A DNA stretch of 64,000 nt, from NCBI GenBank assembly GCA_973895155.1, contig OZ316897.1, positions 14,259,375 through 14,323,374 of the forward strand, in the 5' to 3' direction. Positions 1 through 64,000 of the stretch are shown here, piece by piece. The stretch is from Marsupella aquatica. Taxonomy: Eukaryota > Plantae > Marchantiophyta. Made by a program: the position numbers and the translations under genes. The notes under the pieces are model-generated. The model ran no database searches. It had not been told where the DNA came from and saw only the letters and a list, made by a program, of their open reading frames with translations. The number at the start of each line of letters is the position of its first letter. Position 1 is the stretch's first letter.

Positions 1-410
1 AAATAGAATAAGACAATATAATAAATTCAAATGACCCGTGATAACCAAGTTATACAAATAAGGAAGGTAAACCGGTGATGTATTATAAAAGTAAAAAACC
101 TATTTTTACAGGGTCAAGACCACGTCTGCCCCAATGCAGGCTCTAGATGGTTTTGACCGGTTGTTGAATGTATATCAATTACTATTTAAAAATCTATGTC
201 GAGATTATCTCGACCCAAATGAAGGGTCAACATAATTTTGACCCGTTGTTGAATATATCTATATCTCTAGCTATTCTCTTTGTATGGGGTCGAGACCCAA
301 ATAACCTTTCTCTGAGAACATATCTACAAGTAAAAGAGGATCAACAGCATCTAGACCCAAATGGATAGTACGCATAGCTTCACTCTTTTTTCGAGTAAGA
401 ATATGTATAT

Positions 411-1512
411 CTACAACTCACATCGTAACTGTTCGGTGTAGGGTCGAGACAATCTAGACCCAAATCTCATGCTCCTCCACCCCGCAAATTCATTTGAGCA
501 AGTAAATCTAGACCCTGACGGGTCATATTTCATATCGCGATTGCAGAAATCGAGAGGCTTTCTATTCCAGAACTTCGTGGTGAGGTCCCTACACCTCAGG
601 ACTTCCGAAACAAATCCCCGATGATTATCTCTGTAGGGTCCTGTGTACTGATCTCCAATTAATATCTTTGCAAGGTCGTTGATCGCCTCCTCCATCAATT
701 CCTCCATTGGTGGTAATTGTTGCACTTCATTCTTGACATCCCAAGGAATTTCGTCCGCTGTGATATCCAAGACTGTATGGATAACCGAATGAACCCATAC
801 CATACTACCCCACCGCTTCGTCAACAACGCATAAATGGCAGCCTGTTGATCTCTGTCCGCTAAAACATTTATCATAGACCACTTTGGATGATTGATAAAT
901 TAAAAGGTAGTGCTGAAGATTGAAGGCATGATACAATTTCCTGAGCAGAGGCCATAGTAGTTCTGAAAAGAATGTATCATCCGTGGAGTGATGCAAAAAT
1001 GAGGAAGGAAACAACCCACAATTCTCTGGATTTGCAAACGCCTTCATTGGAGTGTCATCAAGGAGTGTATTAGTTTCGTCGTATAATCCACCATAACGTT
1101 TCCAAACAACCCTCAAATCCTTCAAATGAATATTTGCCTTCCCATCGGTAATGTCAGGCCTCTGGATTCCAATATCGAATGTATCTTCTTGTGTGAGAAT
1201 AAACTTGAATTGCTCTCACTCTTCTTGACTGAAGATCAAATGAATCATTTCATCCGTCCTGGGTTTCCTTGCACAAGTCCAAATGGCAACATCAAATAAC
1301 AAAAAAGCTGCGATTAAGAACTCGTGAAGATGGGGTCGCTCAACATACATAAAGTTAAACCCTCCATGTCTACCCTAGTGGACACCCTTGACACTTGTCG
1401 CACTACGGCGCGGTCTGGAACTTGGCGTTTTGACAGAATCCCAACACATTTTGTTGAGGTCAAGAATCAATAGCTTCCGTCTGATCGCACCATGAAGTGG
1501 AGGCAAGGGTCC
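411..1512 (-). pseudogene. FCP1-homology / NIF (HAD-like) phosphatase domain, disrupted
   Basis: Manual translation gives RRKLLILDLNK (frameshift) ... VERPHLHEFL..FDVAIWTCAR ... (stop) ... LKDLRVVWKRYGGLYDETNTLLDDTPMKAFANPEN, matching the plant FCP1-like pattern KLLVLDLNG/RP/VWSS/KDL..W/NTLLLDDSPYKA..NP. Likely GT-AG intron at 1513-1618. Confidence 0.75.
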
Positions 1513-1929
1513 TGCAAAGAAGGAACATCAATGTTAGAATTGTGGGAGATAAAATAGAGGAATGCTCGAGACGATCTCGAGCATCACAAGTGAATGAACA
1601 AAAGTCAACGTATCATACCTATTGTTGGTTGAAGGCCAGTAGTTGAAGAAATCTCAGGACATCTTTGGAGATTATTGTCGACGCACTCCACAACTGGTAA
1701 GGGCCCGCCTATTTCTGTGAAGGTAGACATAATAATTTAGACGACTGAATTTCAGGACTGTTCAAACTAACTTGGGTTTCAAGCTCACATGCTGAAAGAC
1801 CCAAATTCATCTAGAAGGTTATCTCCTAGTTGGTTTTGGATGTCCAAATTTATCCCTCCGGGAAGGGTCTCAACAAGAGCTGGCTCAGACCAAACTGGCA
1901 CTAATTTGAACCTTCCTATACTTTCTAGA

Positions 1930-4900
1930 TCAAATAATCTTATCAGACTGCTCTATATTGACTTGTTGACCTTTTGACGATCCATCAGTCCAAACATAAT
2001 GAGTAGCACTTGCTTTGAGTGATTTGTAACTAGTTCTACCGATTTCAGTCCCTGGTTTCCTAACAAAAGGGAGAATTACGGGGCTTCTAGTAGAAGAATT
2101 TGTGAAAACAAGCTTATTCTCTGAAGTGCAAAACATTTGGTCCAAGGGAGAGGACGATGCACCTGCCTCGTCCTGAGGGGGAGTATGGGAGCGACTAGCT
2201 TTCTTAGTAGAGAGAATCTCATCCAGTTGAGGAGGGCTTGGAATTGGTTGGCTAATTGCGTCCTGCAAGGTGGATTCCCAGCCAACATCCAAGGTTGAAG
2301 ACTGTTGTTGACATTGTGCGTCCCCAAGGCCACCCGATGAAGGAACACCTGGAAGGTCGAGATCATCTCGAGCATCATTTCCAAATTCAGGCAGTATTTC
2401 ACCCTCCTCTTCCATGTAGCTTGGGATTTTCGGGCCCTCTGTTTTGCGATGCTCTAAATTCTCCGCAAATATTTCCTCATACACACTGGCTTCCACCGGA
2501 GCTATGTCTGAGGCCGCCTCTTCTATAAGGATGAGGGGACCGACAATAATTTCCTGAGATGCTAACAACTCTGTGGGTGGCACATATAAAACCTGCTTGT
2601 TGTCATGGAGGAGCTGAGCAAAGGCTTCTGTGAATTCCATCTCTTGAGCTGTGTCCGAATACACAGAACAATCCCGACCAAGAATGACACAAGCTTTCAA
2701 TGTCTGTCCTCCAAAGAAGAAATCCAACACTGTGTGACCAAGGCTGGAGAAATAATCAACAAGACGCTTTGTCATTCGCAAAGGCTTTGCTCTCGGGTTT
2801 ACAAAGCCACCCCGCCGACCGACCATCTCATAAGATGGGGCCATCTTCTCCAAAACTTTGACATCAATAGTAGATTCATCGAGCTTATCTTTCCCCTTTG
2901 ATTGGTCTTAATTTGTTGTTCCCAGTAGGGGCCTTCAAAGGCAAGACTATGAAGTCTTTGTCCCACTTCTCACTGTAGTTCCAAAATGCATAAAAGTCAT
3001 CAAAGAAAATTTGGGACCAGTCTGGTTCTTCTTCACAATAAATTCCCCCAAAGATGATTGAGTCTCGGGGTCCAATGAGAAAATCTCCCTCCTCCTTGGG
3101 CAGCTGATCACGGTAGTAACTTCCGTACTCCAGCTTCGTGTGGACTTTCTTCTCATGACAAATATTTTCAAAGGCACTCTGAATCTGGCCTATCCATGGG
3201 CCTTGACGGACAAAAAAGATTACCAAGAGCTCAGTCGAGTTTGCCATTTGCAAACAATACTCCAGCAAGATAAAATTTTGGCATCTGTCCACTGCTGTTG
3301 TCGAAGATGACCAAAATTGATAATGGAAAGTGGGCATGTCCTTTGCACCAAGTCAACAATCTCAGGCTTCATTGTCCTCATCAAATTATCGCTAAAAAAG
3401 GTGCGATAAGGAGTATCCTCCATTAAAGGCATCCCGCCAAATACCTTGCAATATATTTGCTCAAGCCTAACAATGAGACTTTGCGGAAATGGGTCTTTTG
3501 GCCTATTTCTTTTTAGGAGGTTGGAAATCCAAACCTCTCCAGCAAGTTGTGTAAGTTTGGGCAACTCACCACGATCCATAAATGCAGGCAAATATTGAGT
3601 TAGCTCAACCCAAGTGAGTGAATTGGCAAACCGATCCGGATACTTCAAAACAAAGTACTCCAAAATTTTACCCTCAGCTTGGTCATGACTTTGAAAGTAT
3701 GAGCCATATCAGTCATTGAATGAACATCAGATTTGTTGGTTGGGTCTTTCTTCAATAAAACCTTCTGATGTTGAACGGCAGTAAAAACTTTCAGAATGTC
3801 GTCACTACTCAGGTCTCCTTCAAAGCATCTAAACAATGCCGGCGTAATCATTTTTGTTGTCCGGGATTTCTCGTTTATTTTTGAAACTACTCCCCTAGAC
3901 CATCCGGAAGAAGTCCCTTGACCCAATCGATGCACATTTGTCTCCAAGATTGGAAGAGGTTCTCTTCCGAAAATAGCAACCAAAAAATATTCCTTAGATC
4001 GGATTTTCCAGTCGTTATTTTGGCCAAGGCCATAAAATCCTGATCCAAACAATACAAAGAAAATTTGAGGCTTGAGACGATCTCGAGGTAGAATTAAGGA
4101 ACTATGTTGAAATTTATGGGGGAAGACATGAAGATAAATCAAATACAAAAACTTAACCTCGAGCCTCGAGACAATCTCAAGCTAGAAGTGGATTTGAGTT
4201 TGAATATACCTGGAACTTTTGATGATCCGTTAGTCTATTGGACCCAATCACGGGTCTCTCCGGACGGCCACACTCGTCAAACTGTCGACGGACATGGACC
4301 ATAGTATCAAAAAAACAGGACTCATACTCCATGATCTTATTAACAACATTTTCTCTTTGTGAGTGTTGAGCAAGTATTGTTCTTGGAGTTTTGTCCGAAA
4401 GAATTCGTGACTTTCGATACTGCAGACTCTTTGCAACCTCCTTCAATTTTGCATCGCTCTTAGCCCAACCTATGATCCAAACAGCTGCCTTTGCCGAGTG
4501 TTGTCCACTAATTGCAAGGAACTGCACCTTTTTATTCTTAACACCCCACTCAAACTCCTTTCGATCCTCAGGAGTATTCTCATAATGGAGCAACTGCGAA
4601 CTCTCTCTTGAATACATAATTAAATCCGCCATAGCTGGTACCATTCCAGGGTTTCTAACCATGGATTTTGCAATCTCCATGGCGTGGTCTTTATTGAACA
4701 TCCTATATACCAAGACTGCAGAAGGTGAATCTATACTAGTGACAGGAATGTCAAAAGTTTTATTCATGCCAAATGTGTAATACTCCTCAATCTCCTTAAG
4801 AACTTTGGCTCCTTCTTTAACGCTCTTTTCTCCCGGAGCATCTCCTGGAGTGCTGTCATCATCGGTTTGTGCAATCACACCCGAGGAAGATGCCGGAATG

Positions 4901-5178
4901 AGATCTACCTTGGGCGGCGCGAACCATTTTGGAGGTGGAGCCTTCTTTGCTTTGCTTTCGGGTTTGTCAACCCTCTTCCTCTTTTGAGACACCTTTGCTT
5001 CCTTTTTGTCCAAACCGGATATTTTGTCTCTTGTAGCTACGGATTTCAATTTACCTATTTGTCTCCGATGAGACAACACCCACTTTTTACAAGCATCCTC
5101 GTCAAATTCTTCGGCTCCAAACACAAAATCAGGGGATATGGACTCGGGGGTTTCACTTCCACAAAAATGGCATATCAC
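1930..5178 (-). pseudogene. Multi-exon protein with ParB/Srx-like N-terminal domain and C-terminal N4/N6 DNA-methyltransferase-like domain, disrupted
   Basis: ORF 4177-5178 has FDIPVTSI..YRMFNKDHAMEIAKSM...FLAISGQHS (ParB-like GxH). ORF 1930-2853 begins NPRAKPLRMTKRLVDYFSSLGHTVLDFFFGGQTLKACVILGRDC, resembling HPTQKP..LI...S..GD.VLDPFxGSGTT..A...LGR of beta-class amino-MTases. Confidence 0.55.
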
Positions 5179-5372
5179 GTGCGACGAATGATAGGGTCAT
5201 TTTATTGGTTCTAAGGGAAGACTTAAAAATTTTTGTAGAAGAATAATAGGGTCTTTTAAATTCAATTTTGAGACTTATAAGAATACTAGGGTCTTTTTAA
5301 TCCAAATTTTAGAATATTCCAAGAATATTCCAACTTTATAGGGGTTAAAAAATAAAAAAAATTTCTTACATT

Positions 5373-5986
5373 TTAGGGGGTCCTAGGCCTAAAAACGTCG
5401 CAGGCGATGGGGAGGTCCCCATATAGTGAGACCCCTGAGGATATGGATTCAAACTCCCCCAATTTGGATTCCGACATTAGTCTCAAAACCTTCCACGTGA
5501 AAGGAGTTGTGAATGCATCATCACGATCAAACCCATACTTTTGACAATAAAGGAATCCAAAAATTATGTCGGCTCCAGGTATAGGACTATCCTCAAGCAA
5601 ATTACTTGCAGTAAAACCCTCGGGGAAGAACCCCATTGATATCACGCTCAGTTGTTTCCTGGCTGCACGTTCAATGTTAAGATTGCAAGAGTAGTTTTTA
5701 GCGTGAAGTCTAATTAGAGCCCACTTCCTTGTCTCATGGTTCTCCACCGTCAAAATGATGTCCTTACAGTTACTCGTCACAATAGAAACAACAGGCCCTA
5801 GTAGGCTGCACACTAGAGGATTGACTGATAGAGACCTCGTCTTCACACAAATAATAGTTCCTTCCATGTCTTCAGTTTCAACAAGCTCAATGGCCCAACA
5901 GAATCCAAATTGACCTTGTCCAGGGCAGGAAACCTCAATTGCATGTTCATCTTTGACTACCAAATTAGGCGATTCCAATTTTACAC
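5373..5986 (-). pseudogene. Probable exon of an unknown transposon-associated protein
   Basis: About 200 open codons downstream of a CAG acceptor near 5986; no family recognised. Confidence 0.3.
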
Positions 5987-7230
5987 CTGGTACAGCCAAA
6001 ATGGAGCAATCGTCAGAAACATATACCACAAAACCAAGAAACAAATAGGAGGCTTGAGATGATCTTGATCTTCCTTCATTTTTAGGACAGTTGAGTCGAC
6101 ATGTAGTCTGACATGTTCCATTGCCACATCTCATTCGGGAAATTTAAAAAGAGATTTCAACCCCAAGAAATCTAAAAAGATAACACAATAGTCATGAACC
6201 ACAAGAGGCTCGAGATGATCTCGAGCCACCATCTGTTTAAAAGAAAAAGACAAGGGCTCGAGATGATCTCGATCCTCAGATATATCAGTTGAGATCCTCG
6301 ATCCATTGCATATTATAAATCAGTCAAATACGAACAACATTTTCAAGAATGATCCAATGTCACCTATTCGACCACATTCAAAACCCTCTAACTCAGTGGT
6401 TTGTTATCTTCACAAACGAGTTGGAGGACTAAGAAAGTGGTCCAAAGGCAAGCTTGGATCACATTGGATAGGATATTAGTAATTGAAGTATACAACATGG
6501 AGTCCTTCCAACTGGAAGAAATCGGCCAAGGGATACGAATGAATATAATGGAAGATGGTGATGAATATATTTGGCTCGAGATGATCTCGAGCCTAACATC
6601 TCAAACGAGTGATCCAAATATCATATTCAACAATGAACATCATATTTAATCAATGATTAAAATCCACTTTCTCCATTGACTTTTGATACCCATAAACCCG
6701 TTCGGATGTCAATGATCAGAACGAGTTGGAGGATACAGAAGTCCCTGGAGGAAGGAAATTTTAGATATTTTGGATGTGATATTCACTTTTGAAGGATAAG
6801 AGTTTCCAGCTTGAAGAAATCTGACTAGGTAACATGCAGGAAATGCATATTGGCTCGAGATGATCTCGAGCCTCATGCCACTTACATCAAATACAAAATC
6901 AATTGATATCATAAACTTTTGAATCAAAGTAATGCAGAAAACATCAATAAGCTCGAGATGATCTTGAGCCTCAACTGCATCTAAGGAATCCAAAAACAAG
7001 TGGACCAATTGAAGCTCGAGACGATCTTGAGTTAAACCTGGACAATGAACAAAGATGATGAATTATGTTTAATGGTGCGCTGGATCTGATGCGCTGAATC
7101 TAGATGGGTCTAAAGCTCATCCCCAACGGTTGCAAGGTTGTACTCAATGAAGTCCTCCTTGGAGAAATCCACAACAATCGACATGGCTGGTGAAGAGAGG
7201 AACGTACTATGGGCTGAGAACTTACAAACA

Positions 7231-7390
7231 AATCTCGAGCCTAAACACAAAATCTTGACCCCATCAAATCTCGACCCTAAACACAAAATCTTGACCCTAT
7301 AAAATCTTGAGGCAAAAACATAATCTCGACCCTCTAATATCTCGAGGAAAATACAAGGATCTTGAGGCAAGAGCGCAAACAAATCTAGAG
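7231..7390 (+). repeat. Cluster of short AAATCT(C/T)GA(C/G)(C/G)C repeats (palindrome half-sites)
   Basis: aaatctcgagcc / aaatcttgaccc / aaatctcgaccc / aaatcttgaggc repeated about 9 times. Confidence 0.7.
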
Positions 7391-8573
7391 GCAAGAGGAT
7401 GCAAGGAGGCAAGGGACGCGAGGAGGCGAGGGAGGCGAGGAGGCAAATGTGCAAATGGGGAGTTCAAACCCCCTGAAGCCACTATAAGCCCCTCGGGGAT
7501 CGGCCTTGAGGGCCGTGCCAAGCGTGCCATGGGCTCGTGCAGGCTTAGGCAGGCTGCCACGCAACCACTTGGGTGCGTACAATCATTATTACGGTCACAC
7601 GTGTTGTCATTATTGTTATCTGTACTTCAGCCCTGTCGCCAGTTTAGCCGTACGTGCCACAAGTTCAACCAAGCCGTCTGATTGGCCTTTTTGTCAGTCA
7701 GGATTTTATATATTGCTTCGCCCTGCTCTCCAGCGGGTCATTCTTCTCATTTTGTTTCACTGCACGCTCGTTGCTCCCTCTGCCTTTAACATATCTCTCT
7801 CTCCCTCTCCCTCTCTCTGGCTCTAGATTTGTGCTTTGATCTCTTTCTATAGTTCGTTTTAAGGGTTGTGAACTCTGCGTTTGTGTTTAAGATATGTCGA
7901 GACATTATCATTTTAAGCTCTAAAGGAGGTCTAAAATAATTGAGCTCCTATCTTTTAGAAAACCAAACCTTTTCAGCTTATACTCATGTCGGTCAAAATC
8001 CATTTGGAAGCCTTTTCCCTCTATTTGATGGCCTTTTAGAAGCTATTTCTCAGTGTCTGGAATTAAACTAGGAGCCTACTTTCTTAATTGCACCAAATCA
8101 TACCTCTAGATCATCTAGAGCCATTTATATGTTCTTATTTTGGGTGGCTTATTATTCATAATAGTATCTTTGTCAAATACAATGTCCTTTTTGGCTTGAG
8201 ATCATCTTGAGTATTAAGTTTGATCCTCAAAATTATTAACTTTTGTCTTCTAGCTAATCGTGCATTGGTTGTCCTTCTTCTAATTGGGTTTGTAGATAGT
8301 CGGAGGTATAGAATCTGAATTCGCTATTCAGTGAGATTTCATATTCTACGTCGAGATCGTCTCGAGCTAAATACTTCTGAATTTTTACATATTGGTGTTT
8401 TTGGTCCCTCTTCTACCTCGAGATCATCTCGAGGTAGAAGAGTTTCTTATTTGCTCTATCACACAGTTTTGTGGGATAAACTTCTACACTTGGGTTTTTG
8501 GGTTTGTTTTTGTAGTCACTTTACCTCAAGATCATCTCGAGGTAACTACATCCAATGGTTTGGACCACGTTTT

Positions 8574-11500
8574 GAAAATGGGGATTTTCTTTCGAGGGGA
8601 CGAGGTTTGCCTCGTAATCAATGAAGTGGAAGTTGCTTGCGGGACCATCCTCAAGGTTGACCCGGGTGACTCAGACAGTGCGTAATGTTGATTTGGAGTT
8701 CTCATTGAGAAGTGCTATGAGGGATCACGAGAAATTCCTTACCCTTTGCCGCTGATCAGGACCCTGTTTGATGCTGTTGACTCCTGCATTATTTGGGATG
8801 CCTCTTTTGCATATTTGAAGTCACAGTCAACTCCAGCGATAGCACAAATGGATGCCTCTTGTTCTACAAAGGATACGGTTCCCAGTTTTGTACTAGACAA
8901 ATCTTTGGTGGGAAGTTTGGGAGACTCGATTATATCTGGCAATGAAGTCCAGCTCTGGATCGGCAATCAGATTGTGGCTCGTGGATTTGTATTCAAGACG
9001 AATCCCGACGAGACCTGTCACAATGAAAGACTTGGCACTTCTAGGATTAGTGTGAAAATATGTGAAGTTTTTCAAGGAAGCGAGAGGTTACCCTTTCCTC
9101 ACGCTGGAGCCGATACCGTTCAGGAAGCATTGGACACTTTTGTAATCTGGAATTTAAAGGATGTTACTCGGAGACGTTCTTCCCAGGCTATACTTAACGA
9201 CCTGTCCACACGGGATGTTTTTGGAAATTATAATTTCAAGGATTATAGTTTGCGTTCTAATTGGATGCCGAGGAGGTGGAATTGTATGCTGAGGATAATC
9301 GGACCAAAGTGGGGGTTGGCATCATCACAGTTCCTTTCGAGTCAGGTGCAATTGATGATGAGGTTCTTGGGCCAGATCACGTTGGGGTTGCGGTCACACG
9401 CGTGATTGACCCTCTATTTTTCCCAAATATCTCCCCAGGAGTGCCTAGTCTTGTTAGGTGGGCCATCCGTTCACTTCTGCTGATATCAAGGGGTATTTTT
9501 CTTCTGGATCTCATTGAAGAGGTTTCTCCAAAACCAATTATTGATGGTCGAGATCATCTAGAGGTAGATATGAAAGGTGACACTGAGTTTTCAAAGCGGC
9601 CGTATAATTTCATCAAGAGAACAAAGGTTAACCCAGATGAAAAAAGGAAGAAGCACTTGGAGTCTCGGGCGATACTGAAAATCATAGAGGAGGAAATTGA
9701 CTCCATCCAAAGAGAAGGTTGTTGTAAGTTGAAGTGTTGCCTCAACATGCCGAGAAAAGACCTACAGGCGATAAGGAGGGAATACCATGGGATGTCAAGC
9801 GACAACAAAACCAGTCACATTCTCACTCTTTTTGGTTGTAGGGAGAAGGAAGTGGAGACAAAAGGATATTTTGTTGTAAGAAGTAGACTTGTTTGCAAGG
9901 GTGCATTTATTAACATGCATGGATTCAGCTTTGCCAAGTATTATGATTACAAAAATCAATCTGAAGCAGGTTGCACGGTTGGATTCCACGGAAACAAGGG
10001 TTCACACAAGACACGGGGAAACACCTTGCATGCTCGTGCTTTGTTGGAGGCCATTCTAACCCAAAGCGGAGAACCAATGCTGCATCTTCCCTATGGAGGG
10101 TCTCATGGTACTGACACGATTGAGTACAGACTTCCATCTTGTTTCACAAAGAAAAAGATTTTTGAGGAGGTATACTCAAAAATGGAATTAGATGGCTACG
10201 TGAAGGTGAGTGAAAACACTATGTATAAACTCTAGAGTGAGTCCTTCATGAATTTTGACTTTCACAAGGGAAGTGCATTTGCAAAGTGTACACTTTGGAC
10301 TGAGTTCAAAGATCAGTTGATGCGGGAGAAGAGAAAGAAAGAGCGTTTAGAGATTGAGGAAAGAAGAGCTCGCCATCTTCGTGAGCAAATGTCTAGGAGA
10401 TATGTTTACTATGCTCATAGGGTTCTTGTGAAGAAGGATCCTGAGAACTATCTTTGCATTATACATGACAAGATGGACCAAGCCAAGACATGGATCCCTA
10501 GGTTGGTCCCCACTCTTAAATCATTGTCTGGTAGTCGTCAACCGCTCCCCATTGCGCTCATTGGGATGTTGACCCATGGAAGGGATCCCGAAGGGTATGC
10601 TCACTTCAGTTTCACTGGGCTTTGGCCGGGAGATGCAGACTTCACAGTGACATCATTGGCCAAGTGCCTTAGAGATCTGGAGACCTCCTTGAAGGATTAT
10701 ATTGGGCTGCAACGAGGCCAATGTTTCAATCTCTTTTGGACTTTGAAGCATTTCTCGCAGGTTACTTAGAACCCAAAAAAGTCTCAATTGCTAGATTTCA
10801 AGGAGCTGAAGATGACCAAGATCTTGGGTTATCAAATGTGGTGGATGACAACTTTGGTGTTGATCCCAAGGCTACGTCTACCTCTTTCAAACCATTGCCA
10901 AGGTACCTGACCTTGCAAATGGATAATTCAGGGAAAGATAACAAAAACCAGTACGTGATGGCATTTTGCAGTGAGCTTGTTAGTAGAGGGTTTTTTGAAA
11001 CAGTGCAGATGTCGTTTCTCATGGTTGGTCACACCCATGAGGATGTCGATGCATTGTTTTCAAAAGTATCCAACCAAGTGAAGTACAAGGAGGTTTCTAC
11101 CCTCTTGGGGTTGATGGCTGAGGTTTGGGAGTGTGAAAGCATTCATCTTGTCCCACGGTTGATCCAAGAGGTTGCAGCTTACAAAGAGTTTTTGAAAACT
11201 TTCAAGGTAAAAGACATAGAGGGTCACTCAAAACCAATGACATTTCTTTTCTTTATGAGAGATAATGTTCCAATATATCAATACAAAGCACATGTGAAAC
11301 AACCTTGGTACCCTCCAACCGGAAGGTCATTTGGAGAACTGATTCCAACACCAATGCTCTCATTTTACCAGAAGGTCAACCATTTGCAAAACCCATCTCC
11401 GGGGATGTACGAGGCAAGGTTGAAGAAATCATCCCATTCCTTAATCGTTACATTGAGTTTTTGAAGAAGAGTTGTAAGGATGAGACCTCTACAACATATC

Positions 11501-12256
11501 GTGAGCGGTTTCCTTTGGTGAAATATTGGGAGATGGTGGTGCAAGTATTATCTGGGGAGCTTACAATTGAAGGGGAGACAGAAATACAATTAGCATTGAC
11601 ATATGAGTTCTGGCCAAAAACCAACCACGGAACTGGTTACAAGGTGAATAGTATAGGAACCTCTGAACCATTGGGGGAGCCTAGTAGTAGTACACAGAAT
11701 CCAAAACATGGTGGAGCTTCAGAATGAGTACCTGGAAGAGATGGAGGATCAAGCTGCAACATTTGTTGGCGCTCGACACGAGCAAGAACTTGCACGTTGG
11801 ATTCCTCTGCAAGACATTCAAGAGGGTCACTTTGTATTTCTCCATCCAGAGGATGAATGGGAAAAGAAGAATGGGAAAGAACATTTCTAGTTGGTGAGAG
11901 CTTTGGGTGTTGTGGATCCAAACCATGAAGTTCCTTCAGGAGACTTGCAATGCAATGAGAATTCTCCTACTAGTACACGGTATGCTCCTATATTCCAAGT
12001 GCAATGGTGGAGGCCTAAACATGGTAAGCATGATGCACCGGATCATGTGCGATATTCACGTTGCTTTCAGACCACTAAGACCTGGGAGGTGGATCTTGGG
12101 TTTGACAGTGCCACTGAACGTTTGCAATTTGCTAATTCTGCTATGTATGGATTCAAGTCACGCTCTAGAGAAGAAAATATAATTGATAGAGGTTTGACCA
12201 TTCCCAAGAATGTTTTGAAAACACTCAAAACCTACATGGAAGGGATTGTTGAGTAA
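8574..12256 (+). pseudogene. DDD-type DNA transposase (Sola-like / DUF7869-type) with N-terminal repeated Tnp1/DUF8039-like modules, frameshifted
   Basis: Motifs GCCKLKCC, FAKCTL, IIHDKMDQAKT, LQMDNSGKDNKNQY and FLMVGHTHEDVDALFS across ORFs 9261-10235, 10248-10769 and 10721-11464; N-terminal VAxG...LPFP...VIW modules. Confidence 0.8.
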
Positions 12257-12281
12257 GTCAAATATTTTTTAGTAGTCACTC

Positions 12282-12413
12282 TGTCAGAGTGAGGGAGTCT
12301 ATGTCAATTAGTTTGGAATTAGACATGTCAAAGTGAGGGAGTCTATGTCAATTAGTTTTGAATTAGACATGTCAGAGTGAGGGAGTCTATGTCAATTAGT
12401 TTGGAATCAGACA
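12282..12413 (+). repeat. 44-bp minisatellite x3
   Basis: tgtcagagtgagggagtctatgtcaattagtttggaattagaca at 12282, 12326 and 12370. Confidence 0.9.
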
Positions 12414-12766
12414 TGTTTTTAGTACTCACTGTTGGTTAGTACTAAGTAGTATATCTATTTAAGTAACTGATTATTATAATATTTTGGGATACTAGTTTGA
12501 ATAGGTGGAGGTAATTGGACTTGGATACCTTTATAATTGATTTAATTAATTATTACATCAATACAAACTATATATTACATGAAAGCTTAATATCCATGAT
12601 AGGATGTGACTGCCTCTTACTAGTAAACCTTAGTTTCAACTCGAGTTGCTTAGAATGTACTAAAACATTACTTGTCTGAATGGATAGTAAGCCAAGTATC
12701 ATTCAAATTTAATATATTAAATGCTTTCAATTAGTAACTAAATAGAAGGTTAATCTAGCTAGCTAA

Positions 12767-12865
12767 GGGTAGAGATCATATTGAAGCTTTACTAGTTATA
12801 TGGGTAGAGATCATATTGAAGCTTTACTAGTTATATGGGTAGAGATCATATTGAAGCTTTACTAG
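12767..12865 (+). repeat. 35-bp minisatellite x~3
   Basis: gggtagagatcatattgaagctttactagttatat at 12767, 12802 and 12837. Confidence 0.9.
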
Positions 12866-13588
12866 ATAGTTATATTCTATTAGTCAGTCAGATTGAATCA
12901 ATGTAAGTAAGTTCTACTTCTTATCCAACATATTTTACATTATTATCACCCAAATATTTTTCTTTAGAATCCAAATTAATATTTCATTTTCTCCAATGTA
13001 CAATCTTGATCCCTCAAATGTACAATATCTGGTGCCCAAATGTACAACTCCCACTGCCCAAATGTACAATTCTTGTGCCCAAATATATATTTTTTGGTGC
13101 CTAAATGTTCAAAGATCAAAGAATTTTCCAGTTTTAATGAATAGACTGATCTCTATCCTCTCAAAGTGATGTGTTGCCACACCTAGGTTCAAAATCTCAA
13201 GCATATCTAGGATCTTCTGACATATGGTTGAAATTAATCACATAAATGGGAACACAGGCCAGGATAGAGGTACTCTCTCATGGCTGCCATTTCTACCAAA
13301 TATGGTAGCTAGAGTTGTGAAAATGGAAGTTGGCTCCCCCTATATGCGTGCTTATGGGCTCATTAAACCCCACCACTAGAGATGCTCTATGGGGATCAGA
13401 TGAGTTTTACAAGCTTTAATGATATATATCATAATTTAAAAAAAAAATTTAAAAAATGATATATATCATAATGCTAAAATAAAAAAACACCAAACTGGGA
13501 CAAGATCCCGAACGCAGTTAAACCTCAACTTCACCCCGCAATTACTGGTCGTTACATGTCCTTTTGCACTTTGCCTCATTGATTAGTC

Positions 13589-13730
13589 TGTCATGCGCAT
13601 ACACATCGCTACACAACATACATCGCTTGTCACACATATTCAAACATAGTCACAATCCACTAACACGAACATAAGAGAATGGAGTACAAATGGAACCAAT
13701 GTCCACATGCCCAAAACCCATAATAGCCCC
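13589..13730. repeat. Terminal repeat module A, copy 1 (142 bp; element 3' end)
   Basis: Matches 14061-14202 and 23388-23529, with 3 mismatches seen. Confidence 0.9.
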
Positions 13731-14058
13731 ATCTTTTCTGGATGAAATCGAACAACGATCAGTGCTAATCCAACAATGATCCCGTCCGACACGATCACAC
13801 ATATATGTCAAGCCCAACGCACCTTGTGCTTCAAGGAATCCACGTTACTTGCACACAACCTGGTTAGCCACACCATAGCCACCAAGCTCATGCTCAAAGG
13901 CTCAACATTGAAAGATGAGGCCTTTGAGCCAACACAAGGGGATAACTATCCCTCACACCAACTCAAACTAAACACAAAGTGCTCATATAGCACACATTCA
14001 AAACCTCTATATCCTAGATAGTACGATATACTTTACTACCACTCTAAATGGTGTGACA
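13731..14058. repeat. Terminal repeat module B, copy 1 (328 bp)
   Basis: Matches 23058-23385 and 32385-32712. Confidence 0.9.
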
Positions 14059-14060
14059 GC

Positions 14061-14202
14061 TGTCGTGCGCATACACATCGCTACACAACATACATCGCTT
14101 GTCACACATATTCAAACATAGTCACAATCCACTAACACGAACATAAGAGAATGGAGTACAAATGGAACCAATGTCCACATGCCCAAAACCCACAATCGCC
14201 CC
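14061..14202. repeat. Module A, copy 2, joined to B1 by a GC dinucleotide
   Basis: ...gtgtgaca GC tgtcgtgcgc... Confidence 0.9.
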
Positions 14203-14369
14203 CCTAGCTGGGAGTGAGGTCCCCTAACTCTAGCTAGCCATGAGTTCTACAAGGTTAATATACACCTTTTTAGGTGCGAAGATCAGGAGGCCGGGTGCAA
14301 GTGAGCCCCATCGATCACCTACCTGCAATCTATATCTTCCACAAGAACACAAATGATAACTAGTCGGCA

Positions 14370-15623
14370 TCACCGACATTGAGGACAAAACCATGATCCA
14401 CTAGGAATCATGTGCAAGGGTGGTGTCAAACACGACATGTGCCATCCTCTAGAACACCTATCACAAATCAACATAGTAGCTGCTTCCTGAGCAGACCCAC
14501 ACAACATACACTTCAAGCTAGCACGAACATGTGCCAAGCTTGGATCCATAGTGCCATCAATGTTTGGAAGGTGACATGGTGCACAATTACGCACGTGATC
14601 CTTCCAAACCATACCATCACGCCCTTCCAACATAAGGACTCCAGAAGGCAACACTTCACGCACACGCAAGATTGTCCGCCCTGCGGTCACATCAAGCGTT
14701 GTTGGTGCTGTCTGCTGCAAATAAACATAATCGCCAGGATGAAATCTCCTAATCTTCGTGCGATAACCTCCTCCACGAATAGTAGCATATCGCAAAGTAT
14801 CACGATGCTGGGCAATAGCAAGGTTGTCAAAGGCCATGGGCATGACTCTCTCAAAAACTCGTGCCCTCTCTGAACAAACCTTTACCCAAATATCTGGATC
14901 ATCCAAATCCACAACAGTTGCAACATCACGACGAATAGCCACTGGCAAATCTGGCTCTCTACCATAGAGCAAGAAATAGGGTGAGAATGATGCAAGTGAT
15001 GCTTGTCGACTGAAACGGTAGCCCATAGCTAACCAAGGTAGTTGGAGATCCCAGTCTCCCAAATGACCAACCTGTAAGCCATACTTGCGCAATCCTCTCT
15101 TCACAATTTGTACAACTCTCTCTGCCAATCCATCTGCCTCAGGATGATCGCGAGAAGTAGTACGATGGTCAATCAGAGCTTGCTCACACAAACCCTCAAA
15201 ATCTCCACGGAATTCCGTGCCCTGATCAGTCAACACCTCAGCTGGTGCTCCAAAGTGACTGAGTACTCGATCCAGAAATGTGGTAGCCACTCCTCCACTA
15301 GCTTTATCTGGCAATGCCACTAGTTCAATCCACTTGGAGAAGTGCTCCACCATAACCAAAACATAACGGTTATGTCGTTGGGTGAGAGGCAATGGACCAG
15401 CAAAGTCCAAACTCCATCTGTACCCCAAACCCATGATTGGCAATGGATGCAACTGGGGAGTGGGAGCATTAAATGATGCCCTCACTCGATCACATACCAC
15501 ACACTTAGCTATCAGTTGCTGGACATGAGTGTGCATACCACGCCACCAATACTGTGTCTGCAGCAAACTATAAGTGCGCTTGACACCAAAATGCCCTAAC
15601 TCCTCATGCGCATGTCGCACCAA
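14370..15623 (-). CDS. Integrase (HHCC + DDE) with C-terminal PHD finger, unit 1
   Basis: HEELGH..CVVC; LDFAG..TDQG..AER; CMLC..CDRC..HMSC..CPQC (C4HC3). Confidence 0.92.
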   Translation of the reverse strand: MVRHAHEELGHFGVKRTYSLLQTQYWWRGMHTHVQQLIAKCVVCDRVRASFNAPTPQLHPLPIMGLGYRWSLDFAGPLPLTQRHNRYVLVMVEHFSKWIELVALPDKASGGVATTFLDRVLSHFGAPAEVLTDQGTEFRGDFEGLCEQALIDHRTTSRDHPEADGLAERVVQIVKRGLRKYGLQVGHLGDWDLQLPWLAMGYRFSRQASLASFSPYFLLYGREPDLPVAIRRDVATVVDLDDPDIWVKVCSERARVFERVMPMAFDNLAIAQHRDTLRYATIRGGGYRTKIRRFHPGDYVYLQQTAPTTLDVTAGRTILRVREVLPSGVLMLEGRDGMVWKDHVRNCAPCHLPNIDGTMDPSLAHVRASLKCMLCGSAQEAATMLICDRCSRGWHMSCLTPPLHMIPSGSWFCPQCR

Positions 15624-15815
15624 ATGTACTCATTGTGATGGTTTTGGTACCACCAATACCTTACCATCACGTAGTACTCTCAAAAGATGGCTTCCTTCCC
15701 ATCGAAACCTCTTGGCTCTCTGTAGAACCCTGTCACGTTCCTTGGCATCAATACTGCCAACAATAGAACCACTGCGCAGATATTCCAACACTTTCACATC
15801 ATTGTGAATATCTTG

Positions 15816-17441
15816 CTATCCAAAAGTTACCTCACCAACATCCACATCTGAAGACTCATCATCTGCTTCATCCAATGAAGTAGAGTCCACAGAACCACTG
15901 CATGCTGGAACCCAACAAAGGAAGGCAGATGCATGCCATCCTGACACCATCTCCTTATCTGACTCATCATGCCATCTGGCTCCAGTCTCATCCTCCTGAC
16001 TGGTACATGGATTGCGGCTCAACCCATCTGCATCCAAATTCACCTTTCCAGGCCTATGCACCACCTGGAAATCATACTCCTGTAACAACAATGCCCATCG
16101 TGCAAGCTTCCCTGTAAGCTTGTCAGACTCCATTAACCACTTGAGAGGCTGATGATCAGTGATCAAAGTGAAAGGATTACCAAACAAGTAACACTGGAAG
16201 TGTGCCACAGCCCACACTGCTGCCAAACACTCTTCCTCATAAGAGCTATACTTAGCCTCTACTAAATTGTTTGATCTACTGGCATATGCCAACTCATGTC
16301 CTTCATCATCTTTCTGAGTCAGCACTGCTCCAAGTCCTACTCCACTCCAATCAGTGTGTAGCTGAAATGGTCTCCCTCAAATGGGTCTTCTCAAAATAGG
16401 GGATGATGCCAATCTTTCTTTCAACTCCTGAAAGGCATGCTCTTGATCATCACCCCAAATCCATTCCTGATCCAACTTAGTGAGTATGGTCAAAGGTTTA
16501 GCAAGCTGGCTAAATCCTTTAACATACCTCCTATAGTAGCTCGCCAATCTGAAGAATGCACGAACTCTACTCACATCAGTAGGACGAGGAATCTGTGTAA
16601 TGGCCTCCACTTTAGTCTGTTGTACACCCAATCCCCCTGGGTATATAGTGTGGCCCAAATACTCAATCTGTTCTTGGAAGAACTTACAATTGCCGGGATG
16701 GAGCTTCAATCCATGTTCCTTCAATCTCTCAAACACAATCTGCAAGTGTCGTTGATGTTCTTCCACAGTAGAAGAATAAACCAAAATATCATCAATATAA
16801 CATCTGACAAAATCCAGACCTGCAAGGATTCAATCCATGACTCTCTGGAACTCAGCTGGTGCATTCTTCAATCCAAATGGTAAGAACAACCACTGATACA
16901 AACGATGCTTGCCATAAGAATCAATTCTCCAGAATGCTGTCTTGGACCTGTCAGAATGTCTGATTGGAAGCTGATGGTACCCTACCCTCAGATCCAATGA
17001 ACTAAAAACCTTTGCATGCCCCACTGCATCAAAGATCTCCTCAGGTGTGGGCATGGCATATCGATCAGATTTTGTCTGACGATTAATAGGTCGGTAATCA
17101 CCACACATACGCCTATCCGTGTAATTACCATGCACATCCTTCTTGGCTGGCATCACTGTGGCAGATGCATACTCCCCGTATGAGATCTCCACCAAACCAG
17201 CCTCCAACAAATCCTGAGTTTTGCTCTGGATCAGAGCTCTTTCCATGTCACTATAACGATATGGTCTACGAAAGATTGGCGCATCACTAGCCAATTCAAT
17301 CTGAATACCAGGGCCCTTCAATGTCCCCAAATCCTTCATGCTGAATGCAAAACAATTCCAATAACTCTTTAGGAATCGATGCATGCGATGTCTCTCCTCC
17401 CCTATCAACTTAGGACCAATCTGTGGCTCCCAACTCTCCAC
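15816..17441 (-). pseudogene. Reverse transcriptase and RNase H, unit 1
   Basis: RMCGDYRPIN, LDLRVGYHQ, LPFGLKNAPAEFQR, CYIDDIL (16782-16802), FQLHTDWS, TDHQPL, DADGLSR. Confidence 0.92.
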
Positions 17442-17663
17442 CAGATCCCTAATATCTTTTTGTAGGGTAGAAGAGATAGCCGATGATTGCTATTTAGCAG
17501 TAGATTGAGCAGTCCCTTCCTGCTCAACAATCTGTCCAGCCTTGGCCAATCCTGCCATAGGTCCATGGATTGCCTGCTCGCCCCCAGCTGTGGTCATCAT
17601 TGTCTTAGTGGACCGCAAGCTCACTAATGGACGATCAGTAACACCAGCAGAGCGCATCCGCAA

Positions 17664-18755
17664 CTATTCAGCTACTCCCAAGCTGATAATCCAAGTCAAG
17701 CAATTCAAATCCATGGCTTGACCAAGGACTTGGCGGCGTGAACTCTCTAACACCGAGGCAACTGCAGTAGTGCCTGTCAACAATCCCATAGCACGCTCTC
17801 TTTCATCAGCAGTAGGCTCCACTAATTGCTGTAGCGTTGTATCCCATACAAGTCCAGGCCCACCTGCTCTAAATGCATATGAAGCAGAATGGCTCACAAA
17901 AGTGGGTAATGCACAACGCGGACGACCAACCAAATTGACCACTGCCAATGGAGATCTGTCAGACTGGGTCACATGTTGTGCACAACGCCCTGGATCCAAA
18001 ATATCATCCACCACCAAGGATGCTGAGCGAGGAATGCTATCAAATGCTCGCTTCAACACTTCACAAGGTAACAAATTAGTCCACCACAAGCGTGGACGAT
18101 GTGCACGAGAACCCACACGTGCAGCATCCAATAATACAGCAGGTCCAATCCAAGATCTGACCTGATGTACACTAGCAACAAGTCGATGACGCTCATCACC
18201 CAATAGTGGCACATTCTCCAAAATGTAGGCAGGGGAATGTGTTTGGTGTAACTGGAGATGACGCAATACCCGTAACATCTCCCAAAACAATGCAGAGCGT
18301 GGATCATGAAGTCCATGTCCAACTCCAGCTCTTGATTGGCCTTGACATGGCCAACCAGCAATCACCAAATCAATGGGGCCAACGGGATCCAAATGATCCG
18401 CCCCCAGCAATGAAATATCAGCCGACAATGCATGCTGATAGCCACGAACAGCATCCACTGGCAACAACTGTGGATAACGGTCTACCAACATAGCCACATG
18501 ACACAATGAGACTCTCCGTGTTGTCTCATCTGTCTCCACATACAAGTATCGACGCACAGGAATTCCTGCCTGAAGAATAGCAGCCAATCCAGTGCTAATT
18601 CCACCAAATAGATCGAGCAAACAAATACCCTCTGGTGGATACTGCCATGCAATAGGAGTGGTATCCAATGGTGAAAGAGTCACTGGTCCACCTGTAGGAG
18701 ATTGCTCTGCTCCTGACTGTGGTGTAAAAGCATGACGCCATGCATCATGTACCAA
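17664..18755 (-). CDS. C5-cytosine DNA methyltransferase domain (DNMT3/DRM-like motif signature), unit 1
   Basis: Motif I DLFGGISTG, II YVETD, IV GWPCQG, VI ENV, VIII HRPRLWWTN, IX ERERAMG, X LGQAMD. Confidence 0.92.
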   Translation of the reverse strand: MVHDAWRHAFTPQSGAEQSPTGGPVTLSPLDTTPIAWQYPPEGICLLDLFGGISTGLAAILQAGIPVRRYLYVETDETTRRVSLCHVAMLVDRYPQLLPVDAVRGYQHALSADISLLGADHLDPVGPIDLVIAGWPCQGQSRAGVGHGLHDPRSALFWEMLRVLRHLQLHQTHSPAYILENVPLLGDERHRLVASVHQVRSWIGPAVLLDAARVGSRAHRPRLWWTNLLPCEVLKRAFDSIPRSASLVVDDILDPGRCAQHVTQSDRSPLAVVNLVGRPRCALPTFVSHSASYAFRAGGPGLVWDTTLQQLVEPTADERERAMGLLTGTTAVASVLESSRRQVLGQAMDLNCLTWIISLGVAE

Positions 18756-18767
18756 TTGTGCTGCCCT

Positions 18768-19820
18768 CTACGGCAAGGCTTGTGCAGTACCCCATACTGG
18801 TGGCACAACACTAGTTGGATTGGGATCATCCCAATCCAGTTTGCTCCTTCGCACCATCTGCTCCTCATGTGACTCCTCCACTGATGGAACATCTGCTGCA
18901 TGTGCATTACCCTCCATCAAATAATCAGGATCAGTGATCACACCACTGAAGGCTGCCAAAGACAATAGTGTGGGTTTAGGGCCTCCCACAGGTCCACTAA
19001 ATTGCACTGGCAACCTGCTCAATCGAGCATCTCCTGACTGCCAATCAGGTCTGTATGACACTGATTCATCCCAAAAATCAAGAATAAATCCCATGGGGTA
19101 CAACACTGTACATCCCACCAACACGTCATAGGACTCGGCCTTAGTCAAAATAGCTCGCGCCTGTATGTGGGAACTATCCTTGGTATGACCCTCCTAAATC
19201 CTCAATTCAAGTGGTCGTCTGGTGATGTGCTGTGTGGGTGTAGGTCCCCCCAATGAAGTCTGAATAGGAAAGGGACACTCGTCCAGATCATCTGGATGCA
19301 ATGCCAATCCTCGTACCGCAGACTTACCCAACATCAAGGGCTGAGCACCAGTATCCAGTAACACTCTCTCTGGCTGGTATATGGCTCCAGTAGGCCCAAC
19401 TAATCGGAAGATACCACTCCGATTATCCAATGACACAACACTAGGTTTAAACCTAGTCCTCTCAAATGCAGGGCGTGCTGGTAAATCCACCAACCTCGCT
19501 GCTGCTGCATGCCAGGTCTCGCTAGTAGCCGTAGGTGGCATGGTCTTCACAGCTTCAACACTGCAAGCTGCTTTTGCATGGGAAGCAACAACTGGAGTGT
19601 CCTCATAGAGTGTAGCTGCCAATCTGAACACTTCTGCAGGACCAACTGCCAAGTTTAGCATGTCTGTAGCTGAAAATAATGGGGTGCGCACTATGGTAGT
19701 AGCCGCCCCCAGCAGGGTACCTGTCATCCCTGCTGCATCACTACCTGATTCTGCCAACTTACCCACGCTAGGGTTTGTCTGAATCGGGTTCATAGAGGCA
19801 GTCTGAACTGTCTCTAACAA
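18768..19820 (-). pseudogene. Aspartic protease region, unit 1
   Basis: VLLDTGAQ ... YDVLVG flap and C-terminal motifs. Confidence 0.8.
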
Positions 19821-19865
19821 TGTAAAAGACTGAGGAAGCTTTGTCTGACGACGTGCATCCCCCCT

Positions 19866-21407
19866 CTATGGATCTAGGTCCACTACTGCTCCTCGGGGCT
19901 CAAGAGCTTTTGCTGCCCCACGCGTCAAAGCTGTTGATGCATCAATGTGTGCAGTGCCACACATGAATCCCATGGTGGCAAGATCTCCATCAACCCCATA
20001 AGATGTGGAAGCTCCATAGGATGTAGAAGCCCCATCACCAGAAGTAGGTCTCACCTGAGAACTAGCCATAGCAGCTAGTTGTTGCTCCAATTGAGCAATC
20101 TTAGCATCCTTAGGATCTGTGGTCACAGTAGGAGCAACCTCACCTCCTTGCCTTGCTACATGTGGCATACCTCGGCCACGATCACCACCTCTACCTCCTC
20201 TTCCCTGATCATGTGTGCGTTGTCCTCCTCTCCGTAACTCGGGATGGAGTGAGAAACACCTATCCTTGGTGTGTCCAGGAGCTCCACAATGATCACACTG
20301 CCGCTGATCAGGTGCTGAGGCCCCTCCTGACCCTCTAGGATCAGGGCAATACCGCTGCGCATGATCCCCACCACAGGTCCAACATCCTGATTGCTGTCCA
20401 GCATAGGAAGGCACAGGTCTCTGACTGGTAGACTCTCGTGCAGTAGGCTTCTCCCTCTGGCTCTTCCGTGCAACAGGCTGTGGTGTGGATGTAGATGCAG
20501 CCTTGGGTGCTTCCTTGGCAAATCCGGAAGTCACCACCTTCTCATTCACCATATTGAGCTCAATTCACTCAGAAAGTGTAAAAACAACTGCCAATGTGGG
20601 ATCTGCATCCCTAAGCAGAGTGACATCTCTCACTCTACGTCGCAATTCTCTATCCAGAATTGCATACCAAAACTGGACTGCTTGAGCCTCTGTCACTCCC
20701 TTGGTGACAGTGATCAATCTGCGCATACGAGTGTATGCCTCACGTAGACTCTCTCCAGTCTTGCGCTGAAACTCCTGGAGACCCTTCAACTTATCAGTCC
20801 TCACACCCTGATAGTTCTGCTTTAATACTTCAAAGAACTCCACCACAGGGTTAAATGTTGGCGTGACTCCAACCCCTGTCACAATCGCACTGGTAGGAGT
20901 AGCGGTGGATGTTGTTGGAGTGGTACTGGTAGATGGTGTGCCACTCTGGCTAGTGCTGCTAGAAGAAGCAACAACTATAGCAATGGGTTGGGCAGCCGCT
21001 CTAGTGCCATAGGTGATGGACACATAATTAGGTGACCAATGCTGCCTCCATGCCTCAATCTCAACCAAATGAGCCTTCTGAAACTCATGGTAATCATCCA
21101 TGGGTGGCCCCTCCAAATGCTGAAATAATCCCTTCCATGCCATGAAAGGGGTAAACAACGTGGCATTACGTAATGACTGCATGTCGCACCACGTATCAAA
21201 CTCCTGGATGAAGTCATCCAGATCAATCGTGCCAACTGCACCAGAGTATCGTCGTGGGCCCTTTGTAGCCCCGTACATCTCTTCCATATCCCACAACAAA
21301 GGTGCAATCACCTGATGACAAGGAGAATTGGTCACAGAGTCCTCGTCAGAATCACTATCTGAAGCTGCACTTGCAACTGCTATCAATGTTGTTGGCCGAA
21401 ATGACAC
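19866..21407 (-). pseudogene. Gag with two zinc knuckles, unit 1
   Basis: FQRKTGESLREAYTRM (MHR-like); CWTCGGDHAQRYC and CDHCGAPGHTKDRC. Confidence 0.85.
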
Positions 21408-21722
21408 CCCACTTCGAGTGAAACCGGTCCTCTGTCCCTCGGACAGTTCCGTAGCACCCGAAGAATCCGTGATGACAAATCTGCCCTAAATCATCACCAT
21501 CACCTTCATAATAGGCTTCACAATGCCCCAAGGTTGTAGCTAAGAATCCATGCAAAATTAATCCAATCTATGCATCTAGATGGATTCAGAAGTATAAAAA
21601 ACCTCCAAATAGCATCTAATTTGGCCCAAAACAGGTCTCTAGACAAACTAATAAGTGTATAAAGGCCCCTGGCCCTTTTAACTTAGACAACAAGTTGTGA
21701 AAACTTGTGTGTACACTACATG

Positions 21723-21782
21723 CCATAAGAACTCCATGGTTAAGCACGCGCAAGAGGAATAGCTTTGGGATGGGTGACCTCC
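21723..21782 (+). promoter_or_regulatory. 5S rRNA-derived internal control region (A-box to C-box), antisense to the element, unit 1
   Basis: CCATAAGAACTCCATGGTTAAGCACGC...GGATGGGTGACCTCC versus plant 5S CCATCAGAACTCCGCAGTTAAGCGTGC...GGATGGGTGACCTCC; about 44/61 identical by hand alignment to a recalled plant 5S sequence. Confidence 0.85.
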
Positions 21783-22033
21783 CCCCTTGGAGTTATGCAC
21801 CAACTTAGGCACTCCAAACCAACCAATTGTCAACTACTCCTCACGTACCAACAAGCTACCTTGCGGCCTGCTCCGGTCTGGCTCCTGTTCCGTCCTCACG
21901 CCCCTCGTCACGAGTCGCCTTGAAACGCGAGATGAGCCTAAGGGAGCCCTTCACACCCGCCACACTTCGCTACGTCGGGATGAACCTCCAATTCAAATCC
22001 ATTCAATAGTCATCCGGACGCCCGGTCCACAAG

Positions 22034-22474
22034 TTGGAGTGGGATGATCCCAGTCCAAGTCCTTCACATCCTCTACACAGGTGAAGTCGCCAAGATACAG
22101 TTGGATTGGGTTGATCCTAATCCAAATCCACTTCAAGGTCCAGATGAGGTCTCTGGACACGCCAACATACAGTTGGATTGAGATGATCCCAATCCAATTT
22201 CACCTTCAAGTCCAAATGGGGTCCGAAGTTACCAATGTATAGTTGGATTGGGATGATCCTAGTCCAAATCCAACTTCGAGTCAAAATGCGGTCTCAAGAG
22301 ACAACCCACAATTGGACTCGGATGATCCCAATCCAAATCCAACTTTGAGTCAAAATGAAGTCTCAAGAGACAACCCACAATTGGACTTGGATGATCCCAA
22401 TCCAAATCCAACTTTGAGTCAAAATGCGGTCTCAAGAGACAACCCACAATTGGACTCAGATGATCCTAGTCCAA
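22034..22474. repeat. Array of seven 25-bp palindromes TTGGATTGGGAT-G-ATCCCAATCCAA, period 67-72 bp, unit 1
   Basis: Copies at 22034, 22101, 22173, 22243, 22312, 22381 and 22450. Confidence 0.9.
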
Positions 22475-23057
22475 AACAAGGCGCGCCACAAAACACGCCG
22501 CAATTCTCGGACCAAAACACTGTTCAACAATATTGTCGTTTTCCTTGTGCCCTAGGTCGCCGCCGCACCTCGTCGCAACGCGGACTCCATCGTGACATCG
22601 ACGACACAATTCACCAACATTTGATTGTCACTTTCTTCGTAAAAGTGTACTATCCATCAACGAATCTCAAATCCGCAATAGCCTTTGCGATGCTGCAACG
22701 CAATCGATAAGGACTAGAACTCCAAAAACACAATGTAGCAACTACCACTTGAGGCGCCTTCTGATCTTCGATCAGTCCCTCATTGCCATAGCTTCGAGAA
22801 GCTCCAAATGTCAATCCGATAATCAACTCCAGAGAGAACTTCAATGAACAAACTATCAGAGAGCTTCAAACAACACCACGCTGTACTCTTAGAGCAATCA
22901 ATAGCTCACAATCTCCAATCTACCAACGGCTGATCTGACTTGAGCTACCACAAGTCAACCAGCAAGATCCCAACAATCCAAGCTACCATGGATCAACTCT
23001 GCAATACAGCAAGCTTCGAAACAGCTTCGAATCAACCTGCAGTGATCTTTCAATGTA

Positions 23058-23529
23058 ATCTTTTCTGGATGAAATCGAACAACGATCAGTGCTAATCCAA
23101 CAATGATCCCGTCCGACACGATCACACATATATGTCAAGCCCAACGCACCTTGTGCTTCAAGGAATCCACGTTACTTGCACACAACCTGGTTAGCCACAC
23201 CATAGCCACCAAGCTCATGCTCAAAGGCTCAACATTGAAAGATGAGGCCTTTGAGCCAACACAAGGGGATAACTATCCCTCACACCAACTCAAACTAAAC
23301 ACAAAGTGCTCATATAGCACACATTCAAAACCTCTATATCCTAGATAGTACGATATACTTTACTACCACTCTAAATGGTGTGACAGCTGTCGTGCGCATA
23401 CACATCGCTACACAACATACATCGCTTGTCACACATATTCAAACATAGTCACAATCCACTAACACGAACATAAGAGAATGGAGTACAAATGGAACCAATG
23501 TCCACATGCCCAAAACCCACAATCGCCCC
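23058..23529. repeat. Module B2 + GC + module A3 (junction between the tandem units)
   Basis: Same as 13731-14202 at +9327. Confidence 0.9.
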
Positions 23530-23696
23530 CCTAGCTGGGAGTGAGGTCCCCTAACTCTAGCTAGCCATGAGTTCTACAAGGTTAATATACACCTTTTTAG
23601 GTGCGAAGATCAGGAGGCCGGGTGCAAGTGAGCCCCATCGATCACCTACCTGCAATCTATATCTTCCACAAGAACACAAATGATAACTAGTCGGCA

Positions 23697-24950
23697 TCAC
23701 CGACATTGAGGACAAAACCATGATCCACTAGGAATCATGTGCAAGGGTGGTGTCAAACACGACATGTGCCATCCTCTAGAACACCTATCACAAATCAACA
23801 TAGTAGCTGCTTCCTGAGCAGACCCACACAACATACACTTCAAGCTAGCACGAACATGTGCCAAGCTTGGATCCACAGTGCCATCAATGTTTGGAAGGTG
23901 ACATGGTGCACAATTACGCACGTGATCCTTCCAAACCATACCATCACGCCCTTCCAACATAAGGACTCCAGAAGGCAACACTTCACGCACACGCAAGATT
24001 GTCCGCCCTGCGGTCACATCAAGCGTTGTTGGTGCTGTCTGCTGCAAATAAACATAATCGCCAGGATGAAATCTCCTAATCTTCGTGCGATAACCTCCTC
24101 CACGAATAGTAGCATATCGCAAAGTATCACGATGCTGGGCAATAGCAAGGTTGTCAAAGGCCATGGGCATGACTCTCTCAAAAACTCGTGCCCTCTCTGA
24201 ACAAACCTTTACCCAAATATCTGGATCATCCAAATCCACAACAGTTGCAACATCACGACGAATAGCCACTGGCAAATCTGGCTCTCTACCATAGAGCAAG
24301 AAATAGGGTGAGAATGATGCAAGTGATGCTTGTCGACTGAAACGGTAGCCCATAGCTAACCAAGGTAGTTGGAGATCCCAGTCTCCCAAATGACCAACCT
24401 GTAAGCCATACTTGCGCAATCCTCTCTTCACAATTTGTACAACTCTCTCTGCCAATCCATCTGCCTCAGGATGATCGCGAGAAGTAGTACGATGGTCAAT
24501 CAGAGCTTGCTCACACAAACCCTCAAAATCTCCACGGAATTCCGTGCCCTGATCAGTCAACACCTCAGCTGGTGCTCCAAAGTGACTGAGTACTCGATCC
24601 AGAAATGTGGTAGCCACTCCTCCACTAGCTTTATCTGGCAATGCCACTAGTTCAATCCACTTGGAGAAGTGCTCCACCATAACCAAAACATAACGGTTAT
24701 GTCGTTGGGTGAGAGGCAATGGACCAGCAAAGTCCAAACTCCATCTGTACCCCAAACCCATGATTGGCAATGGATGCAACTGGGGAGTGGGAGCATTAAA
24801 TGATGCCCTCACTCGATCACATACCACACACTTAGCTATCAGTTGCTGGACATGAGTGTGCATACCACGCCACCAATACTGTGTCTGCAGCAAACTATAA
24901 GTGCGCTTGACACCAAAATGCCCTAACTCCTCATGCGCATGTCGCACCAA
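23697..24950 (-). CDS. Integrase with C-terminal PHD finger, unit 2
   Basis: As unit 1. Confidence 0.92.
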   Translation of the reverse strand: MVRHAHEELGHFGVKRTYSLLQTQYWWRGMHTHVQQLIAKCVVCDRVRASFNAPTPQLHPLPIMGLGYRWSLDFAGPLPLTQRHNRYVLVMVEHFSKWIELVALPDKASGGVATTFLDRVLSHFGAPAEVLTDQGTEFRGDFEGLCEQALIDHRTTSRDHPEADGLAERVVQIVKRGLRKYGLQVGHLGDWDLQLPWLAMGYRFSRQASLASFSPYFLLYGREPDLPVAIRRDVATVVDLDDPDIWVKVCSERARVFERVMPMAFDNLAIAQHRDTLRYATIRGGGYRTKIRRFHPGDYVYLQQTAPTTLDVTAGRTILRVREVLPSGVLMLEGRDGMVWKDHVRNCAPCHLPNIDGTVDPSLAHVRASLKCMLCGSAQEAATMLICDRCSRGWHMSCLTPPLHMIPSGSWFCPQCR

Positions 24951-26990
24951 ATGTACTCATTGTGATGGTTTTGGTACCACCAATACCTTACCATCACGTA
25001 GTACTCTCAAAAGATGGCTTCCTTCCCATCGAAACCTCTTGGCTCTCTGTAGAACCCTGTCACGTTCCTTGGCATCAATACTGCCAACAATAGAACCACT
25101 GCGCAGATATTCCAACACTTTCACATCATTGTGAATATCTTGCTATCCAAAAGTTACCTCACCAACATCCACATCTGAAGACTCATCATCTGCTTCATCC
25201 AATGAAGTAGAGTCCACAGAACCACTGCATGCTGGAACCCAACAAAGGAAGGCAGATGCATGCCATCCTGACACCATCTCCTTATCTGACTCATCATGCC
25301 ATCTGGCTCCAGTCTCATCCTCCTGACTGGTACATGGATTGCGGCTCAACCCATCTGCATCCAAATTCACCTTTCCAGGCCTATGCACCACCTGGAAATC
25401 ATACTCCTGTAACAACAATGCCCATCGTGCAAGCTTCCCTGTAAGCTTGTCAGACTCCATTAACCACTTGAGAGGCTGATGATCAGTGATCAAAGTGAAA
25501 GGATTACCAAACAAGTAACACTGGAAGTGTGCCACAGCCCACACTGCTGCCAAACACTCTTCCTCATAAGAGCTATACTTAGCCTCTACTAAATTGTTTG
25601 ATCTACTGGCATATGCCAACTCATGTCCTTCATCATCTTTCTGAGTCAGCACTGCTCCAAGTCCTACTCCACTCCAATCAGTGTGTAGCTGAAATGGTCT
25701 CCCTCAAATGGGTCTTCTCAAAATAGGGGATGATGCCAATCTTTCTTTCAACTCCTGAAAGGCATGCTCTTGATCATCACCCCAAATCCATTCCTGATCC
25801 AACTTAGTGAGTATGGTCAAAGGTTTAGCAAGCTGGCTAAATCCTTTAACATACCTCCTATAGTAGCTCGCCAATCTGAAGAATGCACGAACTCTACTCA
25901 CATCAGTAGGACGAGGAATCTGTGTAATGGCCTCCACTTTAGTCTGTTGTACACCCAATCCCCCTGGGTATATAGTGTGGCCCAAATACTCAATCTGTTC
26001 TTGGAAGAACTTACAATTGCCGGGATGGAGCTTCAATCCATGTTCCTTCAATCTCTCAAACACAATCTGCAAGTGTCGTTGATGTTCTTCCACAGTAGAA
26101 GAATAAACCAAAATATCATCAATATAACATCTGACAAAATCCAGACCTGCAAGGATTCAATCCATGACTCTCTGGAACTCAGCTGGTGCATTCTTCAATC
26201 CAAATGGTAAGAACAACCACTGATACAAACGATGCTTGCCATAAGAATCAATTCTCCAGAATGCTGTCTTGGACCTGTCAGAATGTCTGATTGGAAGCTG
26301 ATGGTACCCTACCCTCAGATCCAATGAACTAAAAACCTTTGCATGCCCCACTGCATCAAAGATCTCCTCAGGTGTGGGCATGGCATATCGATCAGATTTT
26401 GTCTGACGATTAATAGGTCGGTAATCACCACACATACGCCTATCCGTGTAATTACCATGCACATCCTTCTTGGCTGGCATCACTGTGGCAGATGCATACT
26501 CCCCGTATGAGATCTCCACCAAACCAGCCTCCAACAAATCCTGAGTTTTGCTCTGGATCAGAGCTCTTTCCATGTCACTATAACGATATGGTCTACGAAA
26601 GATTGGCGCATCACTAGCCAATTCAATCTGAATACCAGGGCCCTTCAATGTCCCCAAATCCTTCATGCTGAATGCAAAACAATTCCAATAACTCTTTAGG
26701 AATCGATGCATGCGATGTCTCTCCTCCCCTATCAACTTAGGACCAATCTGTGGCTCCCAACTCTCCACCAGATCCCTAATATCTTTTTGTAGGGTAGAAG
26801 AGATAGCCGATGATTGCTATTTAGCAGTAGATTGAGCAGTCCCTTCCTGCTCAACAATCTGTCCAGCCTTGGCCAATCCTGCCATAGGTCCATGGATTGC
26901 CTGCTCGCCCCCAGCTGTGGTCATCATTGTCTTAGTGGACCGCAAGCTCACTAATGGACGATCAGTAACACCAGCAGAGCGCATCCGCAA

Positions 26991-28082
26991 CTATTCAGCT
27001 ACTCCCAAGCTGATAATCCAAGTCAAGCAATTCAAATCCATGGCTTGACCAAGGACTTGGCGGCGTGAACTCTCTAACACCGAGGCAACTGCAGTAGTGC
27101 CTGTCAACAATCCCATAGCACGCTCTCTTTCATCAGCAGTAGGCTCCACTAATTGCTGTAGCGTTGTATCCCATACAAGTCCAGGCCCACCTGCTCTAAA
27201 TGCATATGAAGCAGAATGGCTCACAAAAGTGGGTAATGCACAACGCGGACGACCAACCAAATTGACCACTGCCAATGGAGATCTGTCAGACTGGGTCACA
27301 TGTTGTGCACAACGCCCTGGATCCAAAATATCATCCACCACCAAGGATGCTGAGCGAGGAATGCTATCAAATGCTCGCTTCAACACTTCACAAGGTAACA
27401 AATTAGTCCACCACAAGCGTGGACGATGTGCACGAGAACCCACACGTGCAGCATCCAATAATACAGCAGGTCCAATCCAAGATCTGACCTGATGTACACT
27501 AGCAACAAGTCGATGACGCTCATCACCCAATAGTGGCACATTCTCCAAAATGTAGGCAGGGGAATGTGTTTGGTGTAACTGGAGATGACGCAATACCCGT
27601 AACATCTCCCAAAACAATGCAGAGCGTGGATCATGAAGTCCATGTCCAACTCCAGCTCTTGATTGGCCTTGACATGGCCAACCAGCAATCACCAAATCAA
27701 TGGGGCCAACGGGATCCAAATGATCCGCCCCCAGCAATGAAATATCAGCCGACAATGCATGCTGATAGCCACGAACAGCATCCACTGGCAACAACTGTGG
27801 ATAACGGTCTACCAACATAGCCACATGACACAATGAGACTCTCCGTGTTGTCTCATCTGTCTCCACATACAAGTATCGACGCACAGGAATTCCTGCCTGA
27901 AGAATAGCAGCCAATCCAGTGCTAATTCCACCAAATAGATCGAGCAAACAAATACCCTCTGGTGGATACTGCCATGCAATAGGAGTGGTATCCAATGGTG
28001 AAAGAGTCACTGGTCCACCTGTAAGAGATTGCTCTGCTCCTGACTGTGGTGTAAAAGCATGACGCCATGCATCATGTACCAA
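26991..28082 (-). CDS. C5-cytosine DNA methyltransferase domain, unit 2
   Basis: As unit 1; PCQ, ENV and RxR motifs intact. Confidence 0.92.
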   Translation of the reverse strand: MVHDAWRHAFTPQSGAEQSLTGGPVTLSPLDTTPIAWQYPPEGICLLDLFGGISTGLAAILQAGIPVRRYLYVETDETTRRVSLCHVAMLVDRYPQLLPVDAVRGYQHALSADISLLGADHLDPVGPIDLVIAGWPCQGQSRAGVGHGLHDPRSALFWEMLRVLRHLQLHQTHSPAYILENVPLLGDERHRLVASVHQVRSWIGPAVLLDAARVGSRAHRPRLWWTNLLPCEVLKRAFDSIPRSASLVVDDILDPGRCAQHVTQSDRSPLAVVNLVGRPRCALPTFVSHSASYAFRAGGPGLVWDTTLQQLVEPTADERERAMGLLTGTTAVASVLESSRRQVLGQAMDLNCLTWIISLGVAE

Positions 28083-31049
28083 TTGTGCTGCCCTCTACGG
28101 CAAGGCTTGTGCAGTACCCCATACTGGTGGCACAACACTAGTTGGATTGGGATCATCCCAATCCAGTTTGCTCCTTCGCACCATCTGCTCCTCATGTGAC
28201 TCCTCCACTGATGGAACATCTGCTGCATGTGCATTACCCTCCATCAAATAATCAGGATCAGTGATCACACCACTGAAGGCTGCCAAAGACAATAGTGTGG
28301 GTTTAGGGCCTCCCACAGGTCCACTAAATTGCACTGGCAACCTGCTCAATCGAGCATCTCCTGACTGCCAATCAGGTCTGTATGACACTGATTCATCCCA
28401 AAAATCAAGAATAAATCCCATGGGGTACAACACTGTACATCCCACCAACACGTCATAGGACTCGGCCTTAGTCAAAATAGCTCGCGCCTGTATGTGGGAG
28501 CTATCCTTGGTATGACCCTCCTAAATCCTCAATTCAAGTGGTCGTCTGGTGATGTGCTGTGTGGGTGTAGGTCCCCCCAATGAAGTCTGAATAGGAAAGG
28601 GACACTCGTCCAGATCATCTGGATGCAATGCCAATCCTCGTACCGCAGACTTACCCAACATCAAGGGCTGAGCACCAGTATCCAGTAACACTCTCTCTGG
28701 CTGGTATATGGCTCCAGTAGGCCCAACTAATCGGAAGATACCACTCCGATTATCCAATGACACAACACTAGGTTTAAACTTAGTCCTCTCAAATGCAGGG
28801 CGTGCTGGTAAATCCACCAACCTCGCTGCTGCTGCATGCCAGGTCTCGCTAGTAGCCGTAGGTGGCATGGTCTTCACAGCTTCAACACTGCAAGCTGCTT
28901 TTGCATGGGAAGCAACAACTGGAGTGTCCTCATAGAGTGTAGCTGCCAATCTGAACACTTCTGCAGGACCAACTGCCAAGTTTAGCATGTCTGTAGCTGA
29001 AAATAATGGGGTGCGCACTATGGTAGTAGCCGCCCCCAGCAGGGTACCTGTCATCCCTGCTGCATCACTACCTGATTCTGCCAACTTACCCACGCTAGGG
29101 TTTGTCTGAATCGGGTTCATAGAGGCAGTCTGAACTGTCTCTAACAATGTAAAAGACTGAGGAAGCTTTGTCTGACGACGTGCATCCCCCCTCTATGGAT
29201 CTAGGTCCACTACTGCTCCTCGGGGCTCAAGAGCTTTTGCTGCCCCACGCGTCAAAGCTGTTGATGCATCAATGTGTGCAGTGCCACACATGAATCCCAT
29301 GGTGGCAAGATCTTCATCAACCCCATAAGATGTGGAAGCTCCATAGGATGTAGAAGCCCCATCACCAGAAGTAGGTCTCACCTGAGAACTAGCCATAGCA
29401 GCTAGTTGTTGCTCCAATTGAGCAATCTTAGCATCCTTAGGATCTGTGGTCACAGTAGGAGCAACCTCACCTCCTTGCCTTGCTACATGTGGCATACCTC
29501 GGCCACGATCACCACCTCTACCTCCTCTTCCCTGATCATGTGTGCGTTGTCCTCCTCTCCGTAACTCGGGATGGAGTGAGAAACACCTATCCTTGGTGTG
29601 TCCAGGAGCTCCACAATGATCACACTGCCGCTGATCAGGTGCTGAGGCCCCTCCTGACCCTCTAGGATCAGGGCAATACCGCTGCGCATGATCCCCACCA
29701 CAGGTCCAACATCCTGATTGCTGTCCAGCATAGGAAGGCACAGGTCTCTGACTGGTAGACTCTCGTGCAGTAGGCTTCTCCCTCTGGCTCTTCCGTGCAA
29801 CAGGCTGTGGTGTGGATGTAGATGCAGCCTTGGGTGCTTCCTTGGCAAATCCGGAAGTCACCACCTTCTCATTCACCATATTGAGCTCAATTCACTCAGA
29901 AAGTGTAAAAACAACTGCCAATGTGGGATCTGCATCCCTAAGCAGAGTGACATCTCTCACTCTACGTCGCAATTCTCTATCCAGAATTGCATACCAAAAC
30001 TGGACTGCTTGAGCCTCTGTCACTCCCTTGGTGACAGTGATCAATCTGCGCATACGAGTGTATGCCTCACGTAGACTCTCTCCAGTCTTGCGCTGAAACT
30101 CCTGGAGACCCTTCAACTTATCAGTCCTCACACCCTGATAGTTCTGCTTTAATACTTCAAAGAACTCCACCACAGGGTTAAATGTTGGCGTGACTCCAAC
30201 CCCTGTCACAATCGCACTGGTAGGAGTAGCGGTGGATGTTGTTGGAGTGGTACTGGTAGATGGTGTGCCACTCTGGCTAGTGCTGCTAGAAGAAGCAACA
30301 ACTATAGCAATGGGTTGGGCAGCCGCTCTAGTGCCATAGGTGATGGACACATAATTAGGTGACCAATGCTGCCTCCATGCCTCAATCTCAACCAAATGAG
30401 CCTTCTGAAACTCATGGTAATCATCCATGGGTGGCCCCTCCAAATGCTGAAATAATCCCTTCCATGCCATGAAAGGGGTAAACAACGTGGCATTACGTAA
30501 TGACTGCATGTCGCACCACGTATCAAACTCCTGGATGAAGTCATCCAGATCAATCGTGCCAACTGCACCAGAGTATCGTCGTGGGCCCTTTGTAGCCCCG
30601 TACATCTCTTCCATATCCCACAACAAAGGTGCAATCACCTGATGACAAGGAGAATTGGTCACAGAGTCCTCGTCAGAATCACTATCTGAAGCTGCACTTG
30701 CAACTGCTATCAATGTTGTTGGCCGAAATGACACCCCACTTCGAGTGAAACCGGTCCTCTGTCCCTCGGACAGTTCCGTAGCACCCGAAGAATCCGTGAT
30801 GACAAATCTGCCCTAAATCATCACCATCACCTTCATAATAGGCTTCACAATGCCCCAAGGTTGTAGCTAAGAATCCATGCAAAATTAATCCAATCTATGC
30901 ATCTAGATGGATTCAGAAGTATAAAAAACCTCCAAATAGCATCTAATTTGGCCCAAAACAGGTCTCTAGACAAACTAATAAGTGTATAAAGGCCCCTGGC
31001 CCTTTTAACTTAGACAACAAGTTGTGAAAACTTGTGTGTACACTACATG

Positions 31050-31109
31050 CCATAAGAACTCCATGGTTAAGCACGCGCAAGAGGAATAGCTTTGGGATGG
31101 GTGACCTCC
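31050..31109 (+). promoter_or_regulatory. 5S rRNA-derived internal control region, unit 2
   Basis: Identical to 21723-21782. Confidence 0.85.
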
Positions 31110-31360
31110 CCCCTTGGAGTTATGCACCAACTTAGGCACTCCAAACCAACCAATTGTCAACTACTCCTCACGTACCAACAAGCTACCTTGCGGCCTGCTC
31201 CGGTCTGGCTCCTGTTCCGTCCTCACGCCCCTCGTCACGAGTCGCCTTGAAACGCGAGATGAGCCTAAGGGAGCCCTTCACACCCGCCACACTTCGCTAC
31301 GTCGGGATGAACCTCCAATTCAAATCCATTCAATAGTCATCCGGACGCCCGGTCCACAAG

Positions 31361-31801
31361 TTGGAGTGGGATGATCCCAGTCCAAGTCCTTCACATCCTC
31401 TACACAGGTGAAGTCGCCAAGATACAGTTGGATTGGGTTGATCCTAATCCAAATCCACTTCAAGGTCCAGATGAGGTCTCTGGACACGCCAACATACAGT
31501 TGGATTGAGATGATCCCAATCCAATTTCACCTTCAAGTCCAAATGGGGTCCGAAGTTACCAATGTATAGTTGGATTGGGATGATCCTAGTCCAAATCCAA
31601 CTTCGAGTCAAAATGCGGTCTCAAGAGACAACCCACAATTGGACTCGGATGATCCCAATCCAAATCCAACTTTGAGTCAAAATGAAGTCTCAAGAGACAA
31701 CCCACAATTGGACTTGGATGATCCCAATCCAAATCCAACTTTGAGTCAAAATGCGGTCTCAAGAGACAACCCACAATTGGACTCAGATGATCCTAGTCCA
31801 A
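31361..31801. repeat. Seven-palindrome array, unit 2
   Basis: As 22034-22474. Confidence 0.9.
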
Positions 31802-32384
31802 AACAAGGCGCGCCACAAAACACGCCGCAATTCTCGGACCAAAACACTGTTCAACAATATTGTCGTTTTCCTTGTGCCCTAGGTCGCCGCCGCACCTCGT
31901 CGCAACGCGGACTCCATCGTGACATCGACGACACAATTCACCAACATTTGATTGTCACTTTCTTCGTAAAAGTGTACTATCCATCAACGAATCTCAAATC
32001 CGCAATAGCCTTTGCGATGCTGCAACGCAATCGATAAGGACTAGAACTCCAAAAACACAATGTAGCAACTACCACTTGAGGCGCCTTCTGATCTTCGATC
32101 AGTCCCTCATTGCCATAGCTTCGAGAAGCTCCAAATGTCAATCCGATAATCAACTCCAGAGAGAACTTCAATGAACAAACTATCAGAGAGCTTCAAACAA
32201 CACCACGCTGTACTCTTAGAGCAATCAATAGCTCACAATCTCCAATCTACCAACGGCTGATCTGACTTGAGCTACCACAAGTCAACCAGCAAGATCCCAA
32301 CAATCCAAGCTACCATGGATCAACTCTGCAATACAGCAAGCTTCGAAACAGCTTCGAATCAACCTGCAGTGATCTTTCAATGTA

Positions 32385-32712
32385 ATCTTTTCTGGATGAA
32401 ATCGAACAACGATCAGTGCTAATCCAACAACGATCCCGTCCGACACGATCACACATATATGTCAAGCCCAACGCACCTTGTGCTTCAAGGAATCCACGTT
32501 ACTTGCACACAACCTGGTCAGCCACACCATAGCCACCAAGCTCATGCTCAAAGGCTCAACATTGAAAGATGAGGCCTTTGAGCCAACACAAGGGGATAAC
32601 TATCCCTCACACCAACTCAAACTAAACACAAAGTGCTCATATAGCACACATTCAAAACCTCTATATCCTAGATAGTACGATATACTTTACTACCACTCTA
32701 AATGGTGTGACA
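32385..32712. repeat. Module B3 (element 5' end)
   Basis: Matches B1 and B2 except C at 32431 and 32519; followed by TSD AGTC. Confidence 0.9.
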
Positions 32713-34279
32713 AGTCCATTAACCATTTGACTAATGGGTGGGCTTCTTTCTCCCTCTCTTTTTCTAACCCTACGACTTTGGCCAATGCTCAACAACGTCC
32801 AAATGATTTTTTTTCCATTTCTTTGGCACATTGGACTCAGATCCATAGTTCAATAGGCTGGAGCCTAATCAAGAAACAAAAACTGCATGTTCTTCCTGCT
32901 GTCAGCATTCATTCTTCAGATTGTGACCTTGTTAGGCCCAATTGTCTCACTGATCTACCAAGTTGGTAATCAATTCCTTTTGCACTTTAATTGTGGAGTA
33001 GTTTGGAAACCGATATCCGCAATAGGAACACTAATTCCATAATCACTCCATTTTTATTTTATTTTAATAAATTGGATTCATAGCGGGATTCATAGATAAT
33101 CAGGTAGGGGTCAAAAACTAATCAAGCCGGGGAACAAAAGAAAGTGGGGAGGCCACACCTCTCGGGCCAAAATGACTTCCCCCCCCACCCAAACCAGCAA
33201 ACCTCAATCGGGCCAACAGGTCCAAAAGGGCCAAAGGTCCCTGTAATCCACAAAGGTCCAAAGGGGGAGCTTGTTAACAGATCTAGTCATATTATGGTCG
33301 GTAGTCCTACTGTTCCTGTGTTGCTCACTAGTCGGATGGAACCAAAATTGTCACAATCCCTATCAAGCAATTTACTGTGATACCTCTGGTTTTGTCTGCT
33401 GATAGTGGCCCATTCGTCGCCAATCCAATGACAGTGATAACCGGGTCCGTGGCAGTTCCTACCAAAGGACAAAGACTCTACTCGCTAATGCTGCTGGCCC
33501 TGAAATTGCCCTGATGCACGAAGTTGCTGTAATCACTGGCAAAAAATAAAAAAAGGCACACTCATCAAAACTAGTTGGAATTCAAAGCACAAGGGACCTC
33601 CAGAGTCTCCTAGGGAGCCAGGATAAAATCCAGCTCGTCCGTGCACCGTTTGATTTGCCAAGCTTTCTTTGCCAATCTACTGATGGCTAGCATGGCTTTG
33701 AGGTGGTCGCTAGTTTTCCTCAGGATAACCCAACTTGGCAGAAGACCCAAGTGTAATTACTCCGTTATATATGCTGCAAGTGTATTATGATTAGAGTGTC
33801 ACATTCAAAGCACACAATCTCCAACCAGACCCTATTGCTCACGAGTGATTTGTTCTGCTTACTTCTCAAGGCATTGTGCCTTAGAGCTCTCACCCGGCCG
33901 GTCACCCAGAGTGAGTTAATTTCATTCATCCTTGGGATCAGCAATTGACTGACTTACCTCATTTGTCATTCAATTCTTCGCAAACGCTGCAATTGCAACA
34001 ATCATGATCCTCTTTCTCTGGCTTCTTTGTAAAATTGTCTCAATCAATCTATTCTCTCTTGAAATTCTTGGTCTCAATGTTAAATTGTCACAATCTCTAA
34101 TCTCCACATTCATTCTCACTCATTCACAACGTCTCTCCTTCCTTGCCTTGATATCTTTTCTTGCTTTGACATCTAAACTTTACATTTTTATCTCTTCTGA
34201 ATTTAAATCTTTTCCTTGCCTTGCCATCTTTTTCTCATCTCGTCATCTTTTCTCAGATTCACATCTTTATCTCCACACA

Positions 34280-34610
34280 GTTGTTTGTCTCACCCTCAAC
34301 ATCTTTTCTCTCTTTGACATCTTTTCTCTCCTCAATATCTTTTCTCACCTTGACATCTTATCATTTTCTCATCTCATCATCCTTTTCTTGCCTTGACATC
34401 TTCATCTCACCCTCACATCTTTGTCTCACCCTCACATCTTTTCTCTCCTCGACATCTTTTACCCATCTTGATCTCTTTTTCTCACCTCGCCATCTTTTCT
34501 CTCCTTGGCATATTTTTCTCACCTTGACTTCTTTTCCTCACCTTGACATTTTTTTTCACCTCAACATGTGTTTCTCACCTCGACATCCTTTCTCACCTCA
34601 GCGTCGTCTT
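34280..34610 (+). repeat. Degenerate ~20-bp pyrimidine-rich minisatellite
   Basis: Recurrent ctcacc(t/c)tgacatcttttct. Confidence 0.7.
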
Positions 34611-36231
34611 TTGTGCAACACACCAGTATCCAGGCTTGTAAATTTATAAATCCTTGTTTGATATTTTCATCCTTATATTACATTACAATGTGTCATAAAC
34701 AGCAACCTATCTTTTGATTAGGTCAAACAGCTGATGGGGCCGTAGGTACACATATAAGTGGCAAGTCCCAGATTTTTCAAATGTACTTAGTGGGCCCCTT
34801 GTCCATGCAACCCTTCCATACGTATCACCTGTGTAAATACTTCTCTCCTTGTAGTATGCCAACATGGTAAGTAGAGCTGAGATCCCTGACCAGTCCCGGA
34901 CTTTTCAAATGGACTTAGTGGGGCCCCTTGTCCATGCAACCCTTTCTTATCACCTGTGTAAGTACTTTTCTCCTTGTAGGATGCCAACATGGTACGTAAA
35001 CATAGCTACTGTAGGTACAGAGTGCACATGGTAAGCATAGTTACTGTAGGTACAGAGTCAACCACATATACTACCTGGAAGTATTTTACCATATATTGTT
35101 GCTTGCAAATACCATTTTGGTATTTGAATTTGGGCACTTGATTGAGCAAAGAATCAAACTTTTCGTGTTGGCCTAAAGCGCATTTGCCTTTTTTTCCCCA
35201 TCGTCGCTCATCCTAAATTAATTTCTGGGCCTTTTGTGTGCACTTTACACATTTTTTAAGAGCAAAATATGAAAATAAAAGTGAACTTAAGCAAAGAAAA
35301 ATGTGACAAGGACAAATAAATTAAGAATTTTGTGGAGGGCCCCTGGCCCAAGACATTTCATGAAAGTTGTATAATCAATGAACCTATTCCTACATGTAAG
35401 CTTCAATTGATGAGCCATTTCAAGCGTTTTCTCTCCAAATCAAGTATGACTTGTCCAGGCTCAAGAAGGTTTATATAACATAGTGCCAAAGGGCAAAAAT
35501 GCCAAACGGGGAGACATGATCCCAATGGCAAAGCAGCTCAATAAGAGGGGGAGAGGGGAAAGGGTCCCAAGAAGACCACAGGGTCCAGCAACCCAAGGAC
35601 CCCCCAACAAAAACCAACTATGGAACAAAGACACAAATAACAAACCTATTCAACTAATGAAACTTTATTTTTTAATGCTTTCCTCCAAGCTTATTTTGTA
35701 CAAACAGAATATTTGAAATTATTAAAACAAAGGGGGGGGGGGGGATTTTAGAATATTTGTGCAAGTTCAAATAACACTGCTATACTGATGGAGAGGAAGT
35801 AGGGAAATACTTAGCCCCTATATTCATTTCATTTTCATAAACTGAATGAGAAGATGTAACTGGCATGGCAGAAATTGTTTGAAACGCTCTGCCTAATTGC
35901 TCACATTTACATCTAAAAAACTTTTCACGAAAATAGTACCAAAGAAATTTATTTGCAAAGAACTAACTTTCAAAAGTATAGCACTTAGAAAATAAAAATA
36001 AAAATATACACACTTTTTATATACAAAGGGACCAAATAGAGTACAAATGAACAAACAAAAGAGGGCCCAAGTGGACAAAACCAATCGAAAAAGAAGTGAG
36101 CAAAAGGGAACCACTAAACACCAAGAAAGAGGAACGAAAAGTAAGAAATGAACAATAGGGAACCCCTAAAAACCAAGAAAGAGAGAGAGACTAAAACTAA
36201 CCCAAGCGGACTGAGGTCCTCATCATTCCTA

Positions 36232-36280
36232 AATGGTTTTGGCTGCTTTCTAACTGACTTAGAAAGCAGCCAAAACCATT
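36232..36280. repeat. Perfect 22-bp inverted repeat with 5-nt loop
   Basis: aatggttttggctgctttctaa-ctgac-ttagaaagcagccaaaaccatt. Confidence 0.9.
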
Positions 36281-38036
36281 GTTGCACGTTACGAAAAGTT
36301 AGTGCAAGACAGTACTTTCAACCATAAGTCCTTACATAAATAAAGTATAGTACTATATTTGAAAAGTAAAAGTATTTCAAAACAAGAATAAAATGAATAG
36401 GGGAGAGGCAAGGGCTAAGGACTACTTACATACTTATACAAAGTATTTCAAGAAGAATAAGCTGAAAAATACTTCTAGGAAGTACACCTGGTGAACCGAG
36501 ATACACAGCTCTACCTACAATGTTAATAAACAAGGGAAAAAAGTAGTCACACGGGTGATAAAGGAAGGGTTGGGTGGACAAAGAAGGGCCCCAGGAAGTA
36601 CATTTGAAAAGTGAGGGCCTTTTCAGGTATGTGTTTACCTAGAAGGGCCCCATCAAGTCTTTGCTGGGTCAAAGTATATCACAGTGCCCAAGGGCAAAAA
36701 TGCCAAACTGGAAGACAAGATCCCAAAGGCAAAAGCAACCCAATGAAGGTGAGGAAAAGAGGAGAAAGGGCCCCAAGAAAAAACAAGCCAAGGGGTCCCT
36801 AATCCAAAGTAGAGGAAAAAGTAACCTATAAACACCCTAGTGAATGAAAAAACTGAAAAGCCTGGTAGAGCTTCAAGTATATGTGATTTGAAAAAACAAG
36901 ACAAAAGCTTCTTTGACCTCCAATAGCATATTGGTGGAGCATATGTCACGATCTCTATTCTTGGTTCATGGCAGTCACGTTTGTTTTTCCCCCTAAAACA
37001 AACGTGACTGCGTTTCAATTGGGATCTTGTCTCCATGTTGACGTCGTTTTCTACTTTGGCAGTGTGATATTTAGGAAAGTTGGTCTGCGAATCAATTTGC
37101 CATTTGCCATATGTGGCAGGTCTCCCTGTTTGGCACTGTGATATATACTTGAGTTAATGTTCGAATCAACGTGCCATATGCGACAGCTTACTGTGAGACA
37201 TTCCCTCAGGCCTCAGACTTACGTTACTGTACTCTGTTTGGTGGACCATACTCCAGTACTCCACACTTCGCATCTCAGCTTAGCTAGACAGAGCTGATTG
37301 CTTCTCCCAAAGCAGGTTAGAACGTTCGACTCCTTGGGTGATTTCCGAGACGGTTCTCGTTCGAGACCCAAGAAGCTTCATGCTTCTGCGTGATTCGGAC
37401 TTTGTGCCTGGCATTGGTCCCAATCTCAGGTATTCTGCTAGGTACATCTTCTGCCAAATCGATTGGTCACTGGACAGTAGCAGGTTACTGGAAAGTGTTG
37501 TTCACTCTCACGTCTAGTCCTGTTTGCTTGAGGCATGGACCACCTTTTCCACAGCAGCCCAGACCAAACTAATTGCTTCTCTCAGAGCCACAATTTAAGC
37601 TCGGCTCTAATTCAGGGGCTATTCTGCAACTCTCAAGTTGTTGGGCTGTCTGGCTAGTAACGAAGAAGCGAGTCTGGAACTGAAGCATTTGTACTGTGGC
37701 TTCGAGGTTCGAAATTAATTGAGAGTGTCTTTCACGGTTGGCTGTCTGTCCACTTGAATGTATTTTTAGCCTCTTGGAGGTCTTCCGATAGGCCATTCCC
37801 GAAACTTATCTTTCTTTGTATTCTAGTAAATATTGAGGAATGCGATTTTCTTAAATTTGGTTGAGTACAGCAGTTCGTCAGGTGGTAGGTTGAGTTTCCT
37901 ATGGTTGGCAGGGCTTAATTGTTAGTCTTACCAGGCTCTCACAGGTTGATTTATCTGAATTGGAAGAAGATTCTAGATCTGTACGTGGACGGATTCGAGG
38001 CTTACAGTTGGGTGACGGGCTAAACAGAGTGATATC

Positions 38037-41000
38037 ATGGGGGCCAGCAAGACGAAGGGGACTGGGTTTGGGTCTCGCTCCACAGCTGAGAAGGTGACCG
38101 AAGGTGTCAATGGCAGTGGACTCACAGCCATTGTGACAGGTGAGTTGTTTCTTGACATTTTACTCACAGCCATTGTAACAGGTTGAGAAGACAGTTACTT
38201 GAGAAGCTTTCCTGTCAGAATCTATCCTGCTTGTAAGATGTAAGGCCTTCCAGGTTTTAATGCCCGAATTCCCTTGCGGTGCTTGAAATTGGAATTTTGA
38301 GTGTTTCTCAAGGGGGAATTTGCCTTCGACTCCATCACCATCTCGACAACAGAGAGAGCCCTCAATTCATATCTGCTCGGTTGAAGCAATCAAGTGTTTC
38401 AACTCAGATCGGTTCAATCTAAATCCAATTCCGTGTTTTTAATTATTAAACATGTATCAACCAATTTGAGTCCATGGTGAGTCGGATCGATCCGTCTCCT
38501 TAAATTCATTCAATTCAGTCAGAAGTCGGCAGGATTGTTGGCTTCACTGTGATTCGATCCTTTGCGTATGGGTCCACGTCAAATCCAGAACCCCGAAAAT
38601 TTGGAAGGATTCTATTTAATCTCGCAGGTAGTCTTGGCCAAATGACCTAGAATTCAACGTCCGGAGAACCTGTTTACAATTGTGATTGCAGATTTCGATG
38701 GTCATTACTGGTTAGCCTTAGCCTCAACACAATGTTCGAGTTGTACATCATCTATTGAAATTGGGTGAAACAGCAGCCTGACGTGCCAAGCAGAGTTGTC
38801 CTGCAGACATGTTTAAGCTGACGACCGATGCGTATTCTGAGCTTTACAGGAAGTACAAATGGAATTGGAAAGGAAACGGCGAGAGTATTTGCAAAAAGAG
38901 GTGTGCATGTCTTTATGGCTGTTCGCAACTTAGAATTGGGAGAAAAAGTCAAGGAAGATATCTTGAAGGAGACTCCCACCGCGAAAGTGGATGTGCTGAA
39001 GCTGGATATATCGTCGTTTGAATCCGTGAGGAAGGCTGCGGACGACTTCCTGGCACTGAACTTACCTCTCAATATTCTAGTGTAAGCACCGTGTCTCGAC
39101 GTATTCCTTAATCTCAAGTACAACATTAGCGGAGTTTATATTTTATCCAAATGTCTTACATCTACATTTTGATTTACAGAAAACTAGGAACTCAACTGGA
39201 GTGAATTAGATTGTAGCCGGCTAGATTCTTTGTCAACCTATTTTTTAGCTCCAAGGCCAACCTCTGAAGTTAGAAGTATTGTCCGAAGGTTACTTTCAGT
39301 ATCAAACTTTGAACCAAATTAATCTCGGGACCCTCAGATGTAATGCGGGAATCATGTTTGTTCCGTTTGCGCTGACGAAGGATGGCATAGAGAAGCAGTT
39401 TGCCACTAACTACCTCGGTAAGCAAATTGCATCCTGTTTGCCCCCTTATACCGAAATGAAGGCGTTGCAACTTCGTCCATATGCCACCTAATAACTTGCT
39501 GCATGCGAGTATGTGCTCCTTTATTGTTTCACCTTTTTGGCCGGGCTGAATTGCAGTTGTATTGAGCCTCTACATTTGAAACGTACATGTACATGGTAGC
39601 CATGTTATTTTGCAGTTGGTAACCATCAACGTGGATAATGACTTGTAGGGCACTTTCTTCTAACGAACCTTCTGCTCGACAACTTGACGACAACCGCTAA
39701 AGAGTCAGGCATCGAGGGCAAGATAATCAATGTCACATCAGTTGGGCATCAGATATTCGAGTACGAAGGAGGCATTCGCTTTGAGAAACTGAATGAGGAG
39801 GATGGGTGAGACTGCTGTTGAATTTCATGCATTTTCTTGATTGTCTGGACTGTTCAGCAACCTAGATTTTAAAAAGGACATATAGCAATACGATTGTTCT
39901 CTTACACTTTACCCCTAGGTAGAGTAAATTCGTTACATAAAGGGGAAGCTGAAGAGAGTATCCATCGGACTGTTTTCCATTGATCATTCATACACCGTGG
40001 TGTTGCATTAGTCTTGAATCCATCATTGAAGCTGCAGATTTGTGCTTTTGGGTAATGATTAACATTAGGTGCCTGACATACATGATGATGAAATTGCTTG
40101 AATTCTTGCAGGTATTCTCAATATAAGGCCTATGGGCAATCTAAACTTGCACAGGTTGTGGTCACGTGTGAACTCTCGAAGCGCCTTCAGGTAATCTGTG
40201 CACGACTTCAAACGTTCTTGTGCTAATTTGGGAAGGGCCTAATACATGAACTTTCCTACAGAGCCAAACAAGTTGCCAAGCTCCTCACTGTCTTCGCTAG
40301 ATTTCTCTTCTACTCAGTTCAGCTTCTGACCCATTGCTTCATGGATGGTCTCGTTTCTCTAAACAGTTGTCCGTGGTCAGAAAATAATACAAATACACAC
40401 CCTCGAACTTGTGAACTGTTCGGAATATTCAGTTGTTACAAGCTAGAATTTACGGTCACTTTTATTTGGTGGCAGTTGGACTAACATCATTATACATTTG
40501 CTGGTACCGTATATGGAGTAAAATCTAGCTCAAGATTAAATTTTCTGGATAAGCAGGACGGAGGAGCTAATGTCACCGTAAATGCGGTCCATCCTGGTGT
40601 AGTCAAAACAAATATCGTCAATGGTGAATACCATGGAATACTTATGAGAGGTAAAACAAATCCTTCACCTTTACTGAGATCAGTTGATACATGATTTCTG
40701 GTGCAGTGCAAGTCTGACATCGTCAAAAGATTTCACATCAACCTGCTGGAATCGCTTCATTTGCTGTAGTTTCAGCTACTAACAGACCTACTTGGTTTCG
40801 TATGCAGGTGTATTTGCAATCATGCAGAATGTGTTGCCTGTCATGAAAAGTCCAGCTCAGGCAAGTTTACCTTCTGAATACTATCAAACTGATTACTGTT
40901 AGCTTTGTTTGCATCTTGGGGTCATTGAACTCACTTAGAACGACACACATTGATGCTTCAATCCATCACTACACCACAGTAAGCATTAGATTAGTATCCA

Positions 41001-41587
41001 AAGTACATATCATATCTTACTAATAAAGCAGCGCGATACAAAGCTACTTGCCAAGGCTATCGTCTACAGTGAAGCCAGCCTCCAGACCGCATTGTAAAAA
41101 AAAAAACACAACTGGAGGGTGAGCGTGAACACAAGGATGGGGGCAAAGATGAACGAGAAATAACATAGAATTATTGTTTTTGGTGGAATGTTTTTTGTCT
41201 TCTCTATTTATGTTGAAGGAACGGGTATTAGGCTAGTGTTACGTACTAGTAGCCACAAGTTGCGGCACATTCAGCTTCACTTCCGGGAGAATCAATGCAT
41301 GTACGCTATCTTCTGCAAATGATGCAGTGATTTTCTTTCTTAGTGCCCACACGATGATAAGAGTCTTTTGAGCGTGGTTTCGCAAAATACTGAATGCTAT
41401 GGGGCTTGTTTTAATGCAGGGTGCTGCCTCCCAAGTCTATCTGGCGCTGAACCCAAAAGCCGCTGGGGTGACAGGCAAATACTACGATGAAGCGAATGAA
41501 TCCGAATCACAAAGTAAATTCGTTAAAGATGCAGATTTAGCAAAGAAGCTTTGGGACTTCAGTGTCCAATTGACTGCTCAAGCTTAG
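38037..41587 (+). CDS. Short-chain dehydrogenase/reductase, Tic32/retinol-dehydrogenase-like, 8 exons
   Basis: Exons 38037-38139, 38850-39081, 39338-39417, 39649-39805, 40112-40190, 40557-40650, 40808-40860 and 41420-41587 splice in frame; motifs TGSTNGIG, CNAG, GHFLLTNLL, YGQSK, VHPG. Confidence 0.92.
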
Positions 41588-43375
41588 TGTGGCTCCCTGT
41601 ACACTACATAATTTGTACTTCATCAACAAATGTAGGGCCTTTTTGTATTTCATCAAACAAATGTAGTACCTATCAGGTAGACATCTACAACCCAACCTTC
41701 AGGCTTCCTCTTATTTATAAAGTGTCAATTACAAAGCTAGAGTTGGGGCCTAGGCTTCTAGAGTGAAGCCTCTAGACCTAAACTCTATGGCTCAACATGT
41801 GGATGTGATAAACTCATGACTATGATGTATAATGTATGTCAGATGACAATCATTTTTGCCATGATTTTTATTTATATTAAAAATGAGCTCTAGGGCCCCA
41901 CCATAACATATGTGCATAGAAAGAGGGATGTGCATAGAAAAGAGTATGGTATGTTATGTATTATTATTAAAATGATGACAGGCATGATTGTTTTTTTTTA
42001 TGATTTTGGTAACCTTCAAAAAATGTGAATAAGAAATATATTTTGGTGAAATCTTTATTGTCCACCCGCTATTCATGTTCAAAGAACGGTGGTACATAAA
42101 CTAGGTACGTATTTAGGATTGTACATTATCACATTTGAGCTTTTAAGTAGGTTGCCACTAATGATGACAGAAATGACAATACTGTCACTATTTTTCTTGT
42201 ATTTGGAAATATGCCACACTTTTGCTCAGTCTACAATGACTTGGGTTACCTATAGTGCCACATGTTTCTTCCGGGGTTTCTTCCATATTGACTCTAAGTT
42301 CCATCCAGGTTATTGTCTGTCCAGGTTTTTGAAACTTTGGTTGGTTGCACTTCAGCCACCTTAGTTCACTGCAGTGCCCAGGGATTTTCATTTGAAACTC
42401 ATGGAGAACAACACAGAGCGCGAAAGCAATGCAAGAATGAAAAGCTACACTTAAAGGGGAAGGAATGTTTAGTCATGTGGGGTTCATATTATGAATTTGG
42501 TGTTCGTAACTTTTCCTGCCTGTAAAAGTAATGTAGTCGTCAAGGTACATCAACTTTTGACTTATGGGATTCCTTATTCAATGGTGCCCAATATTGGGCT
42601 GCCAATCACGGACCAAAGGTGATTTGTTTTTACTGTGTGTGGATGCACAGAAGTGCAAAGTTTGTTCAACATTAGTTCTCCCAACAAATGTAGCAGGCTC
42701 CAGTGAGACAAATGAAGTTTCAAATCTAAGCTTCAGAAATGATTTGTACCTGGGTGAACTCCATTAGTTATCAGTTACCCATGCATAGAAATAAAGCTAA
42801 ACAAAGTACAGTAGAGTAAAAGCAAAAGAAGTCTGGAGTGGACAAACACAATTGAACTCCAAACTAAGCAAAGTGTGACTGGTGGGGTTACCATTCTCAT
42901 AGTCTAAGGGGGCTTTCGAGGGGACTTTACAAGATGGTGGGGGCAGTTCAGCATCTCTCCATCCAAAGCTGAACTGACGGCCAATTCCATACAGTAAACT
43001 TAAAATGCCTGAGGCAAAATGTGTCAGGTCTGGAAATAAGAAATGCAATACCCTGAATAGAAGCGTTGCTTGCTCCATTCTTTTAGACCACCTCAACCAG
43101 AGGTCTAAGTTTTTGACAAAGAAACATCATTCTACACATCAGCAAAACAAGGGGCAACCACTTGCTCCATACTTTAGACCACTTCAAGAGGAGTTCTAAG
43201 TTTTTGACAAAGAAACAAGTACAGATCAGTACCAAAAATAGGGATCCACAAGGGGCCTATTGATAGATGATTAGTGCAAGTTAGATAATGGTTTTGCCTT
43301 ATTGTACCCCCAAGCTCATGTAAAGTGAAGTGCAGCCCGTTGTCATAACTGAATGGCTATGATTCATCTCAGGCA

Positions 43376-43719
43376 TGTTAGATATTGCTCTAGTCTTGTG
43401 ACTCTTGAGCTAACTACAGTTAGGCTAACTCGGGTTAGGACTTAGCTAATGTTAGCGGTAGTGCTGTTGTGCATATAGCCAGGGCTGATGCCAGACCCTG
43501 GTGGAACTTTGGCTCATTGTTACGGAGCTAGTTGAGAGATAGGGAGAGCTTGTGCTGTGGATGCTTGGTATGGCCGGTCGGCCTAGAGTGCAGTAAAGCT
43601 CTTGTGTGTTCCCGTGGACGTAGCCTCATGTGGAGGTGAACCACGTATCTCTCTGTGTCGACTATTGTGCGTTGGATGGTTCATGGGCTTGCCGTTGCGA
43701 ATGTCGTCTATGCTCAACA
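43376..43719 (+). mobile_element. Solo LTR (344 bp), probably Ty1/Copia-type
   Basis: TGTT...AACA termini; 5-bp TSD AGGCA at 43371-43375 and 43720-43724; U5-like cccgtggacgtagcc...gaaccacgta. Confidence 0.85.
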
Positions 43720-44020
43720 AGGCATGGATAAAAAAGAACTACTGCCAGCCCAGAGAGGCATGGCTCCATGGTAGCTCACTTGAGTGGAGATTGATAGGTA
43801 TTGAGTTCAAAGATTGTGATTCACTGTTCCCTTTCTATGGGGTTTCTCAGATTTCCCCTTAAAATTTCTTTAAAAATAAAAAAGGAAGTGCTGCCACTAG
43901 TTCTTGTAAAGCCATTCTCAAGAGGAGGTCTAAGTTTTTGACACAAAACATGTACACATGAGCAAGAAAATGGGACACACAAGGGGTTCAGGTGATGGTT
44001 TTTTCTGATTGTGCACTCAA

Positions 44021-44725
44021 GTTCACGTATGGCCTGTTGTCACATTTGAAGGGTAACGATTTCATCTCTCAAACATGGAAAAAAAGAAAAGAACTGCTGC
44101 CCCGAGTTCTGGTAAAGCCCCCGAAGCTACTTTTAAAGTACTGGAGTGCTAGCTCTCAAGTTCATGTATAGTGAAGTGGGGCCTGTTGTCACATCTGAAT
44201 GGCTAGGATTACATCTCTCACACATGGAAAAAAGAAAAAGAACTGCTGCCCCTAGTTCTGGTAAAGCCCACGAAGGAGCTTTTAAAGTACTGGAGTGCTC
44301 TCAAGTTCATGTATAGTGAAGTGGGGCCTGTTGTCACATTTGAATGGCTACGATTACATCTCTTACACATGGCAAAAAAGAAAACTAACTGCTGCCCCGA
44401 GTTCTGGTAAAGCCCCCAAGGAGCTTTTAAGTTCATGTATAGTGAAGTGGGGCCTGTTGTCACTTTTGAATGGCTATGATTACATCTCTCACACATGGCA
44501 AAAAAGAAAAAGAACTGCTGCCCCTAGTTCTGGTAAAGCCCCCCAACCCGAAGGAACTTTTTAAAGTACTGGAGTGCTCTCAAGTTCATGTATAGTGAAG
44601 TGGGGCCTGTTGTCACATTTGAATGGCTACGATTACATCTCTCACACATGGCAAAAAAGAAAAGAACTGCTGCCCCTACCTTCTGCTAAGGCCCCCCGAA
44701 CCCGAAGGAACTTTTAAAGTACTGG
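44021..44725 (+). repeat. ~125-155-bp tandem repeat x5, with degenerate relatives at 43.3-43.9 kb
   Basis: gttcatgtatagtgaagtggggcctgttgtcacatttgaatggct... recurs near 44021, 44160, 44305, 44431 and 44584. Confidence 0.9.
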
Positions 44726-46123
44726 ATAGAAAAGACGAGGTTGCAAAATTTCGGAATACCCGTAGGATATACTTCTTGGGTGCTGAAAGAAGCACACGAA
44801 GAAACGCGAATGAGTTGCTCGTGCACTCATCAATTCACCTCCGCCGGATCGACTGAAAGAATGAGTACACACGCAACCGAGCCAGGTTGAGGCGAAGGTG
44901 TTCGTCCTCACGACAATTGGACGCGAGGAGAGCATTTTGCCCTGTGGGTCTGTTCGTTTCTATGGCGCTCAGTTTCGGCACACCTCCTCTCCTCGTGTCT
45001 TCACCACCGAGTTGGTCTACAAGTTCTCTCACACTTTGCCATCGCTTGCAATCTGGAAGGAAGAATTTGCCAGGTTCGCTAGCATTTGTTGATTTTGGGT
45101 CGAGAACAGGCATTGGCTCTTCTCGACAGCAACGTACCCCCAGTTTTTATCATTCTTTCGGAAGGGATGGTATTAACAGTTTTCTCACAAGGTATCTATC
45201 TTCTATCTACTCCTAGATCGCTGGGATGGAACTGTAGCTCTTTCATAACTTGCAGCTGCGTACTTTCGTCCACTTTCTTTCAGTTCCCAACATGACCAGT
45301 TCTGTGATGGTATCACCTTCAAGCTGCGCGAGAGATAAGAGTCCCTTTTCCCATTCATTCCTCCTGTACACCGAGTCGGAATTTAGACAAGAGGCTTTAA
45401 AGATGAACAACATGTGGTGTTGCATTGAATTCTGTTTCGGGGGGGGGGGGGCGGTGGGGGGGGGGGTGCCTCTCATCAACACCCTCATTCTAACAGTAAT
45501 CTTTTCGAGGGCCAAAGCTTGGAAAGCGAATGCTGTAGGGAGCAAGAATGTGCGTCGGACAGCGACTGGATCGATCATAATAAGCTTATTCCAGTGAAGA
45601 TAAATGCGGAACTTACAACGACGAAAGTAGGCTCAATTTGGATAATTTAAGGAACAGTTGGCTGTGTATAGGGAATAATTGAAGACTCTTCCCCACCCAG
45701 AGAACGATGGCGTCCTTTCTGCTCAGCCATTGAAACGGGAGATTAATTAATCTCTTACTGTGCTATTGGAATGGTTTCAACAGTTTTCCTATTGCTGGGG
45801 ACAACATTTTGCTGGGCAGGGCAATTTTATGTTCTTTGGAGTTGCCACGGCAGAGGCCAACCAAGATAGAAACCTGCGTTGTGTGGGATGGATTTATTCT
45901 CAGACGAAGATTATTCACATTCTTATAGAGGATTTAACCAATGGAGGTTTTCCTTACAGAATCTTCTATTGGTCAAGAGACCAAATGCATAAATTGACGA
46001 CTGGTGTGCACCAAATCGGTCCACTCCCAATATGTTCGCTACTGAATTATGCATTGACGGTTTCCGCAAATATTTTGATTCGCAGCCGAGTCTAACGAAA
46101 CTTTCACACTGATGTGAACACAG

Positions 46124-48788
46124 GTCCCAACAGAGTATCCCACCCCCGAGGAGATTGGCATCATTCCGAGTGCTTTGTAGCAAATCGCAAGGAGGACAGA
46201 TAGCAGAGGATCCAATTGTGGAGAGTGAGCAAGGACCACACTTGCGATGGATTTTGTTAGCAGCAGGTGTCGCTGCAGCTGCCGGAGTTGTCCTTCTGAG
46301 GCTGAACGGAGGGAGGTTGCCAAATCTGGGAGCTTCCGGCCAAGCACTAGCTCTCCAGGCCGATCCTGGCTTAGTGCCAGCGGTTTCTTCAGAGGGGGCC
46401 GCCCGGTTCAATGTGAACCTTCCTGGACTTGGGAACTTCTCTGTAGGAGAAGTGACTCCTGGGTATGTGCCCTAAAGCACTCTAAACTCTGAATCCTTCA
46501 TTGACTGTCTTGGATGGGATTATAGGGCTTTCGTAGATGCCTTCCCTGATGTGTATTACGAACCTTGGCGTTGTCTCTGCTTGAAAAAGTTTTCCCAGCA
46601 ATTGGCTGGTTGTAAAGTAATTGGGTTGTTTTTCATATGGTTTAATGGTTTGAAACTGAAGGTCAACAGAATGGTTGAGATGCTGGAAATGCGTGGGCAG
46701 GATTGGGACACTTTGTTAGACGATCCAGCATCTTTTGCTCCCGGGGCTCATCCTTTCAAGGATACGAACTTAAGATTTTTGATGGCACCAAAGTAGAATC
46801 CGCGTTGTTTACTTCTAAGCTAAACTCTGTTCTGGTAAAGCATTGAAAGATGTCCTGTCTCTGGTTGGCAGGTGGGTGTACTTCCTACTACTAATGGCTG
46901 CAGGGTTTGGACTATTTGTGAGTGAGGAGGCCCTGAATGTCTGGGTGCGTGCTTCAAACTGGTATTCCGTTATCCTCCCTCCATATTGTATCACCATAAA
47001 CCTCGTCGTGTGCCCCTTGTGAACTCTATTCTTCTTCAGCTTACCGATACACGGCAATAGTGCTTCTATCTAGCATGACAGCCCCCCTGTGGTACGTGTT
47101 TATGACTTTAAAGCTTGTGACAACTGGATGCACGCTCTCGCTGGTTCCAATGCGATCAGCCTAGATAGAGTTTCTTGGGCACAACTCACCTCTAACAAAA
47201 ATTGATTTGAGTGCAGGTCGGTGCATCAATCGGCCGTTTATTAAATTATGGGTCCAGGCAAGATTTTTTGGCTTCACTATCAGCAAACGCCCCCTACATA
47301 GTATCCACGATTGTGTGGGTCTACTGGTAATATAGAACATCCTTGTCTGAATTGTGCTCTTGTCTTGGGTGCCGTAAACCTTCCTTATTATATTGCCAAC
47401 AGGCTACATGCAGCTGGAAATTTGCTAATATCCATATATATGCTTGCAGGGGAGTCTGTCTCAGTGACATGGTCCCTTTCTATGCTGGAAAGCTCGCGTC
47501 TAGAACGGGTGATCAGCTCAGTCGAAAGGTTTGACTACTTCTCACTGTCCCTTTCATCCTTTAGAATCGATCAGCTCAATTTCACTTGTCTTTTTATTAT
47601 CCGGAGGTGTATACACATGCTGTCTCAACCCCGTGCACTCAACAAATCGGGTTATTTCACAGCATCTCTGGGCTACGGCGATGACCTACCACTTTCTTTT
47701 TAAGATAAAGGACATGCCTTTGTCAAACTCAAAATTCCAGCTCGTGACTTTACTTAAGGCAGACAATAAGGATAAAGAAGGCATTGTGATTATAGTAGAT
47801 TGATGTTGTTCATGGTGCAGCTGGGAGTGAGCAAAGAGAAATATGAGCAAGTTAAAGGCAACGTTCGGCGATATGGAAACTTAATTGGTTTTGGTGAGTT
47901 TTTGCACAGGTTCCCTTTGAATTCCGTCTGTTGTAGCAGGATTTGTGAAATTAACCGCTAGGAGACACAGATTATGAGGCTTTTGGATTAACGAGTCCTT
48001 AAGATATGAACATTTACGGAGTTATTTGTTCACTGAACACCATCACTCTATGGCAGTGGAGCGCTTTTCCATCGGTGCGCGCAATCCAACTTCTTTCCTG
48101 GCAGGTGTTGCGGTATGTACCTTGAAATTCCTGCAAATTCTCATTTGAGAAGGAACTTGTAGGTGTTTGATGATTCAATGGTGACTGGCACTATTGCACT
48201 TGCTTAAAAACAGATGCACCATACTGGAACGTCTCTGAAGCTGTGATTGTTGATATAGGAAATCTCACCGGCAAAATTCTTCGCAGGAGTTTGCGTGGGT
48301 GGTCTCATTACTTTGCCGATACAGGTACAGGGGGCTTATGCCACAGCTCTTTTTTCTCTTTAATGGAGAGTTTGTTCTCTGCTGACGGTCTCATCTCTGC
48401 AGTATACATGCTTCACAAGTTTAGGATGACCTCCTGATCTCACTGGGATATATGAATTCAGATGAGTATTGGATTTGTGCTACGAGAGCGTCCTGTTGCA
48501 GCTTTGGCTGGTGTTGCAGCTGTTGTGGTAAGAGCCTCAGTCAGTTCTACTCTCTTGTCCCTTATCACTGTTCTATATTCTATAATAATGGATGTGATTG
48601 AATCGTTTGATCGCCACAGTTAGCTCACACTGTCCGTAGTGTTAGCTCAAACTATGGAAACCATTTGTTCAACGGTGAATTGGGACGTGTGATATGTGCA
48701 GGGTACGTTGACGGTCTTCCCATACGCTGTTACAGGGATATTGTCTTTATATTATTTGGTTTTGCGGAAACTCAAGCCATCTCAGTGA
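46124..48788 (+). CDS. DedA/VTT (SNARE-associated)-like membrane protein, multi-exon, possibly plastid; first exon(s) not resolved
   Basis: Spliced exons read WVYFLLLMAAGFGLFVSEEALNVW / GVCLSDMVPFYAGK / YGNLIGF / VERFSIGARNPTSFLAG / ISPAKFFAGVCVGGLITLPIQ / ...KLKPSQ*. Confidence 0.75.
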
Positions 48789-51285
48789 GCTTAGAAATCG
48801 GCAACAAAAGGTTCGATTTACTCATTATTGTCCGCTCTTGCTGAACATTAAGCCATATTTGGCTTCTCAGAAATTAGTAGCATAGAATGCTAGGTTCTAT
48901 TTGTCATTTTAGAGATCATTTTTCTTATCTGGAGTAGGGTCATTATATTCCCATTATATGCCCAAGTCGATAAGCAAGCGTCACTCATGTTCTATGTTAA
49001 AAGTATTCCTGGTCAGACTCCTTCTCACTTTCAGAGAAGGTCGAAAACCTCTGCTATCAGTGTGAATACAAAGAGATTTATCACCACGATTTCCATCAAC
49101 GATGTCCGTGATGAGAAACTCCTCTAATGTTGAAACTGTCTTGGAGGCTCACGCCACCAAATCTCATCTACATGCATCTCATTTGGTATTAGCCGTAATC
49201 ATTGAACATATGTCTTTGTATACATGCTCTGAAAAGATATCAAATTGAGCCCAGCCTAGCACAAGAACGTACAGATCCAGTTTTGTGGATTGACTGGGTC
49301 CTTTGAGCTTTAGTTCTGGAACTCGTACTGTTAGAAGAAACTACTGTAGTATCCTTGTGTAGCCTGATGAAAGTTCAAATCATACGATGTTGCAAGTAAT
49401 ATATGAACAAAAGTATGACTGGTGTTGAAACGTGACCACCCAGGGTCAATAATTCGGCTAGTTGCATTGATAGGTTCTATTACCTTGGCTTGCCGGAACA
49501 AGAAGTAATTATTGTGGAATGACTCTGCCGGGAGCTTTGTCGATGGTGCTTGTCGATGGCGTACTGTCTGATGTTTAATCCATTAATGACCTCTGTGAGG
49601 GTACTTCTCATTCTGGTGTTTAATCCATTAATGACCTCTGTGAAGGTACTTCTCATAAACCTTCAGGTCCGACCATCAATGAGCTTCCCAACAAAGAGTG
49701 CTAATAAGGACTCCCAGCCCCAAGCAAACAGGCCAAAGTCAAGTCTGGTCCAGTGAAGCCAGGCTCACCAGAAGAGAGTTCTGGCTGGTGTTGGAATCTT
49801 CCTCCCTGCTGACTTGGGCAAATCGTGACTGACTAGAGAAATTAGCTTGGTGTGACTCTGCCCAACAAAAACTAGATTGGTGAGGCGCACTTATTAAAGC
49901 TTCTTTGATCAAAAACTGTAATACGGGGTCCTCAACATCTTTGTGCAATGCAGAGACATCGGGCTAGTAAGTAAAGAAAGAAAGGACTTGGGCGCTTCGT
50001 TTATAAGTGAAGAAAAGACAGGAGTTGGGTCACCATAGCTGACCAGAGAAATTAGCTTGGTGGGACCTGCCCAACAAAAAACAGCAGAACTTACAAGAGC
50101 TTATTTTTCAAGAGAAGAAAGGAAGAAGGAAAGGAAGCGAGGTGGTGTTAAACAGAAGGTATCCATTTTATGGCAATTTCTTCTTTTGCTAACTAAAGCC
50201 GTTTTTAGTGTCACTGTGAGATGGTGTAAACAGTATGTGTTATTTTCTGTCGGATCTGTACATTTTTGTTTGTGCTTGATGCCAAAAATGCAACAGGATA
50301 TTAACCCTTTCTTTTGCTAATCATTTTTGTTCTTAATTAGCGTCATTATAAGATGGTGTAAACAGAATATTTCATTCTTCTCTTGCACCGTGAAGAAATG
50401 CAGTGTGGATACCTTGCATTATCTGCCACAATAAGATGCCTCTATAGAAACCAGCTTTATCATTTTTTATTAGACCATCCTGCAAATTGGTTGAAAAGAC
50501 TAACCTGCCCCTCAAAACTAATTTAAGTTTTAGGTAAATCCCCCCCACCCAAGAACATAATAATTTGTATATGGGGTGACTTCAGACGACTATGCTATTC
50601 AAAGATGATATGCCATTGGTTTTTGGACTCATGGAGTCCCTAACCCCCTCCAACTATACAGTCACCCTGTACAAGGTTCCCTCATCTGACACACGTGCCA
50701 CCTTCTCTCTACAAGAACAAGCTATTGCATTTTAGTCCATGTAGTTTCCTACACTTTTGTTTATAGTTGGAGAGGGTTAAAATGAACAAATGATGAGCCT
50801 GTATGTGTCCCCGACGCATTATCTCAGGTTAATCTGGTCTGGTTTACCCCAGAGGGAACCCTACAATTGAATTAGTTTGAGGCCAGATCATTAATTCTGA
50901 CTAGACATTTTACAGTATCTAGTGTCACTAGAAACCAACAATTAGTGTCAAACACACTAATTATGGGTTGCTGGTGAGTTTTCAAGTGACACTATTTGCT
51001 GTCATCTCCAATTCAGACAAAACATTTGATATCTTAAAAAAGGTGATAATTAGAGGTGACAATGTTTTTCATAAGGAGGTTGTGAATTTCTAGAGTTTGC
51101 TCCATGTGCTGAGCAGTACATGTGAATTTTGTACGCTGTAGTCAAATATTGTGCACATTTTAAATTATTTTACAAGCAAAATTTGATTACTGTTCATTCT
51201 CTTGTCAAATTTATGTTTGTGCAACTCTATTTGACTTGTGACCACAATGAGCATTATGCCATAGCAGTGCCACACACACAAATTT

Positions 51286-51475
51286 TGTCACCTACCTCAA
51301 ATATAAGTTCATAGTAGATATAGTGTCACCTACCTCAAATATAAGTTCATAGTAGATATAGTATCACCTACCTCAAATATAAGTTCACAGTAAATAGAGG
51401 GTCATCTACCTCAAATAGAAGTTCATAGTAAATATAGTGTCACCTACCTCAAATATAAGTTCATAGTAAATAGAG
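51286..51475 (+). repeat. 38-bp minisatellite x5
   Basis: tgtcacctacctcaaatataagttcatagtagatatag. Confidence 0.9.
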
Positions 51476-52898
51476 TGTGTGATAGTAAATCGTATAAAGA
51501 TGTGAGACTTGATACTGAAAGGGTTTTCGCGTTCCGTTTAGTGCAGTGCTTCAATAGGCAATCGATGACAAACGGAATTGACTGAGGCAGAGACCATCAT
51601 TATCATCGAAGAAGCTGCAACGACGGAGAAGTTGGTGAGTGGTTTTCTCTTTTGTGGCCGTGCTCTGTCTCGTCCCGAAAAATACTTACAAATGTGTTGT
51701 TCTGTGTTCTCATTCAGCATGTTCGTTCGTTCTTTGTTAGGTCTCGTACATGGCGATCCATTTTCTTTTTCTTTCACTGAAAGCAGCTTTTTCCCGTCTG
51801 TGCCGAAGGACCTTCACATTGATCCTGTAATGATTGTGGATTCTAATGATTGAATGGAGTTCTCGTTCTCGAGTTCACGGAAGGGTCTTCCAGTGCTTGG
51901 GCTCGCGTTGGGGTCTGGGTTTCGGGTTAGGGTTTAGGGTTTAGAGCTGCATCTGAGCTTGTGAATGACACACTGGCAGCGGCATTCCTACATTTCGGGA
52001 AACCCTAAGCCCATGGATAGGGCAGAACAGGGAAGGGGAGATAATAGTATGAACAGGGAAAAGGAGAGGATTCTGTTTCGATGATTTGGGATTGAAATGC
52101 TCAGGGAAGAGCGAGTATAGAGCAGCAGCTGCCGGCTGGGATTGACAGTGATTGGCAAAGCTGGAATTGAGTCACCCATGCTTTGTGATGTGGTTTGGGG
52201 TTTTTGTGAGCATCAATTGGCGTTGCCTGACCACAAAATGGAAAGCATGGAAACACTGGAAATGTATGCACAGAATGGCTTTTCAACCGAGTTCGTCGAG
52301 TAGTATATTTGGAGGTGCATTTGGTGGTTTTTCCGGTGTAATTCCTTGCTACTGTTGCTATGATTCCATTCGTCCTTAAAGCTTGGATTTTCCGCGAAGA
52401 TCTGGTAATTTATTGACAATTGTGTGGGCTTACGGATCAGGCGTTGAGGTTATGGAGAATGGTTCGAATGTGCGGAGGTCCCTGCGGTGGTGAGGAGCCC
52501 TTGGCGCTCCTCACCACCGCATTCGGGCAACAGTTTTGGATTGCATTGAAGTGAGAAGAAGGTTCCGATGGTGGCATGGCTGAAAGGGGAGAAAATTGGA
52601 GCGCAGAAGCGTTTTGTCGGAAGATTTGTAGGTCTTCACGTCTGGGGCATTTCAAGGATTCGTCACATGAAGTGCTGGCAGTTTGGCCAACTATAATGGA
52701 GGTGCTATCTTTGGAGCAAAATGCACTCCATGAGATTGCAGATATCTGGAAAGTATAATGTGCCTCAACTAGATGGTTTCTGTTTTGGATTGTGATGCAA
52801 ATTTTCATCCAAGTTGCCTTCATACACTTGCTCCAGACCGCCGGCTCTAAGACGTTTTGCTGGCTAAAACCTGGAACTTATTCTCAACGAGGGCAGTG

Positions 52899-54149
52899 AT
52901 GCTTTCCATCAAGCGGGGCCTGTATGGCTTGGTTGGCAGAGTAGCCAAACTATCTCATCGACATGCAGTTGGCATTAATGCCCTCAGTCCGGTGCTAGGG
53001 CAAAGGGTTTTGTCATCGAGAACAACATCCGGCTTCTCCAAAAAGGCTGTATTCGAAATTGGTGGTGAGCATTATGAAATCGGGACTAGTCTGCTTCTGG
53101 GGCCTTCAAGGTCCTTTGCTGTGACGTCTCAAATTAGTGTACTGGACACGACGGAAGAAGAAGAAGAAGAAGAAGAAGAAGAAGAAGAAGAAGAAGAAGA
53201 AGAATCTATATCGTCTCAGCCGAGTGTACTGGATACGCCGGAGGAAGCAGAACGGCACAAGAAGACGAGTTTTTTGCTTTCCCTCGGTCTCACGAAGGAT
53301 CAGGCTCTTCGAGTCTTGAAGCAATGTCCTTTGCTGTTGCTTATGAGCGTGGAAGATGAACTTGAGCCCAAAGTCGGTTTTTTAAAGACCCTTGGCGTCA
53401 ATGATCTTGCCAAAGTGATTGTTTTCTCCCCAAATCTTCTCATCTGTAAAATAGAGATGAACTTGATGCCGAAAGTGGCATTTTTTGAAAGTCTTGGGAT
53501 TCAAAGGCAGAGCATAGGGAAGATTATTGAGCGGTATCCTACTGTACTGACCTATAGCGTGGAGGGAAACATGATGTCCAAGACAAAGTTTCTGGAGAGC
53601 ATTGGCCTCGAGCGGGAGAATATAGCAAGAGTAATCATGCGGTCTCCTTATATATTTGCTCTGAGCATCGAGGAGAACATGAGGCCAAAGGTCGAACTGC
53701 TCGAGAGTATTGGCGTTGACAAGAGGTTCATGAGCAAGTTGATCACAAGATGCCCTAAAATCTTTTGTCTTAGTAATGAGGACAACGTTTTGCCAAAGAT
53801 AAAGTATCTGGAAAGTGTTGGTGTGCAGAAGGGAAGCATGGGGAAGATAGTGGCCACTTGTCCAAGCATTTTGAACTTGAGCACTTCTCATATTCAGAAG
53901 AAGCTCGACTTTTTACAGGCCAACGATTACTCTGTAAAGAAAGTTGTGAATGAATTTCCAGTGTACTTGACCTATAGTCTGGAGCAGAGGATAAAGCCTA
54001 GACATAAGTTGATTGCTTGTCTTAAGGAGCTGGGCCTACTTAAAAGGGATTATTCTCTCAGCCACATTCTACAGATTTCCCAGAGGCAGTTTCTTAGAGA
54101 TTTTGTTCAGACACATCCTCAGGGTGCCAGTATTTACACTGGTTCGTAA
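52899..54149 (+). CDS. mTERF family protein (organellar), single coding exon, with a (GAA)17 poly-Glu tract at 53154-53204
   Basis: Repeated ~36-aa P.lL..svE.nl.PKv.fLeslG units and a C-terminal YSLEQRIKPRH. Confidence 0.92.
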   Translation: MLSIKRGLYGLVGRVAKLSHRHAVGINALSPVLGQRVLSSRTTSGFSKKAVFEIGGEHYEIGTSLLLGPSRSFAVTSQISVLDTTEEEEEEEEEEEEEEEEESISSQPSVLDTPEEAERHKKTSFLLSLGLTKDQALRVLKQCPLLLLMSVEDELEPKVGFLKTLGVNDLAKVIVFSPNLLICKIEMNLMPKVAFFESLGIQRQSIGKIIERYPTVLTYSVEGNMMSKTKFLESIGLERENIARVIMRSPYIFALSIEENMRPKVELLESIGVDKRFMSKLITRCPKIFCLSNEDNVLPKIKYLESVGVQKGSMGKIVATCPSILNLSTSHIQKKLDFLQANDYSVKKVVNEFPVYLTYSLEQRIKPRHKLIACLKELGLLKRDYSLSHILQISQRQFLRDFVQTHPQGASIYTGS

Positions 54150-56000
54150 TCTTCTCTATAGAAGTTAGCATTCGACAAGGGAATGCCTTAGTTGAAATCT
54201 AAAATGGAGGAAAGCAGCAGGTATGAAAATTGCAGGAAGTTTGAGTTGTTCCTTTCCCATGTATCAAAGACACATGCAATGGCAGATACAGTGCTCGCAA
54301 TAGAAAATTTGAGTACAGCAAGCCTGATACTTGGGAAAAGGATTTGGACCTAAAGTAGTGTGTTTTTGGGGAGGTCAGGGGTTGCAGCATTTGAATGATT
54401 TGAATTCGATAGATGTAGGTGTTTCAGAAGAATGTTCTGAGAGTGGTCTGCCTAATGGGTTTCAAGCAGTTGTCAGAATGGTTTTTTCCTTGGAAGCTCC
54501 TGACAAAAGCTTGCAGTAGTCGACCTGATTTTGATGCAGCAGTCAAGAGAGGACAAAGTTTAAATTGATGTCCAACTGTATTCAGATCAGTCTCTGCTAA
54601 TAGTTTGGTCGAACCAGAGAGTTAAACGCTTACAGGTGGCCGAATCTGTTGCGTCCATGGCTCGTTCTTGCATTGGGATTTGCGAATTATTGTACTGTAA
54701 TCTTACTTAATGAAGGAAAGAGGTCGTTCTCTTCGTAAAGTTTCCATGTCACTCGGGGCATGTGAAAATGTTTTTTTTCAACCGAGTTTGGGTGTGATGT
54801 ACCCAGACCTGGACCAGGCAGTTTCGGAATGTTGCGTCTCACTGTCTCTGTTGTTTGTATGCACCTGCGTGTGAGTAGCCTGAAATGCTGGCAGGCACTT
54901 TGCAATACACTCCGAGGCAATATTTTGTGCGTGCCGGTCCAGATTGAACTTCGCTGGCTTTTCTGTTTCGGATTATAGATTGCACCGTGCTTCATTTCTC
55001 ATCATCTTGGAACTTGCTCCGTCACGAGCTTCCAAAACATCAGCTATCTTCTGGGTGATACTTGAAAAGTTCTATCAGAGAGAAACGAGGAGACAGCTAA
55101 AAGTTTGCCGACACTTCATGAGATTTGATTGGAGTGGCGGCACATAAAACTTATGGGGCAAAACATTGGCCTCGCTGTGGCATAATATGTAAGACTACGA
55201 CAAATGTCATCGAATTGACATATGATTGATTTGAAACCGCGACTTCCAGAAGGAAGAGGATGTTACTCATGCTACGGCATGCTTCATAACGCCAACAAAA
55301 ATTCGCTAATTGGGCAGAGTATATGGTCAAACACTTTTTGCTTCCCACAATTTCAAAAAAATTCCATTCCAAGAAATATGGTCATCTTCTTCACGTGCAA
55401 GCTACCATAACTGACGTAATTGAGACAAAGTCTTTGTCCCCACGCCACCCACCCCTCGACTGCTTCCTTATCTGTAAGTGAGAGAGAATGGAAATCAGGA
55501 GTGTCTAGACTACTCTACAGTGACCCATAGAGAGCAGAGTCGACAGAACGGGGTAAAGGGAATGGAATTACGCCATCACGACAACATCGCAGTGAGTAGG
55601 AAGGCTCCATCCCAATCCTGCATGGCATCCTGATAAAACGGGTAAATTTAATCCCTCGAAGTTTAACCGAAGTTTGTCGAATGGCCATAGATGGTCGCGA
55701 ATCGATTACAGGCAACGGGTAAATTACTCCCTGGAACCGAAGTTTACCAAATGACCAGAGATGGTCGCGAATTGATTACAGAACTCAAAATCCGTCTTGG
55801 TTGACTCAACTTCATAGTAATTTGGAAGATAAACAACAGTCTCCCACACCAACAATTGCTGCAGGTGTCCACGCTATCTCTCTACTTCAATTGCCGAGCT
55901 GGTGAGTATATTGACATGATTATTATTTCGCCTCAGTCTTGCTGAGGCGTTGATGTTGCGGTGATGCCGGTTTCAAAACAGAGTACGAGTAAACTCCTCT

Positions 56001-57374
56001 TTACTTCGCGTCCTTCGACAAGAACATCTGCTTCGCGGGGACGGCGTTGGTATATTGGTCTACGGAGCTCCCAGCTTCAAAAACAGCTGCAGCTCCCATA
56101 CCGGTACCAATACACATGGATACAACGCCATACCGCGTGTCCTTGCCCCGTTTCTTCATTTCATGGAGGAGCGTTGCTGTCGCCCGAGCTCCCGTGGTGC
56201 CGAGAGGATGGCCAATAGCCATCGCTCCCCCGTTGACGTTCACCTTGTCCATGTCTAGATCGAGAAACTTCCCGCAGTACACAAATTGCGAGGCGAAAGC
56301 CTCGTTAATTTCAAAGAGATCGATATCGCTAATTTCGAGACCTGCCATCTTCACAGCTGCGGGGATGGCCACGGCGGGACCGATTCCCATGATCGCCGGG
56401 TCGACGCCAACGACGGCAAAACTACGGAAAACGCCCAAGATAGGAAGCCCCTTTTGTACTGCTAATCCCCTCTTCATAAGTAAAGTCGCTGCAGCACCGT
56501 CCGTCACTTGGCTGGAATTGCCAGCCGTGGTGGAACCATTCTTTTTAAATACGGGCTTCAGCTTTTTGAGGTCCTCCAGGGTGGTGCTCGGTCGAATGCC
56601 ATCGTCGACAGAGACAACGATTCTGGTTTCTTCTCCAGTTGTTGGGTTCACAATCTTTGTCTCCACAGGGATGATTTCGTCCTTGAACCGTCCCGACGCG
56701 GTCGCCGCCGCAGCTCGTTGATGAGACACAACGGCAGCTTGATCCTGTTCCGTCCTTGTCACCCCAAAGCGCGCAGCAACGTTTTCGGACGTCATGCCCA
56801 TTGGGAGCATGCAATCCTGAGCTTGCTTGAATTGATCCAGCTTAGGGTTGGGAGCACTACCATCCATTCCCATCGGATTGCTGCTCATCGTTTCCACTCC
56901 AGCACCGATGCCAATTTCGATGAACCCAGCTTTAATTGCAGCTGCGACATCCGCAATCGCTTGCAAACCGGACGAGCACTGCCGATTGACTGTCCGAATG
57001 GGGACGGTCTCAGGGATCCCCGCGAAGAACGAGGCCATCCGACATTCCATTGCACGGTAAGACCCCGGCGCGAGCACAGTCCCGACCACAATATCCCCCA
57101 CCTCCGCAGGATTCACTCCCGTTCGTTCCAGCACCGCCTTCAACACGGGAGCCAACAGATCATCCGCGCTCGTGTCCTTGAACCCACCCCGTCTGGCCCT
57201 CGTTAGGGCCGTGCGGTAAGCAGCCACGATCACCACATCGTCGTCGTAGTCGGTGAACCTACTCTGTGCCATACATGTCGATGTCGCAATTCCTCCTCCT
57301 CGTCGCGCTCCTCCGGGTCCCTCTGGCCTCAAATGATCCAGCAGGACCTGTTGCCTTGCGCGCACACTCTCCAT
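56001..57374 (-). CDS. KAT2: Peroxisomal 3-ketoacyl-CoA thiolase, intronless
   Basis: PTS2 RQQVLLDHL; NRQCSSG, NEAF, GHPLG and CIGTGMG catalytic motifs. Confidence 0.95.
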   Translation of the reverse strand: MESVRARQQVLLDHLRPEGPGGARRGGGIATSTCMAQSRFTDYDDDVVIVAAYRTALTRARRGGFKDTSADDLLAPVLKAVLERTGVNPAEVGDIVVGTVLAPGSYRAMECRMASFFAGIPETVPIRTVNRQCSSGLQAIADVAAAIKAGFIEIGIGAGVETMSSNPMGMDGSAPNPKLDQFKQAQDCMLPMGMTSENVAARFGVTRTEQDQAAVVSHQRAAAATASGRFKDEIIPVETKIVNPTTGEETRIVVSVDDGIRPSTTLEDLKKLKPVFKKNGSTTAGNSSQVTDGAAATLLMKRGLAVQKGLPILGVFRSFAVVGVDPAIMGIGPAVAIPAAVKMAGLEISDIDLFEINEAFASQFVYCGKFLDLDMDKVNVNGGAMAIGHPLGTTGARATATLLHEMKKRGKDTRYGVVSMCIGTGMGAAAVFEAGSSVDQYTNAVPAKQMFLSKDAK

Positions 57375-58481
57375 CTCAATAATCTCTCTCTCTCTCCACA
57401 AGAAATTTCGTTCCGAAACTTTCAACTAATCAAGCAAAGAACGGAGAATCACACAATCGGCAGACCCAATTCGTTCCCCCAAACGTCTGATCTCCTTCTC
57501 TCGCTCGCACCCACAGCGTCTAGGAAACCGATCTTCAACCAGCCCTTCTGTTGTACAGAGGAGAAACGAGACGCAAAAACTAAGGAATGAAGAAAAAGGA
57601 GGTGAGGTCGAAGAAGACCGAATGACGAAGCCGAAATAATACTCTAAACAAAAAAAACCCACCGATCTATATAAAGTAAACTTTACAATCGAGCGAAGCG
57701 GCGAAAGGTGGCGCCTCTAAAAACAGGCCTTACCCAGACTGTAACCGATTGCTTGAGCTCACTCTCGGGGTGTTGCTTGCCTCGTTCCTTTGCAGAGCGA
57801 GGAGGCAGAACATGAGTCCAACGGATCACAGAAAGCGAATCCGTCAATTACGAGCGACCAGCACTGAGCACGACAAATCGATCACAGAACATCATGAGTT
57901 TGCTGCGTTTCTCTGATTGCGAAAAGCTGTCAATTGAGGACTAGCGAACAACAACGACCGATCACAGAAAGTGAGATCGCAGAAAGTGAGAGAAATGAGT
58001 TATGGCATTTATATGATATGATTGCAAGTCCATCATCAACAACACTCGATCACGTGCAGAAACTGACCTATTGGGTTTTCATGTGACTGCCACTTCTATC
58101 GATTGACTTAAGAGCGAGCACGAAAAGGGATATAATTACATGAAAGGGACTGACCGACCTGTTGTGGTTATCTAATTGCGAATCTGTCAATTGATGATGG
58201 GTAGGGAGATCTATTCTTAACTGGGATTTCCAATTTCCATGCCTCCCGGGTTAAAGTACGCTTTAGGAATGTTGGGATACTCCATTTCATTCGCTGAAGC
58301 ATCTTAAATATATTTTAAAGAAAAAAATACATCTATCTGTATTCTAAGTATTTTTAACTATAATAAAGAATCTCATCGTTTTCACTCTCTCTTGAATATA
58401 TCTATCTGCATTCGAAGTACTTTCAACTATAATAAAAAATTTCACCTTTTTCACTCTCTCATGGTCTATTTATGAAGTCCC

Positions 58482-59375
58482 CATGAAAGTAGTTAACCAG
58501 GCCCCCTCCAACATCTTCTGAACCCCAAAGATGGATTCAGTACTTGACGAGGCCCTTGGGACGGTGTGCCGTCAAAAATCCAAAAACATGCATGAAGGCC
58601 GTCAAAAATCCAAAAAACATGCATGAAGGCCGTAAAAAATCCAAAAAACATGCATGAAGTTTGCAGCATAGACCTTACAACATAGGGTGCCACAGAACTG
58701 ACAACTTTTTAGTTTTTGATAAATCTCATTAATTTATTGAATTGCTAACTGCATTCTGTTTGAGCTGAAAATTGTTTGGTGCTATCTCCAACATTCAGGT
58801 TACTTACTGGAAAAAGTTGAGGGGTGTGGACACCTCCAACACTCAATCAAACATACTCAAACATCATTCTACAAGCTAGGTACAATTTATCTACATCATA
58901 TATTGCACTTTTCTTTAGGTACCTAGAGCAAAGTTTGAACTAAAACTAAGTTAGAATATTCAAAGTGAGGAGTAAAAGTATTATGCTTCAGTGAAACACA
59001 TGACCTAAAGTATGAAATGTCTCAGTGTAGATTTCCTAGTATATAAGACTGAGTGGTAGGAGAGTTTAAAAAACTCCCAACTTCTTCAGTGGTTAGCTTG
59101 AACTAGAGAATCATACCAAACAATCTTAAGCTCAAACAAATATCATTTCATCATCCAAAAAAGTATTAGAATTTATCAGAAATTAACATTTTGTAGGTTT
59201 GTGGCACCCTTAGTCAAGTAGTATCACCCTATGTAGCAACACTTGTGACAAATTTAAATGCATTTTTGGATGTTTGATGGCTGACCATCCGAAGAGCATG
59301 GTCAAGTCCTGAACCCATCTTTGTGGTCCATCAAGTCCATAAGATGCTGAAGGGACCTTGTTAAGTACTTTCATG
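58482..59375. mobile_element. Degenerate foldback/MITE-like element with long imperfect inverted arms
   Basis: catgaaagtagttaaccagg..ccaaagatggattcagtacttgac matches the reverse complement of 59256-59375; further arm matches at 58682-58830 versus 59070-59212. Confidence 0.7.
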
Positions 59376-62300
59376 TAGATTTGTTTTTTACTCTCATGGT
59401 TTGTTTACAAAATGGGATAAGCTCAAACTGATTGTGACCATTGGATTTAAATTAGAATCTTTCTTAAGCATTAGATCTGGGAAAAGGGAGAAAGAAGGGG
59501 GCAAGAAGGGAAGCCCCAAGGCACTTTGGAAATTGATGTTGGCTCACCAAGTGACTAAATGGGTATGGAAACTCAAGGGACACCCATAAGGGCTCCATAT
59601 CACATTTACAAATACTTGGGGTGATATGGAGGCAAGTCACATAAATATGGAAGCAAGACACAAATATGGGAGTGAGTTATGGGTTGAGGGGATTGCTCTG
59701 TTTTTTCCCTGTTTGGAGTTTAATGATTTTTTTCAGTCTCATATCCACCCATACACACCTCTTGCCTCACCTGCCCGCCCACAATAAAGAAATATAATTC
59801 CGAAGTTCTAAACCATTGATGAGATTTGTGTTGACTGCACCAGGAGCCCAACAGTCACGCTGACATTAACTCCTCTTCGACAAAAATCAAACTTGCTTAC
59901 TCCATATACACACCGTCAATTGTTAATCCAAAACTGCTAGCCCAATTCAACATGTGACCGTGTTAGGCAGGGAGACAGAAAGTTCAACTTCGAGCTTGTA
60001 ACAACTGAATATATTCAACAGTTCACAGGTTCGAGGGGGGTCATTTGTATTCTTTACTGACCACTGAGAACTATTTAGAGGAACGAGACCCTCCAAGAAA
60101 GCAATGGGTCAGAACCTGACCTATGTGGAAGAGAAATCTAGCAAAGATGCTGAGGAGCTTGGCAAAGTTCTTGGCTCTGTAGGAGACACCAGAGGACTAC
60201 ACTCTTCCCAAATTAGTCCCAGAACGCTTGAATTCACTCACAGATGAACTAAATTCGCTTCGAATTCACTCGTTGCCAAAGTTTCTGTAAGTTTAATTGC
60301 CCATACTTAGGCCTTGAGATTACCCGCAACAACTATTCCATGGTCGCAACAACAATTCCGCACATCAAATGAGTCCACCTCATGGTTGCCATCACACATA
60401 AGATACCTCAACAACTTGCTTGCTATGGGATCTAAAAGTGACAAACATGGGAATATGAAGTGGGGATGGACAAGGTTTTTCTGTGTGCCCATGCCATGGA
60501 CTTTGTCAAGTCATCAGCGAGTGTACATTGAAAAGAATAAGTGACCTGTTACTTTTGGAAGGATGCCCCTAGTATTTTCTGCATGTGTCCCGACAAACTC
60601 TAAACTGTTAGTTTGGCAGACTTGTGCATTTATTTGGACAACTTTGTGACTTTGTTTTAGCTCAAATTTTTCCAACATGTTTTCTGACGTGCAGTCTACT
60701 ACCTGACAAAGTTTGAGATTTCATGAGATCATTTGCTCCATTTATGATAAGCAATTTTTTTATCAATTATCATAAACTAACCTCAAGCAACCACTCACTT
60801 TTGTGAGGGATGCCCTGCATGAGTAGTTTGGGCATGAACGACAAATTACCACTTTTGGAAAGGATGCATGTGAAAGATATCCTGAGTACTTTGGGCATGA
60901 GCAGTGACTCACTACCAGCCCAACTAATTGAATTGGGCTACAAATGGTCAGGAGCCCATTTACAGGTCACATTACAATCTAAAGTGTAAAAGATTATATC
61001 CATTTAAAAACCATTCGTGGCATTCCATCCCAACTTTGGAAATCCATCCAGGTTTCACATCAAACCCCAAGGTTCATCAAGGCTTCATAGTCCAAACCTG
61101 GCTTGATATTCCAAATTTGGAGACACAATCCCAAAGGCAGGCTACCCAATAAAAAGAAAAAGAAAAAGAGAAGTCAAGTGCAAAAAGAGGGAAGAGTTCA
61201 AAAGCGGAGAGTCCTGCTGAAAAAAATAAAATAAGGAAGGCACTAAAGGCCTACTGAAATTAGCCAGTTTCCCACATGCTGTAGCCAGAGACCCCATCCC
61301 ATAATTCTAAGGTTTTCCTTCCACTCATTGAGATCAACGTTTCCCACCTAGCCACATACCCCATCCTTCAGAATCTGACGGTCCTACTTAAATGTATAGT
61401 GATCTTAGGTCAGAAAATTAATCCGGGGAAATTAGACAAGGAACCTACTTACGATCTTCACCTTACACCTCGTGACATTCGCTGCTCTGGCGAAAAAGGA
61501 AAAACTTAAGAAACACACTCTGTTCAGAGTGTTTTGGGTTCAGCTTCTTGTAGGTGGAATTCCTCGCTACTCTTGTGCCGTGCTCCTCGTAATTCTGGTC
61601 TTGGATCATGAGTCGGGCAATTTTCTGCGTTCCTGTATTCAAATTCGGGCACTCAATTTCCTCACCTAGCTTGCAATGGTGTATCATGATGTCTTCGGAT
61701 CTTGCTCAGCAGATGGCATTACAATTATCGGGTCAAACAGTTCTTCCAGTTGGAAAACAGTGCAGAGTTAGAGTTCTGGATTTTGCGAGCGAGGTCAAAA
61801 GTTATCCACAACGCATGAAAGCTGGACGGGACGAGACGTTGAATTTGTCCTTGTTTCGATGCTCTAAATTGATAATCAAAGGCAAGGTAGCAGCCACTAT
61901 GGCGCTTTTCAAACATGTTCACTTTTATTATTCAAGATTGGCTAGCATGCTCCCTTATGTACCGCTCCTTTGAAGTCCTACCCCGGAAGGTTAGGGACAT
62001 GATGGTTGTAGCACAAAATTACGGGTGAGTTTCTGCTGTGCTAACCACACCTGCCACTATAAAAGCCCCATTCCATGTCTCACTACTCACCATAAAATGT
62101 GGAACACTGGCACCTTTTTGTGAAGCACTTGCCAATAAAACGTTTTGCACTTTACAATGAGAGCTTTGTAGGGACAGGACGTGTATGCTGGCAACTGCTT
62201 TAATAGAGACATCTAGTTCACCTATCTCAAGAAGAAAGTTTCCTAGTACTAACTCTAACGAGCTCCAGTACCGTCATGTACGGGACTCCAACTATTCTTG

Positions 62301-62664
62301 TAAACCAGCAATTAACCACTCGACAATATCTCGTGACATTCAATGTGCTTCGAAACAAATTTCTGCAACTAAAGATGTTTACTGGCGCGTGACATTTCCT
62401 CCCGGAAAAAATGTGCAACCACCGTGAGGGACTAGCTGGTTGCGGACTGTTCGAGACTTGAGGTTGAAATGGAAGTACGACACACGGGAGCTCCCGGCAA
62501 CGATGACTGTCGAATGTAGGCGACATGGAAATTGCGGGGGAAACTGGCGGGTCGTGCCTCTGCTCTGAGTATACGCGTATCCGCAACTAACACTTTCCCA
62601 AAAGTTCTAAAACAAGGTTGACAAGTCCAACAAGATCCAACACCATTAGACCCCAGGAATCCGC

Positions 62665-63891
62665 TCAAATTTGAAGAAGGGACATTGAACAAAGACTGGG
62701 ATCAACATCGGCCCCGTTAAACAGGTCAACTGGCACTTTCTCGAGCTGAAACTCCATTGTGTCACCACTGAAGCCCTTGCTATGAAGAAGAAAGACATAC
62801 TCCAATCTGCAAGACCAATGACATAAAACGAAAATCTCGCCTTCCACAGCTTTAACACAAATTGGCATCATGTAGTTGTCATCGATACCATCCTCCGTCA
62901 CAAAAGTGGGCCGAGTATTTGCAGCAAACGCAAATGTATGCAGCTGCCTCCATGAATTTCGTTCAATATCGTAGATATAAACGTCATTAGAGCTCATCGT
63001 ATGCAAACTTCCTTGTGCCACAAACGGGCATCCTTCGAGCCGACCATAATGTTTCTGGTCTCCCCACTCATCCGTGACTGGATGATAAACCAAATATTCT
63101 GGGAACTCGTCCAGCACAGTGTTGTTACGCTTGTCCGGGAGAGTGTACCCATAAAGAAAAAGCTCCTGTCCCAACGCTTCGATCGTATCAACTTCATGCT
63201 CGAAGTCTTCGAACATCTTCACCTTGATCGTGGACCAAGTATTTTCCTTGGGATCATACACCTCTCCTCGATGACAATGGTCGCCGTCTTCGGTCCCAAA
63301 TACGAAAATCTTGCCATTAATGACACCACATCTCATGCGAGGTCTTCCTACGCTCATACTCGCACACTCTTTCCACTGCCTCTGCCCCGCGAGGTCCAAC
63401 ACGTATACGGTATGACTGTGAAGATCGTCAATAGGAAGTTCGTGTCCTCCCAGGACATAGACTTTGCCATCCAATGGAACACATTGGCTGAACATTGGGA
63501 TTCCCCGGGAGTATGCAGACGGGATTGTTGGAAGAATATAACAAGACATGTCTCGAATCGAATAGAGAACGATTTCAGCGAAATAACTATAACAGCCATA
63601 CGAAATCAGAACGAGAGGCTCTCTTGTTTCCGAGCGGACTCTCGCATCGTACACCCGACGACTTCTGATTGCGTGACGCCAGCTACGACTAACTGATGGG
63701 AGGACATGAAAATCTTTCAAGGATAATTTTGTAGCAATTTTGTCCAAGGTAATGTCATCATGAATCCCTGGAAGAAGTTCCTCGAGTCGCAGACATCTGT
63801 CGCTATCTTGCAGCACGTCCAGAGGCGAAATTCCGGCTAATGGTCCTGAGCTACATAATGGCCGCCAAAAGTTGCACCGATTATCCTCCAT
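62665..63891 (-). CDS. F-box/kelch-repeat protein, intronless
   Basis: LLPGIHDDITLDKIATKL..VSRSWR F-box; GKVYVLGG..WKECASM..GKIFVFG..EVYDPKENTW kelch repeats. Confidence 0.9.
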   Translation of the reverse strand: MEDNRCNFWRPLCSSGPLAGISPLDVLQDSDRCLRLEELLPGIHDDITLDKIATKLSLKDFHVLPSVSRSWRHAIRSRRVYDARVRSETREPLVLISYGCYSYFAEIVLYSIRDMSCYILPTIPSAYSRGIPMFSQCVPLDGKVYVLGGHELPIDDLHSHTVYVLDLAGQRQWKECASMSVGRPRMRCGVINGKIFVFGTEDGDHCHRGEVYDPKENTWSTIKVKMFEDFEHEVDTIEALGQELFLYGYTLPDKRNNTVLDEFPEYLVYHPVTDEWGDQKHYGRLEGCPFVAQGSLHTMSSNDVYIYDIERNSWRQLHTFAFAANTRPTFVTEDGIDDNYMMPICVKAVEGEIFVLCHWSCRLEYVFLLHSKGFSGDTMEFQLEKVPVDLFNGADVDPSLCSMSLLQI

Positions 63892-64000
63892 TACAACTGA
63901 CTCTCTGTTCACTTCAACAGTTGAAATACAAACCAGTTAACTGCAAATACGCATGTCTCTCAATCATGGAAGATATCAATAAAATAAATCGGGTTGACAA

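Follow-up and report, generated by a model that had tools for sequence, protein, structure and literature searches.

Introduction

The closest described relative of the element reported here is KnitGypsy-Dnmt3 of the alga Klebsormidium nitens, which, according to the text of de Mendoza et al. (2018; PMC5890265), combines Gypsy domains with DIRS-type A-coding-B-A-B repeats and acquired its DNA methyltransferase (DNMT) in the K. nitens lineage. In the only published test, carried out in yeast, no methylation by the Klebsormidium domain was seen, an outcome that the authors of the test considered inconclusive. The same text describes SymbioDIRS-Dnmt3 of Symbiodinium, an element with a tyrosine recombinase whose enzyme methylates CG in yeast.

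Here we describe an element in a 64,000-nucleotide stretch of the genome of the liverwort Marsupella aquatica (contig OZ316897.1, positions 14,259,375 to 14,323,374; hereafter the window, whose own numbering is used throughout). Like KnitGypsy-Dnmt3 as presented by de Mendoza et al. (2018), it has an unpermuted DNMT3-like domain in a Gypsy Pol, A-coding-B-A-B repeats and purifying selection; unlike it, it has a land plant as host. Judged by its sequence, it belongs to the KnitGypsy-Dnmt3 kind as a land-plant member, and the range of that kind is wider than published. A target-site duplication (TSD), a self-priming site, a palindromic junction, an A-coding-B form and a PHD finger, all reported below, go unmentioned in the text of that paper, although its figures or supplement may already show the TSD or the PHD finger. 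The first-pass annotation of the locus knew of no characterised land-plant example, and a search of the open-licence literature likewise found neither a land-plant or chlorophyte member nor such end anatomy. The reading that we favour, with somewhat more confidence than doubt, is that the window holds a dead tandem dimer of a KnitGypsy-Dnmt3-type element, the intact copies of which likely methylate their own cDNA with this DNMT and integrate by way of an internal junction.

Results and Discussion

A DNMT3-like domain in the Gag-Pol frame

The coding regions and repeats of the element are on the minus strand, in two tandem units. The domain of unit 1 (17667..18680; that of unit 2, 9327 bp further on, is at 26994..28007) matched the Pfam family DNA_methylase (PF00145) with an E value of 3e-11, and its best sequence matches in the PDB were human DNMT3A/B/C (E 2e-11). 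The AlphaFold model of the domain, made with a 62-row alignment, had a pLDDT of 96.7, and a Foldseek search with this model put DNMT3A/3B on top (E 1.6e-19, TM 0.70 by query). Motifs I (LDLFGG), IV (WPCQ; catalytic Cys codon at 18345-18347), VI (ENV), VIII (HRPR), IX (ERERAMG) and X (LGQAMD) follow each other unpermuted, in the order of DNMT3. These matches and motifs bear out the first-pass annotation, which had placed a C5 cytosine methyltransferase with intact, unpermuted motifs between protease and RT. Identity with a plant DRM was rejected because the circularly permuted motifs are absent; DRM2-type matches in the PDB were weaker (4e-5 or worse) and aligned in a permuted register.

The domain belongs to a single Gag-Pol frame (14370..21287 in unit 1, 23697..30614 in unit 2) that runs, with no frameshift, through a Gag with zinc knuckles, protease (about 18990-19460), DNMT, RT (about 16560-17300), RNase H (about 16000-16559), a DDE integrase (rve; about 14560-15629) and a C-terminal PHD finger (14373-14519). 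No other ORF of at least 200 aa was found within the element. That the DNMT shares a frame with Gag, protease, RT and integrase had been noted before and stands; what had been overlooked is that this frame holds 10 in-frame stops in about 2305 codons, all TAG or TGA, and the same 10 in both units. TAG codons at 18770 and 17666 bracket the unit 1 domain, the stop-to-stop frame around it being 17664-18767. With 10 stops the window copy is unable to make the polyprotein: it is dead. The earlier description of the DNMT as an integral Pol domain holds for the family, in which relatives such as P0060 and P0201 are stop-free with the order protease-DNMT-RT-RNase H-integrase, but not for the broken window copy. 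Stops occupy 10 of 237 at-risk sites (about 4%), which looks high against the repeat divergence (5 of 471 bases), the counts being small; the parent may have been mobilised in trans, or the repeats may have been homogenised.

SymbioDIRS-Dnmt3 also has a DNMT3-type domain in Pol, two domain orders and the A-coding-B-A-B layout, but with a tyrosine recombinase in place of the rve integrase, TG/CA ends and 4-bp TSDs of the window element (PMC5890265). Membership in DIRS, Ngaro or PAT was rejected, since the element has an rve integrase and no tyrosine recombinase; no member of the recombinase family was found in the 11 relatives scanned.

Distribution, selection and descent of the domain

Relatives of the domain were found in Marchantia, Calypogeia, Riccia, Sphagnum, Closterium, Mesostigma, K. 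nitens and Scenedesmus, that is, in bryophytes and three algal genera besides Klebsormidium, whereas the text of de Mendoza et al. (2018) places the acquisition in the K. nitens lineage. The K. nitens protein GAQ93235.1 is 37% identical to the domain over 328 columns, against 22-26% for animal DNMT3, and has the order zinc knuckle, protease, DNMT. From its species and domain order we infer that it is a KnitGypsy-Dnmt3 copy, and its homology and protease-DNMT order substantiate the link to Klebsormidium elements drawn in the first-pass annotation. After clustering at 50%, 237 proteins score below 1e-30. Of 30 proteins consulted for their source species, 4 had one assigned; most are metagenome products. 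These protein matches, like the 80 metagenome loci used below, were all found with the DNMT domain; the mapping of public contigs covered the whole element, and the contigs cover the DNMT domain as they cover RT. The viral contigs searched contained no relative.

The place of the DNMT was looked up in 197 proteins: it lies after the protease or before RT in 59, after RNase H or before the integrase in 86, and 52 are too short to tell. The second order goes beyond KnitGypsy-Dnmt3 as given in the text of PMC5890265. The RNase H-DNMT-integrase clade is large (P0112 and 85 others), and its one species-assigned member that was checked comes from Scenedesmus.

In a set of 161 homologous domains, all with at least 280 residues, the catalytic Cys is retained by 160, the Glu by 161 and each of the two motif VIII Arg by 159; the catalytic residues are thus nearly invariant while domain identity is 35-40%. 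The Pro before the catalytic Cys is present in only 80 of the 161, and motif IV reads EC rather than PC in 72. Between the window and 25 loci, picked as close and long from the 80, median dN/dS was 0.105 for the DNMT, 0.074 for RT and 0.275 for the linker, values that are rough because dS approaches saturation. When the dead metagenome copies were compared with each other, the ratios were about 0.59, 0.48 and 0.87, respectively. The window DNMT value of about 0.105, taken between subfamilies with dS near saturation, is lower than the Ka/Ks of 0.2 used as the criterion for the KnitGypsy-Dnmt3 kind. Neutral evolution, which by the first-pass annotation would count against its claim, is not borne out by the near-invariant catalytic residues and this dN/dS, so the DNMT domain is under selection.

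Trees of RT-RNase H and of the DNMT, each of 55 sequences, agree in most strong splits (15 of 20 from RT-RNase H recur in the DNMT tree; in the reverse direction, 14 of 18), and the two domain orders separate in both (support 1.0 and 0.998): the DNMT has descended together with RT. In a 38-row DNMT tree, whose only outgroup was a bee DNMT3, the window groups with bryophyte sequences (100/100); the backbone is without resolution, and Klebsormidium is not sister to the bryophytes. The simplest reading of these trees, from which host plant DNMT3 is absent, would be a single capture long ago, after which the domain changed its place in Pol. Taken together, the wide range of relatives, the near-invariant residues, the dN/dS of about 0.1 and the DNMT tree that tracks the RT tree indicate, at the level of sequence, one old green-plant lineage and not a Klebsormidium oddity.

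A dead copy whose two units are 99.9% identical might instead suggest that a single liverwort element recently and incidentally captured a host DNMT3 gene, or that the assembly is in error. However, the same fusion occurs in liverworts, mosses, streptophyte algae and a chlorophyte, the DNMT and RT trees are congruent, and none of the 51 domain matches is a host plant DNMT3. As to an artefact, all differences between the two units are transitions, a single TSD serves both, and public contigs cover the domain as they do RT. We consider this explanation largely refuted and its probability very small. The old lineage that we prefer takes DNMT-carrying Gypsy elements from one alga to a range across green plants, including Marchantia polymorpha. 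Given the genetics and methylation mutants of M. polymorpha, the question posed in 2018, what purpose a retrotransposon's DNMT serves, becomes directly testable. The DNMT domains of such elements are catalogued as hypothetical or methyltransferase genes.

Possible role of the DNMT

If Pol is packaged and cleaved, the enzyme would meet the new cDNA, and in intact copies it would most likely methylate this cDNA at CG, by analogy with the DNMT3-type SymbioDIRS enzymes. The observed/expected ratio of CG in the window element is 0.38 in the coding region and 0.54 and 0.60 in the flanks, a stronger depletion in the coding region. It is conceivable, although we think it rather unlikely, that the domain serves as a DNA-binding or base-flipping module, or that it methylates the target site or the host genome and not the cDNA. 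The inactivity of the Klebsormidium domain in yeast (PMC5890265) would fit such a role, as would the occurrence of the domain at two positions in Pol and the PHD finger on the integrase, which points to chromatin-level targeting. On the other hand, a catalytic Cys, Glu and Arg pair that are nearly invariant at 35-40% identity argue for catalysis over mere binding, and the stronger CG depletion of the coding region speaks against a role away from the cDNA, although host methylation can explain the same depletion.

Split repeats, dimer structure and target-site duplication

Read on the minus strand, the layout of the element is A-coding-B-A-coding-B-A-B, with A of 328 bp and B of 142 bp. It starts with the TGTCA of the 5′ A (32385..32712). 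Unit 2 is closed by a B with a G-run before it (23388..23529), which meets the A common to both units (23058..23385) at a B|A junction (23386-23387); unit 1 is closed by a B that follows a polypurine-tract-like G-run (14061..14202), and then come the 3′ A (13731..14058) and the terminal B (13589..13730), which ends in TGACA. The whole element, 19.1 kb from TGTCA to TGACA, is flanked by one 4-bp duplication (left copy 13585..13588, right copy 32713..32716). Units 1 and 2, 9327 bp apart, show 7 differences in 9655 bp, all transitions. The inner repeats of the dimer show no differences, whereas the outer A differs by 2 bases and the outer B by 3. We therefore regard unequal crossing-over between A repeats, at a later time, as the most likely origin of the dimer. 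Each unit also has, in its 5′ untranslated part, an array of about five repeats of 69-72 bp (22088-22544 and 31415-31871). Coverage by public contigs is much lower over 21444-23400 than over the coding region, so this 5′ part is perhaps subfamily-specific.

The layout recurs in a second subfamily, represented by metagenome loci with about 70% protein identity; A-coding-B-A-B repeats are present in the window dimer, in L050 and in L054/L059. All seven rows with both ends have a 4-bp TSD. They come from six independent sites, of which three have the A-coding-B-A-B form and the other three a shorter form, A-coding-B. Counted by distinct loci, the coding region is followed by B and then A in 7 and by B alone in 11. 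At none of 15 5′ ends was B found upstream of A, as it would be in a permuted A-B-A-coding-B form. The B|A junction, CA-NN-TG, is a 10-bp palindrome in the window (14055..14064, with its two-base spacer at 14059-14060), and it is preserved in both subfamilies. The joint of A and the last B is less uniform, differing in 2 of 7 main-type copies: in the window it has 5 more G-run letters than in three contigs of other copies, and in L050 about 19 extra bases. Such variability is as expected of end-joining.

TG..CA ends with a 4-bp TSD are within the canonical LTR criterion (4-6 bp TSD); a canonical LTR layout, in which two complete, identical LTRs form the ends with a PBS behind the first and a PPT ahead of the second, was nevertheless ruled out, as the 5′ end has A only and a B stands between the G-run and the 3′ A. 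Standard LTR finders would miss such elements or set their bounds wrongly. Troyka elements (Kojima, 2025; PMC12440569) share the Gypsy-like domain order and unusual termini; they were rejected as candidates because the text of that paper gives them CG..CG ends, a 3-bp TSD, ordinary LTRs and a distribution in animals only. A 3-bp TSD was seen in 0 of 7 rows of the present family.

Priming signals

A predicted primer-binding site for self-priming (32372..32383, minus strand) begins 1 nt after the 5′ A and is complementary at 12 of 12 positions to 32559-32570 within A, the predicted transcript start. In the second subfamily a different pair of 12-mers occupies the homologous place, fully paired (12/12) in L060; 7 of the 12 primer letters differ between the window and L060 and the pairing is kept, which amounts to covariation. 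Of 15 repeats, 11 retained the anchor used for locating the site, and 9 of these 11 match at 10 or more of 12 positions. The mean match is 10.0 and falls to 2.7-4.1 when the site is slid by 1-3 bases. No TGG of a tRNA-type primer site follows A in the 18 rows inspected. Folding of the RNA of A with 25 flanking bases, a piece that began upstream of the predicted start, left the primer site unpaired. A G-run stands just before B in all 17 rows shown; it is short, and in the metagenome subfamily it ends 3 letters before B.

The text of Neumann et al. (2019; PMC6317226) takes as self-priming a stretch of at least 10 bases, 0-5 nt after the 5′ repeat, that is complementary to the repeat, and the window element has such a stretch, as expected of self-priming of the Tf1/Sushi type. 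Tf1/Sushi and Tcn1 elements likewise have this stretch and no tRNA-type primer site; they differ in having ordinary LTRs and mostly chromodomains (PMC6317226), where the window element combines split repeats with a PHD finger and a DNMT.

Proposed replication and integration cycle

Given a primer site right after A and a G-run right before B, the reverse-transcribed repeat should be B+A, with outer ends that lack TG/CA. It is the two halves of the B|A junction that form the ends bearing the TSD, and the integrase therefore probably cuts that palindrome. Integration is thus likely to proceed by cutting a palindrome inside the terminal repeat rather than at the DNA ends. In the cycle that we propose, the RNA would start inside A and prime itself at the site after A, the plus strand would start at the G-run before B, and the linear cDNA would read B|A-coding-B|A. 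The DDE integrase would ignore the outer ends of this cDNA and cut the palindromic junction after CA on both strands, and the resulting TG and CA ends would be inserted with a 4-bp duplication. If both halves of the left junction were used and the outer ends joined, the product would be A-coding-B-A-B; a circle with one repeat, or cleavage of both junctions, would yield a dead-end A-coding-B, a form that can also originate from B-B recombination. The cycle offers a testable account of DIRS-like split repeats in an element with a DDE integrase.

Palindromic junctions have precedents: the integrases of foamy virus and HIV-1 cut LTR-LTR junctions of this kind (PMC1180852, PMC1905944). Like these, the window element offers a DDE integrase a palindromic CA-spacer-TG junction, predicted here to be cut internally. 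As those sources describe it, the viral junction forms only in circles, whereas the window element encodes it, as its predicted sole attachment site.

A symmetric circle with two repeats is disfavoured, because the permuted form that it predicts was seen at 0 of 15 5′ ends (P about 0.0006 if it were as common as A-coding-B-A-B). The missing permuted form means that the two junctions are treated unlike, and our model needs this asymmetry, which it leaves unexplained. A cycle like that of Ngaro and PAT elements accounts for the absence directly: the RNA would start within A and end within the last B, template jumps would copy the internal B|A and rebuild a circle, the integrase would open the newly made junction, and A-coding-B forms would stem from later B-B recombination. 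The layout A-coding-B-A-B is the same as in the split-repeat DIRS elements of PMC5890265. Left unaccounted for by such a cycle are the covarying self-priming site after A, the G-run before B and the variable A-B joint; moreover, 3′ ends with B alone (11) outnumber B-A-B ends (7), which is many for recombination across a repeat of 114-142 bp. We give this cycle perhaps one chance in five, and prefer integration through the internal junction after self-priming.

A more speculative extension, to which we attach still less credence, is that the palindrome acts as a restriction-like integrase site and that the element's own DNMT methylates the junction CpG to choose between junctions, in the manner of a restriction-modification switch; it would then apply to an ancient green-plant lineage of self-priming Gypsy elements whose attachment sites lie within the repeat. 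The CpG beside the junction is intact in 7 of 7 internal B and 10 of 17 terminal B, a difference that is not significant (P 0.065) and runs opposite to what is expected if the internal junction were more methylated. This pattern of decay does not support methylation by the element's own DNMT as the cause of the asymmetry.

Other features of the window

On the plus strand, broken ORFs at 8692-11464 match DUF7869 (E 1.6e-38) and probably represent a decayed DNA transposon. Upstream of a DUF7869 transposase-like region, interrupted ORFs occupy 1930-5196 on the minus strand; the part at 1933-2907 has a weak match to N6/N4 DNA methylases (E 4.5e-5, below the cut-off), with the motif VLDFFFGG, and Atlas look-alikes at 0.94, while no motif IV was found in the ORFs of 1930-5196. 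The region may encode an adenine or N4-cytosine methyltransferase carried by a transposon. Inverted repeats of about 200 bp (40254-40451 and 59986-60184), 83-85% alike and 19.5 kb apart, are probably two copies of a small element.

A peroxisomal-type 3-ketoacyl-CoA thiolase is encoded on the minus strand at 56001-57425 by one uninterrupted ORF. Its identity is 90% with Calypogeia fissa, 79% with Marchantia, 77% with Riccia and 70% with Sphagnum, which places the host among the liverworts, probably the leafy ones. In flowering plants the orthologous genes have many introns; the gene in the window may be a retrogene or may have lost its introns. An mTERF gene (52851-54149, plus strand) and an F-box/Kelch gene (62665-63936, minus strand), each a single ORF, appear ordinary.

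Follow-up and report, generated by a model that had tools for sequence, protein, structure and literature searches.

The leader of a DNA methyltransferase (DNMT)-coding Gypsy retroelement in the liverwort Marsupella aquatica carries a piece of a 5S rRNA gene that points away from gag, and the question raised by this locus is whether the piece is a working RNA polymerase III (Pol III) promoter, a binding site for Pol III factors or a relic. The window, i.e. the whole stretch of DNA that was analysed, was 64,000 nt long. From sequence comparison, we put the chances at about even that the cassette is a promoter-only 5S remnant, captured long ago by a bryophyte DNMT-Gypsy lineage and held antisense in the leader as a working type-1 Pol III promoter.

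The window contained two tandem units of one Gypsy retroelement on the - strand, each 9327 bp long and 99.93% identical to one another, and a 328-bp repeat both bounded and separated the two units. Read on the - strand down to 14370, the domain order was gag, protease, DNMT, reverse transcriptase (RT), RNase H and integrase-PHD, with Pfam matches in the order PF13650, PF00145, PF00078, PF17917, PF17921, PF00665 and PF00628. The host element thus had gag, protease, RT, RNase H and integrase in the order of a Ty3/Gypsy element, with a C5-DNMT in Pol. The aspartic protease match (PF13650) was weak, the C5 DNA methyltransferase match (PF00145) lay within Pol, and the integrase was accompanied by an H2C2 zinc finger and a C-terminal PHD finger. 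The reading frame of the element was interrupted several times. Because pol was broken identically in both units, the duplication of the unit was recent and occurred at the DNA level. Homologues of the gag protein carried names from Marchantia polymorpha, Sphagnum and Calypogeia. The integrase (14370-15623, - strand) terminated in the PHD finger (PF00628), at a place where many plant Gypsy elements have a chromodomain.

The leader, taken from the 328-bp repeat to the gag ORF, ran from 23057 down to 21408 and was 1.65 kb long. No target-site duplication was found around the tandem array, no recognisable primer binding site was found next to the 328-bp repeat in the window, and neither a purine-rich tract nor a tRNA-type primer site was seen at the usual places of the window units. 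Since no target-site duplication or primer binding site was seen, the true LTR end is uncertain and the 328-bp repeat may not be the whole LTR; the word leader is used here with this caveat. The repeat begins with TGTCAC, and at the inner junctions (window 13731-32712) GACAGC was followed directly by TGTCAC.

The sequence-only reading of this locus had described a box A and a perfect box C of the 5S promoter on the + strand, pointing away from gag, and all of these were found in place (Table 1). The cassette lay on the + strand, opposite to gag, and occurred once per unit, 1.26 kb inside the 328-bp repeat and with no adjacent T-run. In the 5S register, GAACTCC was located at +41, GTTAAGC at +51 and GGATGGG at +80; compared with a genuine 5S gene (L081, described below), the last of these was closer to box A by 1 nt. 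By chance, only 0.01 matches to GAACTCC-N3-GTTAAGC were expected per window, and the probability of TATAAA falling in a 7-nt slot at the observed distance was about 0.002 in this window. In Arabidopsis, 5S genes require the internal promoter together with a TATA-like motif 28 bp upstream (PMC5887818). At the level of sequence, the cassette had a box C and a TATA-like motif about 28 bp upstream, as expected of a plant type-1 promoter, and overall it looks like a complete promoter of this type, with TATA box, C/A at -1/+1, box A core, intermediate element and box C. The two tandem copies showed 0 differences across 21600-22600; because they are identical, and pol is broken in both, the window's own copies are uninformative on selection.

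Table 1. Positions of the features of the element and its cassette (window coordinates unless a locus is named), with identities to the L081 5S gene by segment
Feature	Position	Strand	Remark
gag ORF of the host element	20565..21407	-	several frame breaks in the element
328-bp terminal repeat (LTR-like)	23058..23385	-	other copies 13731-14058, 32385-32712
TATAAA, TATA-like box	21658..21663	+	at -31 to -26 relative to the predicted start; inside the 10-mer GTGTATAAAG
Predicted transcription start, A after C	21689	+	deduced by placing boxes A and C in the register of a real 5S gene
5S rRNA-derived stretch	about 21712..21800	+	~+24 to +112 of the 5S gene; 1-nt and 7-nt deletions
Box A-like GGTTAAGCACGC	21738..21749	+	core GTTAAGC intact, 3' half diverged
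Intermediate-element-like GGAATAG	21756..21762	+	identical at the same positions of the L081 5S gene
Box C GGATGGGTGACC	21768..21779	+	
Box C with flanks TGGGATGGGTGACCTCCC	21766..21783	+	18/18 nt identical to the L081 5S gene; 12 nt identical in L076
Second, identical cassette copy in the upstream tandem unit (+9327)	30982..31125	+	
Seven 25-nt palindromes, 69-bp tandem array	22034..22474		downstream of the cassette on +; sense leader on -
First TTTT downstream of the predicted start; may be a weak terminator for Pol III	22539..22542	+	851-854 nt downstream
Identity to L081, 5S +1 to +22			9/22
Identity to L081, 5S +23 to +49			19/27
Identity to L081, box A			8/15
Identity to L081, intermediate element			4/6
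Identity to L081, box C			17/18
Identity to L081, 5S +98 to +119			9/22
Abundant repeat of at least 700 bp	L012 6160-6880; L034 2328-3034, 9323-10048; L044 1273-1988; L043/L069 about 1645-2390; others		

The reference 5S gene, L081 1871-1989 (- strand), was found by a pattern scan of genome contigs; it scored 109 bits with Rfam RF00001 and was followed by a T-run terminator. In a global alignment of the cassette to this gene, z was 8.5 and 0/2000 shuffles scored as high; the homology covered positions +24 to +97 or so, interrupted by one gap of 1 nt, and the spacing from box A to box C was 1 nt shorter in the cassette than in the real gene. The proposed 5S derivation of the cassette was thus borne out, with z = 8.5 and 17/18 identities over box C. 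The covariance model gave another answer: RF00001 (gathering threshold 38 bits) returned no 5S match on the window, and even at E <= 10 none was obtained in 1.3 kb nor in 201 bases around the cassette, so that the check with Infernal and RF00001 proposed in the sequence-only reading came out negative. The Rfam 5S model also gave no 5S match on five related loci, and the only Rfam matches from these cuts were weak, generic miRNA-like matches on the palindromes. The L081 gene itself was of the green-lineage type and was located on a 3.4-kb contig (DASVQI010000013.1) filed under a Pyrinomonadaceae bacterium MAG; the contig is very likely eukaryotic contamination of a bacterial bin.

A 5S rRNA gene is about 120 nt long, with paired ends that form helix I and an immediate T-rich terminator; in the cassette, the first TTTT was located about 850 nt downstream. 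The possibility that the cassette is a 5S rRNA gene was rejected because RF00001 was negative, the first 22 bases and the 3' end were not 5S-like, and there was no terminator. Judged by the alignment, what is kept is the internal control region with its near flanks, and what is lost is the paired ends (helix I) and the terminator of 5S RNA, as would be expected if the promoter alone matters.

The + strand was free of TTTT from 21680 to 22538. The long TTTT-free run that had been taken to define an RNA of some 850 nt is therefore real, but a run of such length is expected from base composition (P about 0.2 at window composition), and runs of 1-2 kb were common on the + strand. In L076, the one related locus with a cassette, the first TTTT was located 864 nt past the predicted start (P about 0.07); in cassette-less relatives, the same stretch had 0-3 T4 runs. 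With P about 0.2 in the window, about 0.07 in L076 and 0-3 T4 runs in cassette-less loci, no clear avoidance of T-runs was seen across relatives, where it had been suggested that such avoidance be sought, and T-run avoidance was rejected as a sign of a long Pol III unit. Beyond 22539, the + strand had its next TTTT at 23061-23064, 3-6 nt inside the end of the 328-bp repeat; this position may be due to chance at one T4 per about 130 nt on the + strand.

Related elements were collected as 80 loci (L001-L080) from JGI metagenome contigs (Ga0116226-31, Ga0209208, Ga0209611), and the organisms behind them are probably bryophytes. Their gag proteins were 50-65% identical to that of the window, and DNMT was at the same distance from gag in 42 related loci, with the same domain order. 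The leaders of the metagenome loci were 80-85% identical to each other and unalignable with the leader of the window. Taken with the protein matches named from Marchantia, Sphagnum and Calypogeia, this family shows a wide distribution of the DNMT-Gypsy lineage among bryophytes. No LTR pairs or primer binding site were found in the related loci, and no gag relatives and no cassette pattern were found in viral contigs.

The cassette was rare among these relatives. A box C within one mismatch was absent from the scanned related loci, and the cassette profile search matched the window's two copies and one locus, L076, only; the cassette was thus present in 1 of about 60 related metagenome loci that spanned the site. 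The gag of L076 was 52% identical to that of the window, and the rest of its leader was unalignable. The L076 cassette lay in the leader and antisense to gag; its TATA box was located upstream of gag at a distance of 720 nt. Identical islands stood in register in the two cassettes, namely GTGTATAAAG (the TATA 10-mer), GTGTACA (+21 to +27), TTAAGC, GAATAG, TGGGATGGGTGA and TTGGAGT.ATG; TATA and box C were 113 nt apart in either cassette, with diverged sequence separating the islands. C/A at -1/+1 was also common to both. From -40 to +28, which is outside the classical control region, 33/68 ungapped identities were counted between window and L076, a score reached by 2/11304 offsets, counted in L076 only. 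Conservation of the A and C boxes across relatives, another check that had been proposed, was therefore seen in part: the blocks were kept in register in L076 and were absent from about 60 other loci.

In both cassettes, a 7-nt deletion followed box C when compared with the real 5S gene. This shared deletion points to one capture, and the comparison suggests that the capture predated the split of the two element lineages. The blocks appear to be under selection in this comparison with one distant relative, L076; since these blocks have been retained there, the cassette is probably in use. GAATAG/GGAATAG and TGGGATGGG had been considered as further shared derived states of the two cassettes and were dropped, since the real 5S gene L081 has them. 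A moss-type repeat with GCTTTGGGATGGG, present in L034, L044, L012, L050 and L052, was considered as a decayed 5S module and was rejected with z of about 0 against the real 5S gene.

How the cassette came to be in L076 and not in the other copies was also considered. In the leader tree, L076 was placed among unresolved early branches, and loss in the other copies and gain of a segment in L076 are both possible. At L076 3622-4197, a 577-bp stretch, which no other copy of the metagenome family had, replaced about 10 bp of some 60 other copies, with one same junction. The stretch was not flanked by a duplication, a second copy of it was not found in 0.5 Mb, and the cassette was located at its gag-distal end.

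If the cassette works as a promoter, TFIIIA would bind box C, the intermediate element and box A, and TFIIIC and TFIIIB would then join, TBP occupying the TATA box at about -28. Pol III would start near 21689 and transcribe away from gag into the leader, and the RNA could be up to about 850 nt long if the first T4 terminates. We infer factor binding, initiation, RNA length and RNA role from the arrangement of the blocks. That both TATA box and start context were retained speaks for initiation, and not for factor binding alone. Such an RNA would always be perfectly complementary to the 5' leader of its own element, whatever the leader sequence, and most likely it would act by complementarity, as a regulator, a copy-number brake or a small-RNA precursor, rather than by the way it folds. 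No sequence was conserved around the first T4 between window and L076. A role that depends on complementarity alone would fit, because no conserved sequence lies downstream and an antisense RNA is complementary by construction. About 50 relatives had multiplied without the cassette; it is therefore dispensable for transposition, and its role would be accessory, regulatory or restraining. Against a working promoter stands box A, which was identical to the real gene at 8/15 positions, and two separate captures, from bryophyte 5S genes that were alike in their upstream regions, could likewise account for the conserved blocks.

The seven palindromes downstream of the cassette had been read as seven stem-loops in the predicted + strand RNA. 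The palindromes are present, spaced 67-72 nt apart, but no strand-specific RNA signature was detected, and no palindromes were found in the leaders of the relatives. Pairing amounted to 72 Watson-Crick pairs, 3 G-U pairs and 9 mismatches on the + strand and to 72, 4 and 8, respectively, on the - strand. Among the seven palindromes, neither a strand bias of G-U versus C-A nor compensatory changes were observed; the variation was at arm positions 6, 8 and 9 and was uncompensated. The whole 854-nt + strand folded better than shuffles (z = -5.4), a value that is not strand-specific because any array of similar palindromes gives it on either strand. Since there was no strand bias and no compensation, and relatives lack them, the palindromes are tied to the predicted + strand transcript by position alone. 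The pattern looks more like tandem-repeat drift or variation of protein half-sites than like a conserved RNA hairpin, and the palindromes may as well serve as sites in the DNA or as signals within the sense genomic RNA. Their origin as amplified copies of box C was rejected, as they shared only an 8-mer with it, which was not above shuffles.

A binding site for TFIIIA, TFIIIC or TFIIIB would call for the same blocks as a promoter, and the conservation of these blocks would also fit a cassette that makes hardly any productive RNA, or none, and serves to form a chromatin boundary or a nucleosome-free anchor. Sites for Pol III factors are established as insulators in yeast and mammals. The lack of conserved sequence downstream of the cassette between window and L076 and the lack of a terminator directly after the 5S part are in line with such a role, as is the fact that the element has its own DNMT. 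However, the TATA box and C/A at -1/+1 were kept at the right distance, which speaks for accurate initiation and would be needless for a mere boundary. We consider such a boundary, which would shield the Pol II promoter of the element or limit the spread of methylation, unlikely.

The cassette might also be a neutral relic, that is, a piece of a 5S gene or transcript acquired by recombination or template switching, in which case the likeness to L076 would reflect the slow decay of two captures whose source 5S genes were very similar. The negative Rfam search, the roughly 60 related loci that multiplied without a cassette, the T4-free run explicable by composition and the occurrence of GGAATAG and TGGGATGGG in the real 5S gene L081 would all be compatible with this. 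By contrast, the decay was uneven, with promoter blocks intact and the sequence between them randomised. The TATA 10-mer, which is outside the 5S transcript, was identical at the same distance in L076; further, the 7-nt deletion was common to both cassettes, and both lineages had the cassette at the same antisense position in the leader. On this balance, a relic is improbable, to about the degree of a boundary.

Far less probable is a function of the sense strand, in which the genomic RNA, through its complement of 5S positions 24-112 or so, would bind the 5S rRNA of the cell and use this, for example, in packaging, tethering or priming. The perfect complementarity to real 5S over 18 nt at box C, and the lack of a recognisable primer binding site by the 328-bp repeat, are in its favour. 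However, the best-kept block besides box C was the TATA box, which is not in 5S rRNA, the complementarity was split into islands of 6-18 nt, and conservation was confined to promoter blocks. Moreover, the site is 1.26 kb from the terminal repeat, and the paired part of 5S lacks its 3' end, so that it could not prime. Least probable, and hardly to be expected, is that the antisense leader RNA serves as a self-encoded primer of minus-strand DNA synthesis, replacing a tRNA primer binding site, or guides the element's own DNMT to copies of the element, the idea of a primer substitute being weakened by the roughly 50 relatives that multiplied without the cassette; if true, the retrotransposon would supply its own Pol III-transcribed RNA cofactor (primer or DNMT guide).

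The reading as a working antisense promoter was compared with known systems. In yeast, Ty1 antisense RNAs limit copy number; they are Pol II products that start inside gag. As proposed here, they are element-encoded RNAs antisense to the 5' part of the genomic RNA, and they provide a plausible functional analogue; unlike them, the proposed promoter here is a captured Pol III type-1 promoter and is located in the leader.

The closest structural parallel is Cassandra, a group of TRIMs in which, as here, an LTR-type retroelement captured the 5S internal control region. In Cassandra, about 70 nt comprising box A, intermediate element and box C are kept and the rest varies (PMC10853983). Its elements are 565-860 bp long, so that the unit of about 850 nt predicted here would be at the upper end of that range (PMC10886601). 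According to Kojima (2024), the Cassandra transcript begins in the 5S of the 5' LTR and ends in the 5S of the 3' LTR, and autonomous partners of Cassandra are expected to use Pol II (PMC10886601). Cassandra is non-autonomous and has the 5S sequence in both LTRs, with a terminator, where it drives the transcription of the element itself (PMC10886601). By contrast, the host here is a gag-pol-DNMT Gypsy with a unit of 9327 bp, and its cassette is single, located in the leader 1.26 kb from the terminal repeat (the true LTR end being uncertain), directed against the element and not followed by a terminator. The host element therefore does not have the features that define Cassandra/TRIMp3, i.e. a non-coding length below 1 kb and 5S in both LTRs, in the element's own orientation and with a terminator. 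Cassandra has been reported from ferns and angiosperms, and not from bryophytes (PMC10946416).

Ajax, a nemertean TRIM, and the 5S SINEs (SINE3/AmnSINE1, OS, MEG and Ped-1) resemble the cassette in that only the promoter part of 5S is present and in that function was inferred from sequence conservation. Unlike the host element, they are short, non-autonomous and animal, and their own RNA starts at the 5S part. A 2024 review stated that no 5S-derived SINEs are known in plants, and its table listed 5S promoters only in animal SINEs, Cassandra and Ajax, all of them non-autonomous (PMC10946416). On the side of the host, KnitGypsy-Dnmt3 of Klebsormidium nitens is likewise described as a Ty3/Gypsy element with a C5 DNMT domain in its polyprotein, and in the parts of that source consulted no Pol III or 5S module was mentioned (PMC5890265).

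In the literature search, no 5S promoter was found described for an element of autonomous type, for a leader position, for the antisense orientation or for bryophytes. This agreed with the earlier statement that no case was known in the leader of a DNMT-coding Gypsy. The cassette is a variant of Cassandra-type 5S-promoter capture for which no published description was found. The published elements with 5S promoters (Cassandra, Ajax and 5S SINEs) are short and non-autonomous and make their own RNA; here, the element is a coding Gypsy and the promoter is reversed. If the cassette fires, a retrotransposon would recruit Pol III for an antisense RNA against its own leader, which would bear on self-regulation and regulation of elements in early land plants and on the use of methylation by DNMT elements. 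For annotation, the locus is a warning that a 5S-like match in a bryophyte genome may come from the leader of a retroelement.

Many of the metagenome elements were interrupted or flanked by an abundant repeat of at least 700 bp (Table 1), which was not 5S-like and occurred in both orientations.
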